Assembly: GCA_036504855.1 (NCBI GenBank)
Contig: DASXUL010000075.1
Location: forward strand, 12,655-76,654
Length of the DNA stretch: 64,000 nucleotides
Source of the DNA: Armatimonadota bacterium
GTDB taxonomy: Bacteria; Armatimonadota; DTGP01; JAKQQT01
Direction: 5' to 3'
Shown here: in pieces, positions 1-64,000 of the stretch
How positions within the stretch are numbered: the stretch's first letter is position 1
Layout of the letters: each line of letters opens with the position of its first letter
The notes under the pieces: generated by a model
Databases searched by the model: none
What the model was told of the DNA's origin: nothing
What the model saw: the letters and a program-made list of their open reading frames with translations, nothing else
Translations under genes and position numbers: made by a program

Positions 1-524
1 AGCTGGAGCCGTGGGTCCACAACTCCGCCGCGTCGTCCTGGAACATTCCGGGCGGCGGCGTCGGCAGCGCCGTGGGCACCCGCATGACTAACGACGAGTC
101 CACCGTCCGCATCAAAAACGCGGCCGGGACCGGCACCGACCAGTTGAACGTCGTCAAGGGTTCCACCAACACATGGAAGTGGTTCACCTACGAGCTGAAC
201 CCCGTTCAGAACTCCAACCCGGTGGCCAACAACCTCGCCTACGATGCCTTCGGCTGCTACGCCAGCAACCAGGGCGGCGGCGACTTCAAGCTGGACTCCT
301 GGTACAAGACCAACGACAATCCTGACGTCATCCGCACCGTGATCATCTCGCTGGACCCGACGATGCCGACGCTGCCCGCCACCCCGTCCGCCAAGGACGC
401 TCTGCGGATCTCCGCCGGATTGACGGCCGCAACCTCCGAGCTGATGGGCGTTGACAACGTCAACGGCGACGGCAAGGTCACCATCCAGGACGCCATCACC
501 CTTGCCAAGCAGGGGCTTCTGTAA
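1..524 (+). CDS. C-terminal fragment of a secreted carbohydrate-active/CBM-like protein ending in dockerin-like Ca-binding repeats (the ORF is open to the 5' window edge)
   Basis: The frame is open from nt 3 and stops at 522-524. The C-terminus '[18 protein letters not shown]' matches the dockerin type-I repeat pattern. Upstream is a Trp/Tyr-rich beta-sandwich-like segment. Confidence 0.55.
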
Positions 525-784
525 ACCCAACGCGCTTCTCCCTCGTCTGGCAGGACGAGGAGAAGCCCTTATCCAACCCTGGCTCGGCTAAGATGTTCGA
601 GCCACGATTCCGCACCGTTCCGCCGGCGATGGGCCGGCGGAACGGGAGCGGACCAATCAGAACCAGCACCGGGCGCGTAACCGCCCCACGAGATCTCGCC
701 CCCCGGCGGGCGATGAGAGAAAGATTGCTTACCGCATACCCTACCCGCTTGGGCGTGTATCGCGATGGTGCGGAGTATAAACCT

Positions 785-1612
785 ATGAAAAAGCGAGGCT
801 TCACGCTGATCGAGCTGTTGGTGGTCATCGCCATCATCGCGATCTTGGCGGCCATTCTGTTCCCTGTATTTGCTAAGGCCCGTGACCGGGCCATGCTGAG
901 CACCTGCTTGTCCAACAACAAGCAGCTCGGCACCGCGTTCGCCATGTATCTCGGCGATACGGATAGTAGAGAGCCGTTCTGGGCCGACGGCAACAGACCG
1001 CCGGCGCCCTTCACAACCATTACCCACGCGGACGGCTCCACGGAGACCCCCTCTCGCACCACCTGGGACGTGTACATCTGGAGGTACGTGAACAATAAGA
1101 CCGTGTTCACTTGTCCGAAGAACACGTCGAAGTGGGGCAAGGCTCTGGGCGGCACCGCCAACCCGATCCGCTCATATTCCTTCCCGCAGAACATCAACGG
1201 CATTCTGGTGGGCCGCATCAAGAACCCCGCCAAGACCGTTCAGCTCTTTGAGAAGGGCTCCGAGGTTTGCGGTGTAACCTCCGACGCGCCTGGCGAGTAT
1301 TTCGGCCAGACCGTCAGCGGCTATACGGATATCACCAAGTCCAGCGCCAACGAGGCCGACTGGAAGCTGTTCCACGGACGCGGCAAAGTGTTCCTCTTTG
1401 TGGACGGGCACGTCGCCTGGTATCCGGTTTGGACGAGCAAGACAGCGTTCAACAACGATAACCCGTTCGGCTACTACTTCCCGAACTCCGGCGCCTCCGG
1501 CGGCTGGCCGAAGGGCGCTGCCGGCATGGGCTACTGCGGCCCGCTGGACAGCCTGCACGCCGGCGACGCAGCAAGCGGTCCTTCCGAGCCTGGCGCCAAC
1601 CTGCCCGACTAA
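785..1612 (+). CDS. prepilin-type N-terminal cleavage/methylation-domain protein, H-X9-DG (DUF1559) family
   Basis: ATG at 785 gives [36 protein letters not shown], a class III signal / pseudopilin N-terminus. Near the C-terminus, '[18 protein letters not shown]' gives an exact H-X9-DG. The ORF-track start at 593 is an upstream extension. Confidence 0.8.
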
Positions 1613-1633
1613 ACAGCGGTCTGGAATGCGCAA

Positions 1634-1668
1634 AGAAAGCCCCCGGCCATCTGGCCGGGGGCTTTTGT
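1634..1668. terminator. bidirectional rho-independent terminator hairpin between convergent genes
   Basis: AAAGCCCCCGGCC-atct-GGCCGGGGGCTTTTG: a perfect GC stem with an A-tract on one side and a T-tract on the other. Confidence 0.6.
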
Positions 1669-1684
1669 CATGCGGGGCAGGCGG

Positions 1685-2392
1685 CTACGCGGTTTTCTGC
1701 CCGTAGTAGGCGCCGGGACCGTGTTTGCGGAGGTAGTGCTTGTCCAGCAGGTAATCGGGGATGGGGGCTAGCGCAGGGTTCAGGGCCAGGCAGCTCAGCG
1801 CCATTTGCGCGATGGTTTCGAGGGTGACGGCCGCCTCCAGCGCCTTCATCGGCGTTGCGCCCCAGGTGAACGGGCCGTGCTGGGCCACCAACACGCCGGG
1901 CGCCTCGGCCGGAACGATGTCGCGCGCGGCGAAGCACTCCAGGATCACCTTGCCCGTGTTCGCCTCGTACTCGCCGCGGATCTCTTCCTCGGTGAGGGGG
2001 CGGGTTGTGGGAACCGGGCCATGGAACGCATCCGCGTGGGTTGTGCCAAAACACGGGATATCACGCATCGCCTGCGCGAAGATGGCGGCGTGCACGGAAT
2101 GGGTGTGCGTAACGCCCCCGATCTCCGGCCAGGCGCGGTAGATCTCCAGGTGCGTGGGGGTATCGGATGATGGGCGCGCCGCGCCGTCCACCGTCTGTCC
2201 GGTGTCCAACGCCAGTACCACGATGTCTTCCGCATGCAGGGCGCTGTACGGTACGCCGCTGGGCTTGATGGCCATCACGCCCAGCCTCCGGTCCACGCCG
2301 CTGGCGTTCCCCCACGTCAAAACGGCGAGGCCGGCGTTGGCCAACCCCATGTTGGCCTCCCAGACGGACTCCCGCAGGTCTTGATAGGTCAT
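1685..2392 (-). CDS. araD: L-ribulose-5-phosphate 4-epimerase (class II aldolase/adducin family)
   Basis: 235 aa. Full-length similarity to AraD, including the metal-binding His pattern (HTHS...H). Genomic context with araB. Confidence 0.85.
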   Translation of the reverse strand: MTYQDLRESVWEANMGLANAGLAVLTWGNASGVDRRLGVMAIKPSGVPYSALHAEDIVVLALDTGQTVDGAARPSSDTPTHLEIYRAWPEIGGVTHTHSVHAAIFAQAMRDIPCFGTTHADAFHGPVPTTRPLTEEEIRGEYEANTGKVILECFAARDIVPAEAPGVLVAQHGPFTWGATPMKALEAAVTLETIAQMALSCLALNPALAPIPDYLLDKHYLRKHGPGAYYGQKTA

Positions 2393-2537
2393 ATGGATAC
2401 CTCTAGCATAGACCGCCTGGCCGTGAACGGCCGGCTCAGGGGACTAACGGCGCCTCCGCGCCGTGCGGTCAGGGCGCGAAGGCGCCCTTGGCTCACTGAG
2501 CCGGCCCCTCGGGGCCAGGCGATGGTTCCGCAACTGC

Positions 2538-4217
2538 TCAGGCCCTCGCCTCGTCGCGAATGGCAAGGAGGTCTTTCATCACGTTGCTGAGGTCGGCGGT
2601 GTGGCCGGCGATGCCGAAGGCGTCGTGAAGCTGGCGGTACAGGGCGTAGAGGCGGTTGTAGACGGCGGCGTTTGCCGGGATGGGCGTGTAGGATGCATCT
2701 CTCACGCCGGTCATGGCGGCCACGGCTTCCCCGAAGGAAGCGTGTCCGCCCCGCTCCGGCCCGGCCACAACGGAGGCGGCGATGGCGGAGCCGAGGGCGC
2801 ATGTTTGGTCGCTGCGGCTCACCAGCATGGGGCGGCCCAGGATGTCGGCGTAGATCTGCATCACCGTGGGGTTCTTCGCCGCGATGCCGCCGCAGTTGAT
2901 CACGCGTTCGGCCTTCACCCCGTACTCCTCCAGCCGCTCCACGATGGCGCGGGCGCCGAAGGCGGTTGCCTCAACCAGCGCGCGGTAGATCTCGGCGGCC
3001 GTGCTGTGCAGGGTAAGCCCCAGGATCAGGCCGGTGAGCCGCTGGTCCACGAGGATGGTGCGGTTGCCGTTGTGCCAGTCCAGGCTCAGAAGGCCGCTCT
3101 CGCCGGGGCTCAGGGCGGCGGCGCCCCTGGTGAGGGCCTCGTGTCCGCCGGCGCCGGGGCGGATGACGTTCACAAACCAGTTGAAGATATCGCCCACCGC
3201 GCTCTGTCCGGCCTCCAACCCGTAGGCCTGGGGCAAGACGGACTCGGGCACAATGCCGCAGAGGCCGGGGATGTCCGGCAGGTTGGCGCTGAGGGGGGCG
3301 ACCATGATGTCGCATGTGGATGTGCCCATGATCTTCACGAGGGCATCCTCGGCAACGCCGGAGCCGACGGCGCCGAGGTGAGCGTCGAACGCGCCCACGG
3401 CCACCGGGATGCCCGCGGGCAGTCCCAGTTTGGCCGCCCACTCTTCGCTGAGGGTTCCGGCGGCATCGGCAATGGAGTACGTACGGTCCGGCAGGGTTGA
3501 GCGTACGCTGGCGAGCCGGGGGTCCACGGAGGCGAGGAAGTCCGCGTCCGGATAGCCGCCCCACGCCGGGTTCGCCATGGCCTTATGCCCGGCGGCGCAG
3601 ATGCCGCGGCGCACATCGGTGGAGTTCTGGATGCCGCAGAGGACGGCGGGGATCCAGTCGGCGCATTCCACCCAGGTATGGGCGGCGTTGAACACGTCGG
3701 GCGCCACGCGCGCGCAGTGCAGCAGCTTCGCCCAGAACCATTCGCTGCTGTAGCGTCCGCCGCACTTGGCGAGGTACTGCGGGCGCGCCTTCTCGGCGGC
3801 GGCCGTGATCTCGGCCGCCTCCGCGTGGCTGGTGTGGTCCTTCCACAGCCAGGCCATTGCGGCCGGGTGGTGGGCGTAGGACGTCTGGAAGGCCAGAGGA
3901 CGGTTGACGGCGTCCACCGGGATCGGCGTGCTGCCGGTGGTATCCACCCCGATGGCGATTACCTGCTCCGGGGCAAAGCCGGGCCGTTTAGCGGCCTTAT
4001 GCAGCACGTCGTTGGTGACGGTTTCCGCCCCAGCCAGATAGTCGCCCGGGTGCTGCCGGGCGAGGTTAGGATCCTGCGGGTCCAGGATGATGCCCGCCTC
4101 GCCGTGCGGGTAGTTGAAGACGCTGGTGGCGATTTCCTCACCGGAGGAAACGTCCACCAGCAGTCCGCGCACCGAATTGGTTCCGTAATCGAGGCCGAGA
4201 GTGTAATGGTTGCTCAT
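2538..4217 (-). CDS. araB: ribulokinase (FGGY carbohydrate kinase)
   Basis: The true start is the internal ATG at 4217 (MSNHYTLGLDYGTNSVRG). FGGY N- and C-terminal domains are present; length ~560 aa. The ORF-track extension to 4406 runs through the intergenic palindrome. Confidence 0.85.
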   Translation of the reverse strand: MSNHYTLGLDYGTNSVRGLLVDVSSGEEIATSVFNYPHGEAGIILDPQDPNLARQHPGDYLAGAETVTNDVLHKAAKRPGFAPEQVIAIGVDTTGSTPIPVDAVNRPLAFQTSYAHHPAAMAWLWKDHTSHAEAAEITAAAEKARPQYLAKCGGRYSSEWFWAKLLHCARVAPDVFNAAHTWVECADWIPAVLCGIQNSTDVRRGICAAGHKAMANPAWGGYPDADFLASVDPRLASVRSTLPDRTYSIADAAGTLSEEWAAKLGLPAGIPVAVGAFDAHLGAVGSGVAEDALVKIMGTSTCDIMVAPLSANLPDIPGLCGIVPESVLPQAYGLEAGQSAVGDIFNWFVNVIRPGAGGHEALTRGAAALSPGESGLLSLDWHNGNRTILVDQRLTGLILGLTLHSTAAEIYRALVEATAFGARAIVERLEEYGVKAERVINCGGIAAKNPTVMQIYADILGRPMLVSRSDQTCALGSAIAASVVAGPERGGHASFGEAVAAMTGVRDASYTPIPANAAVYNRLYALYRQLHDAFGIAGHTADLSNVMKDLLAIRDEARA

Positions 4218-4305
4218 GATCTTTATGATGCCACGCGGAGTATGGGGCGTGTCTCGCGGGATGCCGCTGATCCGGCGGCGGCGCGGCGGAGATTGCCTCG
4301 ATCCG

Positions 4306-4373
4306 TGAGGATACCGCCCTCCCACGTCATTCCGAGCACAGCGAGGAATGACGTGGGAGGGCGGTATCCTCAA
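4306..4373. repeat. perfect 25-28 bp inverted repeat (GC-rich hairpin, 12-nt loop) in the araA-araB intergenic region
   Basis: GGATACCGCCCTCCCACGTCATTCC-gagcacagcgag-GGAATGACGTGGGAGGGCGGTATCC, read directly from the sequence. Confidence 0.7.
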
Positions 4374-4427
4374 GAGGGAAAAACTCCACCGCCCGCATTG
4401 TCCCACATCAATACAACAGGGAACGGA

Positions 4428-5828
<1,401 letters not shown>

Positions 5829-5936
5829 TGTCTGTCTCCTCACGAGTTGGGAAGGCGTGGGGCCGCATCGGACCCCGCTGATAGTATGTTACATCAAATA
5901 CATTAGACGGAAGCGAACGCGGCCCGAAACCGGCAG

Positions 5937-7079
5937 CTACATCCCCGGATACGGCCCCACGGCCTTCTCCTCATAGAGCAGCGTGGTGGATCCCAGGGTG
6001 ATGACGCAGCCGCCCGCCAGCCGGGTTGCGCGGACTGGTTGGCCGTTGACGGCGGGCGGGTTCTGCGCGTCCAGGGCCATCAGCACGCGTTCGGAGCCGC
6101 GATCCTCGATCACGGCCTGCTCCGGGGAGACGCCGGGGTCCTTGAAGAGGGTGATCTCACATTTCGGGCTGCTGCCGAGGCGCGTCCGCTGCTCGTAGAG
6201 GATGAACTGTTTGCCCGCCAGCGGACCGGATGTAACGCTGAGCCAGGCCTCCTTGCGCATCTGGTCTACCAAACCGATGGCGAGGCCGGCCGCCACGCCG
6301 AGCACGGTGATGCCCACGGCGCGGCTCATGGTTCCGGTATCGCCGGCGCCGAACCGCGTCACCATGCCGATGGGGTCGAACATCACGCCGGCGGCGAAGC
6401 CGCCGATGAGCCCGCCCAGCACTCCGTTCACGACGCGCTTGCCGGAGCCGCGCCCGATCCCCTGCCCCAGTCCGATGCAGGTCCCCACGATGGACCAGCC
6501 CACGATGCGCGCCAGCATGACGTTGGGCAGCGATGGCTGGCCGCTGCCGATGAGCACGCCGAAGCAAAGTTGTCCGATGGCGCCGCCCACGAAGCCGCCG
6601 CCGGCTCCAATGGCGAGGCCGACGAGGGCGGCCATGGCGGCCTTCTGGAAGGCGCGCGCCTCGATGCCCTCGGCGGCGCCCAGGCACATGCCGATGACGC
6701 CGCCCATGAGCGCGCCAAACCCGCCCATCGCCGCGATCATCTGCCCCATGCTGGTAGTCTCGGACTGCCAGCCCACCATCGCTTCGCTGAGGGCCCACGC
6801 CACCGCTCCGCCAACCAGCCCGGCAATGGCGGACGGGGCCAGCGCCTGCGCGGAGACGCCCGAGGGGTACTGCGTCTTCGTCTTCCCAGGCCCGTAGCCC
6901 ATCGGCCCCGGAACCATGGGACGGGGCGGCGCCGCTGGACGGTCTGGCGCGTTGCGCAGGTCGTCGGCGGTAATGACGATGCGGTTGGCGCCGGGCGTGG
7001 GGGCTTCCGCCTCCGGCGCCGGCGGTTTCGGCTGTTCATCATCGCCGTCGAACGATATCTCCACGCGGTTGTGGCTCAT
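5937..7079 (-). CDS. FHA-domain protein with a Gly-rich (glycine-zipper) multi-TM core; last gene of the Ubl-conjugation locus
   Basis: 380 aa. The centre is a GxxxG-rich hydrophobic block (GGFGALMGGVIGMCLGAAEG...). The C-terminal ~100 aa match the FHA pattern (GSSPKCEITL...VSPEQAVIE...). Confidence 0.55.
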   Translation of the reverse strand: MSHNRVEISFDGDDEQPKPPAPEAEAPTPGANRIVITADDLRNAPDRPAAPPRPMVPGPMGYGPGKTKTQYPSGVSAQALAPSAIAGLVGGAVAWALSEAMVGWQSETTSMGQMIAAMGGFGALMGGVIGMCLGAAEGIEARAFQKAAMAALVGLAIGAGGGFVGGAIGQLCFGVLIGSGQPSLPNVMLARIVGWSIVGTCIGLGQGIGRGSGKRVVNGVLGGLIGGFAAGVMFDPIGMVTRFGAGDTGTMSRAVGITVLGVAAGLAIGLVDQMRKEAWLSVTSGPLAGKQFILYEQRTRLGSSPKCEITLFKDPGVSPEQAVIEDRGSERVLMALDAQNPPAVNGQPVRATRLAGGCVITLGSTTLLYEEKAVGPYPGM

Positions 7080-7095
7080 GGGGCGCCCGCATTCA

Positions 7096-7623
7096 TCAGA
7101 AGAGCTGGATCTCGAGGTCGTCTCGCGCGGGGGCGGCGGCGCCCAGCGTAATGGCCACCTCGGGTTGGAGGATGTTGATATTGCCGACCGGGAGCATGTT
7201 CCGGTTCTGGACGGCCCAGCGCGCCGCGGCGGCGTTGAGCGGGCTCTTGGGGTTGTAGGTCTTGTACTGGATCATGTCGCCGATCTGCACGATGACGTCG
7301 ACCAGCGTCTCGCCGGCGGCCCAATGGTCGCCGATGCAGATGAAGGAGCCGAAGTTGGGGTGCCAGATGGGGGTCTTCAACACGCACTTGGGCTTCTCGC
7401 GCGGGTAGTCCGCGTGCAGGTAGATTTCGGCCACATGCTGACGCGCCGCAACGGGCGCGTTGCGGGTCGAGTCCCACACCAGGCCGGGCAGGTTGAACGT
7501 AACGATGTAGCGTTCGGGCGGGATGCCGGGCGCGGCGGGCTCCACCTTCACGAAGGGGTGTCCGGAAAACTCATTGCGGATCTTCTGCCAGTCCGCCGAC
7601 AGGCGCATCAACCTCGGGTTCAC
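7096..7623 (-). CDS. ubiquitin-conjugating enzyme E2-like (UBC fold) protein, paralog 1
   Basis: 175 aa with the hallmark E2 motif 'WHPNFGSFICIGDHW' (HPN, then the catalytic Cys 7 residues downstream). An upstream YxxxxP segment is present. Confidence 0.7.
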   Translation of the reverse strand: MNPRLMRLSADWQKIRNEFSGHPFVKVEPAAPGIPPERYIVTFNLPGLVWDSTRNAPVAARQHVAEIYLHADYPREKPKCVLKTPIWHPNFGSFICIGDHWAAGETLVDVIVQIGDMIQYKTYNPKSPLNAAAARWAVQNRNMLPVGNINILQPEVAITLGAAAPARDDLEIQLF

Positions 7624-7639
7624 ATGTACCTCAATCTGA

Positions 7640-7745
7640 AGTCATCAGTCGTCAGTAATCAGTATTCAGTCGGAAGGAATGCACGTCAGGATGCTGCCCT
7701 CACGGGCCAGGCCCATTGCTGATGACTGATCACTGACGACTGTGG
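7640..7745. repeat. CAGTC/GACTG stop-rich inverted-repeat element (family copy a)
   Basis: Left arm gtcatcagtcgtcagtaatcagtattcagtc; right arm gctgatgactgatcactgacgactg in inverted orientation around a ~45-nt core. It sits in an intergenic gap inside the Ubl operon. Confidence 0.6.
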
Positions 7746-7752
7746 ACTACGT

Positions 7753-8556
7753 TCACTCATTCTCCAGCAGGACGCGGGCGTCGTCCAGGAAGCCCTCGGC
7801 CTGGCGGAAGGCGCGGCGCATCGCGTCTCCGTAGTTCTGTGCGGCGGCGAAGTCGTTGGCTCCTTCGGCCCGCGCCTCGCGCTGCCAGTTTGTTAGCCCT
7901 TCGGCGTAGGCGGCGGCGGCGTTGTGCAGGGCGTTGGAGAGGCGTCGCGCCTTCGGACCAGTCTGCGCCGCGTCGAAGGCGCTCAGGGCCTGCCGGGCCC
8001 GGTCGTACCGGGCCACAAAATCGCCCAAGTCGCCGCCGGTGTCGACGCTGTTCTGCATCGCGTCGAAGGCCCGCATCACGGTGTCCGCATCGTCCTGAAA
8101 GTTCTCCGCGCGCTCCGCCGGACGGCGCTCCGGCGCGAAAGGCGATGGCTGAACCGCCGGCTGCGGGACCGCCGGAGCGGGAACCGGTTCCGGCGGCGCC
8201 AGGGTAACTGGCTGCGAGGCGGGACGGTTCATCGCCAGCACAAACACTATTAGTATGACCGTCGTCGCCGCAAGCGAGGTTCCGATCCAGACCGCTGGCC
8301 TTGCCGCGCGCCGGGCGCGCGGCCCCGGACCCGCGGCGCCCCCGTTCGTTGCATCTCTCTCAGCGGGCGCGCGGGGGGCCGGCGCGCTGGAGCAGCCGAA
8401 GGTGGTGCAGCCGCCGTTCTCGTTCCAGCATGCCTCGTGGTGCGCGATGGCGCACGCCCCGCACACGTGCACGGGCACGCCGGGCTTGATGGGCGTCTGG
8501 CAGTACGGGCAGGTCTTCCCGATGGCGGCCTGGCCGGTATCGGTATCGGTGTTCAA
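7753..8556 (-). CDS. membrane protein with an N-terminal RING/treble-clef-like binuclear zinc finger (ZnF-A), one TM helix and a C-terminal helical domain
   Basis: 'GKTCPYCQTPIKPGVPVHVCGACAIAHHEACWNENGGCTTFGC'; TM 'AVWIGTSLAATTVILIVFVLAM'; Pro-rich linker. Confidence 0.6.
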   Translation of the reverse strand: MNTDTDTGQAAIGKTCPYCQTPIKPGVPVHVCGACAIAHHEACWNENGGCTTFGCSSAPAPRAPAERDATNGGAAGPGPRARRAARPAVWIGTSLAATTVILIVFVLAMNRPASQPVTLAPPEPVPAPAVPQPAVQPSPFAPERRPAERAENFQDDADTVMRAFDAMQNSVDTGGDLGDFVARYDRARQALSAFDAAQTGPKARRLSNALHNAAAAYAEGLTNWQREARAEGANDFAAAQNYGDAMRRAFRQAEGFLDDARVLLENE

Positions 8557-8590
8557 GCTGGTTTCATTCGCCTAGCCCGTCCGCAACTCC

Positions 8591-9376
8591 CTAGAAGAGC
8601 GAGCGGGCGATGAAGAGCAGGCCCAGCACGAGGGCCACGATATTCAGGGTGTTGGCGGTCCGGGCAGCGGAGATCGCGCCCATGAAATCGCCAACCGTCG
8701 CCCGGCTGCGCGCCGTGGCGGAAAAGCAGATGCTGGCGACGCCAATCGGCAGGCAGCAGAATATGGTGACGAGGATGCTCTCCACCATATGGTCTTCCAC
8801 GCGCACCGGAGCGGCGTAAGGGTAGCCCGCGGGCGAGTTCCGGCCCTGCCAGGTTGGCGACACGGGCGGTGACCAACCGTACGCGGGCGGCGGCGCGCCG
8901 AACGTCTGAGGCGTTGGCGCGGCGGCCGCCCCGGCGCACCCAAAGGTCGTGCATCCGTTGTTCGCCCGCCAGCACTCTTCGTGGTGGGCCATCCCGCAGA
9001 TGGCGCACGCGCGCGCGGCCACCCCTGGTTTGATAGGCGTCTGGCAGTACGGACATGTTTTACCCACTGCATCGACCGGCGGCGCGGAAGGCATCGGCGG
9101 AGGCGGGGCGGGTCGCGCCGCCGGCTGGGGGGCGGGCTCCGGGTCCGCCGGCCGGAAGACGCGGGCGATCTGCGCGTGGACCTCGGACTCCGTGGCCGGC
9201 CGGACCGACAACTGGTAGCGCGTTTTCAGCAGCGCCAGCGTTCCGGCGGCCTCCACCGCGCCGGGATCCGCCGCAAGAATGGTCAGCAACGTGCCGTCCA
9301 GCGCCAGCGGGGCCACGCGATTGTATTCGCAGAACGGCCGGCGGACGATGTCTCTCAGTTGTGTGGAGGGCTGCAT
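8591..9376 (-). CDS. GspE-N-like domain + RING-like zinc finger (ZnF-B) + C-terminal CD225/dispanin (IFITM-like) membrane domain
   Basis: 'GKTCPYCQTPIKPGVAARACAICGMAHHEECWRANNGCTTFGC'. The C-terminus 'ILVTIFCCLPIGVASICFSATARSRATVGDFMGAISAARTANTLNIVALVLGLLF' fits the CD225 consensus. The N-terminal ~85 aa resemble the T2SS-E N-terminal domain. Confidence 0.6.
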   Translation of the reverse strand: MQPSTQLRDIVRRPFCEYNRVAPLALDGTLLTILAADPGAVEAAGTLALLKTRYQLSVRPATESEVHAQIARVFRPADPEPAPQPAARPAPPPPMPSAPPVDAVGKTCPYCQTPIKPGVAARACAICGMAHHEECWRANNGCTTFGCAGAAAAPTPQTFGAPPPAYGWSPPVSPTWQGRNSPAGYPYAAPVRVEDHMVESILVTIFCCLPIGVASICFSATARSRATVGDFMGAISAARTANTLNIVALVLGLLFIARSLF

Positions 9377-9389
9377 GGCGGTATGTGAA

Positions 9390-10004
9390 TCAGTATGAAC
9401 TGGACCTAGCGGCGGCGATGACCGCTATCACCCCAATAAGCCCGCCGAATAGGAGCGAAAGGGCGAAGAACACGATGGCCCACGTTCTCCAAACGTTCTG
9501 AGTGGCCTGCATTTCCTGAACGGAGCTGAACCGGCCGCTTTCCCAGGCCCAGCGGTTGCCCATTACGCCGCTGACGATGGCCACGACGAGACCGATGTAT
9601 GGCACGAGCGCGAGCAGTGTCCAGTAGGCGCGGTGATTGAGCCCCCAGATCCAACTGAACATGAAGGCGCCCCAGTTCCAGCCGCCCAGGTCCGCCGCCG
9701 TGGGCTGGCCTCCCGCGTAGCTTCCCGCGGCGTAGTTGTAGCCCTGCGCGCTTGGCGGCGCTTGGTATCCGCCCGGAGCCTGATATCCCGGGGGAGACGG
9801 TTGGTATCCGAACGTGGTCGCGGCGGCGCCCGCGGCGCGCGGGCAGCCGGGCCTCGTGCAGCCGGCATTCGCCTTCCAGCAGTCTATGTGGTGCGGCGTG
9901 TAGCATGATTCGCACACGTACACCGCGCCGCCGGGCTGCAGCGCGGCATGGCAGAACGGACAGGCCTTTCCAACGACATCCGGTCCGGCGATCATCTGTG
10001 GCAT
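9390..10004 (-). CDS. RING-like zinc finger (ZnF-C) + Gly/Tyr/Pro-rich linker + 2-TM C-terminal anchor
   Basis: 'GKACPFCHAALQPGGAVYVCESCYTPHHIDCWKANAGCTRPGC', followed by PGYQAPGGYQAPP repeats and two hydrophobic helices. Confidence 0.6.
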   Translation of the reverse strand: MPQMIAGPDVVGKACPFCHAALQPGGAVYVCESCYTPHHIDCWKANAGCTRPGCPRAAGAAATTFGYQPSPPGYQAPGGYQAPPSAQGYNYAAGSYAGGQPTAADLGGWNWGAFMFSWIWGLNHRAYWTLLALVPYIGLVVAIVSGVMGNRWAWESGRFSSVQEMQATQNVWRTWAIVFFALSLLFGGLIGVIAVIAAARSSSY

Positions 10005-10047
10005 GAGGGATACTCATTTCTGCCCTAGGGGCGTTGTTGGGCGGGCG

Positions 10048-18219: not shown

Positions 18220-20825
18220 TGGCAGGAGGCGATGCAATGTCGCGGGCACTAGTCGAAATTCAGTCGGGTTTGGGCGCTTGGGACGGCGAGGAACGCGATG
18301 CGTTGATTCCCATCGGCGCCGCCATGGAAGCGTTGCTGGGTGAGATACCCGAGGAGCACGACGACACCGAAGCCTTGCTGATGCTGGCAGTCGATGGCTT
18401 GCAGACCCTCTACGTTGGCGGGTGCGATGACCCCGCGGCCCTGACGGAGAGCATCGTGGCCGCCGTGGCCGCCGTGGCGGTGGGCATCGCCGCCAGCCCC
18501 GAAGGGACCTCCAGCCCGATTCTTTGCCTTGCCGGACGGTCGCTGTGCGCTGCCCTCGGGCGAGACGGGTTTGCCTGGGACGATGGGAACGAGGAAGACG
18601 CCGCGAATCCATCCGGTTCCGACGACGAGGTGGAGCGCAACGAAGCGGCGAGCCCCGCGCATATCTATGCGGAACCGCAGACGCTAGACGACGCTGCCTC
18701 GCTGCTTGTATTGTTGGAGCCGGCGGACCGCGGCGCTCTCGATACGTTGCAGACGGGTTTGCAGAAGCTGGCCGGCGGCCTGCCGCCCTCCGTGCGGCCG
18801 TCGGTGGAGGCCGCTTTGGCCGTGATCCGGCAGGTTTCCTCCGGCCAGTGCGCGGACTTGGAAGGCGCGATGGCGGATGCGGGACGGCATCTCGAAGAGG
18901 CGATGGTCGCCGCGGAAGACGCCGAGATGGCACCGGCCGCGCCGCCGGTTGCGCCGCTGCCAACTCCGGCGCCCCCCGCGCCCGAGGCGGCCGCCCCCGC
19001 GCCGGCCCTTCCGCCGGTGGACGATGGCGGCGACGACATTCTGCCGCAGGACGCGGACCGCGCGCTGCTGGCGGACTTCGTGACGGAGTGCAAGGAACTC
19101 GTTGAGGGAGCCGAAGCCGCCCTTCTGACGATCGAGATGGACCCCGATGACGTGGAGGCCATCAACACGGTGTTCCGGGCCTTTCATACCATCAAGGGCA
19201 CTTCCGCCTTTCTGGGACTCACCCGGATGTCTGAGCTCGCGCACCGCGCGGAGAACATGCTGTCTCGCATCCGCGACAAGGTGATCCGGTGTACGGGCGG
19301 CTATGCCGACCTGGCGTTGCGAAGCGTAGACATGCTGGGCGACCTTGTGCAGGCCTTGCAGAATAACCTCGATGGCAGCCCGACCGGCAAGCCAGCGGGC
19401 CTGGACGAACTGATGCACACGCTGGCCGATCCGGAGGCCGCCGGCGTTAACCACCTCTCCTCCGACGGCTACGACGACATCGCCCGCGCGGAAGAGACTG
19501 CCCCTTCGAACGGCGTCGCCGCTGTGCCCGAAGCGGCTTCAGAAGCGCGTTCCGCTGCCGCCGAGGCCGCCCGCGTTGAAGCGCCGCCCGCAACGGACGG
19601 CGGCGCCGCGGCGCGTCCGCAGCGCGCCAAGGTGAGCGAGCGGTCTGATGACTCCTCCGTGCGGGTGCGAACCGACCGGCTGGATCGCCTGATCGAAATG
19701 GTTGGCGAGTTGGTGATCGCCCAGTCCATGGTCGCCCAGGACCCAATCGTGGTCATGGGCGGCCATCTGGACCTCACTCGCAAGGTCGCCATGACCGGCA
19801 AGATCGTCCGCGAGCTACAGGACCTCAGCATGTCCATGCGCATGGTCCCGCTGAAAGCCACCTTCCAGAAGATGGCCCGGCTCGTTCGCGACCTGGCGTA
19901 CAAGAGCGGCAAACTGGTGGAGTTCAAGTCAGACGGAGACGAGACGGAAATCGACCGCAACATGGTCGACATCATCGCCGAGCCGCTCGTCCACATGGTC
20001 CGTAACGCCGCCGATCATGGCGTTGAGGCGCCGGAAGTGCGAGAGGCCAGCGGGAAACCGCGCACGGGCGTGGTGCATCTCTCCGCATTCCACACGGGCG
20101 GCAACGTGGTGGTGCAGATCAAGGACGACGGCAAGGGACTCAACCGCGATCGCATCATCCAGAAGGCGATAGAGAAGGGCCTGATTGACTCCGAGAAGGG
20201 CCTCACCGACGCCGAGGCGTACGATCTCATCTTCGCCCCCGGCTTCTCGACGGTGGATAAGGTGACCGAGGTCTCCGGACGCGGCGTGGGCATGGACGTG
20301 GTCCGAAAGGGCGTCGAGGCCCTGCGCGGGCGTGTGGACATTTCCTCCGAGTCCGGGAAGGGCACGACCTTCCAGCTCCGGCTCCCGCTGACGCTGGCCA
20401 TCACAGACGGCATGCTGGTGAAGATCGGCGAGGACCGTTACATCGTGCCTACCGTGAACATCCACCTCTCGTTCCGTCCGGAGGCGTCCGCGCTTTCGAC
20501 AGTGGCCGGACGCGGCGAGTTGGTGATGCTGCGCGGCGAGTTGATGCCCATCTTCCGCCTGCATCGCCTGTTTGACATCCGCGGCGCGGTTGAAGACCCC
20601 ACGAAGGGCCTGCTGGTAGTGATCGGCAACGAGGGGCGCCGATGCGCCCTGTTGGTGGACGAGCTGTTGGGCCAGCAGCAGGTGGTTGCGAAGGCTCTGG
20701 GGAACGGAATGGGCAAGGTGCAAGGCGTGTCCGGCGGCGCCATCCTGGGGGATGGCCGCGTGGGCCTGATCCTAGACACCACGGAATTGGTGGCGCTGGC
20801 GCGCCAGAGCCGTTCCGGCGTGTAG
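18216..20825 (+). CDS. cheA: chemotaxis histidine kinase CheA with a ~280-aa acidic/Ala-Pro-rich N-terminal extension ahead of the HPt domain
   Basis: HPt 'FRAFHTIKGTSAFLG'. Dimerisation domain, HATPase domain and a C-terminal CheW-like domain. The start overlaps the cheX stop (ATGA). Confidence 0.85.
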   Translation: MMAGGDAMSRALVEIQSGLGAWDGEERDALIPIGAAMEALLGEIPEEHDDTEALLMLAVDGLQTLYVGGCDDPAALTESIVAAVAAVAVGIAASPEGTSSPILCLAGRSLCAALGRDGFAWDDGNEEDAANPSGSDDEVERNEAASPAHIYAEPQTLDDAASLLVLLEPADRGALDTLQTGLQKLAGGLPPSVRPSVEAALAVIRQVSSGQCADLEGAMADAGRHLEEAMVAAEDAEMAPAAPPVAPLPTPAPPAPEAAAPAPALPPVDDGGDDILPQDADRALLADFVTECKELVEGAEAALLTIEMDPDDVEAINTVFRAFHTIKGTSAFLGLTRMSELAHRAENMLSRIRDKVIRCTGGYADLALRSVDMLGDLVQALQNNLDGSPTGKPAGLDELMHTLADPEAAGVNHLSSDGYDDIARAEETAPSNGVAAVPEAASEARSAAAEAARVEAPPATDGGAAARPQRAKVSERSDDSSVRVRTDRLDRLIEMVGELVIAQSMVAQDPIVVMGGHLDLTRKVAMTGKIVRELQDLSMSMRMVPLKATFQKMARLVRDLAYKSGKLVEFKSDGDETEIDRNMVDIIAEPLVHMVRNAADHGVEAPEVREASGKPRTGVVHLSAFHTGGNVVVQIKDDGKGLNRDRIIQKAIEKGLIDSEKGLTDAEAYDLIFAPGFSTVDKVTEVSGRGVGMDVVRKGVEALRGRVDISSESGKGTTFQLRLPLTLAITDGMLVKIGEDRYIVPTVNIHLSFRPEASALSTVAGRGELVMLRGELMPIFRLHRLFDIRGAVEDPTKGLLVVIGNEGRRCALLVDELLGQQQVVAKALGNGMGKVQGVSGGAILGDGRVGLILDTTELVALARQSRSGV

Positions 20826-20847
20826 CTCCGCCACGTCGTTTCTACCC

Positions 20848-20887
20848 GGAGGCCGCCCAACCCGCCATCAGCGGGTTGGGCGGCCTC
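20848..20887. terminator. rho-independent terminator-like hairpin after cheA
   Basis: GGAGGCCGCCCAACCCGC-catca-GCGGGTTGGGCGGCCTC: a 17-bp perfect stem. Confidence 0.5.
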
Positions 20888-21122
20888 TGCTACATGGCGC
20901 GTCTTGAGCGATTGCCAGATCGCCCATCCGGCCGCCCGTTTGCGCGAGGCATCGGCCGGCGAGCGGCCGGCGGAGGCGCCCTGCGCACCAACGGGTTCCG
21001 GCGCTTCCGGCAGGTGAAGTGATCCACGCGCCCTCCCCGTTTCACCGGTCATTTCGCCGGTTCAGCCTCTCGCCGTCCGGCCCGATAGGTTGTTGTAAGG
21101 TTCGCTTGGCAACCAAGGAGAA

Positions 21123-21674
21123 ATGGTAATGACGCAAACAACCGTCGCCGCCGGCGTACAGCCCGCGCGGAGCAGAGGCCTCGTGGGCGCAGATGGAACA
21201 GGCGGGAAATTCCTGACCTTCTTCCTCGGCTCCGAGGAGTATGGTCTGGAGATCCTCAAAGTGCATGAGATCATCGGGATGATGGCCATCACGCCGGTTC
21301 CGCGCACGCCGGACTTCGTCCGCGGGGTAATCAACCTGCGCGGAAAGGTCATCCCCACGGTAGACCTGCGCCTCAAGTTCGAAATGCCCTCGGTGGAGCA
21401 AACAGACGAGACCTGCATCATCGTGGTGCAGGCCAATACCGTCCAGGTTGGCATAGTAGTGGATCGGGTGTCCGAGGTGATGGACATCGCCGGAAAGGAC
21501 ATCGAGGAGGCGCCGCCTTTCGGCACCGACGTGAACACGGATTACATCCTGGGCATCGGCAAATCGGAAGGCCGCGTGCAGTTGCTTCTCGATATCGACA
21601 AGGTCCTGTCCGGCCAGGACATAGAGGATATCCGCGCGCAGACAGGCTCCGCGGAGTTCGCTTTGGCTGGATAG
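21123..21674 (+). CDS. cheW: chemotaxis coupling protein CheW
   Basis: CheW-domain signature (FLTFFLGSEEYGLEILKVHEI...). AAGGAG RBS. Confidence 0.8.
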   Translation: MVMTQTTVAAGVQPARSRGLVGADGTGGKFLTFFLGSEEYGLEILKVHEIIGMMAITPVPRTPDFVRGVINLRGKVIPTVDLRLKFEMPSVEQTDETCIIVVQANTVQVGIVVDRVSEVMDIAGKDIEEAPPFGTDVNTDYILGIGKSEGRVQLLLDIDKVLSGQDIEDIRAQTGSAEFALAG

Positions 21675-21997
21675 CCACGGGCGGAGACCGGAGCTTGAAT
21701 GGAGTCCGAGGGCGCGGCCGAGGGGTTCCCCAGTCGCCGCGCCGATCGGTCTCGAACGCAAACATCGCGTGCTACCGGACACGATGGCCCGTCAGCTTCA
21801 GCGCCCTCCACTCCGCCGATTCGATGAGCCACGAGGCGGCGCGCCTATCAGTTCCCCTTTCTCGGCTGCGCCCCCATTCACCGCGCATTCGGACTCAAAG
21901 CGTCGCTCTGACCGGCTGAGAAACAACCAAGACTCCGTTTCCGTTAGCGTGATGCTGGATGTTGGCCGGCTCCATGAGGAGCCTCTGGTTTCGAGAA

Positions 21998-22105
21998 GGC
22001 AGGGGGCGGACACGGCAGGCCGTGTCCCTTCCCTCACCAGTTCCATCCAGCGTCCGGTGGCCGGCCGGGCCCGCCAGTAGGAAAACGGCTTGTCGTGTCC
22101 GCTCC
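21998..22105. repeat. ~110-nt structured palindromic element (copy 1 of 2), in the mcp upstream region
   Basis: GGGGCGGACACGGCAGGCCGTGTCCC ... CCGGTGGCCGGCCGGGCC ... ACGGCTTGTCGTGTCCGC. It is alignable over its whole length with the element at 47055-47168. Confidence 0.5.
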
Positions 22106-22267
22106 ATAGCCCCCCGTGGGGCATGGGTTCCTCATGAGACCCGCGAGGGGCTCACTGACCGCTTCTTTTGAACAGAGCGCCATTTGCGCGCCGAATTGGG
22201 AGACTGCCGCGCCGAGGCTGTGAGCGACTCGCGGCAAGGCATCGCACGAAGGGATACGGGGGGAGTG

Positions 22268-25200
22268 ATGTTGAGCAAGTTCCGGATTGGGTGGAGGCTG
22301 ACAGGCGGTTTCATCATCGTCGCGATGTTGTGCGCCTTCGTCGGGTACAAGGGCGTGCAGGCCTTGAGCAAGGTGAACGCTCAGTCGGTTGATACGACGC
22401 AGGTGCTGCTGCCGCAGTTGGACGCTCTGTCGGTCATCAACGAATCCAAGTTGGCCGTTCAGCGGGAAGAGCGAAACGCCATCCTTCAGGCCGAGCGCAA
22501 GAACGCCGTTGGCCTCAAGAAGGCCCAGGAAAAAGTGCTGGAGAAGTGGGACCTGATTGCGTCCTCGTGGAAATCCTACGAAGCCCTGCCGCTGACCGCC
22601 GAGGAGAAGAGCATCCTGGCCGATCTGGCGACGGCGCGCGACAACTGGCACGCTCAGCACAATGCCGTGATGGCCGCCGCCGCCGCCGGCAATACGGCCG
22701 AGGCCGCCGCGCTCAGCTTCGGCCCCACGCAGGACGCCTACAAGGTGTTCATGGACACCATCGACAAGCTTCTGGCGTCGAACGGCGATCACCAGAGACA
22801 GAACCGCGAGACGATTGTTTCCACCTACGTGTCCGCCCGCCGAACGCTGACAGTGGCTTGCGTTCTGTCCGTGTTGGTGGCAATCGCGTTCGGAATCGTG
22901 TTGACGCTTTCCATCGTCCGCCCGCTCCATGAGATCGAATCCGTGGCGCGCAGTATCGCGGAAGGGGATATCGAACGCAAGGTCACCTACCGAAGCGGAG
23001 ACGAACTGGGAGCCCTGGCCGAGTCCTTCCGGCAGGCCGGCTCGTATGTCCGTGACGTGGCGAATGCGGCTCACAGCCTGTCGATTGGTGACCTTTCCAC
23101 GCAGCCGGCCCCCCGCTCTTCGAAGGACGTGCTGTCGGCGAACATGGCGGAGGTCGTTGCAGTGCTGCGCTCTCTGGTGGCGGACATCAACCTGTTGAAG
23201 CGTTCCGCGGCGAGAGGCGATTTTGCGGCGCGGGCCGATGCGTTGAAGCACTCCGGCGACTACCGCGGCATCGTGGAGGGCATGAACGACACGCTGGGCA
23301 CGGTTGCGGACAAGGTGTTCTGGTACGAACAGATGCTGGATGCCATCCCCTTCCCGATCTCCGTGACGGACATGGAGATGAACTGGACGTTCATCAACAA
23401 GCCAGTTGAGAACCTGCTCGGCGTCAAGCGATTGGATGTGCTTGGCCAACCGTGCAGCAACTGGAACGCCAACATCTGTGGAACCGAGAACTGCGGCGTC
23501 CACTGCCTGCGTCGGGGGCAACTCCAGACGGTGTTCGAGCAGGCGAACATGGATTTCCAGGTGGACACCGTTTACATCCAGAACGCCAGAGGCGAACGGA
23601 TCGGGCACATCGAAGTGGTCCAGGACGTGAGCGCGTCCGTAAAGAACACGGTGTACACCAGGCTGGAGGTGGAGCGCGTTACCACGAACCTGGAACGTTT
23701 GGCGAAGGGCGATCTTGGATTCGCCACCGAGGCCAGCGAAGCGGACAAGTTCACCGCGGAATCCAAGCGGCAGTTCGACCGCATCAACGCGAGCCTTGAG
23801 GATGTGAAATCGGCCGTTGGCGCCATGATCGCCGATGTGGATCAGCTCTCCGCCGCGGCCGTGGAAGGCCGGCTCGCCACTCGCGCCGATGCCGCCAGAC
23901 ACCATGGCGACTTCAAGACGGTGGTCCAGGGGGTGAACGACACGTTGGACAGCGTGGTCGGTCCCGTGAACATGGCCGCGGAGTTCCTTGCCCATCTCTC
24001 CCGGGGTGATGCGCTCGAGAAGATCACCGCCGACTACAAGGGTGACTTCAGGGTGATCCGCGACAACATCAACGCATGCGTGGACATCCTTCACGGTCTG
24101 CTTGGCGAAATGGGCGGTCTGGCGGCGGCGGCGGCCGAGGGCGATCTCTCGGCGCGGGCCGACTCCGCCCGGTATCAGGGAGACTGGCATCAACTGGCCG
24201 AAGGGATGAACCAGACGCTGAACAGCCTTTCGGCGCCGATCAGCGAGTCCGCGGAAGTGCTGCAGCGCGTGGCGGACAAGGACCTAACCGCCCGCGTGCA
24301 AGGCAGCTACAAAGGCGAACTGGCGAAGATCAAGGACTCCATCAACGTGGCCGTGGAGAACCTGGAGGAGGCCCTGCAGCAGGTGGCGGTGGGCGCCGAT
24401 CAGGTGGCCAACGCGGCGCTGGAGATCAGCTCCGGCAGCCAGTCGCTGAGCCAGGGATCTTCCGAACAGGCGTCGAGCCTGGAGGAGATCTCCAGCAGCC
24501 TGCAGGAGATGGCCAGCATGACGCGGCAGAACGCCGGCAATGCCCGTGAGGCCAAGAGCCTGGCGGACGGCGCCAAGGGCGCCGCGGACAAGGGCGCCTC
24601 CGCCATGCAACGGATGAGCGATGCAGTGAACCGGATCAAGCAGAGCAGCGACCAGACGGCGAAGATCGTGAAGACCATCGACGAGATCGCCTTCCAGACG
24701 AACCTGCTGGCCTTGAACGCCGCCGTGGAAGCCGCCCGGGCCGGCGATGCCGGCAAGGGCTTCGCCGTGGTGGCCGAGGAAGTGCGCAACCTCGCGATGC
24801 GGAGCGCCGAGGCGGCGAAGAACACGGCAAGCATGATCGAAGAGGCCGTGAAGAACGCCGAGGGCGGGGTTGCGATCAACCGCGAAGTGATTGTGAGCCT
24901 CAACGAGATCAACGAGCAGGCGGCGAAGGTGAGCGAGGTGATGGCCGAGATCGCGTCGGCCAGTGAGCAGCAGACGCAGGGCATCGACCAGGTGAACGTT
25001 GCGGTGACGGAGATGGATACGTTGACGCAGGCTAACGCCGCGAACTCCGAAGAGAGCGCCTCATCCGCCGAGGAACTGAGCAGCCAGGCCGCCCAGATGC
25101 AGAGCATGGTGTCCGCGTTCCACCTCAGCGGCTTGCGAGCCCAGCCGGGCGCGTCCGTCGGCCCGCGGCACGCCAAGCGGCCCGCCCCCAGGGCGCTAGC

Positions 25201-25294
25201 GGCGGTTCACGCCGGGAACGGCCACCGGCGCGATGCGGATGCCAGCGCGGTGATCCCGTTCGATGACGATGCGGAGATGCTGGCGGATTTCTAA
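22268..25294 (+). CDS. methyl-accepting chemotaxis protein with 2 TM helices, a periplasmic 4-helix sensor, a long poly-HAMP array, an embedded PAS-like domain and a C-terminal MCP signalling domain
   Basis: ATG at ~22267/8 (MLSKFRIGW). HAMP-like repeats '..RADA.RH.GD...V.GMNDTL' occur at least 4 times. The MCP signal domain sits at the C-terminus. Confidence 0.8.
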
Positions 25295-25457
25295 CGCGCC
25301 GGTTCGGCCAGACTCCCTGCGCAGGCGCGACGCGGAGTCCGGCCAGCCGGGCGGGCCAGAGCATCCATGGTTGGAAAGTATGAGCAGCCGTGGGCGCTTC
25401 CATGGCATAACGGGGTGGAAAGGCAGCGCCGTGACAGGAAAGGAACAGAAGCCGAAT

Positions 25458-26285
25458 ATGGGGCCGGACCTCACCACTTTGGAACTGTCTGACGACGAGT
25501 TCAACCAGATCAGCAAGCTGGTTTACCGGTTGTGCGGCATCAACCTGCACGCCGGGAAGTCTGGACTCGTTAAGGCGCGCCTGATGAAGCGGCTCCGGCT
25601 ACTGGGCATTGCGTCCTTTGACGAGTACATCCGCCACGTGGAATCCGACGCCTACGGGCAGGAACTCACGGCCATGCTGGATGCTCTCACCACCAACAAG
25701 ACGTCGTTCTTTCGCGAGGACCAGCACTTCGTCTTCCTTCGCGAGAACGTCCTGCCGGGCATTGTGGCCGCCGGCAAGCCGATTCGCATCTGGAGCGCAG
25801 GCTGCTCCACGGGGGAGGAGCCGTACACGCTCGGCATCACCCTCCGGGAGGAGATTCCGGACATCGATCGTCGTGACGTGCGCATCCTGGCCACGGACCT
25901 CTCCACGCGCGTGCTGGATACGGCCCGCGAAGCCATCTATGACGAAGAGCGCCTGCGCGATGTCCCCCCTGAACTCGTGCACAAGCACTTTCACGCCGTA
26001 CGCACCGCGCCGCCGCGCACCTGGCGGGTGAACAATGACATCCGCAAGGTGGTGCACCTGGCGCGCCTCAACCTCATGGAAGACTGGCCCATGCGAGGAC
26101 CGTTCGACGCCATTTTCTGCCGCAACGTGATGATCTACTTCGACAAGCAGACCCAGCAGACGCTGACCAACCGGTTTGCCCAACTGCTGAAGCCAGGGGG
26201 CTACTTGTTTGTTGGACACTCCGAGAGCCTGTCTTCCTGGGCCAGCGAGTTTCGCTACGTTCAACCCGCGGTGTACGTGAAATGA
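25458..26285 (+). CDS. cheR: chemotaxis protein methyltransferase CheR
   Basis: CheR N-terminal and SAM-MTase domains (GCSTGEEPYTLGI). Start MGPDLTT after GGAAAGGAA. Confidence 0.8.
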   Translation: MGPDLTTLELSDDEFNQISKLVYRLCGINLHAGKSGLVKARLMKRLRLLGIASFDEYIRHVESDAYGQELTAMLDALTTNKTSFFREDQHFVFLRENVLPGIVAAGKPIRIWSAGCSTGEEPYTLGITLREEIPDIDRRDVRILATDLSTRVLDTAREAIYDEERLRDVPPELVHKHFHAVRTAPPRTWRVNNDIRKVVHLARLNLMEDWPMRGPFDAIFCRNVMIYFDKQTQQTLTNRFAQLLKPGGYLFVGHSESLSSWASEFRYVQPAVYVK

Positions 26286-26316
26286 GCCATCCTGACGGTT
26301 CAATGAGGGCCATGGA

Positions 26317-26799
26317 GTGAAACACACTATCGGTGTTGCGGACATGCGGATCTCGGCGAATCCAGGCGACGTCCTGGTGACGCACGCGCTCGGCAGTTGT
26401 CTGGGCATCACAATCCACGATCCGGTGGCAAGCGTGGGAGGGCTGCTCCATGTGATGCTGCCCACTGGCTCGATTGACCCCGACCGCGCCGCCCAGAACC
26501 CCTCCATGTTTGTGGACACGGGCGTTCCGAAGCTCTTCCTCGACTGCTACAAGGCTGGAGCCAAGAAGGAACGCCTCGTGGTGAAGGTTGCCGGCGGAGC
26601 CACAACGCGGGGCTCCGAAGAGGATGATTACTTCCAGATCGGCAAGCGCAATTTCGTGATGCTGCGCAAGCTCCTCTGGAAGAACGGCGTGCTCCTCAGC
26701 TCCCACGATGTGGGCGGGTGCGTCTCGCGGATGATGACGCTTGAGATCGGCACGGGTGATGTCACTCTGAAGATCGATGGCAAGGTTACGAACCTTTGA
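26317..26799 (+). CDS. cheD: chemoreceptor glutamine deamidase CheD
   Basis: GTG start. CheD family signature (LGSCLGITIHD...). Confidence 0.8.
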   Translation: MKHTIGVADMRISANPGDVLVTHALGSCLGITIHDPVASVGGLLHVMLPTGSIDPDRAAQNPSMFVDTGVPKLFLDCYKAGAKKERLVVKVAGGATTRGSEEDDYFQIGKRNFVMLRKLLWKNGVLLSSHDVGGCVSRMMTLEIGTGDVTLKIDGKVTNL

Positions 26800-26897
26800 T
26801 GTATCGGCCGGGCCTTACGCCCGCCGCCGCCGGCCGGTTTCCGGCTGGCGGAACCAACGACCCCAGATGAACGCTGGGGCAAAGCGGGGGAGATAAC

Positions 26898-27326
26898 GTG
26901 TCGATCAATGTGTTGGTGGTCGATGACAGCGCGGTAATGCGGTCCATCATCGTCAAGACTCTACGTTTGAGTGGGATCGAACTGGGCGATGTGCATCAAG
27001 CCTCCAACGGCCTGGAGGGCCTTCAGGCGCTGGATGACAACTGGATTGACCTCGCCCTGGTTGATATCAACATGCCCGTCATGGATGGGCAGGAGATGAT
27101 CAACCGCGTCCGGGAAGATCCAACCATGTCCGACCTGCCTATGGTGGTGGTGTCGACCGAGAGCAGCGAAAGCCGCATCGAAATGCTGGAGCGCATGGGC
27201 ACGCGCTTCGTGCACAAACCCTTTACGCCGGAGCGCCTACGGGCCACCATCATGGAGGCCACCGGCATTCAAGAGGAAGACGTACATGCAGCAGGAACTG
27301 TATCAGGCAGCAGCCCAGACTTTTGA
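26898..27326 (+). CDS. cheY: CheY-like response regulator (second copy)
   Basis: GTG start. MSINVLVVDDS receiver domain. Confidence 0.8.
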   Translation: MSINVLVVDDSAVMRSIIVKTLRLSGIELGDVHQASNGLEGLQALDDNWIDLALVDINMPVMDGQEMINRVREDPTMSDLPMVVVSTESSESRIEMLERMGTRFVHKPFTPERLRATIMEATGIQEEDVHAAGTVSGSSPDF

Positions 27327-27726
27327 GGCGCTTGCGTTCCTCTCTCCGGTTCCCCCGGAGGAGGCGGACGCGCGGCAAGGCCAACTCGACCAGGCGGTGT
27401 GCGTTGCGTTTCGCGGGCCGTTTTGCGGCCGGCTGGAATTGCGTACGTGCGCCGGATTGATGCCTGCCCTGGCCGAAAACATGATGGGTGAAGACGCGCC
27501 TCCAACGCTTGACCAGCAGCGGGACGCGTTGGGCGAGGTAGCCAATGTCATCTGCGGCAACGTTCTGCCCGCCATCGCCGGCAGCCGTGAGGTCTTCCAT
27601 CTGGATGCGCCGCGCTTCGTGACGGCATGCGAGCCCGAAACGCCGCCCGCCGCGAGCGTTCGCATGTGCCTGGACGCCGGTTGCGCGGAAGTGCTGCTCT
27701 TCACCGATCTGTCCGTGGCCGCTTGA
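27286..27726 (+). CDS. CheX/CheC-like chemotaxis phosphatase-family protein
   Basis: 146 aa. The ATG overlaps the cheY 3' end. The CheX-like fold call is weak and from the pattern only. Confidence 0.5.
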   Translation: MQQELYQAAAQTFEALAFLSPVPPEEADARQGQLDQAVCVAFRGPFCGRLELRTCAGLMPALAENMMGEDAPPTLDQQRDALGEVANVICGNVLPAIAGSREVFHLDAPRFVTACEPETPPAASVRMCLDAGCAEVLLFTDLSVAA

Positions 27727-27747
27727 TGCCCTGACGTTTCGGCGTGA

Positions 27748-28890
<1,143 letters not shown>

Positions 28891-28910
28891 AGGTTCGCGT
28901 TTTGGAGCCC

Positions 28911-28945
28911 TGCCGGCGCCGGCCCCCCATCGGGGGCCGGCGCCT
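28911..28945. terminator. GC-rich hairpin after cheB
   Basis: GGCGCCGGCCCCCC-atc-GGGGGCCGGCGCC: a perfect inverted repeat. Confidence 0.45.
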
Positions 28946-29330
28946 TCGTCATGCGGCGCGTCCAGAGCTTTCGGCGCTGGCGCTGGGCCCGCGGTTGTTA
29001 CCCCCGGAGCGCTGGGCTACAGCTTCAGCGGATCTGGCTCGCGGCTCTGGCGGGCGCAAATCCATCCCGGATGATGGGCACATCTCAGTGGCGAAGCATC
29101 CGGGGGGTGACGATATTCCAACGTGGCCGTCTGCCCGAGGGGCGCGGCATTACGCGGCGGAAGCGTCTCTGGACAGATCTGGCGCGACGTGCTATAGATA
29201 GTTGCGCGCAGCATGGGCAAACGTTTACCTCTGCTGTGAGTTTCGCGCTGGGGCATCTTCCACCTCCGCCGTCGGCCGAAACTGACGTGCTCCTGGGCTG
29301 CATCGGAACGTTGGCAACTAGCACGAAAGG

Positions 29331-32108
29331 TTGCGTACCATGAGGATGAAGCCTCCCGTTGGGCGCGCTGTCGCTACGGCGATGGCGCTCGGTCTTTCGT
29401 TACTCGCGCTGTCCGCATCCGCCCAGACCATTCGCGTTGAGGGCGAGAACTACCTCGCGCCGCCGGACAGTGGCCCAAACCAATCAGACGTCGTCAGCGT
29501 CTTCAACCCCGCGCCCGGCGTCTCGGACATCGAGTTCTTCGTGTGCTGGGACTACGTAGAGTGGGACGTGAACGTTCCCCAGGACGGGACCTATGATGTC
29601 TCCTACCGTTTCGCCTCGGACTGGGGCAAAGGCGCCGCCGGCGACATCTTTCAGACCCTCACGTTCTGGACCTCCAGTCAGCAGGTGGTCGTCAATGATC
29701 TCACCAAAACAAGCGGCTGGGGCGACTTCCAGGTGAAGCCGGTCGCCGCGGGCATTCCGCTGAAAGCGGGCATGAACCGCTTCCGCATCAAGATCACTCC
29801 GGACAATGGTGATGCCAACTTCTTCGGCAGCGGCATGAACCTCGACTATATCGAGCTCACTCGCACCGGAGACTATCCGAACAACTTCGAGGCCGTTACC
29901 GGCGTTGTGACCGCCCCGGTCGATGGAACGCCCACGCCCTTGCGAGGCGCTTACGTGAGCGTTGGCTCTGATTACACGCAAGCGCAGTACCTGACGCGCA
30001 CCGACAGCGCTGGGCACTACACCCTCTATCTGCCGCACGGCGAGCATAACCTGACGGCCTTCTACAATGGATATGACAAGGCCAGCGCCACCGTGACCGG
30101 GGTTGGCTCTCACGATTTCGCGCTCACCTACAGCGGCAAATACGAGGCCGAGCTCTTCCAGATCACTAACCCAGGCCCCGGAGACTCCGAAGGGTTCCAG
30201 CCTGCTTTCAACACATCCCGATCGGGCTCCGGCGTGATGTGGCGACAGGACGGGGACGACAGGGCCGGCAAATACGCCGAATGGCCCAACGTGGTTGCTC
30301 CCACGGCAGGGGTCTATGAGTTCTCCATGAACTACGCTGGCTTCAAGGTCTCCGCCCAGCCCGGCTACGGCCGCTACGCGTGGTCGGCCAACGGAGGCAC
30401 GCCAGTCGAGCTGCGCTATGCCTCCACCGGCGCCGACGCCGTTTCCGCAACGTACAAGGATAGCGGCAAGGTCCTCATCCCATTGCTCGCGGGCGTCAAC
30501 AACCTGCGCCTGGATGACCCGGACGGGGTATCGAAGGCCTTTGTAGACACTTTCACCCTGGCGCCCGCCACGCAGCCGTATGGTTGGATCAAGGTCAAAG
30601 TGGTCCAGGGCGACGTTGCGAAGACGCCTATCCCCGGCGCGTCGGTTTCGATCGACACCGTGGACACTACGGCGGCCGGTTTCGGGTACTCAGCGGCCTC
30701 AGACGCTAATGGCGAGGTGCTCGTTCCAGCGCCGCTGGGAGCCTACACGGTTGTGGCCAGCACGGCCACCGCCGCGCAATCGGCATCCGGTAACGTGAAC
30801 GTGGCGGCTGCCGGCGTTACCTATCCCCTGGAACTCACCCTCACTCTGACCGCTTCGGCGGTTGAGGCCGAGGACTTTGTGGCCGCGGGCCCGGCTGTGC
30901 CCGGCGCGAGTGAGGTGAACATCAACGGGAACCTGGCCGCCTCTGGCGGAAAGGATGTAACCGGCTTCGGCGCGGTGGACCGCCGCGAGTGGCTCGAGTG
31001 GGATGTGCCCGCCGCGGAGGACGGTTTGTATGAGTTAACGGTGCGGTACAAGGTGGAATCGCCGCCCACGAAGGCCATCCTCACGGTCTGGAATACCACG
31101 TTCCAGGCTCCGGAGGCCGATCTCACCTACGCTCCGGCATACGACGATTGGGTCGCCACCAGCACAGCTCCCCTCAAGGCCGGTCTGAACCGCGTGCGCA
31201 TGACGATGACCGCCGGCAGCGTGAGCGTGGACTACATCAAGTATCAGCGCAAGGGCGCACTGCCGGCGCTGGGGACCATCACCGGGAAGATATCCGGCAC
31301 GGATGGAACCGGCGTGGCGGCGGTCGGCAACGCGATGGTCTACACCGGCGGTGACGCGAACTCGGCGGACCACATCACAATGACCGATGCCCTGGGGAAT
31401 TACACGCTCACCTTGCCCGCCGGGGCGAACACAATCAGCGCCAGTTCGCCCGGTTACGTCCCCTCCTCGGGTGATGGCGGCAGTACTGGCGGCGCCGTTA
31501 ACATCACGCTGAACACGAACCTTACCAACGGCTTGCAGGTCGAGGCCGAAAGCGCGCCATCGATGTCCAGCGGCCTGGCGGCCAAGGAAGACCTCGAGGA
31601 TCCGCAACTTCAGACCGTGATCACCAACTCGGGGCCCGGCGCGTGGTTCGATCTGCCGGTGTCCGCTCCGCGGAGCGGCGTCTATCAGGTGGGTATGCGT
31701 TACGCCAGCGGTTGGAACCCCACCGATGGCTTGCCGATCAAGACCAACTGGACACTGAACGGCACTGACTTCCACCTCAACTTCCCCACGACGACGGCCT
31801 GGACGGACTTCCAGATCCTCAACAACGCAGGCACGATCTTGCTGAATGCGGGCCTGAATGCCCTCCGCATCAATTACGTTGATAAGGGCTCCAAGTTCGA
31901 CTACTTTACCCTCACTCGCACAGGCGCGCTGCCTGCGCTCAGTTCGGACATCGACGGCAATGGGATAACGGACATCATCGACGCCGTCATCTACGTCCGC
32001 CGTCTGAGCGGGTTGGATACCGGCGTCAAGAACGACGTGGACGGCAACGGCGTTACCGACATGCAAGACGTCCAGAGGATTCTGAACATCGCGGGCGGCC
32101 GCCTGTAA
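29331..32108 (+). CDS. large secreted multi-domain protein: signal peptide, several CBM-like / carboxypeptidase-regulatory-like beta-sandwich modules, C-terminal dockerin
   Basis: N-terminal '[32 protein letters not shown]'. C-terminal '[17 protein letters not shown]...[17 protein letters not shown]' is a tandem dockerin pair. Confidence 0.6.
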
Positions 32109-32136
32109 GGGCTGCTCCACATCCGGATGGATCGCC

Positions 32137-32168
32137 GTTTCGGGGCCGGAGCGCCGGCCCCGAAGCGG
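32137..32168. terminator. GC hairpin terminator
   Basis: CGTTTCGGGGCCGG-agcg-CCGGCCCCGAAGCG. Confidence 0.45.
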
Positions 32169-32187
32169 CGCTGGTAGGGAGGCACGT

Positions 32188-32955
32188 ATGAAGCGCAAGC
32201 AGTCACGCGCTTTTACACTGATCGAGTTGCTGGTGGTGATCGCGATCATAGCGATTCTGGCCGCCATTCTCTTCCCCGTGTTCGCGCGGGCGAGGGACCG
32301 CGCCAAAGCGACCGCGTGCATCAACAACGAAAAGCAGATCGGCATCGCCCTACAGATGTACGCCTCGGATAACGACGAAACCTACCCGCCAAACCGGTTC
32401 TACCTCCCCAACGAGGGGGCCTGGACGGGGCGCATCTGGAAAGATGCCCTGGATCCGCTTGTTAAGAGCAAGGATGTGTGGGCGTGTCCATCGAATACCT
32501 ACGCCTGGGCCAAGGGGACGGGAAGCACAACCGCGGGTGATGAAACCGGTCGCTTCCCGCGCTCCTACGCCTACAACGGCACCGTCTTCCACGTGGGCGA
32601 CGCCGAGCGCAAGGGCCTGCCCCTCACCTCGTTCAAGGCGCCGGCCAATACGATCCTCATGATGGAGTCTCGGTATCCCTTCGCGGATGTCGGCGCCTAC
32701 GGCTCGAACTACCCGGGTTGGCTCCTGGATCATAACCCTCAGTACTTCTCGGGCACGCCTCCCGCCAACAAGGGCGCGTTCCAAACCCATCAGAACGGGC
32801 TCATCAACTTCATCTTTGCCGATACCCACGTACAGGCGTTGAAATTCACGAAGACGATGACCCCCGTGAACATGTGGGAAAAGACGCCGGGCGACCTCCA
32901 GGCGCAGTATGACGATTGGGTGCAACCGAACAAACTGATCAAGGAGTATCAGTAG
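32188..32955 (+). CDS. prepilin-type N-terminal cleavage/methylation-domain protein, H-X9-DG/DUF1559-like (second copy)
   Basis: [40 protein letters not shown]-terminal H-X9-AD variant ([14 protein letters not shown]). GGGAGG RBS. Confidence 0.75.
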
Positions 32956-33073
32956 GCAGGAAGAGCCCCGTCCGAGGAAGGGCGGGCAGCCGGCGTTCGG
33001 GTTATCGCCCCTGGAACGCTAATCCGGGCGCTGGGTGAGGGGACGGCCGGCGCGCCCCTCGCCCGCCGCCCCT

Positions 33074-34831
33074 CTACTCCGCCTTTGCGGTCGCCGAGCG
33101 CGCGGAGATGCCGTTCTCGTTAAACGCCTCGATCTGGAAGTAGTACGTTCGGTCGCGGTCCATCGCTCGGAAGTAGTACTCATTGGCGCCGTAGAGCATC
33201 ACGCTGGTGTACATCTTGTCCGGCGCCATGCCGGCGTAGATGACGTAGCCCGAAGCATCCGGCGAGGCCTGCCACTTGATCCACGCATTGCGCCGCTCCG
33301 CGCCGCTCTCCTGGTCGGCGCGCAGCACGACGAAGTTACGAACGGGCTCCGGCTTCGTCCCGTGGCCGTTCCCGAACACGCGCAGCCCGCTGATAGCGAA
33401 CTTCCCGGTGGCCATGTGCACGTTCTCCATTCGGAGATACCGCGCTTCCACCGGCTGCTCCAGCTCCACGTAGTCGTGCGGCACGTCCGTTCGGTTGCTG
33501 CTCTTGTCCACGATGGTCCGCCAGGTTTTGCCGTCCTGGGAGGCGAGGATGCGGTACTGGTGGTACAGGCCGGGGACCTTCCCCATGATTTCGGCGTCCT
33601 GATCCGCGTAGTTGACCTGGATCGCCCGGACGGTGGACACGTCGCCAAGATCCGTCTGGATCCACTCGCCGGGGTCGGCGGTTCGGGCGCTCCAGTACGT
33701 CTTGATGTCCTCGTCCACGGCCAGGTTCGGGGCGAAACCACCCAGGGTGGATGACACGGTGACGGGCTTGTAGGCGTTGAGGAGCATCCAACCGGCGAAC
33801 GCGCCGCCCAGATGGTCTTCACCGGCCGCGTGGGGAAGCCGCGTGGGGTAGTCGCCGTAGGCGGTATTGCAGTACATCACGCCGTCCCTGTCGAACCCGG
33901 CCGGCCAGATCCCGTTGCGTCGCTCGAAGTTGTTCTTCACGGCGATGGTGATGGTGGAGACGTGCCACCAGTTGCCGAGCAGGTCCTGATAGGTTGCGCC
34001 GTGGCCCGCGCCGCGCGCGAACCCGCCGGGCTTGTAGGAGATGGGGTTGTGGGCCTGATAGGTGAAAGGCCCCAGCGGCTTGTCTCCCACGTACACGCCG
34101 TCGGCGTAACCGCTGAACTCAGTGCCGGGCGAGGCGTACTGCAAGTAGTACTTGCCGTCATGCTTCGTCATCCAGGCGCCCTCGATGAACGGTTTCAGGA
34201 ACGTGTTGTCGTTCGCCTCCCCGAAGCGCTCCCAGCCGTGGAGATGGTCCCGGAGGCGGATCATGGGTTGGTGCTCTCCGATAGGTTGCAGCGTCTTCGC
34301 GTCGATCTCCCAACCGTAGAGCGGCAGGTCGTTGCCGGATCCATGGTAGAGATAGAGGCGGCCATCGTCGTCCACGAAGAACGCTGGGTCCCATGCGCCG
34401 GCCTGGAATTTCGGCACGGCCACCGTCCAGTCATCCACGCGAGGGTTCGCGCTCTTCCAGAGCGGAAATTCCTTGGTGTAGGTGGATCCGATGACGTAGA
34501 GGGCGTCCCCCATCACGAATGGGGCGGGCGCGCAGAGTTCATCGTAGGTATCGATGCCGGCCGGAACGAACTTGCGGGGAACGAAGTTCCAGTGGAACAT
34601 GTCTTCGCTCCACCAGTAGCCCCACTGGTTGGTGGAGAAGAGATAGTAGGCCCCTTTGAAGACGACGATGGCCGGGTCGGCGGTAGCGCGGTGTTTGCCC
34701 TGCTGAACGAAGTTGGGAATGGGGCAGAAGCCGTAATCGATGTTGATGGGGTTGCAGTAGGTCTTCTGCGCGGCGAATACGGGCGTCGAGATGAGGATCA
34801 TCGCCAGGGCCGCCGGTGCGAGGACAGACAT
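33074..34831 (-). CDS. secreted glycoside hydrolase (GH43-like five-bladed beta-propeller arabinofuranosidase/xylosidase family) with C-terminal F5/8-type-C (discoidin) and FN3-like domains
   Basis: Signal peptide MSVLAPAALAMILISTPVFAA. 'DPAIVVFKGAYYLFST' resembles the GH43 N-terminal Asp motif. The family assignment is tentative. Confidence 0.5.
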   Translation of the reverse strand: MSVLAPAALAMILISTPVFAAQKTYCNPINIDYGFCPIPNFVQQGKHRATADPAIVVFKGAYYLFSTNQWGYWWSEDMFHWNFVPRKFVPAGIDTYDELCAPAPFVMGDALYVIGSTYTKEFPLWKSANPRVDDWTVAVPKFQAGAWDPAFFVDDDGRLYLYHGSGNDLPLYGWEIDAKTLQPIGEHQPMIRLRDHLHGWERFGEANDNTFLKPFIEGAWMTKHDGKYYLQYASPGTEFSGYADGVYVGDKPLGPFTYQAHNPISYKPGGFARGAGHGATYQDLLGNWWHVSTITIAVKNNFERRNGIWPAGFDRDGVMYCNTAYGDYPTRLPHAAGEDHLGGAFAGWMLLNAYKPVTVSSTLGGFAPNLAVDEDIKTYWSARTADPGEWIQTDLGDVSTVRAIQVNYADQDAEIMGKVPGLYHQYRILASQDGKTWRTIVDKSSNRTDVPHDYVELEQPVEARYLRMENVHMATGKFAISGLRVFGNGHGTKPEPVRNFVVLRADQESGAERRNAWIKWQASPDASGYVIYAGMAPDKMYTSVMLYGANEYYFRAMDRDRTYYFQIEAFNENGISARSATAKAE

Positions 34832-35026
34832 TGTGAGTTCCCCCTAGACGGTTGAGGCGCCGAGCTTACGCGACTCTGGAATGCCCCCAGCCCGGCTTGC
34901 CATCCAGTCTAGCGACCGCTCCGGCGGGCCGCACAGCGCGCGGCGATGGCTCCGCGTTCTCACCTCGCCCCGCGCTAGACTGTTCCTATTGCGCGACCAA
35001 TGGGCCGCGCCAAAGGAGCATACGAC

Positions 35027-36763
35027 ATGCGAATGAGCCATCACTTCGGGGAGACGTTGCGGGCGGCGCCGGGCGATGCGGATGTGGTTGGACATCAACT
35101 ATTGCTGCGGGCCGGCTACATCCGCCCGCTGGCGGCCGGCATCTTCAGCTACCTGCCGCTGGGCCTGCGCGCCATGCGCAACATCGAGGCGATCATCCGC
35201 CAGGAGATCGAGGCCATCGGCGGGCAGGAAGTCTCCATGCCGGTGGTCCACCCGGCCGAGGTCTGGCGGGAAACGGGACGCTGGCAGGAGATCGGCGAGG
35301 AGATGGCGCGATTCAAGGACCGCGCCGGCCGCGACATGGCGCTGGCGATGACCCACGAAGAAGTGGTGGCCGACCTCGTTCGTCGCGAGGTTCACTCGTA
35401 CCGGCAGCTCCCCATGCTGATCTACCAGATACAGACGAAGTTCCGCGACGAGCGACGGCCCCGCGCCGGCCTGATCCGGGTGCGCGAGTTCACGATGAAG
35501 GACTCCTATAGCCTGGATGCGGACGATGAGGGGCTGGCGACGCAGTACGCGCGGCACCTGGAAGCCTACCATCGCATCTTCCAGCGAGTGGGCCTGCCGA
35601 ACGTCATCGCCGTTTGCTCCGACACCGGGATGATGGGCGGCAAGATCGCCCACGAGTTCATGTACCTCACGGAGATCGGGGAAGATACCCTGGCGCTGTG
35701 CGATGCCTGCGGCGCTTCCGCGAACCTTCAGGTGGCGTCTTTCCGCAAGCCCGCCGCCGTCCCCGAGGCGCTCCGGCCGTTGGAGAAGGTGGCCACGCCG
35801 GGAACGACCAGCATCGAGTCGCTGGCCGCCTTCCTGGGCGTGCCCGCCGAACGGACCGCCAAGGCCGTGTTCTTCACCGCCAGCCTGCCGGACCCGGAAC
35901 CCAAGGCGGCCGGCGCATCGCGCGACGCGCTGCTGATGGCGCTGGTTCGCGGCGACATGGACGTTAACGAAACGAAGCTCGCCAACGCGTCCGGCGCGCG
36001 CTCCTTGCGGCCCGCCACGGAGGCGGAGATCCGGGCAGCCGGCGCCGTTCCGGGCTACGCCTCCCCCATCGGCATGGACCGCGCCAACGCCATAGTCGTC
36101 ATCGACGATCTCGTGGCCGCCTCTCCGAACCTCGTCTCCGGCGCCAACGAGGAGGGGTTCCACTACCTGAACGTGAACGCCGGCCGCGACTATGCGCCGG
36201 ACGCAACGGCGGACATCGCCTCGGCCTGGGAGGGCGCGCCCTGCCTGGAGTGCGGCGCGCCGTTGCGCCTGGTCCGCGGCGTGGAGGTGGGCAACATCTT
36301 CCAGTTGGGCACGCGCTACACCGAGGCCATGGGCGCCACTTTCCTGGATGCGGAAGGCCAGGCGCGTCCGGTGGTGATGGGCTCCTACGGCATCGGCATC
36401 GGCCGCCTGCTGGCCTGCCTCGCCGAGGCGCATCACGACGACCGCGGCCTCACCCTGCCCGCCGCCGTGGCCCCCCACTCCGTTCACCTCGTGCGGTTGT
36501 GCGACAAGGACCCGCAGGTGGAGGCCGCCGCCGAGGAGTTGTACGCCGCCCTCATCGAAGCGGGCGTTGATGCGCTCTACGATGACCGCGACGCCATGGC
36601 CGGTGTGAAGTTCGCGGACGCCGACCTGATCGGCATCCCTCTGCGCGTCACCGTCAGCGCCCGCGCGCTGAAGGCCGGCGGCGCCGAACTGAAGCGCCGC
36701 GCCGAAACGGAAACCCGCATCGTGCCGCTGAATGAGGTGATGGAAGTCGTCAGTCGTCAGTGA
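35027..36763 (+). CDS. proS: prolyl-tRNA synthetase (bacterial type with editing domain)
   Basis: Collinear with bacterial ProRS (MRMSHHFGETLR...HQLLLRAGYIR...FADADLIGIP). The last 5 codons (VVSRQ*) are supplied by a CAGTC repeat element. Confidence 0.85.
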   Translation: MRMSHHFGETLRAAPGDADVVGHQLLLRAGYIRPLAAGIFSYLPLGLRAMRNIEAIIRQEIEAIGGQEVSMPVVHPAEVWRETGRWQEIGEEMARFKDRAGRDMALAMTHEEVVADLVRREVHSYRQLPMLIYQIQTKFRDERRPRAGLIRVREFTMKDSYSLDADDEGLATQYARHLEAYHRIFQRVGLPNVIAVCSDTGMMGGKIAHEFMYLTEIGEDTLALCDACGASANLQVASFRKPAAVPEALRPLEKVATPGTTSIESLAAFLGVPAERTAKAVFFTASLPDPEPKAAGASRDALLMALVRGDMDVNETKLANASGARSLRPATEAEIRAAGAVPGYASPIGMDRANAIVVIDDLVAASPNLVSGANEEGFHYLNVNAGRDYAPDATADIASAWEGAPCLECGAPLRLVRGVEVGNIFQLGTRYTEAMGATFLDAEGQARPVVMGSYGIGIGRLLACLAEAHHDDRGLTLPAAVAPHSVHLVRLCDKDPQVEAAAEELYAALIEAGVDALYDDRDAMAGVKFADADLIGIPLRVTVSARALKAGGAELKRRAETETRIVPLNEVMEVVSRQ

Positions 36764-36820
36764 TCAGTCATCAGTCCGGAGGGCGACCGCAAGGGTATGC
36801 CTTCCGGACTGATGATCTAG
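36746..36820. repeat. CAGTC/GACTG stop-rich repeat element (family copy b) overlapping the proS stop; left edge of the lower-GC island
   Basis: gtcgtcagtcgtcagtgatcagtcatcagtccgga-gggcgaccgcaagggtatgcc-ttccggactgatgatc. Confidence 0.6.
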
Positions 36821-37216
36821 GTCTCAGCCTCAAGACAGCGCCGCCTAGACGAGCGCAGGAGATGGAGGGCGTTCCTGGCTGTGCTGAACGAAAGGGCTAC
36901 GCTGATGTTTGCGTCGCGTAGTTTGGAGCGCGTGGGCGTTGGCCCCTAACGCGCCCCATGCTTACCACGGCCCAGACCTACCCGGGCTACAGGGCTTTCG
37001 CAACGAGCTCCGCGACTTTGGGAAGGGGCGGCATGGGCGAAACTGCGCTAGGATTGGAGAAGCGTTGATCATCCTTTTTGCTACGGAGCCACTGGCAGCG
37101 CCTACTCGGGGCAGAACCGCAGTTGGAAGCCGACATGCTGACGGGCACCCCAGCAGATTATGACACCGTCGACCGATAATCAGGCTTGTGGTACCTAGAT
37201 TTCGCAGGTACCTACG

Positions 37217-38416
37217 ATGTGCCAGACTGTGCCACAGAGCTATTCGCCGATACTTATGAGTACTACATTGAACCCTGCCATTGGACTCCTGAATTGGCAT
37301 CCGAGACAGACACTGGCCGAGATGACCGAAATCTACCTAGCGGATGAGCGTCCATGGATCATCGCATACAGTGGCGGCAAAGACTCCACAGCGGTAGTCC
37401 AGCTAGCGTATACGATGCTCTTTCGGTTGCCAGAACAATCCCGCACCAAGTCGATTTCCGTCATCAGCAATGATACCTTGGTCGAGGCACCCCCCGTCGC
37501 CGAGCACCTTCGCTCTTCCCTCGCCTCCATGGAGAGGGCCGCGATCAGGGACCAACTCCCTATTACCTTCGCCGTTACGACCCCAGAGCTCAAGAACCGA
37601 TTCTTTGTCAAGGTCATCGGTCGAGGGTACCCGGCGCCAAATCGCTATTTCCGCTGGTGCACCGACAAGATGAAGATTGGCCCGACCAGTGACTTTATCC
37701 GGCGCAAGATCAGTGAAGACGGCGAAGTCAATATACTTCTGGGGACCAGGCGCGCTGAGAGTTCTCAGAGGGCAAAGAGCATTGATAAGCACAAGGCACA
37801 GCATGGAATGGGTGCGCTGCGCGCCCACCCGAGTCTGGCAGGGGCTAAGGTGTACGCCCCGATTGAATCGTTGGAAACGGACGATGTATGGGCATACCTT
37901 CTAAGCTACCCGCCACCTTGGGACAAGCCGAATCGGGATCTCTGGGTCTTGTACGGGAAGGCCAGTGGGGTTGAGTGTCCAATCGTTCTCGACAAGACCT
38001 CTCAACCTTGTGGTGCAGGACGATTCGGGTGCTGGACGTGCACCGTAGTTCAAAAGGACAAGTCCCTTCAAGGTTTGGTTGACAATGGAGAGGAGACGCT
38101 CGAACCATTACTCGATTTCCGTGATTGGCTTAAGGGCTACCGTGATGACGTGAGTGTTCGCGAACCAACACGACGCAACGGGCGGCCAGGACCCGGACCG
38201 TTTACTCTTGCGGCACGGCAGACCATCTTGAACCGCCTAGTTCTGGCAGAACAGGAATCTGGGTTGATTCTACTGCACCCCGACGAACTAGAGGCAATCG
38301 CCGATCTATGGAGGGAAGATGGATTCGACGGCGAGATCTCGCCGAGCTCGCCACGCTATGGGGTTCCTAACGGAGGGCTAGAGGAGCGCAATCTACAGGA
38401 GGCTACCTACCGATGA
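37217..38416 (+). CDS. PP-loop ATP-pyrophosphatase, PAPS-reductase/DndC-like, with a C-terminal Cys cluster
   Basis: PP-loop 'IIAYSGGKDSTAV'. 'PCGAGRFGCWTCTVV' Cys motif as in DndC-type enzymes. Lower GC (~52%). Confidence 0.6.
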   Translation: MCQTVPQSYSPILMSTTLNPAIGLLNWHPRQTLAEMTEIYLADERPWIIAYSGGKDSTAVVQLAYTMLFRLPEQSRTKSISVISNDTLVEAPPVAEHLRSSLASMERAAIRDQLPITFAVTTPELKNRFFVKVIGRGYPAPNRYFRWCTDKMKIGPTSDFIRRKISEDGEVNILLGTRRAESSQRAKSIDKHKAQHGMGALRAHPSLAGAKVYAPIESLETDDVWAYLLSYPPPWDKPNRDLWVLYGKASGVECPIVLDKTSQPCGAGRFGCWTCTVVQKDKSLQGLVDNGEETLEPLLDFRDWLKGYRDDVSVREPTRRNGRPGPGPFTLAARQTILNRLVLAEQESGLILLHPDELEAIADLWREDGFDGEISPSSPRYGVPNGGLEERNLQEATYR

Positions 38417-38919
38417 CCGCAGATCAAGATTGTGACAGGCGAGACGGCTGGTTTGAATTTGGCCAGCAGCTTAAGTTGCGGGCAACGTGTCCATTCCATA
38501 GCCCTGCGGCAGTGTGGTATTTCCTATCAGTTATACTTGCGGTGAATGCCGTGTCAATCTGGCTATCGTACTCCTCACGGGGGACAGATGTGATTCCGTC
38601 GTCGATTCCCAGGCATATTGCCGTAACGGCGGTGGGGTTGCTTACGGCTGCAGCTGCGGACTTGGTTCTGGAGGCGGATTCGAAGACATCATTGCGAGCG
38701 TTCTGGACTGCCCTACTGATTTTTGGAGTCATCGCCATTGGATTTGCACACACGACCGGGTCCTGGTGGTCGTGGGGAGCAGCTGTTGGCGGTGTAACAA
38801 TCGCCTGCTTCATGTGGTGGTGCAGCACCGGAAACCGCCTGAATCTCCAGGACCGCGCAATCACGCCCCCTGGCGGTGATGGGCCACCCAGCGGAACAAC
38901 CGAAGGATACCAAGTATGA
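38413..38919 (+). CDS. small integral membrane protein (4 predicted TM helices), coupled between the DndC-like and DGQHR genes
   Basis: Overlapping start and stop codons on both sides. Hydrophobic helices. Confidence 0.5.
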   Translation: MTADQDCDRRDGWFEFGQQLKLRATCPFHSPAAVWYFLSVILAVNAVSIWLSYSSRGTDVIPSSIPRHIAVTAVGLLTAAAADLVLEADSKTSLRAFWTALLIFGVIAIGFAHTTGSWWSWGAAVGGVTIACFMWWCSTGNRLNLQDRAITPPGGDGPPSGTTEGYQV

Positions 38920-40229
38920 ACATCGAATCAGCGATATGCCCGTACCTGGCCCCAGCCATCCGGATCGAACAGCCATTGGGTGAGTTCTTTGTGGCGGCGA
39001 TTCCCGCCCGAGTGCTCCTTGCTACGGCGTTCACAAACTACTTTCGTATTCCTAAGAGGGATCCACAGATCGAAGCGTATCCGGCAATCGGGCTGCAGCG
39101 GGCAAAGAGTGATCATCGACTGCGGGAGTTGGAAAGATATATTCAGTCAGTGGATGCTGCCTTTCCGAATTCGATTATTCTCGCAGCGAACGAGGCGAGC
39201 AGTGGGCAGCCGCCAATCCAGGAGTCTGAGCAGTGGAGCATCGTTACTACTGGGAACGAGGGACTGGCACTGCGGATCCCGACGCTTCGCGAAGCTGCTA
39301 GCATTATCGACGGCCAGCACCGCTTAGAGGGGTTCCGAAATGTGCCTGAGGATCAAAAGGGCATGGCACTGCTCTGCGCAGTCTATTTCGACTTGCCTGT
39401 TGCTTACCAAGCATACGTCTTCGCCACGATCAACTTCAACCAGAAGAAAGTGGACCGAAGTCTCGCTTACGACCTATTCGGATATGCGATAGAGAACGAA
39501 CCTCCTAATGCGTGGACCCCGGACGTTCTGGCCGTCTACATAACTCGAAGGCTCAACATGGACCCCGAGTCTCCTCTCCATAGGCGTATCATTGTTGCAG
39601 CCAAGGACTCCGATGCCCTATTCTCGACTCCACTTGGAAAGGGTGAATGGCGCGTATCTACTGCCACAGTCGTAGACGGAGTTCTGAGGTTAGTGTCTGC
39701 ACACCCGTCTCTTGACCGCGATCGCATGCGAACGGCTCCGATCGCCAAGAGAAGCCGACAAATGTTGAGTGTCGACAGCGCACCATTCCGAAAAGCGTTT
39801 CTTGAGGGAAATGACATCCTGGTTTACCTCGCCACTGTCAATTTCCTCAATGCGCTTCAGCATATCGTCTGGGTGGATCAGCCGAGAGAGTCGTTTCTAT
39901 TCAAAACGGTCGGCATTCAGGCATCGTTCGAGCTCTTGGCCGAGTTGATTCCGCTTTGCCTAGCTAACTCGGACTTTCGCTATGATCTTTTCGCGCGGAT
40001 TCTGGAGGGTGTCGGGACCTGTGACTTCTCGCAGCCGTTCTTCCAGCAGTCGTCTTCGGTAGGTCGCATTCGGATATTGCAGTGCCTGCGCTATCTAGTA
40101 GGGCTCGTCGACATTAACGGCCTTCCAGAAAGGGACAACGAGCTGTATCGCGGCGCCCTGAAGAGTAGCCGTCAATCGACCTTTCAGATTCGTGAAAGCA
40201 ATCCCAACCAGGGAAGCTCTAGAGCATAG
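38916..40229 (+). CDS. DGQHR-domain protein (DndB-like family)
   Basis: An explicit 'IIDGQHRLEGF' motif. ~437 aa, matching DndB-family size. Confidence 0.65.
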   Translation: MNIESAICPYLAPAIRIEQPLGEFFVAAIPARVLLATAFTNYFRIPKRDPQIEAYPAIGLQRAKSDHRLRELERYIQSVDAAFPNSIILAANEASSGQPPIQESEQWSIVTTGNEGLALRIPTLREAASIIDGQHRLEGFRNVPEDQKGMALLCAVYFDLPVAYQAYVFATINFNQKKVDRSLAYDLFGYAIENEPPNAWTPDVLAVYITRRLNMDPESPLHRRIIVAAKDSDALFSTPLGKGEWRVSTATVVDGVLRLVSAHPSLDRDRMRTAPIAKRSRQMLSVDSAPFRKAFLEGNDILVYLATVNFLNALQHIVWVDQPRESFLFKTVGIQASFELLAELIPLCLANSDFRYDLFARILEGVGTCDFSQPFFQQSSSVGRIRILQCLRYLVGLVDINGLPERDNELYRGALKSSRQSTFQIRESNPNQGSSRA

Positions 40230-40253
40230 GCGTTCATAGATAGGAGACACGCT

Positions 40254-40955
40254 ATGAGACACACCGAAGCAGAGGAGGAAACTCATCGGTTCTATGAGAC
40301 CAGAGGATGCCACTGGTCGTCCACGAGATTGGCCGCGGATTACTGGGAACCGGAGCTTTGTCAGTTTCGCCAGTTATTGGCTTCTGGGAGCATCCTTGAC
40401 GCAGGTTGCGGAAACGGCCGCGATTACGACTTTTTCCGCCGGGTTGGCTATTCATACACCGGCATTGATGTCTCCAGCCAAATGCTTGCAATTGCCCGGG
40501 ACAACCATCCAGATGGCGCGTTTGCCAGCATGGATGTCTGTGATCTTGCGTTTGATTCGCTAGCATTCGATGGCATCTGGTGCGTTGCCGTTCTACTGCA
40601 TTTTCCTAAAGCTGTGGTTGATCGTCCTCTTCAGGAGTTGTGTCGCGTACTCCGAAAAGGCGGCGTTGTCTTTTTCGCGGTTCGTGACGGAAGCCGCGAG
40701 TACATGAGCGAGGAACAAGAAGGCACACAGAGATTCTTTGCCGAGTATTCGGTAGACGAGCTTTCGGACCGATTGTCTCAGAGTGGATTGACGCCGATCC
40801 ACGTTTGTACGCGGGATGCTCCAGGTGAAGATCAGGCTCGGTGGACCACCGCATTTGCGGTCAAGGGCGAAGTTGAGGGAAGCCATCAGGAGGTCATGGG
40901 TGGACACAAGAGTTCGCACCGTCACGATTCGATCATTCAACAAGTTTCATTCTGA
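40254..40955 (+). CDS. class I SAM-dependent methyltransferase
   Basis: Motif I 'ILDAGCGNGRD'. Motif post-I/II 'GIDVS', 'FDGIW'. Confidence 0.7.
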   Translation: MRHTEAEEETHRFYETRGCHWSSTRLAADYWEPELCQFRQLLASGSILDAGCGNGRDYDFFRRVGYSYTGIDVSSQMLAIARDNHPDGAFASMDVCDLAFDSLAFDGIWCVAVLLHFPKAVVDRPLQELCRVLRKGGVVFFAVRDGSREYMSEEQEGTQRFFAEYSVDELSDRLSQSGLTPIHVCTRDAPGEDQARWTTAFAVKGEVEGSHQEVMGGHKSSHRHDSIIQQVSF

Positions 40956-41616
40956 GGTATCCAGTCATCAAGACGAGTGGTCGAATTGGTGCTACAGAGG
41001 CAGCAACAGCGGCAAACATCATCTCGTGCCGAAGTCCGGTAGAGATCCATTCGCGCCAGATGATGTGGATACGGATAAGAAGATGTTTGAGCGGTGGAAG
41101 CAACTCGCCGTTGCCGACATACCAACCCATGCGAGAGATGACTGGGATCTCCTTGCTATCGCTCAGCATCATGGCCTCGCCACAAGACTCCTAGACTGGA
41201 CTTATAACGCACTAATAGCGGCCTTCTTTGCGGTTGTAGACTCGCGTAGCCTCTCTGTCCCTAACGAGGATTGCGTTGTGTGGGCCCATTATACGAAGGA
41301 GACTGTTGACCCACAGAAGGAAGAGCCGTTTGGTGTTACCGGGTACAAGCGCCTTCGGCCGAAGGGGGTGGTGCCTAGGGTGGTTCGTCAGGGCGGATAC
41401 TTCACGATACACAATCCTCCGTCAACCGCTCTGGAGGACAAACTGAATCCGGAGGACAAGCTTGTAAGGATGATCATCAAGGGCTCGTATCGTTCTACAC
41501 TTGCTATTGAGTTGTCTCACTATGGCGTTAACTCAATGAGTCTGTTCCCGGATCTTGATGGCCTAGCAAGGCATTTGAATTGGGTCTTCACGAGCATGCC
41601 TTCAGAATCGGCCTAG
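40816..41616 (+). CDS. FRG-domain protein (start uncertain; no canonical start downstream of the MTase stop)
   Basis: 'WSNWCYRGSNSGKHHLVP' resembles the FRG-domain core (W..FRGQ...L.P). The ORF overlaps the MTase 3' end by ~140 nt as drawn. Confidence 0.4.
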   Translation: MLQVKIRLGGPPHLRSRAKLREAIRRSWVDTRVRTVTIRSFNKFHSEVSSHQDEWSNWCYRGSNSGKHHLVPKSGRDPFAPDDVDTDKKMFERWKQLAVADIPTHARDDWDLLAIAQHHGLATRLLDWTYNALIAAFFAVVDSRSLSVPNEDCVVWAHYTKETVDPQKEEPFGVTGYKRLRPKGVVPRVVRQGGYFTIHNPPSTALEDKLNPEDKLVRMIIKGSYRSTLAIELSHYGVNSMSLFPDLDGLARHLNWVFTSMPSESA

Positions 41617-41694
41617 TGGACGCGCATTAGGAATCCCAAGGCACGCGGAAGTGAGCAGAATGGTGCCACGAGCGCTCATTGAATAAGGTGTCCA

Positions 41695-41901
41695 ATGGTA
41701 TCGTACAAGGAAATCCAGAGATGGGTTCGGGAGGAGTATGGGTTCGTCCCGAAGTCGTGTTGGATAGCTCATGGGAAGGAGTTGAGCGGAATTCCGACGC
41801 GGGTCGCTATGAACCGAAAGGGTGAACGGGCTTTCCCATGCCCTTCAGGTAAACTCGCTGCAATCGTTGCAGGATTCAAGCACTTTGGTCTCATTCGGTA
41901 G
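41695..41901 (+). CDS. small hypothetical protein (68 aa)
   Basis: ATG-initiated ORF with low-GC codon usage like the rest of the island. No recognisable motif. Confidence 0.3.
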   Translation: MVSYKEIQRWVREEYGFVPKSCWIAHGKELSGIPTRVAMNRKGERAFPCPSGKLAAIVAGFKHFGLIR

Positions 41902-41907
41902 GCGCTG

Positions 41908-41938
41908 TAGGCCGACCTGATCGGCATCGCGTTGCGCG
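41908..41938. repeat. 31-nt near-identical (28/31) direct copy of an internal proS segment (36617-36647, codons ADLIGIPLRV), at the right island boundary
   Basis: gccgacctgatcggcatcgcgttgcgcgtca versus proS gccgacctgatcggcatccctctgcgcgtca. Confidence 0.6.
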
Positions 41939-42075
41939 TCAGTCATCAGTCATCAGTCAGGCGACCTTGGCCTCATCGGGAGGCAATCTCATGGAGCAAG
42001 GCCTCCGGACTGACAACTGACAACTGACAACTGATGACTGACGACTGATCACTGATCGCTGACGGCTGACAGCTG
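41937..42075. repeat. CAGTC/GACTG stop-rich repeat element (family copy c), abutting the PHP gene stop
   Basis: agtcatcagtcatcagtcag-gcgacc...cctccggactg-acaactgacaactgacaactgatgactgacgactgatcactgatcgctgacggctgacagctg. Confidence 0.6.
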
Positions 42076-42079
42076 TTCC

Positions 42080-43324
42080 TCAGAACCGTTTACCCCAAAC
42101 GAGGCCGGGGTGCGGGAAGAGGTGGAACTGGGCGGTGTCGGCGTGGGTGTGCTTGCCCAGCCACGCGCCGATGCCCTCGGTGTCGGAGCCGAAGGCGGAG
42201 CCCAGCGTGAAGAGGAGGCGCGGCAGGCCGCGGCGGAGGGCGCGGCGTTCCGCGCTATCGTCAAAGCGCGTATCGGCTTGCGTGCGGCCGGCCAGGATGG
42301 CGGCGCGCACGCCGTCAGCGGTAGCGGGGCAGTTCTCCATCACGGTATAACAGGCGCCGACGACCGCCGGGTCGTGCGCGTCGCTGCTGCCGATGGCGGG
42401 CTTGCGAACCGTTCGGTAGAACGCCTCGCGCGTATCCTCCCCGTGGCGGGCCATGGCGAAGTGCATCTCTTCAGCGGCGTTTTCCGTTTCCACCGCATCG
42501 AACGGCAGCGCGTTGGCGAGATCCTTCACGCCGTCCGGGAGCTGCGGGTGCGCCGCGATGGCGATTCCGCCCTGGGCGTGGATCTCCTCCACGGTGTGCG
42601 CGGCGCTCATCCCCGGCGCGATCTCCTGCGTGAGAAACAGCCCCACGATGTGCCCCTGGGCGCTGCTGATCTCCTCGCCGGGGATCACCAGAAAACTCGC
42701 CGGCGCCTTGCCCTCGCGGATCAGGCCTGGCAGGGCTTCCTGGGCCTTGTGGACGCCGCCCATCGTGTTGTGGTCCGTGATGGCGATGCCGGAGAGCCCG
42801 CGGTAGGCGGCGGCGCGCAACATCTGCACGGGGTCGGCCAGGGAATCGTGGCTGTAGCAGGTGTGCACGTGGAGATCGAGGGCGAGGCCGCCGGGCGGCG
42901 GGGTGATGCGCGCATCCGCGTTGAGGTGGCGCACCGAGGCGCGTTTGGCGTAGGTGGCATAGAGGTCGCCCTGCGGACGGAAGAGGATTTCGGTGAGGTT
43001 GCCGTTGCGCAAGAGCGGCAGGGAGAGCAGGAACTTGTTGCGCAAAGCATTGAGGTCCACATCGCCGGGCTCCGTGGCGTTGCCGAAGAGGCGTTCCATC
43101 TCGAAGAGAGACCCCAGCCCGAAGCTGCCCTGCAGGTTGGGGGCGTCCAGGCCGAACACGAGGGATGGCGGGGTCCGGCCGCTGATCACCTGCTCGTCGT
43201 ACCAGTGGTCCTTCGCCTGGTGGACCCAGTAGGGATCCTGGTTGCTGGCGGGGGACTGGGCGCGGGCGGTTGATGCGGCTGCGGCGACGGTCGCGACAAA
43301 GGCGAACAGCAGTAGAGGTTTCAT
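42080..43324 (-). CDS. secreted PHP-domain (polymerase/histidinol-phosphatase family) metal-dependent phosphoesterase
   Basis: Signal peptide MKPLLLFAFVATVAAAASTARA. PHP motifs 'DLHVHTCYSHDS' and 'GIAITDHN'. Confidence 0.6.
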   Translation of the reverse strand: MKPLLLFAFVATVAAAASTARAQSPASNQDPYWVHQAKDHWYDEQVISGRTPPSLVFGLDAPNLQGSFGLGSLFEMERLFGNATEPGDVDLNALRNKFLLSLPLLRNGNLTEILFRPQGDLYATYAKRASVRHLNADARITPPPGGLALDLHVHTCYSHDSLADPVQMLRAAAYRGLSGIAITDHNTMGGVHKAQEALPGLIREGKAPASFLVIPGEEISSAQGHIVGLFLTQEIAPGMSAAHTVEEIHAQGGIAIAAHPQLPDGVKDLANALPFDAVETENAAEEMHFAMARHGEDTREAFYRTVRKPAIGSSDAHDPAVVGACYTVMENCPATADGVRAAILAGRTQADTRFDDSAERRALRRGLPRLLFTLGSAFGSDTEGIGAWLGKHTHADTAQFHLFPHPGLVWGKRF

Positions 43325-44055
43325 ACGGGTTCTACTCCGCGGACGGACGGGCATCTCAGGATGCGAAAGAGGAGGCCAAGGCGGCCCGCGCGGTGCGAGA
43401 CGCTGACGCGGGGCAGGCGGTATGGGTCCTCGCCGCTCACCACGCGGCGTTTCTCCGTGGTGACGGCCAAGCTGTATCCAGCTTCTTCAACACCACAGCG
43501 CACGGCGGCGTTCACGCAACCGCTAGGATAGCAGAACGATGGCACGGAGATCCCGAGCGCGGACTCCAGGTCAGCCTTGCCGCCCACGAGCTCGCGCGTG
43601 AGGCGCTCCGCGTCGGCTTTGCACAGGTCTGTATGGGTCATGGTGTGGGCTCCGATGTCCCACCCGTCGTCTCTGAGATCGCCGAGTTGTTCCAACGTGA
43701 GCAGCGGCCGCCCCTTCAACGTGGCGGCGGGTTCCCAGTCGTTCGTCTGCCCCACATAGCCGCTCACGACGAAGACGGTGGCCGTGAACCCCATTTCCTT
43801 CAGAACGGGCCGCACGGACCAGTGCAGGTCCGCGTCGCCGTCGTCGAAGGTGAGGGCGAATCGTTTGGCGGGCAGCGGCTCCTTCGCTCTCAGTTTTGCG
43901 GCGAGATCCTGAAGGGAGATGGAAGTCCAACCGATGTTTTTCAGAAGCCTCATATGCGCCGCGAACACGGGCGCGTGGCAGAAGATGCTGGCGTGGCGGC
44001 GGACGGTGGGGTGATCGCCCACGAAATGATAGGTGAGAATTGGAACGTTACGCAT
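43321..44055 (-). CDS. polysaccharide deacetylase (NodB-homology / CE4) family protein
   Basis: 'FALTFDDGDADLHW' and 'ATVFVVSGYVG' CE4 motifs. Confidence 0.6.
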   Translation of the reverse strand: MRNVPILTYHFVGDHPTVRRHASIFCHAPVFAAHMRLLKNIGWTSISLQDLAAKLRAKEPLPAKRFALTFDDGDADLHWSVRPVLKEMGFTATVFVVSGYVGQTNDWEPAATLKGRPLLTLEQLGDLRDDGWDIGAHTMTHTDLCKADAERLTRELVGGKADLESALGISVPSFCYPSGCVNAAVRCGVEEAGYSLAVTTEKRRVVSGEDPYRLPRVSVSHRAGRLGLLFRILRCPSVRGVEPV

Positions 44056-45253
44056 GCGCCGGTTCTTCCGCTTCGTCTGCAATCCCTATCGCCTCTCGGT
44101 AGATGCGTTCAATGGCGTGCGCCATCGCCTTCGCGGTGAAGCGGTTTGCCGCCTCCTTGCTAGCGGCGGCGCCGAGGCGTAGGCGCAACGGTCGGTTGGA
44201 CAAGAGGAGGTGGAGCGCGTCGGCAAGGGCGGCGGGGTCCTGGCTGGGCGTGAGGAGGCCGGTGCGGCCGTCGTCCACAATGTCCGGGATGCCGCCGACC
44301 TCGCAGGCCACGACCGGGCATCCGAGGGACATCGCTTCCAGCAAGGCCAGCGGGCACATTTCCATCAAGGATGGCATGGCCACAACGTCGAAGGCCGCCA
44401 ATACGGCGCCGACGTTTTGCCGGGGCCCGAGGAAGCGGGTGGCGGCGTCCAGCCCGAGCGTTGTTGCCAGTTGACGCAGGCGGCGCCCCCATTCGGCCTC
44501 CTCGGGGCCGGCGAACACGAGGTAGGGACGCTCTCGATCACTCATCGTCGCCACGGCGCGCAGTAGTAGGTCGTGCCCTTTCACGGGTGAGAGCCGGCCG
44601 AGGACTCCCACGACCAGAGCCTCAGCGGGTATGTTCCATGAACGTCGCTCTTCGGCGGCCCGCCAGGCGTCTTCCTGCAGCGCTTCCAGATCTACCCCAT
44701 TCGGCGCCATGGCGACCTGGCTTTCCGCCAGAGGATACGGGGCTTGGCGTAGGAATCCGGCGGTGGGCACGATCAGCCGGTCCAGGTAGGGCATCGTCCA
44801 GTGGGCGGCGCCCATATGGTCGGTGCCGACGGATGGCAACCCCGTGAGCCTGGCGGTCGCCAGGGCATAGACCATACCGCGGGAGAGGTGTCCGTGAACC
44901 ACGTCCGCGCGCTCTCGGAATGCCAACCGAACCAGTTGCGCGAGGGTGATGGGGTCCAGGGTGCCGCGCATCGGAAGGGGCGTATGCGGGATGCCGGATT
45001 CACGGAGCGCCTGCGCAAACCAGCCGCCGCGCCGGAACGCCACGTGGACCCCCATGCCATGGGCCATCTGCGAGCGAGCCAGGAGGAGCACATGGCGTTC
45101 CACTCCCGCCAGGGAGTTTCCCGAGACAACGTGGACCACGTTCAGGGCCTGGCTGTGCGACGCCGGGGGATCCCACTGGGGGGAGAGCGCCGCCACGGTG
45201 GACGCCACATGTCGCAACGCGGGCGCCGCCAGCAGGGCGGAGTGCAGAGCCAT
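44048..45253 (-). CDS. GT4-family glycosyltransferase
   Basis: GT-B fold. The C-terminal 'E...PSLMEMCPLALLEAMSLGCPVVA' matches the EX7E-type GT4 motif. The start MALHSALL is chosen over the track extension. Confidence 0.6.
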   Translation of the reverse strand: MALHSALLAAPALRHVASTVAALSPQWDPPASHSQALNVVHVVSGNSLAGVERHVLLLARSQMAHGMGVHVAFRRGGWFAQALRESGIPHTPLPMRGTLDPITLAQLVRLAFRERADVVHGHLSRGMVYALATARLTGLPSVGTDHMGAAHWTMPYLDRLIVPTAGFLRQAPYPLAESQVAMAPNGVDLEALQEDAWRAAEERRSWNIPAEALVVGVLGRLSPVKGHDLLLRAVATMSDRERPYLVFAGPEEAEWGRRLRQLATTLGLDAATRFLGPRQNVGAVLAAFDVVAMPSLMEMCPLALLEAMSLGCPVVACEVGGIPDIVDDGRTGLLTPSQDPAALADALHLLLSNRPLRLRLGAAASKEAANRFTAKAMAHAIERIYREAIGIADEAEEPAHA

Positions 45254-45480
45254 TGTCACTTCCGGGCGTCCTCCACATTTTCGGTTGGGAATCGCACAGG
45301 CGTGATTATACTTTGCTCCGTCGGGATCGCCCACTGCCGTGCAAGCTAACGGTGAAACGGCGCCGTTTTGGCATTCGTCCGGCCGCTCCGCGTGCCGGCT
45401 CGGTATCTAACACGGATTAACACCGCGCGTCTCGCGGGGGAGCTTGATTGTCACCTTCCCGGTGGGGTAAAACGAATATA

Positions 45481-45492
45481 GAACATATGTTC
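45481..45492. promoter_or_regulatory. LexA (SOS) box of the GAAC-N4-GTTC / Cheo type, 20 nt upstream of imuB
   Basis: cGAACATATGTTCg is a perfect 12-nt palindrome, followed by a GGGAGG RBS and the imuB ATG at 45513. Confidence 0.65.
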
Positions 45493-45512
45493 GACTACCG
45501 CGGGAGGTCCCT

Positions 45513-46688
45513 ATGCGCACCTGGGTCGGTTGTATTCGCATTGATGGCCTGTACGTCACCGTGGAACGCGAACACGGCGCCGTTTCTCCGTTCGCCATCG
45601 CCAACGGCAAATCCATCGTGGATGCCTGCCCGAAGGCCCGCGCCGCCGGCGTGGTCCCCGGCGCCCTCGTGGCCAGCGCCCGCCGCCTCTGCGCCGGCCT
45701 GCGCATTCTGGCCTTCGAGCCCCGCCGCTACCGCGCCGCCGCCGGCCGATGGATGCGCCCATGCCTGGACCACTCTCCCTGGCTGGAGCCGCTGGCCCCC
45801 CACGAGGCCTTCCTGGACCTTACCGGCCACCCGGATCCCAACGCCGCCATCCGCGACCTGCACCGCCTCAGCCAGGGATACGGCCTTTCCGCCCGCGCCG
45901 CCGTGGCCTCCAACAAGCTCGTCGCTCGCGCCGCGACCATCGTGCCGGATACGCTGCGGGACCCGGTGACCCTCGTGCCGCCCGGCGCGGAGCGCGCTTT
46001 TCTGGCCCCCCACCCCGTGCGCGCGCTGTGGCCGCTGGGCGAGAAGCTTTTGGCCCGCCTGGAGCGCCTGGAGTATGAGAACGTGGCCGAGATCGCCGCC
46101 TCCTCGCTGACGGACCTGAGATCCCAGTTGGGCAAGGAGGCGGCGATGGTCCAGACTCTCGCGCAGGGCCGGTACCCGGACCCGGTGCGCGCCCTCTATC
46201 CCGAGGCCACCATCCGCCGCCGCGAGCGCTGGCTGGAGCCGATTGAGCTGGAAGAGATGCTGTGGAAACGCGTGGGAGAGATGGCGAAAGACGCCGCCGA
46301 GGCGCTCTCTGGCCGCTGCTGCCGCGTGTTCAGCCTCACCCTGGAGATGGAAGACAACACGCGCCGGGAGACCCGCGAAACCCGCCGCCTGATGGACCGC
46401 GCCAAGCTGCCGGAAACGGCCCTGCGCCTGCTGGAGCGGCTGGCGCCGGATGGGCCCGTGGCCGGCGTGGCGCTGGTGGCCGGCGCTTTGCAGGACCCGC
46501 CGCCTCTGGATGGCGACCTGTTTTCGCTGGACAAGATCCGCCGCCGCCGCGCGCTGGACGACGCCACCCTGTGCCTGGAGGAGCGGTTCGGAAAGCGTAT
46601 CCTGTTTCCGTGTTCCGACGTGCCGGTCCCATGGCGCGAACAGGCGTGGCAGGCATTTTGGGGCCGGTTGGGGGCCGGCGTCGTATGA
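45513..46688 (+). CDS. imuB: ImuB-like Y-family polymerase paralog (mutasome subunit)
   Basis: Y-family fold pattern; context is a LexA box upstream and dnaE2 downstream. Confidence 0.65.
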   Translation: MRTWVGCIRIDGLYVTVEREHGAVSPFAIANGKSIVDACPKARAAGVVPGALVASARRLCAGLRILAFEPRRYRAAAGRWMRPCLDHSPWLEPLAPHEAFLDLTGHPDPNAAIRDLHRLSQGYGLSARAAVASNKLVARAATIVPDTLRDPVTLVPPGAERAFLAPHPVRALWPLGEKLLARLERLEYENVAEIAASSLTDLRSQLGKEAAMVQTLAQGRYPDPVRALYPEATIRRRERWLEPIELEEMLWKRVGEMAKDAAEALSGRCCRVFSLTLEMEDNTRRETRETRRLMDRAKLPETALRLLERLAPDGPVAGVALVAGALQDPPPLDGDLFSLDKIRRRRALDDATLCLEERFGKRILFPCSDVPVPWREQAWQAFWGRLGAGVV

Positions 46689-46921
46689 ACCGCCATGAGT
46701 ACCCCGCCCGCGTGGGCGGCCGGCCGGGGCGCATCGAATGGGTGGCCTGGGGCGGCCGCCGCGTGATGGTGCGCCAGGTGGTGTGCTGGTGGGACGAGCC
46801 GCCGCTGCCCTGGGACGGCGTGCCGGAGCGCCATTACGCCCGCCTCCTTCTGGAGACCGGCGGCGTTCTGGAAGTCTACCACTCCGACGAAAACTGGCGC
46901 GTCTGCGGCCTGGAGGATTGA
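46685..46921 (+). CDS. small Trp-rich hypothetical protein translationally coupled to imuB (ATGA overlap)
   Basis: 78 aa: MNRHEYPARVGGRPGRIEWVAWGG...HYARLLLETGGVLEVYHSDENWRVCGLED. Confidence 0.4.
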   Translation: MNRHEYPARVGGRPGRIEWVAWGGRRVMVRQVVCWWDEPPLPWDGVPERHYARLLLETGGVLEVYHSDENWRVCGLED

Positions 46922-47054
46922 TGTCCGCCATCAGCTATCAGCCGTCAGTTGTCAGCCAGAAGGTTGGGACATGAGGCTCTTTCAGTGCCCAGTTAGGGAG
47001 GATCTGTCAGAGAGCAAGCTTGCGGATCGCATCGGATGCTTATGATCTCCACGC

Positions 47055-47168
47055 GTTACGGGGCGGACACGGCAAGCCGTGTCCCTACGCGTCACTGGTT
47101 CCATCCACCGAACGGTGGACGGCCGGGCCGACCTGTAGGGACACGGCTTGCCGTGTCCGCCCCGTAAC
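47055..47168. repeat. ~110-nt structured palindromic element (copy 2 of 2), in the dnaE2 5' region
   Basis: Two 34-nt arms, GTTACGGGGCGGACACGGCAAGCCGTGTCCCTAC and its reverse complement. Each arm is itself a hairpin, and they flank a CCACCG-aa-CGGTGG hairpin. Confidence 0.6.
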
Positions 47169-47227
47169 TTCCATGGATCAGACGCTTCTGTCGTGCAATC
47201 CCCGGGAAGCCCGGTTAAGAAAAATCC

Positions 47228-50200
47228 ATGGAACAGGAATTCCAGCCGAAGAAAAGGCTTGTGTGGTCCGATGACGGAGGCTGGCGAACGAACGACGGCC
47301 GGCCCGCTTCCGCGCCGGTTCCGCCGCCTCCCCCTCCCCCCGCCGCGCCGGCCTCCTATGTGGAGCTGCACTGCCACAGCCAGCACAGCCTGCGCGACGG
47401 CGCGGCGCACATTGAGGACCTCGCGGCCCGCGCCAAGGCCCTCGGCATGCCGGCCCTGGGCGTTACCGACCACGATTCCATGGCCGTGGCCCCGGAGTTC
47501 CGCGCGGCCGCCGTGGCGGAGGGGGTGAAGCCCATCCAGGGCGTGGAGGTTTCCTTCGCCGGGCATGCCGGCGGCGCTTTCCACCTGACGCTGCTGGCCG
47601 AAACCGATGAGGGCTTCGGGCATCTCTGCGAAATCCTCACGCTCATGCGGGGGCCGATGTCCACGGTGTTGCGCCCGCAGGAGACGGCCCCGGACGCGCC
47701 CTCCCGCCGCAACCCGTTCGCCACGATGGACATGCTAACCGGCCGCGCCAAGGGCATCCTCTGCCTCACCGGCTGCGCCAAGGGGAAGCTGGCCCACCAC
47801 CTGTTGCGCCGCGAGGAAGAAGAAGCCGAACAAACGCTCGGTTTGTGGGCGGACCTCTTCGGCAAGGAGAACGTCTTCGTGGAATTGCAGGACCACAAGC
47901 GCGGCTTCGAGCCATCGCTGAACCGCCGCCTGTGCGAACTGGCGGATCGCTTCGACCTGCCCGTTGTGGCCACCAACAATGTGCATTTCCTGGCGCGCGC
48001 CGATTTCTGGGTGCACGAGGCCATGGCCTGCTGGCGCGCCGGCCGCCTCAGCCGCACCGCCGTGTTCCCGGAGCGTCCCCGCAGCGCCGAAGCGTACCTG
48101 AAGGGCGCGGATGAGATCGCCCGCCTCTTCCGGCCCCGCCCCGACGCCCTCTCCAACACCCTCGCCATCGCGGAGCGGTGCACTCCCGTGTTGGACCCCG
48201 CTGTGCGCCGCTGGCCGGATTTCACGCCGCCCCCCGGCTTCACCGAGGATTCCTATCTGGACCACCTGGTGGGGCTGGGAGCGCGCGCCCGGTACGGCGC
48301 CAACGTGCCCGCCGAAGTGTGCCGCCGCATCCAGTACGAGCTGCGCCTCATCCGCGCCAAGGGCTTCTGCGGCTATTTCCTGCTGGTGTGGGCGGTCTGC
48401 CGCTGGATGCGGCAGGTGGATATCCTCTATCGCGTGCGCGGCTCGGCCGGCGGCAGCGTTGTGGCCTATTGCCTCTACATTGCCACCCTGGACCCGTTCG
48501 TATATGACCTGTCCTTCGACCGCTTCCTGAACGAGGCCCGCAGCGCGCCGCCGGATATCGACCTGGATATCGACAGCCGCGAGCGCGACCGCGTGGTGGA
48601 CCACCTGCGCCAGATGTATGGACGCGACCGCGTGGCCAGCGTGGCCGCCTACAGCACCATCCGGGGGAAATCCCTGATCCGCGATTTCGGGCCCGTGTTC
48701 GATCTGCCGCCGGATGTTATTGACCTCGCCAGCAAGTCCCTGCGCAACGTGGGGGCGCACCACCTGGGCGAGGCGTTCGAGGGCCTCCCGCAACTGCGCG
48801 ACGCCGGCATCCCCAAGGAGCCCTTCCAGCCGCTCATCGACCTCGGCCTGAAGATATCGCGCTTCCCCAGCCACACCCAGACCACCGTGGGTGTGGTGAT
48901 CTCCGGCCTGCCGCTGACCCAGGTCTCCCCGCTCTGGCCCGCCGCCAAGGACGGCCAGGCAGCCGTTTCCTACGACAAGGACTGGGTGGAGCGCGTTGGC
49001 CTCATCAAAACCGACTTCCTCTTCCTCCGCGAACTCGCCGCCATCCGCGACTGCGTGAGAAGCATGGAGAAGGGATCGGATTCCGGATCCCGGATTCCGG
49101 ATTCCGACATGGATGCGGAGCCGGCCTGCATACAGGAAGCTTTCGCCGCTGATCGGATTCCGGATTCCGACATGGACTCGCGGGAGGTGATCTGCGGGAG
49201 TGAGCCAGCCACAAAGGGTCGGAATCCGGAATCCGGAATGCGGGCCCCGATCTCTCTTCCGAATCCGGAATCCGGAATCCGGACCCCGATTTCCTCTTTC
49301 GACTATGACGGTATTCCTCTGGACGATCCGGATACGTTTGCGCTGCTGGCCTCGGGGCGCACCATTGGGGTTTTCCAGTTGGAGAGCCCGGCGCAGCGGG
49401 TGCTGATGCAGCGGATGAGGCCCTCGCACATCAAGGATTGCGTGGCGGCGGTGGCGCTGATCCGGCCGGGGCCGATCACTGGCGACGCCGTGACGCCCTT
49501 CGTGGTCCGCCGCACCGGGCGCGAGCCGGTCACCTATCCGGACGAGCGTCTGCGGCCCGTGCTGGAGGATACGTACGGCGTGGTGATTTACCAGGATCAG
49601 GTGATCGAGCTGGCCATGGCCGCCGCCGGCTGGAGCCCGGACCGGGCGGACCAGTTGCGCCGCCGCATCAGCCACGCCCGCAGCAAGGACATGATGCGCG
49701 ACATCCAGGTGGAGTTCATCGCCGCGGTGTTGGCTCAAGGCTTTACGCAGGAGGTAGCGGACTGGTGTTTCAAGAGCATCCTGGGTTTCGCCAGCTACGG
49801 CTTCTGCCATGCCCACGCGGCGGCCTTCGGGGAGACCGCCTACAAGAGCGCCTACCTGCTGGCCCATTACCCCAGCCACTACCTGATGGGCATTATGAAC
49901 AATTACCCGATGGCCTACTATCCGTTGCGAACGGTGGTGGCCGAGGCGCGCCGGCGCGGGGTAAAGGTGCTTCCCCCGGACGTGAACCGCAGCCAGGCGG
50001 ATGACATCGCCAACGACACGACCATCCGCGCGGGGCTGAAGCACGTTCACGGCATCAAGCGCCGCACGCTGGAGGCTATTGCAGCGGCGCGCGCCGAGGG
50101 CTCCTTCCCCACCGTGCCGGAGTTCTGCGCGCGCGTTCCCGTCTCGCGTGACGAGGTGGAATCGCTGGCGCTGGCCGGGGCGTTCGATGCGCTGCACCCG

Positions 50201-50818
50201 AACCGCAAGGCGATTCTGCGCGCCTCGGAGCGGCTGGCCGCGGATGGCGCGGCGCGGCGGACGCTGGGGCGGAACCTCCTGACGGAAACGGCGCTGCCCC
50301 GCGTGCGGGATTTCACCGATTACGACAAATCGCTGAAGGAACTGGCCACGCTGGGGTTCTGCGCCGGGCCGGACCCGGTTTCGTTCCACCGGCGGCGGCT
50401 GGCGATGGCGGGGGTGCAAACGTGCGCTCAGGCGGCGGCCACGCGTGACGGCGGCCGCGTTGTGGTGGCGGGCTGGCGCACCCGCGCCCACACCCCGCCC
50501 ATCCGCAGCGGAAAAACCATCGTCTTCTTCACGCTGGAAGACGAAACCGATATCCTGGACATCACCGTGTTTCCAGACGTGTACGACATCTATGGGCGCA
50601 CGGTATTCGCGGAGCGGATGGTGGTGGTGTGCGGATACGCCAACTACCGGGATGGCGCGTTCGGAGTGGTGGCCGAATCCATTCGCCCGTTGCGCGACGT
50701 GCTCATTGCGGCCCGCGAAATGGAGATGGCGCTGCCCGCTTTCACGGACACGAGCATGGCCGAAAGCGGCTGGACCCTCCCGGCCGCCGCCTTCGCCAAC
50801 GAGGTGGACGGGCGGTGA
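47228..50818 (+). CDS. dnaE2: error-prone DNA polymerase III alpha-subunit paralog DnaE2 (PHP + pol IIIa core + OB)
   Basis: N-terminal PHP 'YVELHCHSQHSLRDGA'. 1196 aa. Sits downstream of imuB in the LexA-box cassette. Confidence 0.8.
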   Translation: MEQEFQPKKRLVWSDDGGWRTNDGRPASAPVPPPPPPPAAPASYVELHCHSQHSLRDGAAHIEDLAARAKALGMPALGVTDHDSMAVAPEFRAAAVAEGVKPIQGVEVSFAGHAGGAFHLTLLAETDEGFGHLCEILTLMRGPMSTVLRPQETAPDAPSRRNPFATMDMLTGRAKGILCLTGCAKGKLAHHLLRREEEEAEQTLGLWADLFGKENVFVELQDHKRGFEPSLNRRLCELADRFDLPVVATNNVHFLARADFWVHEAMACWRAGRLSRTAVFPERPRSAEAYLKGADEIARLFRPRPDALSNTLAIAERCTPVLDPAVRRWPDFTPPPGFTEDSYLDHLVGLGARARYGANVPAEVCRRIQYELRLIRAKGFCGYFLLVWAVCRWMRQVDILYRVRGSAGGSVVAYCLYIATLDPFVYDLSFDRFLNEARSAPPDIDLDIDSRERDRVVDHLRQMYGRDRVASVAAYSTIRGKSLIRDFGPVFDLPPDVIDLASKSLRNVGAHHLGEAFEGLPQLRDAGIPKEPFQPLIDLGLKISRFPSHTQTTVGVVISGLPLTQVSPLWPAAKDGQAAVSYDKDWVERVGLIKTDFLFLRELAAIRDCVRSMEKGSDSGSRIPDSDMDAEPACIQEAFAADRIPDSDMDSREVICGSEPATKGRNPESGMRAPISLPNPESGIRTPISSFDYDGIPLDDPDTFALLASGRTIGVFQLESPAQRVLMQRMRPSHIKDCVAAVALIRPGPITGDAVTPFVVRRTGREPVTYPDERLRPVLEDTYGVVIYQDQVIELAMAAAGWSPDRADQLRRRISHARSKDMMRDIQVEFIAAVLAQGFTQEVADWCFKSILGFASYGFCHAHAAAFGETAYKSAYLLAHYPSHYLMGIMNNYPMAYYPLRTVVAEARRRGVKVLPPDVNRSQADDIANDTTIRAGLKHVHGIKRRTLEAIAAARAEGSFPTVPEFCARVPVSRDEVESLALAGAFDALHPNRKAILRASERLAADGAARRTLGRNLLTETALPRVRDFTDYDKSLKELATLGFCAGPDPVSFHRRRLAMAGVQTCAQAAATRDGGRVVVAGWRTRAHTPPIRSGKTIVFFTLEDETDILDITVFPDVYDIYGRTVFAERMVVVCGYANYRDGAFGVVAESIRPLRDVLIAAREMEMALPAFTDTSMAESGWTLPAAAFANEVDGR
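49085..49310. repeat. in-frame composite repeat insertion (GGATTCCGG/CCGGAATCC direct and inverted units) inside dnaE2
   Basis: Two direct CGGATTCCGGATTCCGACATGGA units, then two inverted (T)CGGAATCCGGAATCCGGA..CCCCGAT units. They encode RIPDSDMD x2 and NPESGxRxPIS x2. Confidence 0.6.
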
Positions 50819-50995
50819 CAATAGCGGCCCAGCGAGTCCCGTTTGAGGTTGTCTTGAGCACAGTAACGCCGGCGGCCCGCCGGCATGGCCGCGCGGCGGC
50901 CACTTCCAGCGCCGGATTGTCCGCCCTTCGGGCGGATGCCGGCGGGCCGCCGGCGCTACTGCGGTTTTCCTCACCGCGCTTACCGGATGAACTTC

Positions 50996-51664
50996 TTACA
51001 ACTCCCGCTTGCAGAAGTACCAGTCCGTGTACTCGTAGCCTTCCTGCTCGCGCTGGCGGGCGGCTTCCAGGGTGGCGGGCGGCGGCACGATCACCTTATC
51101 ACCGGGCTGCCAGCCCTCCGGGGTGGCAACCTTGTTGGCGTCCGCTGTCTGCAGCGCCGCCAGAAGGCGCAAGAACTCCGGGATGCTGCGCCCGTTGGAC
51201 ATCGGGTAGTACACCATCGCGCGCAGGATGCCCGCCGGGTCGATGAAGAACACGCTGCGCACCGCCGACGTGTTGGAGGCGCCGGGGTGGATCATGCCGT
51301 AGGCGTGGGCGACTTTCATGTTCAGGTCGGCGATGACGGCGAATGGAACCTTCACCCCGAACTTCTCCTCAATGTTGCGCATCCAGGCGATGTGCGACTG
51401 TACGCCGTCGATCGAGAGGCCCAGAAGCTCGCAGTCCAGCGCCTTGAACTTATCGTAGTTTCGGGCGAAGGCCACGAACTCGCTGGTGCAGACGGGCGTG
51501 AAGTCCGCCGGGTGCGAAAAGAGGATCAGCCAATGGCCCCTGTAGTCCTTCAAAGACTTCAGGCCCTGCGTGGTAACCGCCTCGAAGTCCGGGGCCGGTT
51601 CATTCAACTGCGGAAGGGTGACGGGAACGGGAACGGTGGCATCCATATTTGTTCCTTTCTGCAT
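50996..51664 (-). CDS. peroxiredoxin (1-Cys/Prx6-like, AhpC/TSA family); start at 51664 or 51646
   Basis: 'FTPVCTSEF' peroxidatic-Cys motif. Prx fold length. Confidence 0.75.
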   Translation of the reverse strand: MQKGTNMDATVPVPVTLPQLNEPAPDFEAVTTQGLKSLKDYRGHWLILFSHPADFTPVCTSEFVAFARNYDKFKALDCELLGLSIDGVQSHIAWMRNIEEKFGVKVPFAVIADLNMKVAHAYGMIHPGASNTSAVRSVFFIDPAGILRAMVYYPMSNGRSIPEFLRLLAALQTADANKVATPEGWQPGDKVIVPPPATLEAARQREQEGYEYTDWYFCKREL

Positions 51665-51751
51665 CTACCGAAACAGGCGGCGCGGGACGGCCGTTTCCAC
51701 GGCCGCCGTCCCGCGCCCAACGCGCCACAGATTATAGCCCGCCGTGTTCGA

Positions 51752-53320
51752 TCAGTGCATCCCGACGGGCGCCGCGGCGGCGGCCTGGGCTCTCCGGAAG
51801 AGGAGGAGAAGCGGGAAGGCCAGCAGGAAAGCGACGCCGATACAGAGGAAGGCGTCTTCGAACGCCATCACGGTCGATTGTCCGACGACGATCTGATCCA
51901 TCAGCGCCGCCGCTTGCCTCTGGGCGATCGGCGCCGCGGCGCCCTTCGCCATCAGGTAGGCCTGCACCGCCCTGAAGCGGACCACAACCAATGGGTTGAA
52001 GGCCGTGAGGTTCTCCACCATCATGGCCCGGTGAAAAGCCGCGCGGTGGTCCAGCAGCGTGGAGAGGAAGGCGATGCCGGCGCTTCCGCCCCATTGCCGG
52101 GTGAGGTTGAAGAGACCGGACCCATCCGCCATGTCCTTTCCCTGGAGGCCCGTGAGGCTGGCGATGGAGAGGGGGACGAACAGGAAGCCGAGGCTGCCGC
52201 CGCGCAATATGAATGGCCAGATGAGGTGCTCCGGGCCAGTGTCCATCGTCACGCGGTTCAGCATCCACATGGCGCCGATGAACATCATGGTGCCGATGGC
52301 CACCAACCACCGCGCGTCGTATCGCGCCACTACCTTGCCGACGAGGGCCATGGAGATCGCCGCCGACAGGCCATCCGTGATGAGCATGACGCCCGTCTGC
52401 ATGGCCGTGTAACCCCGCACCTGCTGCAGGAACACAGGCAATATGAACAGGCTGCCGTACAGCCCGAAGCCAAGTACAATGGAGAACACCGTGCCGGCAG
52501 CCAGTCCCCGGTCCCTCAAAACGCGGAGGTTCACGGCCGGCGAGTCCACCCTCATTTCCCACCAGATGAAGGCGGCCATGCCGACAACCGCGATGGCGGA
52601 GAGCCAGCAGATCATCGGGGAGTCAAACCAGTCTTCCCGGTTGCCGCGTTCCAGCACCACCTGCAGACTTCCGACGCCGATCGCCAGCAGGCCGATGCCC
52701 ACGCCGTCGATCTTGCCGCTGGCTTCGTGTCCGTCGGCGTCGCGCATGTACGACAGCGTGAGGAGAGCGGCCGGAACGCCGATGGGCACGTTGATGAAGA
52801 AGATCCACGGCCATGAGAAGCTATCCGTGATGTAGCCGCCCAACGTGGGGCCGACCGTTGGGCCCACCATCACGCCGATGCCGAAGATGGCGGCCACCAG
52901 GCCGTGTTGCTCCGTGGGGAAGATCTCCAGCAGCGTGGCCATGGAGGTCGAGAGCAGCGCCGCGCCGCCCGCCCCTTGCATGATGCGGAAGAAGATCAGC
53001 ATGTCCAGCGTGCGCGACATGCCGCACATGAAGCTGGCCGCGGTGAACACGATGATCGAGCCCGCCAGGTATTTCCGCCGCCCGAAGTAGGCGGAAAGCC
53101 ACCCGGAGAGCGGCAGGACGATGACGTTGGCGATGATGTAGCCGGTAGAGACCCAGTTCACCTGGTCCAGCGTGCACCCCAGGTTGCCCATCATGTCCGG
53201 GATGGCCACGTTCACGATGCTGACGTCCAGGGTTTCGAGGATCGTGCCCAGCATCAGGCCGATCAGCACCATCCATCGGGCGGCGTTCGTGTATCCGGCG
53301 TATCCAACCTTTTGTTGCAT
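51752..53320 (-). CDS. MFS transporter, DHA2 (EmrB/QacA) multidrug-efflux family, 14 TM
   Basis: MFS motifs and 14 hydrophobic segments. Operon with HlyD and TetR genes. Confidence 0.75.
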   Translation of the reverse strand: MQQKVGYAGYTNAARWMVLIGLMLGTILETLDVSIVNVAIPDMMGNLGCTLDQVNWVSTGYIIANVIVLPLSGWLSAYFGRRKYLAGSIIVFTAASFMCGMSRTLDMLIFFRIMQGAGGAALLSTSMATLLEIFPTEQHGLVAAIFGIGVMVGPTVGPTLGGYITDSFSWPWIFFINVPIGVPAALLTLSYMRDADGHEASGKIDGVGIGLLAIGVGSLQVVLERGNREDWFDSPMICWLSAIAVVGMAAFIWWEMRVDSPAVNLRVLRDRGLAAGTVFSIVLGFGLYGSLFILPVFLQQVRGYTAMQTGVMLITDGLSAAISMALVGKVVARYDARWLVAIGTMMFIGAMWMLNRVTMDTGPEHLIWPFILRGGSLGFLFVPLSIASLTGLQGKDMADGSGLFNLTRQWGGSAGIAFLSTLLDHRAAFHRAMMVENLTAFNPLVVVRFRAVQAYLMAKGAAAPIAQRQAAALMDQIVVGQSTVMAFEDAFLCIGVAFLLAFPLLLLFRRAQAAAAAPVGMH

Positions 53321-53332
53321 GGGGGTCTTCCG

Positions 53333-54892
53333 CTACGGCCGTGTGGAGATCGTGGCCTTCACGCTCATGCCGGCTCGCAGGTCGGAGAGGCCATCCTGCC
53401 CGGCGTCCAGTACGATCTTCACGGGGACGCGCTGGACGATCTTGGTGTAGTTGCCGGTGGCGTTGTCCGGCGGCAAGAGGGCGAAGGTGGCGCCGGTGGC
53501 GGCGGAGATGCTGTCCACGTGGCCATGGAAGGCGCGCCCGGGCCATGCGTCCACCTCTATCTCGGCGGGCCGCCCCGGGCGCACGCCGGGGAGTTGGGTT
53601 TCCTTGTAGTTGGCCACCACCCACACGTTCTCGTTGGGCACCAGCGCCAGCAGGGGCGTTCCGGCCGATACCAGCGCGCCGACCTCAACGGACTTCTTGC
53701 TGACGCGGCCGGCCACGGGGGCGTAGATGCGCGTGTACCCGAGGTTGATGCGGGCGGCGTGGAGGGCGGCGCGGGCTTGCGCGATGCGGGCGACGGCCTG
53801 GGCGCTCGCCGTGCGGCTGAGGGCCACCTGACGCGGCGTGGTGCGCGCCTGCCGAAGCTGCCCCAGCGCCTGAGCGCGCTTTGCCTGCGCCTGGCGGATC
53901 ATGTCCTGCGACGCTCCATGAGCGGCCCAGGCCTGCCGAACGCCCGCCAGAGCGCCGGCCGTCTGCCGCTTGGCGGATACCAGCGCGGCGCGCGCTTGAT
54001 CGATGGCGGCGTCCGCTGCGTTCACCTGCTGGCGGGCGGCGTTGGTCTCCGCGTTCCGGGCGTCCACGGCGGCGCGGGCGGCCGACGCCTGATCCTTGGC
54101 GGCGTCCAGCGCGGCGCGAGCCGCTTGTTCGCCGGTGAGCGCATTATCCGCCACCTGCTGGCCCACCGCGCCGTCGGCGGCGAGGGCGGTGTAGCGCTTT
54201 GCGTCGCGGGCGGCTTTTTCAAAGGCCGCCTGAGCGGCGTTGACGTTGGCATCCGCCGCGCGGACGTTGGCGATGTACGCCACGGACTGCGCTTCCGCGC
54301 CCTTCAAGCCAGCGGCGGCCTTGGAGCGGTTCGCCTGCGCGGCGACCACTGCCGCCCGCGCAGCGCCGATGCCGGAGGAGGCGGTTTCCGCGTTGGCGCT
54401 GGCGGTGGATACGGCGGCCTCGGCGCGGGCGGAATCCTGCACGGCCGAGGCGATGCCGCCCTCCGCCTGGTCCACCAGCCCCGTCGCCTGCGCTTCCTGC
54501 GCGCCGCCGGTTTCGGCCGTGAGGGTTACGCTGACCCCGGCGCCCTGCGCCTGAGCGACCGCGGCCTGCAGATTGGCCGCCGCTTGCTCCGCCGCGGCCT
54601 GGTAAACGGCGTCATCCAGCACGGCGATGAGCTGCCCCGGCTTCACTTCCTCATTATCGTGTACCAGAACGCGCTTCACCGTGCCGCTCACCTGCGGCGA
54701 CACATTGATGACGTTGTTGATCAGCGTTGCGTTGTCGGTGACGGCGTGGGCGCTGGAGAAGAGCCATGCGCGGCCGCCGAAGAACGCCGCCGCCAGGACG
54801 GCGGCGAACAGAATGGCCGGGAGGATCGGCCGTTTCGCGGGGGGCGTGGCCTCCGCCGCAGGCGCCCCGCTGGGGGCTTTGGGGGTAGTCAT
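53333..54892 (-). CDS. HlyD/EmrA-family membrane fusion protein with a long coiled coil
   Basis: N-terminal TM, then an extended Ala/Gln-rich coiled coil, then a C-terminal beta-barrel domain pattern. Confidence 0.7.
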   Translation of the reverse strand: MTTPKAPSGAPAAEATPPAKRPILPAILFAAVLAAAFFGGRAWLFSSAHAVTDNATLINNVINVSPQVSGTVKRVLVHDNEEVKPGQLIAVLDDAVYQAAAEQAAANLQAAVAQAQGAGVSVTLTAETGGAQEAQATGLVDQAEGGIASAVQDSARAEAAVSTASANAETASSGIGAARAAVVAAQANRSKAAAGLKGAEAQSVAYIANVRAADANVNAAQAAFEKAARDAKRYTALAADGAVGQQVADNALTGEQAARAALDAAKDQASAARAAVDARNAETNAARQQVNAADAAIDQARAALVSAKRQTAGALAGVRQAWAAHGASQDMIRQAQAKRAQALGQLRQARTTPRQVALSRTASAQAVARIAQARAALHAARINLGYTRIYAPVAGRVSKKSVEVGALVSAGTPLLALVPNENVWVVANYKETQLPGVRPGRPAEIEVDAWPGRAFHGHVDSISAATGATFALLPPDNATGNYTKIVQRVPVKIVLDAGQDGLSDLRAGMSVKATISTRP

Positions 54893-55521
54893 AGTCGGTC
54901 TCCAAGGGGCGATTTCAGCCCCTGAATGATCAGGTCCGCCAGGCGGGTGGTCTCGGCCTCCACCGCGTCTCGTTGGCCCAGCTCACGCGGGCTGAGGCTG
55001 TAGGGCAAAAGGGAATTGGTGGCCGTGAGCAGCGTGACGGCGGTTTCGCCGGCGTCGCTGAACGCGAGCTTCCCGGCGGCGCGGCCCTCCAGGAGGACCT
55101 CCGCCAGCGCGGCGGCCTCGGCCTCGAAGTGTCGCTCGCGGCGGGCGAGGTAGGCCGGCCGGATGGCGGCGTAGATGTCGTCCAGCCTCTGCTGGTGCGT
55201 GCCGACGCTATCGAATCGAAGGAGGACGCGGGCGGCGAGCATCCGGCGGAGGCGGTCATCAGCTTCGCCCGGCTCGCGGGCGATCGATCGCAACGCGGCG
55301 TGGATTTGCGCGCTGATGCGGTCTATCACGGCGAGCGCAACCTCCTCCTTGCTGGAGAAATGGAGGTAGAGGGTGGCGCGCCCGATGCCGGCCTCGCGGG
55401 CCAGGTCACTCATGGATGTCTTGCGGTATCCGTAGCGGTCCAACAGGCGGCCGCCGGCCTCCAGGATGGCGGTGCGGGTTTCCTCACGCAGGTTCTGGCT
55501 GTGGTTATCTTCCATGGTCAT
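54889..55521 (-). CDS. TetR/AcrR-family transcriptional regulator
   Basis: HTH 'RKTSMSDLAREAGIGRATLYLHFSSKEEV'. Confidence 0.75.
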   Translation of the reverse strand: MTMEDNHSQNLREETRTAILEAGGRLLDRYGYRKTSMSDLAREAGIGRATLYLHFSSKEEVALAVIDRISAQIHAALRSIAREPGEADDRLRRMLAARVLLRFDSVGTHQQRLDDIYAAIRPAYLARRERHFEAEAAALAEVLLEGRAAGKLAFSDAGETAVTLLTATNSLLPYSLSPRELGQRDAVEAETTRLADLIIQGLKSPLGDRL

Positions 55522-55913
55522 ATAGACAGATATAGTCCATCTGTCTATATTGTGCCAAGGCCGCGCTGGAAATAGCCAGCGGCGGCGGCGTATCGTGGAC
55601 GCCGGTTTGCCTTCGCTCGAACCGGCCGTTCATCCTGAATGAGCGCGGGAAGCCCGCGCTTTGGCAAAACCTGGCGTGTTGCAGTTTTGAACCGATAACC
55701 CTGTGAAGGTGGTGGAATGAGCGATTCCAGGCAAGACCTTCCCGACGCTGTGGACGTATGGACTGACACAGAGAATGCCATCTCGTCCCTAGCCCCGGGC
55801 GATACCTCCTGTATCCATGATCTCTTGCGCCGTGCGGCCTGCCGCCCGACGCCTCTGAGACGCCTCCCCGCGCGCCCACATGGCGGCGCCGGCGAGCGGA
55901 CGGAGGGACCACG

Positions 55914-56924
55914 ATGAAGTCAACGGGGTCCGATCTGTTCGAGCTTATCGCCGAGATTGAGGGCCGCATCGGCGAAATCAGACGCGGCGATTCCTATGCG
56001 CTCTACGAGTTGATGTACGAAGCCGCATGCCGGGTGGCGCCGATCGGCTGTTTTTACGTATGCATCTACTCTCCGGAGACCGGCCAGTTGCACTTCGCGT
56101 ACAACCGGGACGGCGACGTCCTCGAGGAGCCCGTTACCGCGTCTCTCGGCGATGGTCCAACCTCCTGGGTTGTGCGAAATGGCCGCCCGCTGATCCTCTC
56201 ATCCAAGACCGAGACCATCCAGCGCTCCGGAATTCGCTTCGGCGATCGCGCGCGCGTTTCGCAATCGGCGGTCCACCTGCCCATGCGGACGGTTGGCTCC
56301 GGAGGGAAATCCCTCATTGTGGGCGTGGTTTCGGCTCAGTCATATGAACCGGACGTGTTCGGCGCCCAGGAGATCGGCATCCTCCAGTCGCTGGCCGACC
56401 GAGCGGCGCGGATCCTCCACCTGGACTCCATGCACGACAGTTGCCGCCGGCGCATCCATGGCCTCCAGGACGAGCTGGAGAGGCGGCGTTTGCGGAGCGT
56501 TCACCTGTCCGAGGAGTTCACCGAGATGATGGCGGGGATCGCCCTTGAAGCGAAGGCCCTCATGGCGATCACGCCGGCCGACTTGCATCACCTGCGCGAA
56601 GCCGAGATGGCGCTCCATCGTTCCTGCCACAAGGTCATGACCCTCGCGGCGCAGGCGTCCACGCAACTCGACGAGGCGCATCCCGAAAGCGCGGCCCCCA
56701 CCGACGCGGCGCACTCCCGCGCGGCGAGCCTCACCGAGCGGGAGATGGAGATTGCGGCCCTGCTGGCCAGCGGGCGCTCCAATGCAGCCATTGCCGAAAC
56801 CCTGTTCGTGACGGTGGACACTGTGAAGTTCCACTGCGCCAACCTCTACCGCAAGTTGGGCGTAAACAACCGGGTTCAGGCCGCGCAGGCCGCCGCCGCG
56901 CTGATTAACGCCCGCATCGCCTGA
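55914..56924 (+). CDS. GAF-domain + LuxR-type HTH transcriptional regulator
   Basis: C-terminal 'EREMEIAALLASGRSNAAIAETLFVTVDTVKFHCANLYRKLGV' LuxR/GerE HTH. Confidence 0.65.
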   Translation: MKSTGSDLFELIAEIEGRIGEIRRGDSYALYELMYEAACRVAPIGCFYVCIYSPETGQLHFAYNRDGDVLEEPVTASLGDGPTSWVVRNGRPLILSSKTETIQRSGIRFGDRARVSQSAVHLPMRTVGSGGKSLIVGVVSAQSYEPDVFGAQEIGILQSLADRAARILHLDSMHDSCRRRIHGLQDELERRRLRSVHLSEEFTEMMAGIALEAKALMAITPADLHHLREAEMALHRSCHKVMTLAAQASTQLDEAHPESAAPTDAAHSRAASLTEREMEIAALLASGRSNAAIAETLFVTVDTVKFHCANLYRKLGVNNRVQAAQAAAALINARIA

Positions 56925-57426
56925 CGCCCGTGCGATGGCAAGAAGCGCCCCCGTCTCCTCGCAAGGGGAGGCGGGGGCGCTTCGCATGGGCGGCGTGATT
57001 GGTTGTACGGCCCCTGTACCGATACACCTACCCGGTTGGGCAGGTTCGAAGACCAATCGTTTGGGCAGTAGCGCCTAGGCCTTTCCCCTGATACAATCGA
57101 AGTACAACCGATAAGCGAGGAAGCATAAGCGGCCTCGCCGAGGCGGCAGCATTAGAGGTCGCGATACGCAACGGAGCGCCGCGGCCAGGCGGGGGACCTC
57201 CCCCTCCCACCGTGGCCCGGGGGCAGCAGGGCCACATGCGATGATGGAGCGGCATGGCGCCGCCTCCAAAAACGCCCCGCGCCGGAGTGGACAAGACCCC
57301 GGCGCGAAACAGCTGAACGCGGCCGTCCGGCCTCGTAAGCACAGGACAACCGCAGTCAACCCACCATGTTGCCTATCGGCAACGAACCCGCCGTCCTTCA
57401 GGGATGGCACAGGAGCAATTGTTCCA

Positions 57427-58002
57427 ATGAAATTCGGAATTGCCATCGCCCTCGGCGCCCTCGCCCTCGGCACAACTGTGTTTGCGCAGGTCCCGGCACC
57501 CACACACTTCACTCCAGGCGATGTATCTTCCATCACGAGTGGACCCGGGAATGTCACGATGACCACGACTATTGATGTCGAGCCGTACGTGTACGTGAGT
57601 GGAGATGTCTCCTCGAAGATTACGGTTAGCGGCTGGGGGGCTGGCACCGCCGCATTTGGTACGGTTGGCAACAACTCCCTTGGAGTATTCAGCCGGGGCA
57701 CAGTCACCTTTGCGTTCTCCGCACTAACGACGGCCAAATTCACCGGATCGAGTTCCGTTCCCGGTATCAAGACCATCCCCGTATCATACAAGTTCAGCCT
57801 AGCTGACGATGAAGGTGGCGACTATGGCACGCCAGTAACCGTGGTTGGCACCGACACGGGTGCGTCAGGCGGGCCCCTGACAATGATAACTCCTGCTTCC
57901 GGATCATTCCTTCTTCCTATCAACCGTTCCATTTCTGTCGTCCCTGACCAGGCTGTAGGGTCGTACGCAGCAACTGGCACGATCACAATTAGCGTGAACT
58001 GA
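57427..58002 (+). CDS. secreted beta-rich protein, putative fimbrial/pilus subunit
   Basis: Signal peptide MKFGIAIALGALALGTTVFAQ. A Thr/Ser/Gly-rich beta-strand pattern. Confidence 0.4.
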   Translation: MKFGIAIALGALALGTTVFAQVPAPTHFTPGDVSSITSGPGNVTMTTTIDVEPYVYVSGDVSSKITVSGWGAGTAAFGTVGNNSLGVFSRGTVTFAFSALTTAKFTGSSSVPGIKTIPVSYKFSLADDEGGDYGTPVTVVGTDTGASGGPLTMITPASGSFLLPINRSISVVPDQAVGSYAATGTITISVN

Positions 58003-58150
58003 GATCCGGTTCCGTCGAAGCCAGAACCGGAATCGGTTCTGGCTTCGATCTGTGTCCCGGCGGCAGAGCGCTCACTAAGTCAGGCCCATCGGGGTTCTAG
58101 ATCCGTTGCCAGGTCTTGATGCAGGTCCGTCGCAGGGAGGCACGGCTGAA

Positions 58151-59785
58151 ATGTACGCAAAAGTAGTGGCCCGATTGGTTTTAGCCGCCCTCATAGACCT
58201 AACAGGGGCTCTTGCGGCCTCCCAAGTCTCGGCGCCGGTAGATGTCAGCGCCGCCGTAGGCGGAGTGCTCGTTTCGCCACTTTCCTTCCGCCTCGCAGGA
58301 AAACCGGGCCAGAATGCCGCGCTGGAGGTCGATGCTAGCGTTCCAGGAACGGCTTCTGTAAACGCGCGTATGGAGGTGCTCCAGTACGTCCCGGAATCCG
58401 GCACCTACAGGGCGCAGTTCGGTGTACAGAACCCCCAGGATGCCGCCGGCTGGTTTGCGGCCCGTGATAACACGGTGAACCTTCGCCCCGGTGAACGACA
58501 CGCATTCGTCCTTAAGTACTCGGTACCACGTTCCACGCGCGGCTGTTACTACTGTATGGTCCGGCTGACGCCGAAGCCGGCCGGATCGGTCACTGGCCTA
58601 TCGATTGTCTATGAGATACCTGTGGTCTTCTTCGTCGGACGCCAGGCATCTCCCCTGATCTCTATCGCTAGTCCAATCCTAGAGGCGGGAGCAGCGACAG
58701 CCGGGCGAACCGAGGCCCGGATTGCGGTCCCAATATCGAATGATGGTGATGGGTTCGCCGTTATCGGCGCAACCGGCGAGGTCCGAAACCTTCGATCGGG
58801 CCGCATCGTAAAATCCGTTTCGGACTCCGACCGGAATCTCTTCCCACGTACGAAGCGGAACCTGTTCTTCTCACTTGGGCCACTGTCGGACGGCCTATAC
58901 AGGGCCTCATTTAACGTCGAAGTCGGAACTCGCCGCCTACCCCGCGTAAGCGCGGATTTTGCGCTCCAGGGTGGCCAGGTAAAGCCTCTGACGCCATCCG
59001 ACACAGTGAGTTTGACGCCCGTAGTCTGCGACCCACCGTCGTTCCACCTTACCATTCCAGCTGGTGCCGAACGCACTCAGGTCCTGAGAGTCACCAACGT
59101 TTCACAGGCTCCGATCAAAGTGCGAGGAGCTGCGCTTCCCGTAGCACAAGCTCACTCAGGCTCTATCGGCGTTGCTGACGGAGCGCTACCGCCGGGTCTA
59201 TCGGTGCAGGTAGCCCCAAGCGATCTTGACCTTCAGCCTGGTCGTTCAGGGTCGATGCGCGTCACTGTTGGAGTCGATCGCGGTGCGGAGGGAGACATGT
59301 GGTTTGGTCTGGCAATCACCAACAGCCTCAACGAACACACCTTGGCGGAGACCATCCTGAGCGACGTAGAAGTCAGCGGAACCCTTATCCCCGATATAAA
59401 AGTAAGGGCAAGCCGGGTAGAAGCAGTTGGGAAAAAGCCTGTTGCGGTGAGTTTCGAAGCCGAGAACACTGGGAACCAGGCTCTTCGGCCGGTGGCCACG
59501 GCTGCCCTTCTGGCTGATGGGATTCAGAGCGTGGGTGCGCTACAGATCCCCGTGCTGGGTGACGGGGGCATATTGCCGGGTGCTGTACTCCCCAACACAG
59601 TTGTCCTACCGCCGACGCTCAGGCCGGGGAAATACGTCGTGGAAGTCTCATATCAGTACACGGCGACGGATTTCGCCCGCCTGCGGGTTCCCATCACCGT
59701 TCCATCAGAGAGGCCCGCGAAGCTGGTGAAGCCCGCGGCAAAGACTGTTAGGAAACCGGTTGGCAAGCGGGCTGGAGTGCGGTAG
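58151..59785 (+). CDS. secreted protein with two tandem Ig-like beta-sandwich repeats (possible pilus-assembly chaperone-like)
   Basis: Signal peptide MYAKVVARLVLAALIDLTGALAASQ. An internal duplication (two ~200-aa repeats). Confidence 0.35.
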   Translation: MYAKVVARLVLAALIDLTGALAASQVSAPVDVSAAVGGVLVSPLSFRLAGKPGQNAALEVDASVPGTASVNARMEVLQYVPESGTYRAQFGVQNPQDAAGWFAARDNTVNLRPGERHAFVLKYSVPRSTRGCYYCMVRLTPKPAGSVTGLSIVYEIPVVFFVGRQASPLISIASPILEAGAATAGRTEARIAVPISNDGDGFAVIGATGEVRNLRSGRIVKSVSDSDRNLFPRTKRNLFFSLGPLSDGLYRASFNVEVGTRRLPRVSADFALQGGQVKPLTPSDTVSLTPVVCDPPSFHLTIPAGAERTQVLRVTNVSQAPIKVRGAALPVAQAHSGSIGVADGALPPGLSVQVAPSDLDLQPGRSGSMRVTVGVDRGAEGDMWFGLAITNSLNEHTLAETILSDVEVSGTLIPDIKVRASRVEAVGKKPVAVSFEAENTGNQALRPVATAALLADGIQSVGALQIPVLGDGGILPGAVLPNTVVLPPTLRPGKYVVEVSYQYTATDFARLRVPITVPSERPAKLVKPAAKTVRKPVGKRAGVR

Positions 59786-59859
59786 AAACCAGTTGATGGT
59801 CCGCGCGCGAGTGCGTGGAGCAGACGAGAGCACGGTCGACTTCGACGTTTGGGATACCG

Positions 59860-60489
59860 ATGCAGAATCGCCATAACCATATCGCCTGCTTCCTTCTGGC
59901 CTTTGCGCCGATTTCCGTAGCGCATGCTGTCGCCGCCGCGCGACCGACGCCGGGTCGCACGTTCACCTACGCCGCCACGGACGCGGTGGATGGCCGCTTC
60001 GAGGGGAAAACCGTCACGCTTCCCGCGTCGACAACGGTTTTTGTGCAGCCGTATCTGTGTGTTGTCGCCGCTTCGCCGTTAGCCTCCGTGCAGGGGCAGA
60101 CTGCGGGTTTCTCAACAGCGGAGAACGCCCCAGCCACGGTGGTGGATCGCCTGTACATCTACCACAACATGGATCTCTCGTTCCGGCTGGAGTCCAAGGA
60201 TCCGGCGAAGATACACCCAATACGTTTGGCGCGGGCGGGGCGCACGGTTGCCTGCCAGGATCTGGACAAGGTGACGCTGCGGCTTCTGCCGGTGAAGGGT
60301 GCCGATGCGCCATATCTGGTCTACGGACCGGCACGATTGTATCCTGGTGTTCCGGCCCGCGCAGGTTCCGTCTCACCCGCGGTCACCGGCGGGTCCACCA
60401 CTCTGGAACTCACCCGCTCCTTGACGGTCGTGCCAGGCAAGAAGCAGTTCATTCATAGCGCAGTGACTCTCACGATCACGCCGCTGTAA
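59860..60489 (+). CDS. secreted beta-rich protein (second putative pilus subunit)
   Basis: Signal peptide MQNRHNHIACFLLAFAPISVAHA. Confidence 0.35.
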   Translation: MQNRHNHIACFLLAFAPISVAHAVAAARPTPGRTFTYAATDAVDGRFEGKTVTLPASTTVFVQPYLCVVAASPLASVQGQTAGFSTAENAPATVVDRLYIYHNMDLSFRLESKDPAKIHPIRLARAGRTVACQDLDKVTLRLLPVKGADAPYLVYGPARLYPGVPARAGSVSPAVTGGSTTLELTRSLTVVPGKKQFIHSAVTLTITPL

Positions 60490-60526
60490 TCCACCCAAGA
60501 TACCCGCCGCGCCGTCGCGCGGCCCC

Positions 60527-61912
60527 ATGGAGCATCTCGTGAACCACAAGACCTTCTGGGCGGGCCTTTCGTTGTGCCTGCTGTGCGCCGTCACGGCGGC
60601 GAAGCCCGCCGCGCCACAACCCAAGGTGAAGCCCGCTGCTGCCAGGCGAGTTGTCGTCCAATCGGCTCCGAAGCCAGTGGCGGCGAAAGCGAAACCGGCC
60701 CCGCCGATCGCACCGGCCGCGCTTCTTGCCGCGCCCGCTTCCGTCGTGCCGCCGCCGGTCGCGGCGCTCGTGCCGGCGCCCCCGGCCGTGAAGCCCGCGG
60801 GGCCGGCGCTTGTGAACAACGTTTTCACCGATACCGATATCCGCACAGTGTTCTCCGAAGTGGCCTCGCAGGTTGGCGTTACCATCATCGCAGATGACTC
60901 GGTGAAGAGCCAGAACATCAATGTGGAGTTTAGGAACGATACGGTGGAAGGAGCAGTGGAGAAGACCGCGCTGTTCGGCGGGCTCGTTTGGAAGAAGCGG
61001 TCGGATGGCGTGTACTTGGTCAGCTCCGGCACGCCGGATGCCCCCCTCTTCCGCGAGTTCGCGGTCACGCGGCGCTACATGCCGAGGAATCAGCCGGCCG
61101 CGTCGCTCTTGAGCCTCCTTTCGTCTAGCGCGAAACCGTATGTGGCGGCCGACCAAGCCGGCAACTCGATGTCGGTTTGTGCGCCGGAACCCCTGGCCAA
61201 CGCCATCCTCGCCGATATCAGAGAGCTAGATGCCCCATCGCGCCAGTTCGTGGTGGAGGCCCTCATCACGGAGTTGGGGGCGGACAAGGGGCGCGAGTTC
61301 GGATTCTCGTGGAACTGGAACCAGTTTGGCATGGACTCCAGTCTGACCCTCAATTACGCTAAGGCCACGAGTTCGGACATCGCCAAGCTCAAGGCGCTCA
61401 TCTCTAACGGCACGGCCACCCTCCGCGCTAATCCGCGCATCTCCGCGTTCGAGGGTCAGGAGGCCCTTCTGAACGTCGGCACCGAAACGTACTTCTCTAT
61501 CCTCTCCGGCAATACCAACTTCCCCACAGCCCAGATCCAACTGATCAAGACCGGCGTCACGCTGAAGCTCACGGGCTTCATCGGTGACGATGGCTACATC
61601 ACGTTGGACCTGGACCCCGAAGTCGGCGATTTTGCGGCCAGCGTGGGCGGCAACCCCACAGTCACCGTCCGAAAGGCCAGCACGCATATCCGCGTGAAGT
61701 CCGGCGAGACCATCGTCATCGGCGGCCTCATCCAGGACCAGACTACCTCCTCCACCTCAAAGGTGCCTATCCTCGGCTATGTGCCGATTCTGGGGCAGTT
61801 CTTCACGCAGAGCAGCACAAAGCACAAGCGCACGGACGTTGTGATGATGATCACGCCCCGCCTTACGGAGGCAGGCGCGGGCATCGGCCCGTTGTCGTCC
61901 GGGGCGCGCTGA
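60527..61912 (+). CDS. secretin-family outer-membrane channel protein (GspD/PilQ/CpaC-like)
   Basis: C-terminal secretin domain 'VKSGETIVIGGLIQD...KVPILGYVPILGQFF...MITPRL'. Confidence 0.7.
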   Translation: MEHLVNHKTFWAGLSLCLLCAVTAAKPAAPQPKVKPAAARRVVVQSAPKPVAAKAKPAPPIAPAALLAAPASVVPPPVAALVPAPPAVKPAGPALVNNVFTDTDIRTVFSEVASQVGVTIIADDSVKSQNINVEFRNDTVEGAVEKTALFGGLVWKKRSDGVYLVSSGTPDAPLFREFAVTRRYMPRNQPAASLLSLLSSSAKPYVAADQAGNSMSVCAPEPLANAILADIRELDAPSRQFVVEALITELGADKGREFGFSWNWNQFGMDSSLTLNYAKATSSDIAKLKALISNGTATLRANPRISAFEGQEALLNVGTETYFSILSGNTNFPTAQIQLIKTGVTLKLTGFIGDDGYITLDLDPEVGDFAASVGGNPTVTVRKASTHIRVKSGETIVIGGLIQDQTTSSTSKVPILGYVPILGQFFTQSSTKHKRTDVVMMITPRLTEAGAGIGPLSSGAR

Positions 61913-61927
61913 GGCTGAGCCGGTTTG

Positions 61928-61960
61928 GAAAAGAGGGGCGCCGACCGGCGCCCCTCTTTC
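61928..61960. terminator. rho-independent terminator after the secretin gene
   Basis: AAAAGAGGGGCGCCG-acc-GGCGCCCCTCTTT. Confidence 0.6.
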
Positions 61961-61982
61961 GGCGTCCGGACTTCCGGCGCCG

Positions 61983-61997
61983 CCCCTATAATGGGGG
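61983..61997 (+). promoter_or_regulatory. candidate -10 element (TATAAT) embedded in a CCCC/GGGG palindrome, followed by an AGGAGG RBS
   Basis: gCCCCTATAATGGGGGcAGGAGGccccc-ATG(62010). Confidence 0.3.
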
Positions 61998-62009
61998 CAG
62001 GAGGCCCCC

Positions 62010-64000
62010 ATGGCGAAGGATGTTCTGCTGATCCCCCACAACCACCTGGACCCGGTGTGGCGGCGCGCGTGGCGGCGGCCGGCGGTGAAGGGCGGGGTGA
62101 CGGTGCGGCCATACGCGGAGGTGCAGGAGGCCATTCTCCTGCGCTGGCTGGAGATGGCCGAGCGCGGCATGGCCCTCACCGAGGGCCAGACCGTGGTGTG
62201 GCGGGAGTTCCTGCGCCGCCATCCCGAGGCCGAAGGCGCCGTCCACCGCCACGCCGAGAGTGGTCATCTCTGCATCGTCCTCGCGGGCGAAACGGTGCAG
62301 GATTCCAACCTCCCCGCCGCCGAGGGGCTGATTCGCAATTTCCTGCTCGCCCAGCCGCTTTACGACCGTCTGGCGGGCCCCGCGCATCCCGGTCTGCGCC
62401 TGGCGTGGCTGGAAGACGCTTTCGGGCAGACCCCCAACTACCCGCAGATCCTGCGCGGGGTTCGCGCGGAGGCGGCGTGCGCCACCTTCTATCGCACGTG
62501 CCCGGAAGAGGTCTGGGTGGGCCTCGACGGAACGAGCATCCTCTGTCTCGACCACGTGGCCGTGGCCGCCAGCGCCGGCTCCGTGCGCAAGCATCCCCCC
62601 TGCCCCGCTTGCCAGGGCGCCGGATGCGACGCCTGTGGCGGGACGGGCCTGGTCTGGCGGCCGGCGTGGAGCCGGGAGGACGCGCGCGCCGCGTTGGAGA
62701 CGGCCCTGGCCGCCGATGGCGACGTCGCCATCGTGCGCGTGGGCAGCGAGGAGGGCATCCCTGAGGAGCACCTGACGGATGACGTCGAGGCCTTGAACGC
62801 CGCGCATGCGGGCGAGGGCAAGAACATCCGGTTCGCCACGATGGCGGACGTCTACGCGCTGCACCGCGCGCGCCTGCGCAGGCTCGCCGTCGCGCGGGAT
62901 GACGTCCCCACCCCCGAACTGAACCCGGCCTCGCCCGGTTGCTACGTTACGCGCATTGCCTGCAAACAGCGAACGCGCGCCGCGGCCTACGCCCTGCTCC
63001 GGCGCGAGGCGGAGCAAGCCACGGGTAGCTGGCATGCCGGTGAGCCGATCGCCCCTACGCCGGAGATGACCGAAGCCTGGCGCGGCGTGGTCTTCAACCA
63101 GTTCCACGACGCCATCACCGGCACGCACATCGACGGCGCATACCCGGAACTCATGGAGATGCTGGAAGCGGCCGAGGTCATGGCTGGAACCGCTCCGCCG
63201 CCGGACCCCGCGCCGGAGGGTTTCCGCCCTATCGAGGGCCTTGCCGAGGCGCGCCTCGGCCGCATGGATGTGACGTTCGACCTCACCGGCATCCGCAGCA
63301 TCCTGCTGGACGGCCAGGATGTGTTCGGGCGCCTCCCCTACAACGAGACGAAGCGCGACTTCCGCATCGGCGAGCTGGTTCTGGAGGCGGACTTCGGCGA
63401 TGCCTGGGGAACCCGCATCCCGGCGTTCTGGAGCATGGAAGACGACTTCTCTCAGATCCAACTGGGCGATTTCCACACGGCGGTGGAGGCATCGTCCGGG
63501 GCGATCCGCTGGCGCGGACGGTATACCACGGAGAACCCGCGCGTGCGAGAGCTCGGCTGGACCGTGACGGCCTGTCCTTCCGCCGACGGCCGGCGCCTGG
63601 ATTTCCGGGTGGAGGTGGATTGGGACACGCGCAGCCAGCGCCTGCGCGCGGTCTTCCCGGTGGACTCCCGCGAGACCTCGGCCACATGGGAGGTCCCGTT
63701 CGGCTTCATCGACCGAGCCTTCGACGCCGACCAGATTAACTACAGCCAGTGGAATGCCCACACGATGGATTACCCCGCCCTGCATTGGGTGCGCAAGGCG
63801 GTTGGCCCGCGGACCGGCGTGGCCGTTCTCAATCGCGGCCTCCCGTGCCACCGCTGGCTGCCGGGGCGTTTGGACATCTCGCTCTTGCGTTCGCCGGAGT
63901 GGGAGTTCTGCGCCGTGGAGCCCTGCCACTACGAGTTCTGGGACATCGACGGCCAGCGCGACGCCGGCCGCCACGTTCTGGAGTACGCCCTGCTTCCGTA
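62010..64000 (+). CDS. GH38-family alpha-mannosidase-like glycoside hydrolase (5' part; runs off the window end)
   Basis: N-terminal 'LLIPHNHLDPVW' and 'NQFHDAITGTHID' match GH38 signatures. Strong AGGAGG RBS. Absent from the ORF track, presumably because it has no stop within the window. Confidence 0.6.
   Translation, partial: MAKDVLLIPHNHLDPVWRRAWRRPAVKGGVTVRPYAEVQEAILLRWLEMAERGMALTEGQTVVWREFLRRHPEAEGAVHRHAESGHLCIVLAGETVQDSNLPAAEGLIRNFLLAQPLYDRLAGPAHPGLRLAWLEDAFGQTPNYPQILRGVRAEAACATFYRTCPEEVWVGLDGTSILCLDHVAVAASAGSVRKHPPCPACQGAGCDACGGTGLVWRPAWSREDARAALETALAADGDVAIVRVGSEEGIPEEHLTDDVEALNAAHAGEGKNIRFATMADVYALHRARLRRLAVARDDVPTPELNPASPGCYVTRIACKQRTRAAAYALLRREAEQATGSWHAGEPIAPTPEMTEAWRGVVFNQFHDAITGTHIDGAYPELMEMLEAAEVMAGTAPPPDPAPEGFRPIEGLAEARLGRMDVTFDLTGIRSILLDGQDVFGRLPYNETKRDFRIGELVLEADFGDAWGTRIPAFWSMEDDFSQIQLGDFHTAVEASSGAIRWRGRYTTENPRVRELGWTVTACPSADGRRLDFRVEVDWDTRSQRLRAVFPVDSRETSATWEVPFGFIDRAFDADQINYSQWNAHTMDYPALHWVRKAVGPRTGVAVLNRGLPCHRWLPGRLDISLLRSPEWEFCAVEPCHYEFWDIDGQRDAGRHVLEYALLP

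What the first reader, a model, noticed from the sequence alone, without database searches (positions are those of the whole stretch)
7753..10004. Family of four membrane-anchored proteins sharing a C-P-[YF]-C-x12-13-C-x2-C-x3-H-H-x2-C-W-x3-G-C-x3-G-C zinc-finger; one is fused to a CD225/dispanin domain
The same ~45-residue Cys/His module occurs at the N-terminal or central part of 7753-8556, 8591-9376, 9390-10004 and 15442-17031. It reads GKTCP[YF]CQ..IKP....VC..C...HH.ECW...GGCT.FGC. The count and spacing of ligands (8-9 Cys/His) fit a cross-braced binuclear treble-clef (RING/B-box-like) domain, which is the expected E3 adaptor for the E2s. Each copy is tethered to the membrane by a different anchor: a single TM plus helical domain; a GspE-N-like domain plus a CD225/IFITM-like C-terminus; a Gly/Tyr-rich linker plus 2 TM; a second zinc ribbon plus multi-TM. 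A CD225/dispanin fusion to a putative E3 is, as far as I know, not described.
Basis: partly seen in the sequence, partly recalled or inferred. Interest (0 to 1): 0.8.

Follow-up and report, generated by a model that had tools for sequence, protein, structure and literature searches.

The report
Membrane-anchored bacterial RING finger proteins
Four neighbouring genes in an Armatimonadota genome encode membrane-tethered proteins that share a two-zinc RING-type finger.

Summary
One 40-residue Cys/His motif occurs exactly four times in the six-frame translation, against none in 200 shuffles. All four proteins score above Pfam's threshold for PF14446 (Prok-RING_1). Protein B also carries an MshEN/GspE-N-like domain and a CD225 domain (E 5e-21).

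The genes lie in a 12-gene, one-strand operon: a YukD-like Ubl ending ...EITAG-A, a ThiF E1, two UBC E2s, two JAB peptidases, a trypsin-like protease and an FHA/6-TM protein. The same operon surrounds relatives in Armatimonadota, Bacillota, Acidobacteriota, Chloroflexota and Ignavibacteria: 44 of 73 genome loci, and all five metagenome proteins looked up.

RING-CD225 fusions recur (at least seven instances). CD225 is one of several interchangeable small anchors, alongside RDD, DUF4190 and TM2.

Verdict: these are membrane-tethered E3-like adaptors of a known but biochemically untested bacterial Ubl system. B is a new architecture within a known family. Interest is low to moderate.

The parts
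7753..8556 (-). RING protein A (267 aa): N-terminal Prok-RING_1 module (8392-8511), one TM (aa 91-109, 8230-8286), and a C-terminal region, probably outside the cytoplasm, with no Pfam match
   Evidence: Pfam PF14446, 34.5 bits against a cut-off of 29.1. Motif and TM. Aligns over its full length (29% id, E 2e-29) to the RING+TM+C-terminal part of L007 10735-11805.
8591..9376 (-). RING protein B (261 aa): MshEN/GspE-N1-like alpha/beta domain (aa 2-78, 9143-9373), disordered linker, Prok-RING_1 module (8936-9055), disordered Pro/Gly/Tyr linker, CD225 domain (aa 194-256, 8609-8797)
   Evidence: Pfam: CD225 E 5.3e-21, Prok-RING_1 30.8 bits, MshEN 29 bits. AlphaFold gives three folded domains at pLDDT about 90 separated by linkers with pLDDT below 50. 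Foldseek matches the N-domain to PilB, MshE, PilF and XpsE N-domains. 100% identical to NCBI 'CD225/dispanin family protein [Armatimonadota bacterium]'.
9390..10004 (-). RING protein C (204 aa): N-terminal Prok-RING_1 module (9843-9962), Gly/Tyr/Pro-rich linker, 2-TM anchor beginning 'GGWNWGAF' (aa ~108-195; the two TM cores lie at 9420-9617)
   Evidence: Pfam PF14446, 37.9 bits. TM segments at aa 130-148 and 177-195. The same 'WNWGAF...' anchor appears in P0011, P0014 and P0021. No Pfam match for the anchor.
15442..17031 (-). RING protein D (529 aa): N-terminal Prok-RING_1 module (16822-16941), second C-x2-C-x6-C-x2-C ribbon (aa 216-229, 16345-16386), large Arg-rich region with no Pfam match, C-terminal hydrophobic helices (aa ~400-521)
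Evidence: Pfam PF14446, 39.2 bits. Ribbon. TM segments at aa 477-495 and 503-521, plus Ala-rich hydrophobic stretches.
7096..7623 (-). E2a, UBC-fold conjugating enzyme (175 aa), HPN...C at aa 88-96
   Evidence: Pfam UQ_con E 6e-9. HPNFGSFIC.
14731..15237 (-). E2b, UBC-fold conjugating enzyme (168 aa), HPN...C at aa 86-99
   Evidence: Pfam UQ_con E 7e-11. HPNILPPRRNGGVC.
12274..13512 (-). E1-like adenylating enzyme (412 aa, ThiF fold) with C-terminal CxxC pairs
   Evidence: Pfam ThiF E 5e-54. GAGALG at aa 58; CxxC at aa 191, 329 and 352.
13513..13785 (-). YukD-like ubiquitin-like protein (90 aa) ending ...PEITAG-A
   Evidence: Pfam YukD E 1.8e-12. The C-terminal PEITAG is conserved in six loci and is followed by 0-6 variable residues.
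10048..11217 (-). JAB/JAMM peptidase with one TM (aa 225-243) and a TPR-like tail
   Evidence: Pfam Prok-JAB and JAB. HTHPGLGVFFSEQD motif. TM.
11231..12235 (-). JAB/JAMM peptidase - TM - LysM (334 aa from the ATG at 12235)
   Evidence: Pfam JAB E 4e-11 and LysM E 1e-8. HTHPGFGIFLSRWD. TM at aa 200-218.
13847..14734 (-). Trypsin_2 (DegP-type) serine protease with an N-terminal signal/TM and a C-terminal TM, plus a cytoplasmic tail ending DDLDIELK
   Evidence: Pfam Trypsin_2 E 1e-33. Start TTG 14734 preceded by GGGAGA; TM segments. Tail conserved in six loci.
5937..7079 (-). Six-TM protein with a C-terminal FHA domain; last gene of the operon
   Evidence: Pfam Yop-YscD_cpl and FHA. Six hydrophobic segments. 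Present in nearly every related operon.

Best explanation
A, B, C and D are paralogous members of the known Prok-RING_1 family. Each has a small cross-braced two-zinc (C4HC3) RING-type finger on the cytoplasmic face of the membrane, held there by a different anchor.

They most likely act as E3-type adaptors in the 12-gene Ubl-conjugation operon at 5937-17031, working as follows. A JAB peptidase trims the YukD-like Ubl to expose Gly89 (...EITAG). The ThiF-type E1 activates it and passes it to one of two UBC-type E2s. Each RING then docks E2~Ubl at the membrane, while its variable part selects the target or the location. Those variable parts are the GspE-N1-like protein-binding domain plus a CD225 hairpin in B, an extracytoplasmic domain in A, a WNWGAF 2-TM module in C, and a large cytoplasmic region with a zinc ribbon in D. 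The membrane-anchored JAB peptidases would reverse the mark.

CD225 here is one of several interchangeable small membrane anchors, not a special invention.

Shown here: family membership, fold class, domain architecture, and the conserved operon. Inferred: zinc binding, E2 binding, ligase activity, topology, and targets.
For: - Pfam PF14446 scores above its gathering cut-off in all four proteins.
- The motif occurs 4 times against 0 expected.
- A profile of the four modules finds 4,507 representative clusters, with 1,065 at E<=1e-10. All 150 top hits are Prok-RING_1.
- Eight ligand columns are 97-100% conserved, plus an invariant Trp.
- Degenerate modules lose ligands 2, 5 and 6 together and keep 3, 4, 7 and 8. 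No case of loss confined to 1-4 or 5-8 was seen.
- 133 of 167 family proteins have a TM after the RING and only 12 have one before it.
- The same operon is found around P0003, P0007, P0018, P0004 and P0008. It is also found in 44 of 73 genome loci, with another 13 partial on short contigs.
- RING copy number runs from 1 to 9 per operon, and the accessory domains are shuffled between copies.
- The E2s keep HPN...Cys and the JABs keep HxHx7Sx2D. The Ubl has a conserved ...EITAG followed by variable tails.
- Only the Ubl, the E1 and the two E2s lack TM segments.
Against: - No member of this family or operon has been tested biochemically. The literature I could reach calls RING-containing bacterial operons 'uncharacterized'.
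- The ligand spacing C-x2-C...C-x2-C-x4-H-x2-C is PHD-like. 16 of 150 members also touch the PHD model and 17 touch C1_1. Foldseek matches PHD fingers about as well as RINGs. A non-catalytic reader role is therefore not excluded.
- Canonical RING E2-contact positions could not be checked, because the tools return no coordinates. No conserved basic 'linchpin' follows the last Cys.
- Some strong family members lie outside any Ubl operon within 10 kb either side, for example L033.
Confidence: 0.75

Rival explanations
1. The module is a non-catalytic treble-clef binding domain (a PHD/C1-like 'reader'). It would bind a peptide, the Ubl itself or a lipid head-group, and merely scaffold the machinery at the membrane. 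The E2s would then conjugate without an E3.
For: The ligand spacing is PHD-like C4HC3, and there are weak PHD and C1_1 Pfam hits in 16 and 17 of 150 members. Foldseek matches PHD fingers at rmsd 1.0-1.2 A over about 32 residues. Many operon enzymes, but not the RINGs or the Ubl, carry acidic 'D-phi-D-I-x-L' terminal peptides that need a receptor. There is no conserved linchpin Arg/Lys after ligand 8.
Confidence: 0.13
2. The RING proteins are primarily effectors or substrates. Their membrane modules (CD225, RDD, TM2, DUF4190) would perturb or remodel the membrane, for example in an anti-phage or abortive-infection response. The RING would serve to auto-conjugate or regulate them.
For: CD225/IFITM proteins act on membranes in eukaryotic antiviral defence (background knowledge). 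Other bacterial Ubl operons (Bil, CBASS type II) are phage defences, and RING-containing ones have been predicted to be as well. L004 and L005 have toxin-antitoxin, HEPN or SLFN-like neighbours. RING genes are highly variable in number and in anchor type.
Against: PADLOC has no match for the RING, E2, Ubl or FHA proteins. The operon has conserved housekeeping-like flanks in related Armatimonadota, with Glyco_hydro_3 after the last RING in L001 and L007. The RING proteins are very Lys-poor (1.0-1.3% Lys), which argues against their being the main Lys-linked substrates. The anchors are mostly simple 1-2 TM segments.
Confidence: 0.1
3. The motif is a chance Cys-rich repeat, or two independent zinc ribbons with no RING relationship.
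For: None beyond the presence of CxxC pairs.
Against: 0 matches in 200 shuffles against 4 observed. A curated HMM is passed four times. The fold matches RINGs. Ligands are lost in the cross-brace pattern 2+5+6.
Confidence: 0.01

Closest known systems
Pfam PF14446 'Prokaryotic RING finger family 1' (Prok-RING_1), defined from Burroughs, Iyer and Aravind, Mol Biosyst 2011 (doi 10.1039/c1mb05061c)
   Same: All four proteins pass the model. The C4HC3 ligands, with a longer spacer in the last pair, match the description quoted. The neighbourhood with Ubl, E1, E2 and JAB also matches. From my memory of the Pfam entry and the paper's abstract, bacterial members carry TM helices and YukD-like Ubls were proposed to be conjugated by such systems.
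   Different: Nothing essential differs. I could not retrieve the paper, so I cannot say whether CD225, MshEN-like, RDD or WD40 fusions, or the FHA/trypsin/LysM partners, are described there.
Caldiarchaeum subterraneum Ub/E1/E2/small-RING/Rpn11 operon (Nunoura 2011, PMC3082918; Hennell James 2017, PMC5654768)
   Same: An operon-encoded Ubl, E1, UBC-type E2, small RING protein and JAB-family peptidase. The RING there was reconstituted as part of an active cascade (title and abstract).
   Different: That system is archaeal, uses a soluble RING and a ubiquitin-like rather than YukD-like modifier, has a single RING, and has no membrane proteins, FHA, trypsin or LysM partners.
Eukaryotic membrane RING E3s (HRD1/synoviolin RING-H2; MARCH RING-CH)
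   Different: About 22% identity. Here the RING usually precedes the TM segments. The last ligand pair is C-x4-C, and loop 2 is only 6 residues. No homology exists outside the finger.
CD225/dispanin family (IFITM, PRRT2; bacterial homologues, PMC4488726)
   Same: B's C-terminus passes the CD225 model at E 5e-21 and has the FCCLP motif and two hydrophobic helices joined by a basic loop.
   Different: Described dispanins are small proteins without a RING. Here CD225 is the anchor of a three-domain protein.
Characterised bacterial Ubl systems: Bil, Bub, CBASS Cap2 (PMC10557695, PMC11601596, PMC11601603)
   Same: E1/E2/Ubl/peptidase logic in a bacterial operon. The E1 shows distant PADLOC hits to the Cap2 E1-E2 fusion and to BilD.
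   Different: Those systems lack RING E3s, are largely soluble and are proven phage defences. Here the RING, E2, Ubl and FHA proteins have no PADLOC match.

Membership tests
Prok-RING_1 (PF14446) | Score above the curated gathering cut-off (29.1 bits) | tested here: met
   A 34.5, B 30.8, C 37.9 and D 39.2 bits.
Prok-RING_1 (PF14446) | Eight Zn ligands in C4HC3 order, with a longer spacer in the last pair | tested here: met
   C9, C12, C25, C28, H33, C36, C43 and C48 are invariant in the four copies and 97-100% conserved in 201 family modules. This matches the description quoted.
Prok-RING_1 (PF14446) | Gene neighbourhood with Ubl, E1, E2 and JAB | tested here: met
   Window operon. The same operon occurs in 5 of 5 metagenome look-ups and 44 of 73 genome loci.
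RING superfamily (cross-braced binuclear treble clef) | Cross-brace topology: ligands 1, 2, 5, 6 form one Zn site and 3, 4, 7, 8 the other | tested here: met
   The evidence is indirect. The AF2 model (pLDDT 91.4) superposes on RING-H2 domains at 1.6-2.0 A. Four degenerate modules in two proteins lose ligands 2, 5 and 6 together and keep 3, 4, 7 and 8. No coordinates were available to measure S-S distances.
RING-type E3 ligase (functional class) | Binds a cognate E2 and stimulates Ubl transfer | not testable with these tools
   Only co-occurrence with two UBC-type E2 genes supports this.
RING-type E3 ligase (functional class) | Canonical E2-contact residues: a hydrophobe between ligands 1 and 2, helix and loop-2 hydrophobes, and a linchpin Arg/Lys after ligand 8 | tested here: inconclusive
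   Position 11 (between C9 and C12) is Tyr/Phe in 90% of modules, W37 is invariant and F/Y46 is 85% conserved. Position 49 is variable, so there is no linchpin. Equivalence to E2-contact positions could not be verified without coordinates.
Zinc binding | Two Zn per module | not testable with these tools
   Needs ICP-MS or a structure.
CD225/dispanin (PF04505) | Score above the cut-off (27.1 bits); two hydrophobic helices with a conserved ...F-C-C-L-P... and a basic loop | tested here: met
   74.9 bits, E 5.3e-21, aa 194-256. 'ILVTIFCCLPIG' aligns with six other RING-CD225 proteins. Helices at aa 197-207, 210-227 and 231-260 have pLDDT about 90.
MshEN / GSPII_E_N (PF05157) | Score above the cut-off (23.1 bits) and an alpha/beta fold | tested here: met
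   29 bits, aa 2-78. Foldseek hits to PilB, MshE, PilF and XpsE N-domains have probability 1.0 but weak E-values of 3e-3 to 0.2.
MshEN as c-di-GMP receptor | RLGxx[LVI][LVI]xxG[LVI][LVI]xxxxLxxxLxxQ binding motif (recalled from Wang et al. 2016) | tested here: not met
   No strict or loose match in B. B contains only the alpha/beta half, profile positions 12-88. c-di-GMP sensing is therefore not supported; a protein-binding role is more likely.
B-box | B-box ligand pattern and fold | tested here: not met
PHD finger (PF00628) | Score above the cut-off (24 bits) | tested here: not met
   C scores 13.2 bits, E 0.09. The ligand spacing is PHD-like, and 16 of 150 relatives give weak hits.
Catalogued anti-phage defence systems (PADLOC 2.0) | A match of the system-specific proteins | tested here: not met
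   Only generic E1 and JAB homology was found. There was nothing for the RINGs, E2s, Ubl or FHA protein.

The most novel reading that the evidence does not exclude
The RING-CD225 protein is more than an anchored E3. It would couple Ubl conjugation to an IFITM-like membrane-remodelling hairpin. The operon as a whole (variable RING panel, FHA/6-TM sensor, extracytoplasmic protease, LysM-JAB) would then be an envelope-surveillance or anti-phage system that tags membrane proteins. That would be a bacterial forerunner both of ERAD-type membrane RING ligases and of the ubiquitin-IFITM connection.
Probability: 0.1. Interest if true: 0.65.

Novelty: new member of a known kind. Interest (0 to 1): 0.3.

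Why it matters
The RING-containing bacterial Ubl operons are the one major class of 'eukaryote-like' ubiquitin machinery in bacteria that still has no biochemical characterisation. This window offers a complete, intact example with four RING adaptors.

The survey here shows three things:
- The operon is widespread across several phyla.
- Its core is Ubl-E1-E2-JAB-RING-FHA/TM.
- The RING genes form a variable panel whose accessory domains are shuffled.

That makes the operon a reasonable system for asking how E3 diversification and membrane-localised ubiquitin-like tagging arose. The specific CD225 fusion is a modest addition: a new architecture in a known family, and one anchor among several.

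Tried and rejected
- **Primary paper not retrievable.** Burroughs, Iyer and Aravind 2011, and Burroughs 2012, could not be retrieved by DOI or PMC id. What they say is taken from citing papers and from memory.
- **Failed locus search.** The search for related loci with the 60-module alignment failed for lack of a conserved stretch. It worked with the four-module alignment.
- **No-hit searches.** Rfam found nothing in the window. PADLOC and NCBIfam gave nothing specific for the RING, E2, Ubl or FHA proteins.
- **Invalid column.** My trypsin query was out of frame, so that column of the locus census is invalid and is not used.
- **c-di-GMP sensing rejected.** B's MshEN-like domain lacks the binding motif.
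- **Terminal motif census inconclusive.** The regex census of the acidic terminal 'D-phi-D-I-x-L' motif across all loci gave no clear answer. The motif is present in Armatimonadota/Bacillota-type operons and absent from the minimal Acidobacteriota type, and my regex was too strict for variants such as ILDIDL.
- **Lys depletion not decisive.** The RING proteins are Lys-poor, but so are the E1 and E2b, so this does not discriminate roles.
Full report
**1. The observation**

The window is GC-rich (about 0.65-0.69 around the finding). A regular expression for the motif finds exactly four matches in the six-frame translation, all on the minus strand: 8392-8511, 8936-9055, 9843-9962 and 16822-16941. 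Two hundred block-wise shuffles of the window give none, even with a much looser C4HC3 pattern.

The four 55-residue modules align without gaps, are 47-62% identical and share 19 invariant columns. Two details need correcting. The first spacer is x12 in all four copies. After C-W there are five residues (x3-[GA]-G) before the next Cys, then x4 before the last.

**2. What the module is**

All four proteins pass Pfam PF14446, 'Prokaryotic RING finger family 1', above its curated cut-off. A profile of the four modules, searched against 1.84 billion representative proteins, finds 4,507 clusters at E<=1e-3 and 1,065 at E<=1e-10. Some proteins carry 2-4 tandem copies. All 150 best hits are Prok-RING_1 by Pfam.

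In 201 modules from these hits, C9, C12, C25, C28, H33, C36, C43 and C48 are 97-100% conserved and W37 is invariant. The first His of the HH pair is only 89% conserved, with Tyr in 8%. The ligand set is therefore eight, C4HC3, with a C-x4-C last pair. A review describes prokaryotic RINGs in just these terms.

No solved structure belongs to the family. A profile search of PDB sequences gives only E about 1e-4 matches to RING-H2, PHD and C1 fingers, all of them cross-braced binuclear treble clefs.

An independent, sequence-only test of the cross-brace comes from degenerate copies. Four modules, in two proteins, have lost ligands 2, 5 and 6 together while keeping 3, 4, 7 and 8. No module shows loss confined to ligands 1-4 or to 5-8. 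'Two independent zinc ribbons' is therefore rejected. The numbers are small, and I had no model coordinates.

**3. The anchors**

*Protein A.* RING, one TM (aa 91-109), then a C-terminal region with no Pfam match.

*Protein B.* It has three Pfam domains above threshold: MshEN, Prok-RING_1 and CD225 (E 5.3e-21).
- AlphaFold shows three confident domains separated by disordered Pro-rich linkers.
- The N-domain matches PilB, MshE, PilF and XpsE N-domains. It is only the alpha/beta half and lacks the c-di-GMP-binding motif, so I read it as a protein-binding module.
- The basic loop between B's two hydrophobic helices, and the protein ending right after the last helix, fit an IFITM-like topology of N-in, re-entrant helix and C-out. 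This is inference.

*Protein C.* RING, a Gly/Tyr/Pro-rich linker, then a 2-TM 'WNWGAF' module that recurs in other family members but has no Pfam model.

*Protein D.* RING, a second C-x2-C-x6-C-x2-C ribbon, a large Arg-rich region, then C-terminal hydrophobic helices.

Family-wide, 133 of 167 proteins have a TM after the RING and 12 have one before it. This places the finger in the cytoplasm.

**4. The context**

The four genes belong to a single-strand, tightly spaced 12-gene operon (5937-17031, minus strand) in this order:
- D
- E2b
- trypsin-like protease
- YukD-like Ubl
- ThiF E1
- JAB-TM-LysM
- JAB-TM
- C
- B
- A
- E2a
- 6-TM/FHA protein

. The E2s keep HPN...Cys and the JABs keep HxHx7Sx2D. 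The Ubl ends ...PEITAG-A. Six orthologues share PEITAG followed by 0-6 variable residues, which is the signature of a precursor trimmed to a C-terminal Gly. Eight of the twelve proteins have TM segments; only the Ubl, the E1 and the two E2s are soluble.

**5. Relatives elsewhere**

B is 100% identical to an NCBI protein from an Armatimonadota MAG, named 'CD225/dispanin family protein'. All five homologues I looked up lie in the same operon:
- P0003: MshEN-RING-CD225
- P0007: zinc ribbon-RING-CD225
- P0004: RING-CD225
- P0008: RING-TM2
- P0018: RING-DnaJ-RDD, from Gelria

.

A scan of one genome per species found 73 loci. These come from Bacillota, Armatimonadota, Ignavibacteria, Acidobacteriota, Chloroflexota and Planctomycetota, with weaker matches in Wallbacteria and a deltaproteobacterium. 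Of the 73, 44 carry at least three of Ubl, E1, E2, JAB and FHA. Thirteen carry one or two, mostly on short contigs. Sixteen carry none; seven of those are contigs under 5.1 kb and most of the rest are weak partial matches.

One strong match, L033 from Pygmaiobacter, has no Ubl genes within 10 kb either side. The family is therefore not exclusively operon-bound. As I recall it, the 2011 paper's abstract also says that not all prokaryotic RINGs are Ub-related.

The minimal operon, in Acidobacteriota and Chloroflexota, is Ubl-E1-JAB-FHA/TM-RING-(gap)-E2. Armatimonadota and Bacillota versions expand the RING set to as many as nine, one of them with a WD40 propeller.

Accessory parts are shuffled between RING copies. 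Window A aligns over its full length with a protein in L007 that has the MshEN-like domain in front. In L007 the CD225 domain sits on a separate RING protein. C and D have no full-length counterpart in the fetched loci.

**6. The CD225 fusion**

RING plus CD225 in one protein occurs in P0001 and P0003-P0007, and in a Bacillota genome (L020). It accounts for 4 of the 150 best representatives, against RDD in 10, DUF4190 in 7 and MshEN in 4. The fusion is real and recurrent, but it is one of several interchangeable small anchors. I found no paper describing it.

**7. How it most likely works**

I commit to the reading that these are membrane-tethered RING-type E3 adaptors (confidence about 0.75). 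The proposed sequence is:
- JAB trims the Ubl.
- E1 activates it.
- An E2 carries it.
- The RING docks E2~Ubl at the inner face of the membrane.
- The variable domain chooses the target or the site.
- Anchored JABs reverse the mark.

The extracytoplasmic protease, the LysM domain and the FHA/6-TM protein tie the system to the envelope and probably to phospho-signalling. Every step beyond domain identity and gene association is inference.

Two rivals remain. The first is a non-catalytic PHD-like reader or scaffold. It is supported by the PHD-like ligand spacing, the weak PHD and C1 hits and the lack of a linchpin residue. The second is that the RING proteins are effectors or substrates in a defence system. 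There are no PADLOC hits, and the RING proteins are very Lys-poor.

**8. Comparison with what is known, and novelty**

The family, its C4HC3 finger and its Ubl/E1/E2/JAB neighbourhood were described computationally in 2011 and are curated in Pfam. Recent experimental papers still list RING-containing bacterial Ubl operons as uncharacterised.

The closest functional precedent is the Caldiarchaeum E1/E2/small-RING cascade. The closest structural match is the HRD1 RING-H2 domain.

The finding is therefore a correct rediscovery of a known family. The modest additions are the RING-CD225 and MshEN-like-RING architectures and a picture of RING-panel diversification. Novelty: new member of a known kind. 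Interest: 0.3.

Noticed in passing
window 13513-13785 (-); L001 4570-4839, L004 3868-4155, L005 6037-6312, L007 3222-3491, L009 4743-5012: The YukD-like Ubl has a conserved C-terminal ...PEITAG followed by 0-6 variable residues (A; none; TGKQGY; YM). This suggests a precursor that a JAB peptidase trims to a C-terminal Gly.
   Followed up: partly
window: E1 N-terminus (13512 downward, 'DDLDITL'), JAB-LysM N-terminus ('EDVDLDITL'), JAB1 N-terminus ('DDIDIRL'), trypsin-like C-terminus ('DDLDIELK', ~13847), E2a C-terminus ('DDLEIQLF', ~7096), E2b C-terminus ('DISISL'); also L001, L004, L005: A short acidic alternating motif (D/E-phi-D/E-I-x-L) sits at the extreme N- or C-termini of the E1, the JABs, the E2s and the cytoplasmic tails of the trypsin-like and M48 proteases. 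It is absent from the RING proteins and the Ubl. It looks like a shared docking peptide (SIM-like, or RING- or FHA-binding). It is present in Armatimonadota/Bacillota-type operons and absent from the minimal Acidobacteriota type.
   Followed up: partly
window 5937-17031 (operon proteins): The RING proteins are strongly Lys-depleted: 1.0-1.3% Lys and K/(K+R) 0.11-0.22, against 0.22-0.55 in nine other genes of the window. Most of their few Lys lie inside the RING module. E2b has a single Lys, while the Ubl is the most Lys-rich operon protein at 5.6%.
   Followed up: partly
L007 1794-19459 (Logan SRR19732722 contig): A related operon carries nine Prok-RING_1 genes, including a 745-aa RING-WD40 propeller protein, RING-CD225 and MshEN-RING as separate genes, and an M48 peptidase.
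   Followed up: partly
L035, L045, L063 and about 35 other Acidobacteriota/Chloroflexota loci: These loci carry a minimal version of the operon: Ubl-E1-JAB-FHA/TM-RING-(~1 kb unassigned gene)-E2. This defines the conserved core and shows that the FHA/TM protein is a core component.
   Followed up: partly
L004 10001-11072: The RING-CD225 gene is immediately followed by a DUF2752 gene. HEPN/nucleotidyltransferase and SLFN/AlbA_2 genes lie downstream.
   Followed up: no
L033 9995-10789 (Pygmaiobacter sp., 2.56 Mb contig): A strong Prok-RING_1 protein (265 aa) has no Ubl, E1, E2 or JAB gene within 10 kb either side. Its neighbours include a 701-aa N-terminally anchored protein that I take, from its sequence only, to be penicillin-binding-protein-like, and ABC-transporter-like genes. 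The family is therefore not strictly operon-bound.
   Followed up: partly
window 37217-41616 (+): A low-GC islet (0.54-0.55 against about 0.65) lies next to an ORF (35000-36763) that I read, from sequence only, as prolyl-tRNA synthetase. It encodes a PAPS-reductase/DndC-like protein, a small TM protein, a DndB/DGQHR protein, a SAM methyltransferase and an FRG-domain protein. It is probably a horizontally acquired DNA-modification or defence cassette.
   Followed up: partly
window 17182-21674 (+): A chemotaxis operon (CheY, CheX, CheA, CheW) is transcribed divergently from RING gene D, across a ~150-bp intergenic region.
   Followed up: no
window 593-1612 (+): A protein carries a prepilin-type N-terminal methylation motif.
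   Followed up: no

Follow-up and report, generated by a model that had tools for sequence, protein, structure and literature searches.

Can DNA be marked with phosphorothioate (PT), and the mark policed, by a DndC-type enzyme that has neither DndD nor DndE at its side? This question is raised by an island following proS in an Armatimonadota bacterium, which we analyzed within a 64-kb stretch of one MAG (the window). The island is a good test case for the minimal machinery needed to mark and police DNA. Its genes and borders are as follows:

35000-36763, + strand: proS, with class II core, editing and anticodon domains
36620-36650: left copy of a 31-nt direct repeat, within the proS 3' end and coding ADLIGIPLRV; left edge of the island
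36745-36815, + strand: heptamer array (AGTCATC, 4.6 units) and hairpin; the array spans the proS stop codon
36755-36779: left copy of a 25-nt repeat, inside the heptamer array at the proS stop
37217/37268-38416, + strand: DndC-type PP-loop/Fe-S sulfurtransferase, with SGGKDS and CGAGRFGCWTCT motifs
38413-38919, + strand: 168-aa membrane protein, start and stop overlapping both neighbors (ATGA)
38916-40229, + strand: 437-aa DGQHR protein, with motif IIDGQHRLEG and a ParB/sulfiredoxin-fold N-domain
40254-40955, + strand: class I SAM methyltransferase of 233 aa, motif ILDAGCGNGRD, small-molecule type
40900-41616, + strand: FRG-domain protein, 238 aa from GTG 40900 (the ORF opens at 40816)
41695-41901, + strand: conserved 68-aa small ORF, the last gene of the island
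41911-41941: right copy of the 31-nt repeat, 28/31 identical to the left copy
41937-41961: right copy of the 25-nt repeat, 23/25 identical to the left copy
42008-42075, - strand: inverted heptamer array of ACTGACA-type units, pairing with 41937-41957 and with the left array

The island is distinct in composition, as a first-pass annotation of the same DNA had described. GC content is 0.52-0.60 across ~36750 to ~41999, while both flanks are at 0.65-0.72 (500-nt windows). The drop begins just 3' of the left 31-nt repeat, and GC content is back above 0.65 just 3' of the right-hand repeats (41911-41961), which duplicate the proS 3' end in shortened and diverged form and mark the right edge of the island. 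By a rough estimate, far fewer than 1e-5 such 31-nt matches would be expected by chance within 5.6 kb. Both the fall in GC content and the repeats at the borders thus support horizontal acquisition of this ~5.3-kb islet at the proS 3' end; the island itself contains no integrase or mobility gene. The heptamer array after proS, together with its hairpin of 17-nt arms (36768-36784 and 36799-36815), is probably the proS terminator, and the inverted array at 42008-42075 is a repeated hairpin element of the host.

Six co-directional genes on the + strand lie inside the low-GC island, all with intact ORFs. Their shared direction had been recognized previously, but only five were counted; the 68-aa ORF is the sixth. 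This ORF matches phrog_27283 over its full length (E 1.9e-13) and, at E<=1e-3, hits 413 representative clusters, whose usual length is close to 69 aa; it has no Pfam or PADLOC match. We find no DndD, DndE or DndA-type gene in the whole 64-kb window (tblastn, E<=1), confirming an absence that had already been remarked upon.

The first gene of the island encodes a clear DndC homolog. Its product matches TIGR03183 at 374.5 bits (cutoff 290.4), which rules out identity as an ordinary CysH and upholds the DndC-like assignment of the first-pass annotation. The PADLOC search that the annotation had proposed gives 406 bits for DndC, against 35 for SspD and 32 for BrxP. The protein (a 399-aa ORF from 37217, or 382 aa from the NCBI start at 37268) keeps the PP-loop and all Cys, Arg and Trp residues that are conserved in >=97% of 175 DndCs. 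It falls within a monophyletic clade of 36 sequences (NJ bootstrap 100/100; the window, P0002-P0024, L001-4, L019, L048 and L168-173). At none of the nine distinct clade loci does DndD or DndE lie beside DndC. In contrast, of the 139 non-clade locus DndCs, 14 have too short a flank to judge; among the remaining 125, 124 have a DndD-like gene <=4 kb away and one, L129, has none. Furthermore, Sp-DndD (PF20306) is found in no clade DndC, and at three positions occupied by D/E, T/S and N in other DndCs, the clade has gained basic residues (K126, R128 and K132). Together, these comparisons support the view that absence of DndD and DndE is a trait of the entire clade, not a local deletion. The DndD/CxC ATPase and DndE are held to be the indispensable core of Dnd modification (PMC10853773), a comparative-genomics view that counts against DndD-free modification by the clade DndC.

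A functional link between DndC and DGQHR proteins is supported by the cassettes found with clade DndCs, which represent three or more DGQHR lineages: that of the window, a clade comprising L019, L048, L169 and L170 (100/100), and an L001-type combination of a small protein with a DndB-like protein. A compact, overlapping DndC-membrane protein-DGQHR order recurs in L019, L048 and L169/170; neighboring genes share ATGA in the window and overlap by 19-49 nt in L019 and L048. Two members of the clade lack any DGQHR partner: L171, which adjoins a HerA-like hexameric ATPase and a 445-aa protein, and L173, which has a GHKL ATPase. The proteins of the window are 45-57% identical to their nearest relatives.

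The membrane protein has about four hydrophobic helices, three of which pass a strict hydropathy scan and the fourth of which is seen by eye. It has no match in Pfam, NCBIfam, PADLOC or PHROG, and resembles small proteins of L005 and L007 (BLASTP E 3e-7 and 4e-14). The DGQHR protein consists of an N-terminal ParB/Srx-fold NTPase-like domain, whose motif residues are all invariant, followed by an all-helical C-terminal half, with no nuclease domain. It scores 156 bits against TIGR03187 (cutoff 58.85), 394.6 bits against TIGR04172 (under the cutoff of 450), and 63 and 62.5 bits against the NCBIfam and PADLOC models of DpdB (cutoff 300). These scores support its placement as a ParB-fold protein of the DndB/DpdB superfamily and a relative of TIGR04172. 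The earlier description as DndB-like holds for the superfamily and fold; identity as DndB proper is rejected in favor of a TIGR04172-related class, which normally occurs with a small membrane protein.

In 75 of 90 loci, the gene for a DGQHR protein of this type is preceded by a membrane ORF with at least three segments. The cassette usually trails a complete dndC-D-E operon, and 73 of the 90 cassettes have a DndD-like gene in their locus. TIGR04172-type DGQHR proteins are defined as confined to genomes with DndD (PMC3226654) and thus, given these 73 loci, the cassette may need a canonical system. Another 12 of the 90 cassettes are located away from any dnd gene, a placement that can be likened to that of unlinked restriction modules. 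The small partner is interchangeable: one cassette type has a 4-TM protein in this place, the other a protein bearing GIY-YIG-like motifs (E 0.008, below the Pfam threshold). DndB is likewise a DGQHR protein, and represses dnd expression (PMC4507180, PMC10853773). At least 10 of 58 full loci contain canonical DndB as well as the cassette, so the cassette cannot simply be equated with DndB.

The methyltransferase scores about 69 bits against Methyltransf_11/25, matches TehB weakly and reaches no NCBIfam equivalog. It shares 30% identity (E 1e-19) with the methyltransferase portion of an FRG fusion protein (P0253), one of three FRG-methyltransferase fusions. The FRG gene likely starts at GTG 40900, with an AGGAGG ribosome-binding site ahead of it (40888-40893). 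Its product matches Pfam FRG (76.9 bits) and, over its full length, PADLOC PDC-S15 (PDLC04938, 231 bits), in keeping with the earlier view of FRG as a defence-island domain. It has an ADP-ribosyltransferase (ART) fold, and Frg is predicted to be an ART-superfamily NADase-like effector (PMC9503650). The two genes adjoin in the window, in L174/175, in L177 and on the P0251 contig, with either one first, and are adjacent or fused in all close homologs examined, each near dnd-family genes. This dnd association rests on five close FRG contexts, all five with a dnd-family gene nearby, compared with DndD/E/A in 0 of 76 distant FRG loci; no FRG gene occurs in 166 DndC- or DGQHR-anchored loci. Such linkage supports a conserved pair or fusion of its own, which appears to accompany several kinds of dnd loci. 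The two genes had been proposed to stand in place of DndA, DndD and DndE, an interpretation that we abandon.

We give slightly less than even credence to a mechanism, each biochemical step of which we infer, in which the islet comprises two co-transcribed units. Unit 1 would be the translationally coupled dndC/4-TM/DGQHR cassette, with a DndC from a clade that has presumably shed the DndD ABC ATPase, DndE and the Sp-DndD adaptor. [quoted passage not shown] The DGQHR protein might then act as an NTPase switch sensing PT state, similar to the DGQQR domains of SspE and DndI, ParB-like NTPases that are stimulated by PT-DNA (PMC13251355, PMC11662687). Its reading would be passed to the small membrane protein, an effector causing membrane damage or abortive infection and standing in for the nuclease domain of SspE and DndI; because this protein has no known homolog, we infer its effector role purely. 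Unit 2 would be a conserved two-component accessory of dnd loci, in which FRG most likely serves as a back-up effector that consumes NAD+ or transfers ADP-ribose. The original reading of the island as a non-canonical modification/defence module is thus supported by gene content, clade structure and linkage, and refined into two units.

The same genes could instead be part of a conventional Dnd system whose components are dispersed in the genome, with dndD, dndE and a cysteine desulfurase outside the window, a canonical DndCDE complex, and the membrane and DGQHR proteins serving as a DndB-like regulator of modification level. We consider this unlikely. As only 64 kb of the MAG is visible, dndD, dndE or iscS could sit elsewhere; dndA frequently lies apart from the other dnd genes, and its role can be taken over by IscS (PMC10853773). 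The prevalence of DndD-like genes in cassette loci, the DndD-dependent definition of TIGR04172 and the repressor role of DndB also favor a split system. However, scattered operon splitting does not predict a change that is clade-wide and architecture-wide, in which dndC-dndD adjacency is near-universal outside a monophyletic clade and absent within it, along with the Sp-DndD adaptor. Moreover, canonical DndB can join the cassette, and a transcriptional repressor is not expected to have a membrane partner. Far less probable still is that a former full dnd operon lost dndD and dndE by deletion and persists as non-functional cargo in a degraded island. The lack of mobility genes, the truncated right-hand proS duplicate and the divergence of the window's proteins would fit such decay, but all six ORFs are intact, the conserved DndC and DGQHR residues are all kept, the overlapping gene order recurs in other loci, and DndC belongs to a dedicated clade rather than among DndD-linked sequences.

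DpdB loads or activates DpdA in the 7-deazaguanine Dpd system, and the DGQHR protein, which matches DpdB models, could similarly serve as the ATPase partner of DndC, loading it onto nucleic acid or activating it there. It would thereby replace DndD and DndE in a modification module without restriction, whose product may be PT or some other thio-modification, in DNA or RNA. In favor of this view, DGQHR partners were recruited more than once by DndCs that have no DndD, translation of the genes is coupled, and RNA is also thiolated by PP-loop/Fe-S enzymes (PMC12914056). We nevertheless find this doubtful. The cassette mostly joins systems that already have DndD and DndE, and 12 of 90 cassettes have no DndC nearby; therefore, it is not generally a DndD/DndE substitute. 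In addition, L171 and L173 manage without a DGQHR partner, the DpdB scores are far under the cutoff, and the membrane protein is left unexplained.

The two-unit islet that we favor overlaps with several known systems. Like Dnd (DndABCDE, with restriction partners DndFGH, DndI or PbeABCD), it has a DndC homolog above the TIGR03183 cutoff and a DGQHR/ParB-fold protein, as DndB is in Dnd; both the membrane-DGQHR cassette and the FRG-methyltransferase pair occur in canonical dnd loci elsewhere. Unlike Dnd, island and window have no DndD/CxC ABC ATPase, DndE, Sp-DndD or DndA, the DndC belongs to a separate clade never beside DndD or DndE, and the DGQHR protein is not DndB proper. BREX type 4 (BrxP-BrxC-BrxZ-BrxL) and SspABCD show that a PT writer of the PAPS-reductase type can operate with partners other than those of Dnd (PMC12914056), but the BrxP and SspD models score far below DndC here, and no BrxC/Z/L or SspB/C genes are present. 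Dpd (DpdA-DpdB-DpdC, 7-deazaguanine in DNA) also has a DpdB-like DGQHR protein beside a nucleic-acid-modifying enzyme, although the island's match to the DpdB model is below cutoff, it has no DpdA transglycosylase or DpdC, and its modifying enzyme is a PP-loop sulfurtransferase. The FRG protein shares a full-length PDLC04938 match and the ART fold predicted for Frg with PDC-S15 and the Frg clade of the ART superfamily. PDC-S15 is, however, defined as a single gene, whereas FRG proteins of the island's subfamily are obligate partners of, or fused to, a class I SAM methyltransferase and lie beside dnd genes; more distant FRG genes have neither methyltransferase pairing nor dnd neighbors.

SspE and DndI, the PT-sensing DUF262 + HNH effectors, share the ParB-superfamily sensor fold, the DGQ(Q/H)R motif and genomic linkage of the sensor to a PT-writing enzyme, but carry a nuclease domain that the island's DGQHR protein does not. 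Tdp (TdpABC) also has a lone DndC-family gene without DndD or DndE, TdpC being compared here by description only. TdpA is a hexameric translocase and TdpB a nuclease; in place of ATPase/translocase or nuclease partners, the window has membrane and ParB-fold DGQHR proteins. Within the same DndC clade, the HerA-like ATPase of L171 and the adjoining 445-aa protein resemble TdpA and TdpB, although the chain that this ATPase matches was deposited under the name “HerA” (7f6d) and not as TdpA.

GC content is 0.52-0.60 across ~36750-41999, against 0.65-0.72 in both flanks (sliding windows), so the drop described in the first-pass annotation is real. The five co-directional genes that it listed are all present, and their products carry the SGGKDS, CGAGRFGCWTCT and DGQHR motifs. 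Its gene count was one short, however, as we add a sixth gene, a 68-aa open reading frame (ORF).

Genes of the island and the adjoining proS
35000-36763, same strand as the island genes: proS, complete class II prolyl-tRNA synthetase including the editing domain
37217-38416, same strand as proS: DndC-like ORF, 399 aa; the NCBI-annotated start is equivalent to 37268
38413-38919, same strand as proS: hydrophobic protein, 168 aa
38916-40229, same strand as proS: DGQHR protein, 437 aa
40254-40955, same strand as proS: SAM methyltransferase, 233 aa
ORF opens at 40816, co-directional: FRG protein; GTG 40900, after AGGAGG, is the most likely start and gives 238 aa, matching homologs
41695-41901: small ORF, 68 aa (MVSYKEIQRWVREEYGFVPKSCW...), sixth island gene

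ATGA stop/start overlaps couple the first three genes of the island. The 68-aa ORF matches phrog_27283 (E 1.9e-13; 413 representative clusters) and, judged by its sequence, is a member of a real and widespread family of small proteins (~69 aa) that has phage members too.

Two pairs of repeats coincide exactly with the GC transitions. The 31-nt sequence at 36620-36650, inside the 3' end of proS, recurs at 41911-41941 (28/31 identical), and the 25-nt sequence at 36755-36779, across the proS stop codon, recurs at 41937-41961 (23/25 identical). The right-hand copy duplicates the proS end in shortened, diverged form, the footprint that an insertion at a gene's 3' end should leave. Gene calls, a tRNA scan and an Rfam search found no integrase, tRNA gene or Rfam family, and a promoter and terminator scan found nothing. 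Tandem heptamer arrays (AGTCATC / ACTGACA-type) occur at 36745-36776, 41939-41959, 42008-42075 and 7639-7735. They lie between genes and over the proS stop codon and fold into long hairpins. The 12-mer CAGTCATCAGTC (≤1 mismatch) occurs nine times against 0.21 expected. Since the heptamer element is also found near 7.6 kb, it is a host repeat; the arrays look like a host REP-like or terminator element.

The first island gene encodes a DndC. Its product scores 374.5 bits with TIGR03183 (cutoff 290.4). A PADLOC run, proposed in the first-pass annotation, returned DndC at 406 bits and, for the FRG protein, PDC-S15 at 231 bits, but SspD and BrxP at only 35 and 32 bits. The DndC models thus far outscore SspD, BrxP and Pfam PAPS_reduct (33.7 bits), and the protein is neither a CysH nor an Ssp or BREX enzyme. 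An ordinary CysH of sulfate assimilation, the alternative that the earlier reading had set itself against, is rejected on 370-417 bits for the DndC models versus 33.7 bits for the PAPS-reductase domain. The SGGKDS motif and the Cys cluster are conserved. PDB sequence searches with the single sequence and with the clade profile returned nothing meaningful for DndC, and the island holds no SspB/C or BrxC/Z/L partner genes. As a side observation, PADLOC model PDLC03333 ("Type II methyltransferase") matches DndC residues 33-311 (279 bits, profile positions 31-319 of 544). Evidently the model includes a domain like that of DndC, a possible source of mis-annotation.

DndA, DndD and DndE had been reported missing from the island, and we find none of them within the 64-kb window. 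Four DndD/ABC queries had no match in the island or the window (E ≤ 1). Canonical DndE and three DndE-fusion queries likewise detected no double-RHH DndE, free or fused, in the window, and Pfam places no DndE domain in any island protein. Nor does the 64-kb window hold a cysteine desulfurase, be it DndA or a housekeeping IscS/SufS; DndA is often unlinked from the dnd locus (PMC10853773).

We show that this arrangement is shared by a clade of DndCs. The closest relatives of the window's DndC are just 53-58% identical, and after them identity drops to 51% or lower. In a neighbor-joining tree of 175 DndC sequences, the 36 sequences of this near group form one clade (100/100 bootstraps). No clade member has DndD inside 4 kb, DndD is absent from 9/9 distinct clade loci, and every context obtained for the near group is without DndD/E. 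Among locus DndCs outside the clade, by contrast, 124 of 139 have DndD within 4 kb and 14 have flanks that are too short; DndD is absent only in locus L129. Metagenomic canonical DndCs at 42-49% identity (at least 80), our comparison set for the clade, are almost all directly followed by DndD. No plasmid DndC falls within the identity range of the clade (best 48.6%). The clade retains every residue conserved in ≥97% of DndCs, has no Sp-DndD peptide, which DndD-linked DndCs have as a companion or fused to them, and has basic K126, R128 and K132 where other DndCs have D/E, T/S and N.

Clade members occur in more than one setting. In loci L019, L048 and L169/170, the order is DndC, membrane protein and a DGQHR of the window's type. 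In L001, L002-4 and L168, DndC is found with a 176-180-aa soluble protein that has GIY-YIG-like motifs (GVYTF...YVG...R..F.EY; Pfam GIY_YIG_2 E 0.008, below threshold) and a DndB-like DGQHR. The latter scores 81 bits with PADLOC DndB in L001-type loci and is 24% identical to the window's DGQHR. With a conserved 220-232-aa protein that has a hydrophobic N-terminus and no library match, these make up a four-gene variant (L001:7081-10895, L002:7172-10946 and L168). The pair of 176-180-aa protein and DGQHR also lies inside two full dnd loci, L101 and L141. At L171:1874-6345, in a mobile-element context (recombinase, S24 peptidase), the basal clade member P0023 adjoins a HerA-like ATPase (699 aa; PDB 7f6d, E 4e-39) and an unannotated 445-aa protein for which a PDB sequence search gave no match. 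The PDB chain matched by this ATPase is called HerA rather than TdpA; L171 may be a Tdp-like locus. L173:350-6554 has another DndD/E-less architecture, in which DndC is accompanied by a 625-aa fusion of SMI1_KNR4 and cysteine desulfurase, a 543-aa GHKL ATPase (HATPase_c_3) and a 380-aa PF28273 protein.

The 168-aa membrane protein has about four hydrophobic helices, three detected by hydropathy scan and the fourth by eye. No library entry matches it; its homologs are the small proteins encoded ahead of this DGQHR type at other loci. The DGQHR protein scores 156 bits with TIGR03187 and best with TIGR04172, at 394.6 bits over the full model length and 40-46% identity to members. This score is below the cutoff of 450. 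By NCBI's rule it is thus, at the sequence level, a close relative rather than a member of TIGR04172, a DGQHR family defined with ProPhylo as confined to DndD-bearing genomes (PMC3226654). As to the kinship with DndB/DpdB proposed earlier, Pfam DndB matches the N-terminal half only, barely above its cutoff (30.6 bits, cutoff 29.1), and NF041060 DpdB, at 63.3 bits, is far below its cutoff of 300. A confident AlphaFold model (pLDDT 84, pTM 0.71) predicts an N-terminal domain of the ParB/sulfiredoxin type and a C-terminal half that is helical and lacks a nuclease fold. Across 30 relatives, the QR, DGQHR and N..Q motifs do not vary. A PDB sequence search with the DGQHR profile returned nothing meaningful.

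We surveyed this pair of genes, hereafter the cassette, using one genome per species. This gave 80 loci from many phyla and, with other searches, 90 DGQHR loci. A DndD-like ABC ATPase lies in the fetched flank of 73 of the 90; 12 have neither DndC nor DndD nearby, and five are minimal, with the cassette directly after DndC. The usual order is dndC, dndD (PbeC/DndD-like), a DndE-HerA/DUF87 fusion, the small membrane protein and DGQHR, often with a cysteine desulfurase near the dnd locus. In 75/90 loci, the DGQHR start coincides with the end of a membrane ORF (≥3 segments; median length 180 aa). These counts show that the pair is a recurrent accessory of full Dnd systems. The window's DGQHR gene lies downstream of dndC, behind the membrane gene, whereas the gene for the DndB regulator lies upstream, and canonical DndB stands beside dndC in at least 10 of 58 cassette loci. 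The cassette is not a DndB substitute and is partly autonomous in location. In cassette- or FRG-bearing loci (e.g., L005:5825-7381, L007:9330-10877, L174:2728-4341 and L177:1387-2865), DndE usually forms part of a ~490-540-aa fusion with a HerA/FtsK-type (DUF87/AAA_10) ATPase instead of being a free ~125-aa protein.

A single DGQHR clade for all minimal modules was expected. It was refuted: the DGQHR proteins of L019, L048, L169 and L170 group together (100/100 bootstraps), and the window's lies outside them (1/100). Thus, DndD-less DndCs are paired with at least three lineages of DGQHR cassette, which favors a functional link over one accident passed on by descent or a deletion at this locus.

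The methyltransferase belongs to class I and resembles small-molecule enzymes (Methyltransf_11/25; weak TehB); it reaches no equivalog model. The FRG protein, rightly listed earlier as a defense-type gene, matches Pfam FRG (76.9 bits) and PADLOC PDLC04938 (PDC-S15; E 3e-69, 231 bits, profile positions 36-271 of 276), and it has the ART fold. In line with this, Frg has been placed in the ART superfamily and predicted, in the literature only, to be a possible NADase effector (PMC9503650). A PDB sequence search with FRG gave nothing meaningful. As an FRG gene is found in 0 of 166 loci anchored on DndC or DGQHR, the two genes at first passed for unrelated cargo. This view was dropped on FRG-anchored contexts. 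In three close FRG homologs (49-50% identity), FRG and methyltransferase are fused in one protein, the methyltransferase half of which is 30% identical to the window's enzyme over 143 aa (E 1e-19), and unfused relatives have the methyltransferase as immediate neighbor, in either order. A frameshifted fusion in the window is rejected, since the domains of the fusion proteins run the other way round.

Dnd-family genes occur in each of the five contexts of this FRG subfamily, the window included. The contig of FRG homolog P0251 has dndB-dndC ~2 kb from the FRG pair; in L174/175 the pair directly follows an ABC-ATPase/DndE-fusion pair and faces a dndC-A-D-E operon; in L177 a DndE-fusion / 186-aa / DGQHR cassette and a cysteine desulfurase are ~3 kb away; and L176 has a DndB-like fragment at the contig end. 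As a control, DndD/E/A were found in 0/76 loci with distant FRG relatives from plasmids and viruses (≤39% identity). The methyltransferase-FRG pair looks like a specific, rare Dnd companion, seen in five contexts. A 2024 reappraisal of Dnd neighborhoods does not mention FRG. On the conjugative plasmid pS18501 of Shewanella baltica (L178, 74448-81926), an FRG gene (39% identity) without this methyltransferase lies directly upstream of a type I R-M operon, which fits FRG as a general defense-island gene.

With gene content, folds, linkage, clade structure and borders as observed here, the island very probably combines a DndD/E-less DndC-DGQHR module with a Dnd-associated FRG-methyltransferase pair. 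How the parts work together we propose more tentatively, as a plausible scheme of phosphorothioate (PT) writing by DndC, reading and gating by DGQHR, and an FRG-methyltransferase effector. DndC of this clade would write PT without DndD/E, as TdpC is reported to do, with sulfur from a housekeeping desulfurase. The DGQHR NTPase might read PT status and gate the small membrane protein or, in the sister cassette, the GIY-YIG-like protein instead; such gating would parallel the sensor and nuclease logic of SspE/DndI. The FRG-methyltransferase could be an NAD+-using accessory effector. We are doubtful of a bolder version, a three-gene "write-read-kill" PT immunity with an autonomous DndC synthase, a DGQHR sensor and a 4-TM abortive-infection executor, in which FRG/methyltransferase would be a Dnd companion. 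There, FRG (ART-fold) and the TPMT/TehB-like methyltransferase might, speculatively, act on the PT mark or NAD+: the nucleophilic PT sulfur could be S-methylated, for instance, or unmarked DNA ADP-ribosylated.

A split canonical Dnd system with a DndB-like regulator would fit a distant DndA, and we consider it unlikely: DndD and DndE are missing beside DndC in every clade context obtained, and canonical DndB co-occurs with the cassette. Much the same probability attaches to a DpdA/DpdB-style modification pair, with DGQHR replacing DndD/E. In its favor, DndD-less DndCs have repeatedly acquired DGQHR partners; against it, most cassettes have a DndD-like ATPase in the flank. The missing DndD/E could also mark a decayed remnant. 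That is very improbable, given a DndC with its conserved residues intact and within a clade of its own.

Every island gene is individually annotatable, and NCBI and JGI already annotate the two main genes as DndC and "DGQHR protein 1". In the searchable literature and the PADLOC models, we found no description of the DndD/E-less clade as such, of its repeated pairing with DGQHR cassettes, or of the FRG-methyltransferase unit as a Dnd companion. Dedicated screens missed the clade because they were anchored on DndD/E or required a P-loop NTPase neighbor. The dndC-neighborhood screen of the BREX type 4 study had the latter requirement (PMC12914056) and would miss the window's arrangement. Should TdpC belong to the window's clade, the DndC part would count as described in 2025, and only the partner set would be new.

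A monophyletic, widely scattered DndD/E-less clade would provide a compact three-gene (~3 kb) system. This would make the minimal PT-writing machinery directly testable, as well as whether DndB-like ParB NTPases repress, load or sense. A one-enzyme PT writer, if true, would be a tool for nuclease-resistant DNA in vivo. Likewise, a 4-TM membrane-level executor would be a new kind of PT-dependent effector, and the FRG and methyltransferase pair a previously unrecognized Dnd companion. The defense candidate PDC-S15/FRG gains context: its ART-fold protein has a methyltransferase as partner and is linked to dnd loci.

To our knowledge, phosphorothioation is the only enzymatic modification of the DNA backbone. 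In the Tdp system of An et al. 2025, TdpA is reportedly a hexameric translocase/ATPase and TdpB a nuclease. Current models make DndC dependent on the DndD-DndE scanning core, to which the Tdp work is reportedly the first exception. In contrast to Tdp, no island protein has an ATPase or nuclease domain and no HerA-like match occurs in the window; within the clade, only L171 has a HerA-like neighbor. With Dnd, the window shares DndC but, over 64 kb, neither DndD nor DndE. DndD/CxC-ATPase and DndE are held to be an obligatory core, the modification component being non-functional otherwise (Rakesh, Aravind and Krishnan; PMC10853773). BREX type 4 makes PT with BrxP and BrxC (PMC12914056), and the SspD and BrxP models barely register on the window's enzyme (35/32 bits versus 406 for DndC). 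Dpd differs in its DpdB (63.3 bits against the cutoff of 300) and in a TGT-like gene, which the island lacks. The PDC-S15/Frg likeness extends to the PADLOC model and the ART fold, with NADase/ADP-ribosyltransferase activity only predicted. SspE and DndI are DUF262 (ParB-like, DGQQR) NTPases fused to HNH nucleases; PT-DNA stimulates the NTPase, and DndI is toxic without PT (PMC13251355, PMC11662687). The window's DGQHR lacks their fused DUF1524/HNH nuclease domain but shares with them the ParB-superfamily DGQ(Q/H)R NTPase domain.

Follow-up and report, generated by a model that had tools for sequence, protein, structure and literature searches.

A 31-nt repeat of an internal proS segment at the far border of a foreign defence island, probably the scar of an old insertion

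The window analysed in this study, a 64-kb stretch of DNA taken as a whole, contains a single compositionally foreign block adjacent to the prolyl-tRNA synthetase gene proS, and the far border of this block is marked by a 31-nt fragment of that same gene. Overall, the locus is best regarded as an ordinary decayed defence island with a target-derived border repeat, probably representing the scar of an old insertion. Since a same-orientation fragment of the adjacent gene is found exactly at the far border, the best explanation for the pair of 31-mers is a Campbell-type insertion—that is, of a circle into the chromosome—into the 3′ part of proS, to which a probability of about 0.5 is given here.

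The two copies of the repeat, both on the plus strand, are located at positions 36620–36650, within proS, and 41911–41941, i.e. they are direct repeats 5291 nt apart. The left copy, GCCGACCTGATCGGCATCCCTCTGCGCGTCA, and the right copy, GCCGACCTGATCGGCATCGCGTTGCGCGTCA, are identical at 28 of 31 positions, the first 18 bases matching contiguously and the differences being confined to positions 19, 21 and 22. The sequence-only reading of the window had described the existence of the near-perfect direct repeat, its 28 identities and its 18 contiguous bases correctly, but had placed both copies 3 nt too far to the left (36617–36647 and 41908–41938). It should be pointed out that an exact 18-mer repeat anywhere in 64 kb was obtained in 27 of 200 order-2 Markov simulations (13 %) and is hence unremarkable alone; the peptide ADLIGI, when written in preferred codons, yields exactly the 18-nt identical run. 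The full match of 28/31 is, by comparison, beyond chance. A second copy arose in none of 100 shuffles, the E-value of the pair in blastn-short is 1.1e-5, and in 400 simulated host-like flanks of 9.9 kb, compared with the terminal 300 nt of proS and a further 60 nt, the best 31-nt window reached 21–24 identities and never 25 or more. No third copy was found within the 64-kb window even with up to three mismatches allowed; the occurrence of the 31-mer at many unrelated places, named beforehand as an observation that would speak against an integration, was therefore not seen there.

The gene proS (35000–36763, plus strand) encodes a bacterial-type prolyl-tRNA synthetase (ProRS) of 587 residues counted from the first ATG, with the Pfam domains tRNA-synt_2b, tRNA_edit and HGTP_anticodon; the start annotated at NCBI lies 9 codons downstream of that ATG, and the protein is 100 % identical to one from an NCBI MAG. 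The left copy begins at a codon boundary 144 nt before the stop and encodes ADLIGIPLRV, residues 541–550 of ProRS, this being the most conserved nucleotide stretch of proS across the 160 loci compared. The right copy is an isolated proS fragment that reads ADLIGIALRV, with a TAG in frame directly before it; when the entire window was searched with a C-terminal profile derived from related ProRSs, 41911–41943 came out as the best non-proS match. Another candidate for a second proS fragment, at the left edge (36902–36940; LMFASRSLERVGV vs LTFSSRSLEKGGV, tblastn E 0.11) and resembling the piece next to the motif, fell outside the top 20 profile matches and was dismissed as chance. Concerning the origin of the right copy, distant proS genes match the 31-mer at 27–29 of 31 positions—29/31 in Ornatilinea apprima and 27/31 in many loci with 60–65 % protein identity—so that its source is ambiguous; with three mismatches to the proS of the window, it could, judged by sequence, equally derive from another GC-rich proS.

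The DNA between the two copies differs clearly in composition from its surroundings. A single low-GC block is present in the 64 kb, at 37–42 kb, with GC of 0.536–0.564 per kb, every other kilobase having at least 0.598; the block covers about 5.1 kb with GC of 0.53–0.56 vs 0.65–0.70 in the host DNA. The same is seen at third codon positions (GC3), where the island genes show 0.54–0.61, as against 0.87–0.91 for proS, the GH43 gene and the PHP gene and 0.78–0.79 for the next two genes. The island is compositionally foreign, as integrative elements characteristically are. Its right border is sharp, the right copy beginning 9 nt after the last island ORF and coinciding with the GC step from 0.53–0.56 to 0.68–0.72. 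The left edge is less sharp, being located somewhere inside a stretch of about 500 nt that contains no convincing gene and has an intermediate GC (36824–37321; GC 0.50–0.68 in a 60-nt profile), the ORFs of which gave no significant match in Pfam, NCBIfam or PHROG. A search for tRNA and Rfam features at the island borders yielded none apart from spurious matches of miRNA models on the hairpin. To the right of the island, the host DNA resumes with a gene convergent with proS that encodes a PHP-domain protein (42080–43354, minus strand; Pfam PHP and PHP_C; GC3 0.88).

Six genes, all on the plus strand, make up the island, their cargo being typical of mobile defence islands. The first (37217–38416; start at 37322 by the JGI call; GC3 0.61) encodes a DndC-like sulfurtransferase of the PAPS-reductase family, which scores 374.5 bits with TIGR03183 (DndC), exceeding the cut-off of 290.4, and is recognized as DndC also by PADLOC (E 5.5e-122). 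It is followed by the gene for a predicted membrane protein of 168 residues (38413–38919), its start overlapping the dndC stop, for which no family match was found in Pfam, PADLOC or NCBIfam, and by that for a DGQHR-domain protein (38916–40229), DndB/DpdB-like and of the ‘DGQHR protein 1’ type (TIGR04172, 394.6 bits with a cut-off of 450; TIGR03187, 156 bits with a cut-off of 58.85). The remaining genes encode a class I SAM-dependent methyltransferase (40254–40955; Pfam Methyltransf_11 and Methyltransf_25), an FRG-domain protein (40816–41616; Pfam FRG, E 2.4e-21; PADLOC PDC-S15, E 3e-69; also called by JGI) and a 68-residue product (41695–41901) that matches phrog_27283, of unknown function, with an E-value of 1.9e-13. 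Between the methyltransferase ORF and the FRG ORF in its longest form there is an overlap of 140 nt (40816–40955); in the JGI calls the FRG gene starts at about 41026 (196 residues) and the methyltransferase gene at about 40329 (208 residues), and the true FRG start is probably the one at 41026–41027, as in that call. As for the 68-residue ORF, only three homologues exist among 5.8 billion proteins, one of which, 55 % identical, lies in a defence island, flanked by GmrSD and MmeI/Eco57I-type genes.

The segment 37217–40229, i.e. DndC, the 168-residue membrane protein and ‘DGQHR protein 1’, is held together by overlapping start and stop codons and resembles the Dnd phosphorothioation clusters with ‘DGQHR protein 1’, having a DndC above its cut-off and an ORF of about 170 residues preceding the DGQHR gene. 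Homologues that are 43–46 % identical belong to full dnd clusters, where a small ORF is paired with a DGQHR gene as well; in three such loci (L163, L164 and L166) the small ORF has 164–180 residues. The nearest homologues of the DGQHR protein, at most 48 % identical, likewise sit in full dnd clusters and not beside proS. The island differs from these clusters in that DndA/IscS, DndD and DndE, which accompany the homologues in L163–L166, are missing among its ORFs, and in that the methyltransferase and the FRG protein follow. The reduced dnd-like set may be either a minimal variant or a remnant. A search for relatives of the island revealed no DNA similarity in plasmids or phages beyond a 78-nt stretch of dndC, and viral contigs contained no relatives.

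With regard to the machinery of insertion, the absence of an integrase from the island, already noted from the sequence, was confirmed by scanning all island ORFs against Pfam, NCBIfam, PADLOC and PHROGs: no gene or recognizable pseudogene for an integrase, excisionase or transposase was detected, the ORFs of the non-coding ends included, and the JGI gene calls for 31.1–46.8 kb contain no recombinase. Of the hallmarks of an integrative element, the island has target-derived direct repeats at both borders and lacks a gene inside for a tyrosine or serine recombinase, which is usually located beside an att site. The earlier proposal to look for tyrosine integrases targeting proS led to no proS-targeting element, either in viral contigs or, by the repeat scan and one integrase query, in the 160 other proS loci, the one exception being a duplication without an integrase in L045. 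In particular, no attP-like proS fragment beside an integrase was found in the viral contigs of IMG/VR, and tblastn with a tyrosine integrase from L164—a weak test, relying on a single query—revealed no homologue in the window or the 160 loci. A search of the literature retrieved no report of proS as an attachment site.

Both borders are associated with hairpins whose arms are built of heptamer repeats. The left one (36745–36823) consists of an AGTCATC-type array, a loop and a GATGACT-type array, has a period of 7 in TRF, overlaps the proS stop and folds as RNA with −44.4 kcal/mol (z −6.0). The right one (41937–42075), also detected by TRF, folds with −59.8 kcal/mol (z −4.3) and reaches to within 4 nt of the PHP stop codon; its perfect outer stem of 14 bp (CGTCAGTCATCAGT/ACTGATGACTGACG) begins with CGTCA, the last 5 nt of the right copy. 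A third hairpin of the same kind is present between convergent genes at 7639–7742, and arrays similar to these hairpins follow proS in other Chloroflexota (L023, L034 and L045). Since such elements occur at another site of the window and also downstream of proS in further Chloroflexota, the hairpins are native to the lineage and not island cargo, and the initial idea that the left hairpin (repeat element b of the sequence-only reading) is island-borne finds no support.

The same can be said of the present end of proS, which had been assumed to be island-borne, too, and looks host-like instead. The 31 codons following the motif (551–581) have a GC3 of 0.87, which agrees with proS (0.89) and the host genes at its sides but not with the island genes (0.54–0.61). 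The peptide that they encode is 0.52 identical to the 15 nearest ProRSs, vs 0.56 among those relatives themselves, and the preceding 38 residues exhibit the same pattern (0.58 vs 0.63), so that the C-terminus is no more distant from the nearest ProRSs than the adjoining portion of its domain. An in-gene 3′ end that is element-derived and distinguishable as such, as is characteristic of gene-end replacement, was accordingly not observed in proS (GC3 0.87 vs 0.89). It is also worth mentioning that the ProRS of the window is devoid of a C-terminal tail of about 20–25 residues present in all its nearest relatives. The last five codons of the gene with the stop (VVSRQ*, 36745–36763) are themselves heptamer-array sequence, and the original gene end seems to have given way to the array.

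At the right border, the copy runs straight into the hairpin, only codons 541–550 being present there. Codons 551–587, which a displaced proS end would comprise, are absent after the right copy, and no remnant of them could be recognized in or after the hairpin (p 0.85). It is plausible that the duplicated unit was originally longer, comprising the proS end and its hairpin, and that 109 nt were lost in the right copy between two CGTCA microhomologies. The array after the right copy matches at 21 of 22 positions under this reading, yet the arrays represent a repeat family; outside the heptamer arrays the similarity of the hairpin centres is not significant (p 0.16), and what speaks for the 109-nt deletion is therefore array similarity at the family level only. 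The possibility of one ancestral hairpin split by the insertion was considered as well, the left arm of the first hairpin pairing with the right arm of the second one at 84 %; this value is, however, uninformative because the 7-nt periodicity allows every register to pair so.

The comparative material consisted of 160 fetched proS loci and of a ProRS search covering genomes, metagenomes and 5.8 billion proteins. ProRSs identical to that of the window were found only in the same population—on a 79-kb contig of the NCBI MAG assigned there to Armatimonadota and on one contig each from JGI and Logan—and the latter two contigs, 100 % identical to the window, carry the island. The Logan assembly breaks inside the right heptamer array. 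The next best ProRSs are 74–75 % identical. An empty site, which was to be expected in related genomes free of the island, was not found among the genomes, metagenomes and proteins searched, in which no relative is closer than those 74–75 %; moreover, the genes flanking proS in the window have no counterpart in the 160 proS loci and the contigs of the five closest relatives (P0003, P0004, P0006, P0011 and P0014), their gene order being different. As regards taxonomy, the source MAG is labelled Armatimonadota at NCBI and most of the nearest named ProRS homologues originate from MAGs labelled Chloroflexota.

A scan of all 160 loci for a duplication of the respective proS end yielded a single clear example, L045, which belongs to a Chloroflexi MAG from groundwater (JACRMI010000114.1). 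Here the terminal 140 nt of proS recur with 94 % identity 1.8 kb downstream, the two copies (1882–2021 and 3681–3820) flanking a heptamer array and a single GAF-GGDEF gene. The inserted DNA has neither an integrase nor a GC shift, and the duplication starts at a point different from that in the window. About half of the differences between the copies, as read from the alignment, are synonymous, which hints that they may come from two functional alleles, the numbers being small. This locus shows that the duplication of the proS end around inserted DNA recurs, and as an independent occurrence it counts among the arguments for the Campbell-type insertion.

According to the preferred explanation, the Campbell-type insertion, a crossover in or to the right of the conserved ADLIGIPLRV-coding stretch would have placed the foreign defence island of roughly 5.1 kb (about 36.82/37.0–41.91 kb) between an intact proS, to its left, and a fragment of that gene, to its right. 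The recombinase gene would have been lost since, or the enzyme would have acted in trans, so that what is left may resemble an integrase-less, CIME-like remnant. The right fragment would later have been shortened to 31 nt and joined, as the sequence of the junction suggests, at the CGTCA microhomology to the native hairpin terminating the PHP gene. Site-specific integration into the 3′ part of proS, as originally proposed, is partly supported, in that the repeat brackets a foreign island devoid of an integrase, the right copy stands at the GC step and the fragment at the far border fits. Besides the lack of a recombinase gene in the island and of an empty site or an attP-like counterpart in the material searched, two points count against the Campbell-type insertion: of proS only 31 nt are seen at the right end, where a displaced end with 37 more codons would be expected, and the in-gene end is host-like, which is unexpected if it arrived with the low-GC cargo. 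Recombination between the two copies would at present be predicted to fuse codon 550 of proS to the hairpin and to remove 37 codons; because ProRS would be truncated in this way, the island is probably fixed in place, whatever the mechanism of its insertion.

The main rival, itself less likely than not, is an insertion without any dedicated site-specific recombinase, the island having been captured by homologous or by illegitimate (microhomology-mediated or replication template-switch) recombination. A 3′ piece of proS would then have been copied to the far side, or a fragment of a donor proS imported, and the 31-mer would be a by-product rather than an att core. Such an event would agree with an island that contains no recombinase, with the 5-nt CGTCA microhomology at the junction of the right copy and the hairpin, with the host-like end of proS and with the conservation of the 31-mer, which is high enough to let it act as a short anchor of homology even across distant genomes. 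L045 offers an argument in the same direction, since the same layout there, with a GAF-GGDEF gene of normal GC, no integrase and another starting point, speaks against one fixed att core. The sharp left edge of the homology and the position of the right copy exactly at the island border, by contrast, fit a defined crossover, and 31 nt—or the 18 identical ones—are short for RecA-dependent recombination. Illegitimate insertions of 5 kb that generate duplications are, in addition, less well documented than those mediated by integrases, which also weighs against a recombinase-free event.

An improbable version, in fact a narrower sub-case of the Campbell-type insertion, places the crossover within the 31-mer itself, so that everything from 36651 onwards, i.e. 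the C-terminus of proS and the left hairpin, would be derived from the island and the original end of the gene would be found after the right copy. A core located inside a gene would, in the textbook view, give precisely this arrangement, e14 in icd being an example (PMC6379469). The version is opposed, however, by the GC3 of codons 551–581, which at 0.87 has the host value, by the peptide, which groups with the same relatives as does the remainder of ProRS, by the heptamer hairpins being native to the genome and the lineage, and by the lack of an original proS end after the right copy.

The viral contigs provided a caution regarding the 31-mer. The 20-mer GCCGAYCTGATCGGCATCGC, part of the right copy, was found by scanning IMG/VR in 16 contigs (L170–L185), none of them related to proS; in about half of the 16 it lies in the gene of a phage protein family characterized by the peptide ADLIGIARLD (…GDVIVIADLIGIARLDIEAHTLGSLAVVGVFD…), which shares the 20-nt stretch with the right copy purely by codon choice. 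The family illustrates how, in GC-rich DNA, a short conserved peptide can produce a look-alike of an att repeat. That the right copy is unrelated to the insertion, being a remnant of another ADLIGIA-encoding gene in GC-rich codons or a product of chance, is nevertheless very improbable: although the phage 20-mer and the ease with which preferred codons and simulated windows (13 %) give an 18-nt run lend it some colour, 28/31 was never approached in the 400 simulations (maximum 24), the phage family reaches only 24–26/31 with no similarity beyond or upstream, an in-frame TAG precedes the right copy, and the partner gene adjoins the island, with the copy at its border and in the same orientation, for which the joint probability is, as a rough estimate, about 1e-6.

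Integrative elements are known to target the 3′ ends of tRNA and housekeeping genes, such as lysS, rpsI, guaA and fda in the case of streptococcal ICEs and IMEs, and their cores are usually found at the very end of the gene. The island shares with the streptococcal elements the 3′ region of a conserved gene and a direct repeat at the border, but its repeat starts as far as 144 nt before the stop. The closest documented parallel is offered by e14 and phage 21, which integrate in icd of Escherichia coli and leave a duplicated 3′ fragment, icdC (PMC6379469, PMC13626634); as in the window, the target is the 3′ part of an essential housekeeping gene, which remains whole at one border while a directly oriented piece of it marks the opposite one. 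The e14 element keeps, however, its integrase and a 163-bp pseudo-end, whereas the island has no integrase, a fragment of 31 nt (10 codons) fused to a hairpin and an in-gene end that does not look foreign. For att-flanked elements that have decayed and lost their integrase, the term CIME is in use (PMC5704250); the island has in common with them the foreign block, the lack of recombinase and transfer genes and a pair of direct repeats from the 3′ part of the target gene, which would be candidate recombinase sites. It differs from CIMEs in that no cognate integrase-bearing element with the same att is known or was found in IMG/VR or the 160 loci, in that the repeats differ at 3 of 31 positions, and in that recombination between the copies would truncate proS, making mobilisation doubtful.

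If the Campbell-type insertion is correct, proS would be a further housekeeping gene with a conserved 3′ part that mobile DNA uses as a landing site, and a small defence module—DndC, the DGQHR protein, the methyltransferase and the FRG protein—would have become fixed beside an essential gene in a poorly sampled uncultured lineage. It may be speculated, albeit with more doubt than confidence, that the ADLIGIPLRV-coding stretch is the attachment site of an as yet unseen family of integrative elements in a Chloroflexota/Armatimonadota-like lineage, the island being its locked-in integrase-less remnant. A wilder variant would have the heptamer-armed hairpins after proS promote both the capture of foreign genes and the duplication of the gene end, a combination seen twice, in the window and in L045. 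No new mechanism is revealed by this locus; its value lies in the borders of the island being marked and in the reduced dnd-like set and the heptamer hairpins being brought to attention.

Concerning the hairpins, they form a family with arms of tandem heptamers, AGTCATC-type on the left and NNACTGA-type on the right, located at the 3′ ends of convergent genes and folding with z from −4.3 to −6.0. The NNACTGA core is reminiscent of a repeated heptamer, TAACTGA, known from Beggiatoaceae, cyanobacteria and Bacteroidetes (PMC4679880). A possible further member is the array at 46922–46958, its folding not being significant, and a different heptamer array (CGGATTC/GAATCCG) extends over several blocks at 49077–49302, including a higher-order repeat of 39 nt.

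Follow-up and report, generated by a model that had tools for sequence, protein, structure and literature searches.

Inverted heptamer arrays translated in frame within a DnaE2-type polymerase gene of an Armatimonadota bacterium

The polymerase locus and its repeat block

The window analysed here, a 64,000-nt stretch of the genome of an uncultured Armatimonadota bacterium, carries a DnaE2-type polymerase gene that follows an ImuB-like gene. The genes that concern us are the following:

45513..46688, + strand: ImuB-like Y-family gene (IMS domain, Pfam E = 7.5e-14), the upstream gene and putative cassette partner
46685..46921, + strand: small 78-aa ORF between imuB and dnaE2, in the position that a DUF6504 ORF takes in other cassettes
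47228..50818, + strand: DnaE2-type DNA polymerase III alpha gene, 1196 aa, host of the insert (ORF, Pfam and AlphaFold2)

The polymerase contains the Pfam domains PHP (residues 46-223), DNA_pol3_alpha (343-598), finger (690-837), HHH_6 (911-995) and OB (1078-1155), and a Foldseek comparison of its AlphaFold2 model with Pol III alpha structures gave a TM of 0.72-0.79 to 7pu7. It scored 697 bits against TIGR00594 (cut-off 434), and missed both the NCBIfam cut-off for error-prone DNA polymerase (NF004225, 753 bits versus 939) and that for DnaE (NF004226, 764 versus 1002). The protein ends about 40 residues past the OB fold, with a tail (1172-1196) predicted by AlphaFold2 to be disordered, and so has no tau-binding domain. 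The order of IMS gene and polymerase recurs in relatives, and other homologues have the order RecA-like, IMS, DUF6504, polymerase. Here the 78-aa ORF had no Pfam match, a weak DUF6504 match being present at the equivalent position in other loci; no imuA/RecA-like gene adjoins the polymerase, although locus L219 has one. Taken together, the C-family architecture, the end soon after the OB fold and the position behind an ImuB-like gene make the dnaE2 label of the initial annotation reasonable; since the scores lie under both the DnaE and the error-prone cut-offs it is not proven, and the enzyme is probably error-prone.

Within this ORF lies a repeat block of 234 nt (49064-49297), corresponding to 78 codons (MEKGS...TPISS). 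It is composed of four units of about 40 nt (AGAGGAAATCGGGGTCCGGATTCCGGATTCCGGATTCGGA), two forward and two reverse, each centred on tandem CGGATTC heptamers:

49066..49108, + strand: forward unit A1, outer left arm, with (CGGATTC) x4.3 at 49077-49106
49152..49176, + strand: forward unit A2, truncated, inner left arm, with an array of x2.3 at 49154-49169
49218..49260, + strand: reverse unit B1, inner right arm, with (CGGAATC) x3.4 at 49220-49243
49258..49297, + strand: reverse unit B2, outer right arm, with (GAATCCG) x3.3 at 49261-49283

Two direct units followed by two inverted ones had been reported in dnaE2 by the initial annotation, and repeat finders recovered all of the features it described; only its start, at 49085, was too late, since the inverted repeat begins at 49066, and we refined the boundaries to those given above. 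A2 carries a 23-nt exact copy of part of A1 63 nt (21 codons) downstream (CGGATTCCGGATTCCGACATGGA, 100% identity, 49091-49113 and 49154-49176). B2 is a tandem 39-nt (13-codon) duplicate of B1 (TRF: period 39 nt, 2.0 copies, 88% matches), the two reverse-orientation units being 89% identical over 36 nt (49219-49254 and 49258-49293). Allowing at most one mismatch, CGGATTCCGGATTC matched eight times, always within 49077-49281, where shuffles lead one to expect 0.11 matches.

The units pair across the block. Perfect inverted arms join A2 to B1 (49154-49171/49218-49235, 18 nt) and A1 to B2 (49090-49106/49266-49282, 17 nt), and longer imperfect arms span 49066-49108/49218-49260 (43 nt, 81%) and 49068-49107/49258-49297 (40 nt, 83%). 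The single strand folds as one long nested hairpin, with -128.4 kcal/mol as RNA (z = -5.8) and -69.9 kcal/mol as DNA (z = -6.2), and none of 200 shuffles folded as well. The arms are separated by 46-150 nt, a spacing that disfavours cruciform extrusion from duplex DNA. Of the cruciform proposed at first, the strong hairpin potential of the single strand stands, while extrusion from the duplex appears unlikely with such spacers. The block has an identical sequence in a second assembly (JGI Ga0376481_001056, 23,591/23,591 bases matching); the JGI contig and the NCBI third-party MAG may derive from the same reads, and together they represent one population's sequence. The initial annotation also considered the block a potential hotspot of replication slippage; the two assemblies do not differ there.

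An expanded loop at the palm-to-fingers junction

When the 120 best homologues were aligned, 97 had a linker of 17-18 residues between the near-invariant anchors D608 and P697, and 13 had one of at least 35 residues; here it has 88. HMMER comparison with solved Pol III alpha structures split the match exactly at the block and left about 77 query residues unmatched, the flanks aligning to Taq Pol III alpha 535-635 and 643-753 (insert site at Taq 636-642) and to E. coli alpha 471-574 and 584-695 (insert site at about 574-584). The NF004225 and NF004226 matches are both split by the insert as well, at residues 620/692. Compared with the rest of the family, the block has thus been inserted, as the initial annotation had proposed.

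The insert site corresponds to the palm-to-fingers junction, which is a loop in the solved homologues. In an AlphaFold2 model built on 52 sequences (mean pLDDT 85.4, pTM 0.84), residues 619-688 follow helix 601-618, precede the fingers domain and have no secondary structure, with a pLDDT of 25-42 against more than 90 in the flanks. In the model, then, some 70 extra residues form a disordered loop that connects two confidently modelled domains, with the flanking domains intact and the fold undisturbed, in agreement with the earlier suggestion that the insert is tolerated in a loop. A second loop of the polymerase (145-159, PHP region) is likewise predicted by AlphaFold2 to be disordered. An intein was considered and rejected: no Hint/intein Pfam domain was found, and the block is only 78 aa long and predicted to be disordered.

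The block is translated in the frame of the 1196-aa ORF as two copies of RIPDSDMD followed by NPESGMRAPIS and NPESGIRTPIS, which bears out the in-frame, stop-free reading and the peptide repeats (RIPDSDMD and NPESGxRxPIS, twice each) given in the initial annotation. Only 6.5% of composition-matched shuffles were stop-free in this frame, and stops do occur in the insert when it is read in the +1 or +2 frame. The heptamer CGGATTC itself is free of stop codons in all six frames, so that read-through is permitted. The other heptamers of the genome, which are of the NNACTGA type, bring a TGA in one orientation, and an inverted pair of them is therefore unreadable as coding sequence. A search of 5.8 billion protein clusters with the insert peptide returned no match. 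Rfam gave no match at gathering thresholds in the whole window and, in 46600-49600, two sub-threshold chance matches, both outside the insert; a terminator scan found no terminator-like site at the insert.

Inserts in relatives and heptamer arrays elsewhere

We compared the loop in five close Armatimonadota relatives (P0002-P0006, 72-75% identity). P0005 has no insert and P0004 has 3 extra residues, whereas P0002, P0003 and P0006 carry 41 to 181 extra residues in the same loop, with sequences unrelated to the insert of the window; even alignment with the insert of the sister P0002 gave no convincing homology beyond the flanks. Most of these inserts hold repeats or hairpins of their own. That of P0006 consists of three tandem copies of about 144 nt, rich in GC-rich palindromes, and the same element (CCCTCCCCCAGCCCCTCCCAAGGGGAGGG with flanks) also occurs in intergenic DNA upstream of that gene (L002, 9482-9851). 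P0003 has the same palindrome family both at this loop and at the second loop in the PHP region, where P0002 has a perfect palindrome. Folding of the insert was significant for P0003 (z = -3.6) but not for P0002 (z = 0.07 overall), the only insert-bearing close relative in which hairpin potential was not kept.

In a neighbour-joining tree the insert-free P0005 was basal (100% bootstrap), the window sequence grouped with P0002 (94%) and P0003 with P0006 (100%). The insert-bearing sequences were monophyletic in only 43% of bootstraps, a value that does not separate one ancestral insertion from two. More distantly, the unrelated DnaE2 P0115 has an in-frame element (z = -3.6) in the same loop, bounded by perfect terminal inverted repeats of 18 nt, and P0076 and P0105 have non-palindromic loop expansions. 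The same loop has thus been expanded repeatedly in other DnaE2 lineages.

TRF analysis of the whole window found four further heptamer-array elements (six arrays), all with NNACTGA-type units:

7640-7745: array-spacer-inverted-array element
36745-36812: array-spacer-inverted-array element
41938-42075: array-spacer-inverted-array element
46922-46958: lone half array

Folding of the three paired elements gave z = -4.3 to -6.1. All four lie at gene 3' ends, between convergent ORFs, at the proS stop codon or touching the stop of a PHP-domain ORF. In the relatives, SGGATTC-type heptamers occur upstream of the P0003 gene and in the part of the P0004 gene that encodes the C-terminus, and the P0002 insert contains a CCCCCAT array. 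The genome and its relatives are thus rich in heptamer-array hairpins. The window also holds doublets of another, REPIN-like family, at 47054-47170 and 22008-22100.

In two MAGs of other phyla, one of Isosphaeraceae (Planctomycetota) and one of Opitutaceae (Verrucomicrobiota), the space that separates convergent genes is taken up by inverted (CGGATTC)n arrays. The motif was present in 212 fetched loci, 93 of them with at least three units and 6 with an inverted partner array. When 185,579 species genomes were scanned for CGGATTCCGGATTCCG, at least 117 stretches matched, mostly chance singletons, with none from this organism among the matches listed. A metagenome scan for CGGATTCCGGATTCCGAC yielded 95 stretches from a collection that does not include the window's own sample, as the window's own JGI contig is missing from the matches. 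Neither the 64-kb window nor 218 fetched loci held a second copy of the unit or of its spacers; only bare heptamer arrays matched.

Origin of the block and comparison with known systems

We consider that the block is probably passenger repeat DNA that occupies a permissive palm-to-fingers loop and adds a disordered stretch to the translated protein. It would have begun as a hairpin or heptamer seed that came to the loop or originated there, and would have grown as the heptamers slipped during replication and as local segments were duplicated in frame, with periods of 63 nt and 39 nt, both multiples of 3. Selection on the polymerase would have limited survival to frame-preserving, stop-free versions, and the block would persist because it is harmless to a polymerase still under selection. 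Such an element would have no function of its own, and we saw no sign of one. Selection for the hairpin, instead of recency, could account for the near-perfect arms (18/18 and 17/17).

A non-autonomous element mobilised by a transposase, either a MITE, as the initial annotation had suggested, or a REPIN-like doublet, could have entered dnaE2 in frame by luck, but we regard this as unlikely. The inverted pair of units has the appropriate layout, with terminal inverted repeats present (40-43-nt arms, 81-83% complementarity), the genome holds the REPIN-like doublets of another family, the dnaE2 insert at L002 is a copy of an element that also lies in the upstream intergenic DNA, and in-frame MITE insertions are on record (PMC10969869). 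However, no target-site duplication was found at any plausible boundary, flank matches occurring only inside the heptamer arrays themselves; unit and spacers have no other copy in the window or the 218 loci; the encoded peptide was found in no other protein; and the units are microsatellite arrays rather than copies of a fixed consensus. A classical MITE is therefore not supported. Repeats are error-prone in assembly, the source is a metagenome and the two assemblies may share reads, all of which would suit a misjoin or collapse; such an artefact is nevertheless very remote, given that the flanks form one gene in one frame around a stop-free block, that the second assembly is identical over 23.6 kb and that the inserts of relatives begin from the same codon position of the gene.

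The block might instead act on its host gene, either as a heptamer contingency switch in which gain or loss of 7 nt toggles the polymerase or as a cis-regulatory hairpin that limits translation or recruits RNase III. Adding or removing 7 nt moves the reading frame by 1, into the stops of the +1 and +2 frames, which leaves room for a frameshift switch; the RNA structure is very stable (-128 kcal/mol), and several lineages again show hairpin potential at this loop. Phase-variable loci usually have longer arrays than the 2-4 units found here. The two assemblies, which may share reads, are identical, the block coincides with no terminator-like site or Rfam family, and neither the sequence nor the structure of the insert is conserved across sister lineages, so that we judge a switch or regulator quite unlikely. 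It is highly improbable that the inverted arrays form a reversible frameshift switch and that the recurrent colonisation of the loop reflects selection for switching; if they did, slippage by one unit would turn inducible mutagenesis off, or on again, in part of the population. It is also very unlikely that the extra loop serves as an adaptive protein module, such as an acidic or proline-rich segment on which a partner like ImuB or the clamp docks. The loop is kept in frame and long loops occur at the site in several lineages, yet the loop sequences are unrelated among close relatives, AlphaFold2 predicts no structure, the peptide has no homologue, and the periodicity is set by the DNA (7 nt) and not by the protein.

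The block by itself provides no evidence of a new mechanism. The palm-to-fingers loop of C-family polymerases tolerates 30 to 180 extra residues in many lineages, and this permissive loop may be a usable site at which to build tags into Pol III alpha or DnaE2. Hairpins of inverted heptamer arrays would form a class that crosses phyla.

Several known systems resemble the block in part. Heptanucleotide simple-sequence repeats include the cyanobacterial STRR. They are an abundant known class among bacterial long simple-sequence repeats (Mrazek's LSSRs; PMC4679880). TAACTGA repeats of Beggiatoaceae, Cyanobacteria and Bacteroidetes are mainly direct and lie upstream of start codons, and according to MacGregor arrays in ORFs survive only when oriented stop-free and at the periphery of the protein (PMC4679880). 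The arrays described here likewise have tandem 7-nt units, many per genome and mostly intergenic near gene ends, and the other arrays of the window share the ACTGA core of the TAACTGA repeats. They differ in being paired as inverted copies, which yields long hairpins, and in lying in the middle of an enzyme, not at its terminus. In composition the block belongs with the heptanucleotide simple-sequence repeats, and its inverted pairing and mid-enzyme position are unusual.

REP, BIME and REPIN elements, which are mobilised by RAYT transposases (REPs being extragenic by definition; PMC3116915, PMC3333891), also form hairpins from inverted doublets of short repeats, and a separate REPIN-like family is present in the window. 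The units of the block, however, are not fixed palindromes of about 25 nt, and they occupy a single locus in 64 kb. In Borg elements, recent in-frame tandem repeats create intrinsically disordered protein regions (PMC9879509). The block is alike in that in-frame nucleotide repeats, recently formed, add a disordered segment to a protein; the Borg repeats are direct with units divisible by 3, whereas the unit here has 7 nt and the arrangement is palindromic.

In behaviour, the closest analogue is the Rickettsia palindromic elements (RPEs), selfish DNA palindromes that have entered protein-coding genes in frame (Ogata et al. 2000, per PMC10969869). Both are palindromic blocks of 100-250 nt that are translated in frame, that orthologues lack and that occupy sites tolerated by the fold, and one gene can be hit at more than one permissive loop, as in the relatives studied here. 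On copy number the block falls outside the RPEs, no multi-copy family with a conserved peptide having been found among 5.8 billion protein clusters. It is also made of heptamer microsatellite arrays and comes from a free-living member of the Armatimonadota, not from Rickettsia, so that the two are likened by behaviour and not by sequence. By that likeness, translated selfish palindromes of the Rickettsia type may extend to free-living Armatimonadota and to hairpins built from heptamer microsatellites.

Repeats in and beside dnaE2

In relatives, two separate loops of dnaE2 carry in-frame insertions of GC-rich palindromes from a single family (CCTNACCCCCC.GCCCCCTTCCC...GGGAAGGGGGC), which also occurs in the intergenic DNA adjoining the gene. 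Given this presence in both loops and in neighbouring DNA, the palindromes are a dispersed element family.

L001 (locus of the close homologue P0002) 10496-10563, GC-rich palindromes
L002 (locus of the close homologue P0006) 9482-9851 and 11309-11932, GC-rich palindromes
L003 (locus of a further relative) 860-905 and 2405-2445, GC-rich palindromes

The window itself carries REPIN-like doublets, each built from two inverted copies of the hairpin repeat GGACACGGCWWGCCGTGTCC with its flanks, spaced by ~55 nt (four matches to the repeat versus 0.02 expected). One doublet lies directly upstream of the dnaE2 start, in the 5' region.

22008-22100, REPIN-like doublet
47054-47170, REPIN-like doublet
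47228-47360, DnaE2 N-terminal extension, residues 1-44

The N-terminal extension, absent from distant homologues, contains a proline run (PVPPPPPPPAAP) and is predicted to be disordered. In P0002, the extension holds a CCCCAAT/CCCCATC heptamer array (L001 10158-10186).

Neighbourhood of the imuB-dnaE2 cassette

Upstream of the cassette in the window is a gene cluster that may represent a DNA-modification or defence island. A PHP + PHP_C domain gene, separate from the polymerase, is followed by polysaccharide deacetylase and GT4 glycosyltransferase genes; this block is syntenic, adjoining the cassette in both the window and the sister genome (L001). The imuB-like gene and dnaE2 of the P0002 locus are separated by a PemK-type toxin gene together with a small partner ORF.

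About 37322-41616 (L004 95-4389), PAPS-reductase-like, DndB-like, methyltransferase and FRG-domain genes
42080-43354 (-), PHP + PHP_C domain gene
L001 2829-4073 (-), PHP + PHP_C domain gene
L001 9317-9936, PemK-type toxin gene and small partner ORF

Heptamer hairpins in the window and in other phyla

Long inverted CGGATTC arrays, with drifting variants (CAGATTC, CGGATGC and CGGATGA), occupy convergent-gene gaps in Planctomycetota and Verrucomicrobiota, which suggests that heptamer hairpins form a class spanning phyla.

Isosphaeraceae MAG: L025 4585-4760, L031 6200-6390, L013 6620-6750, inverted CGGATTC-type arrays
Opitutaceae MAG: L047 1115-1281, L038, L073, inverted CGGATTC-type arrays

All four NNACTGA-type elements of the window, with units such as AGTCATC and ACTGACA, sit at gene 3' ends; their settings include a convergent-ORF gap, the proS stop codon and the edge of a PHP-domain ORF.

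7640-7745, NNACTGA-type array (RNA fold z for this and the next two, -4.3 to -6.1)
36745-36812, NNACTGA-type array
41938-42075, NNACTGA-type array
46922-46958, NNACTGA-type array

These arrays are similar to the Beggiatoaceae and cyanobacterial TAACTGA repeats, from which the inverted pairing of the window's hairpins distinguishes them.
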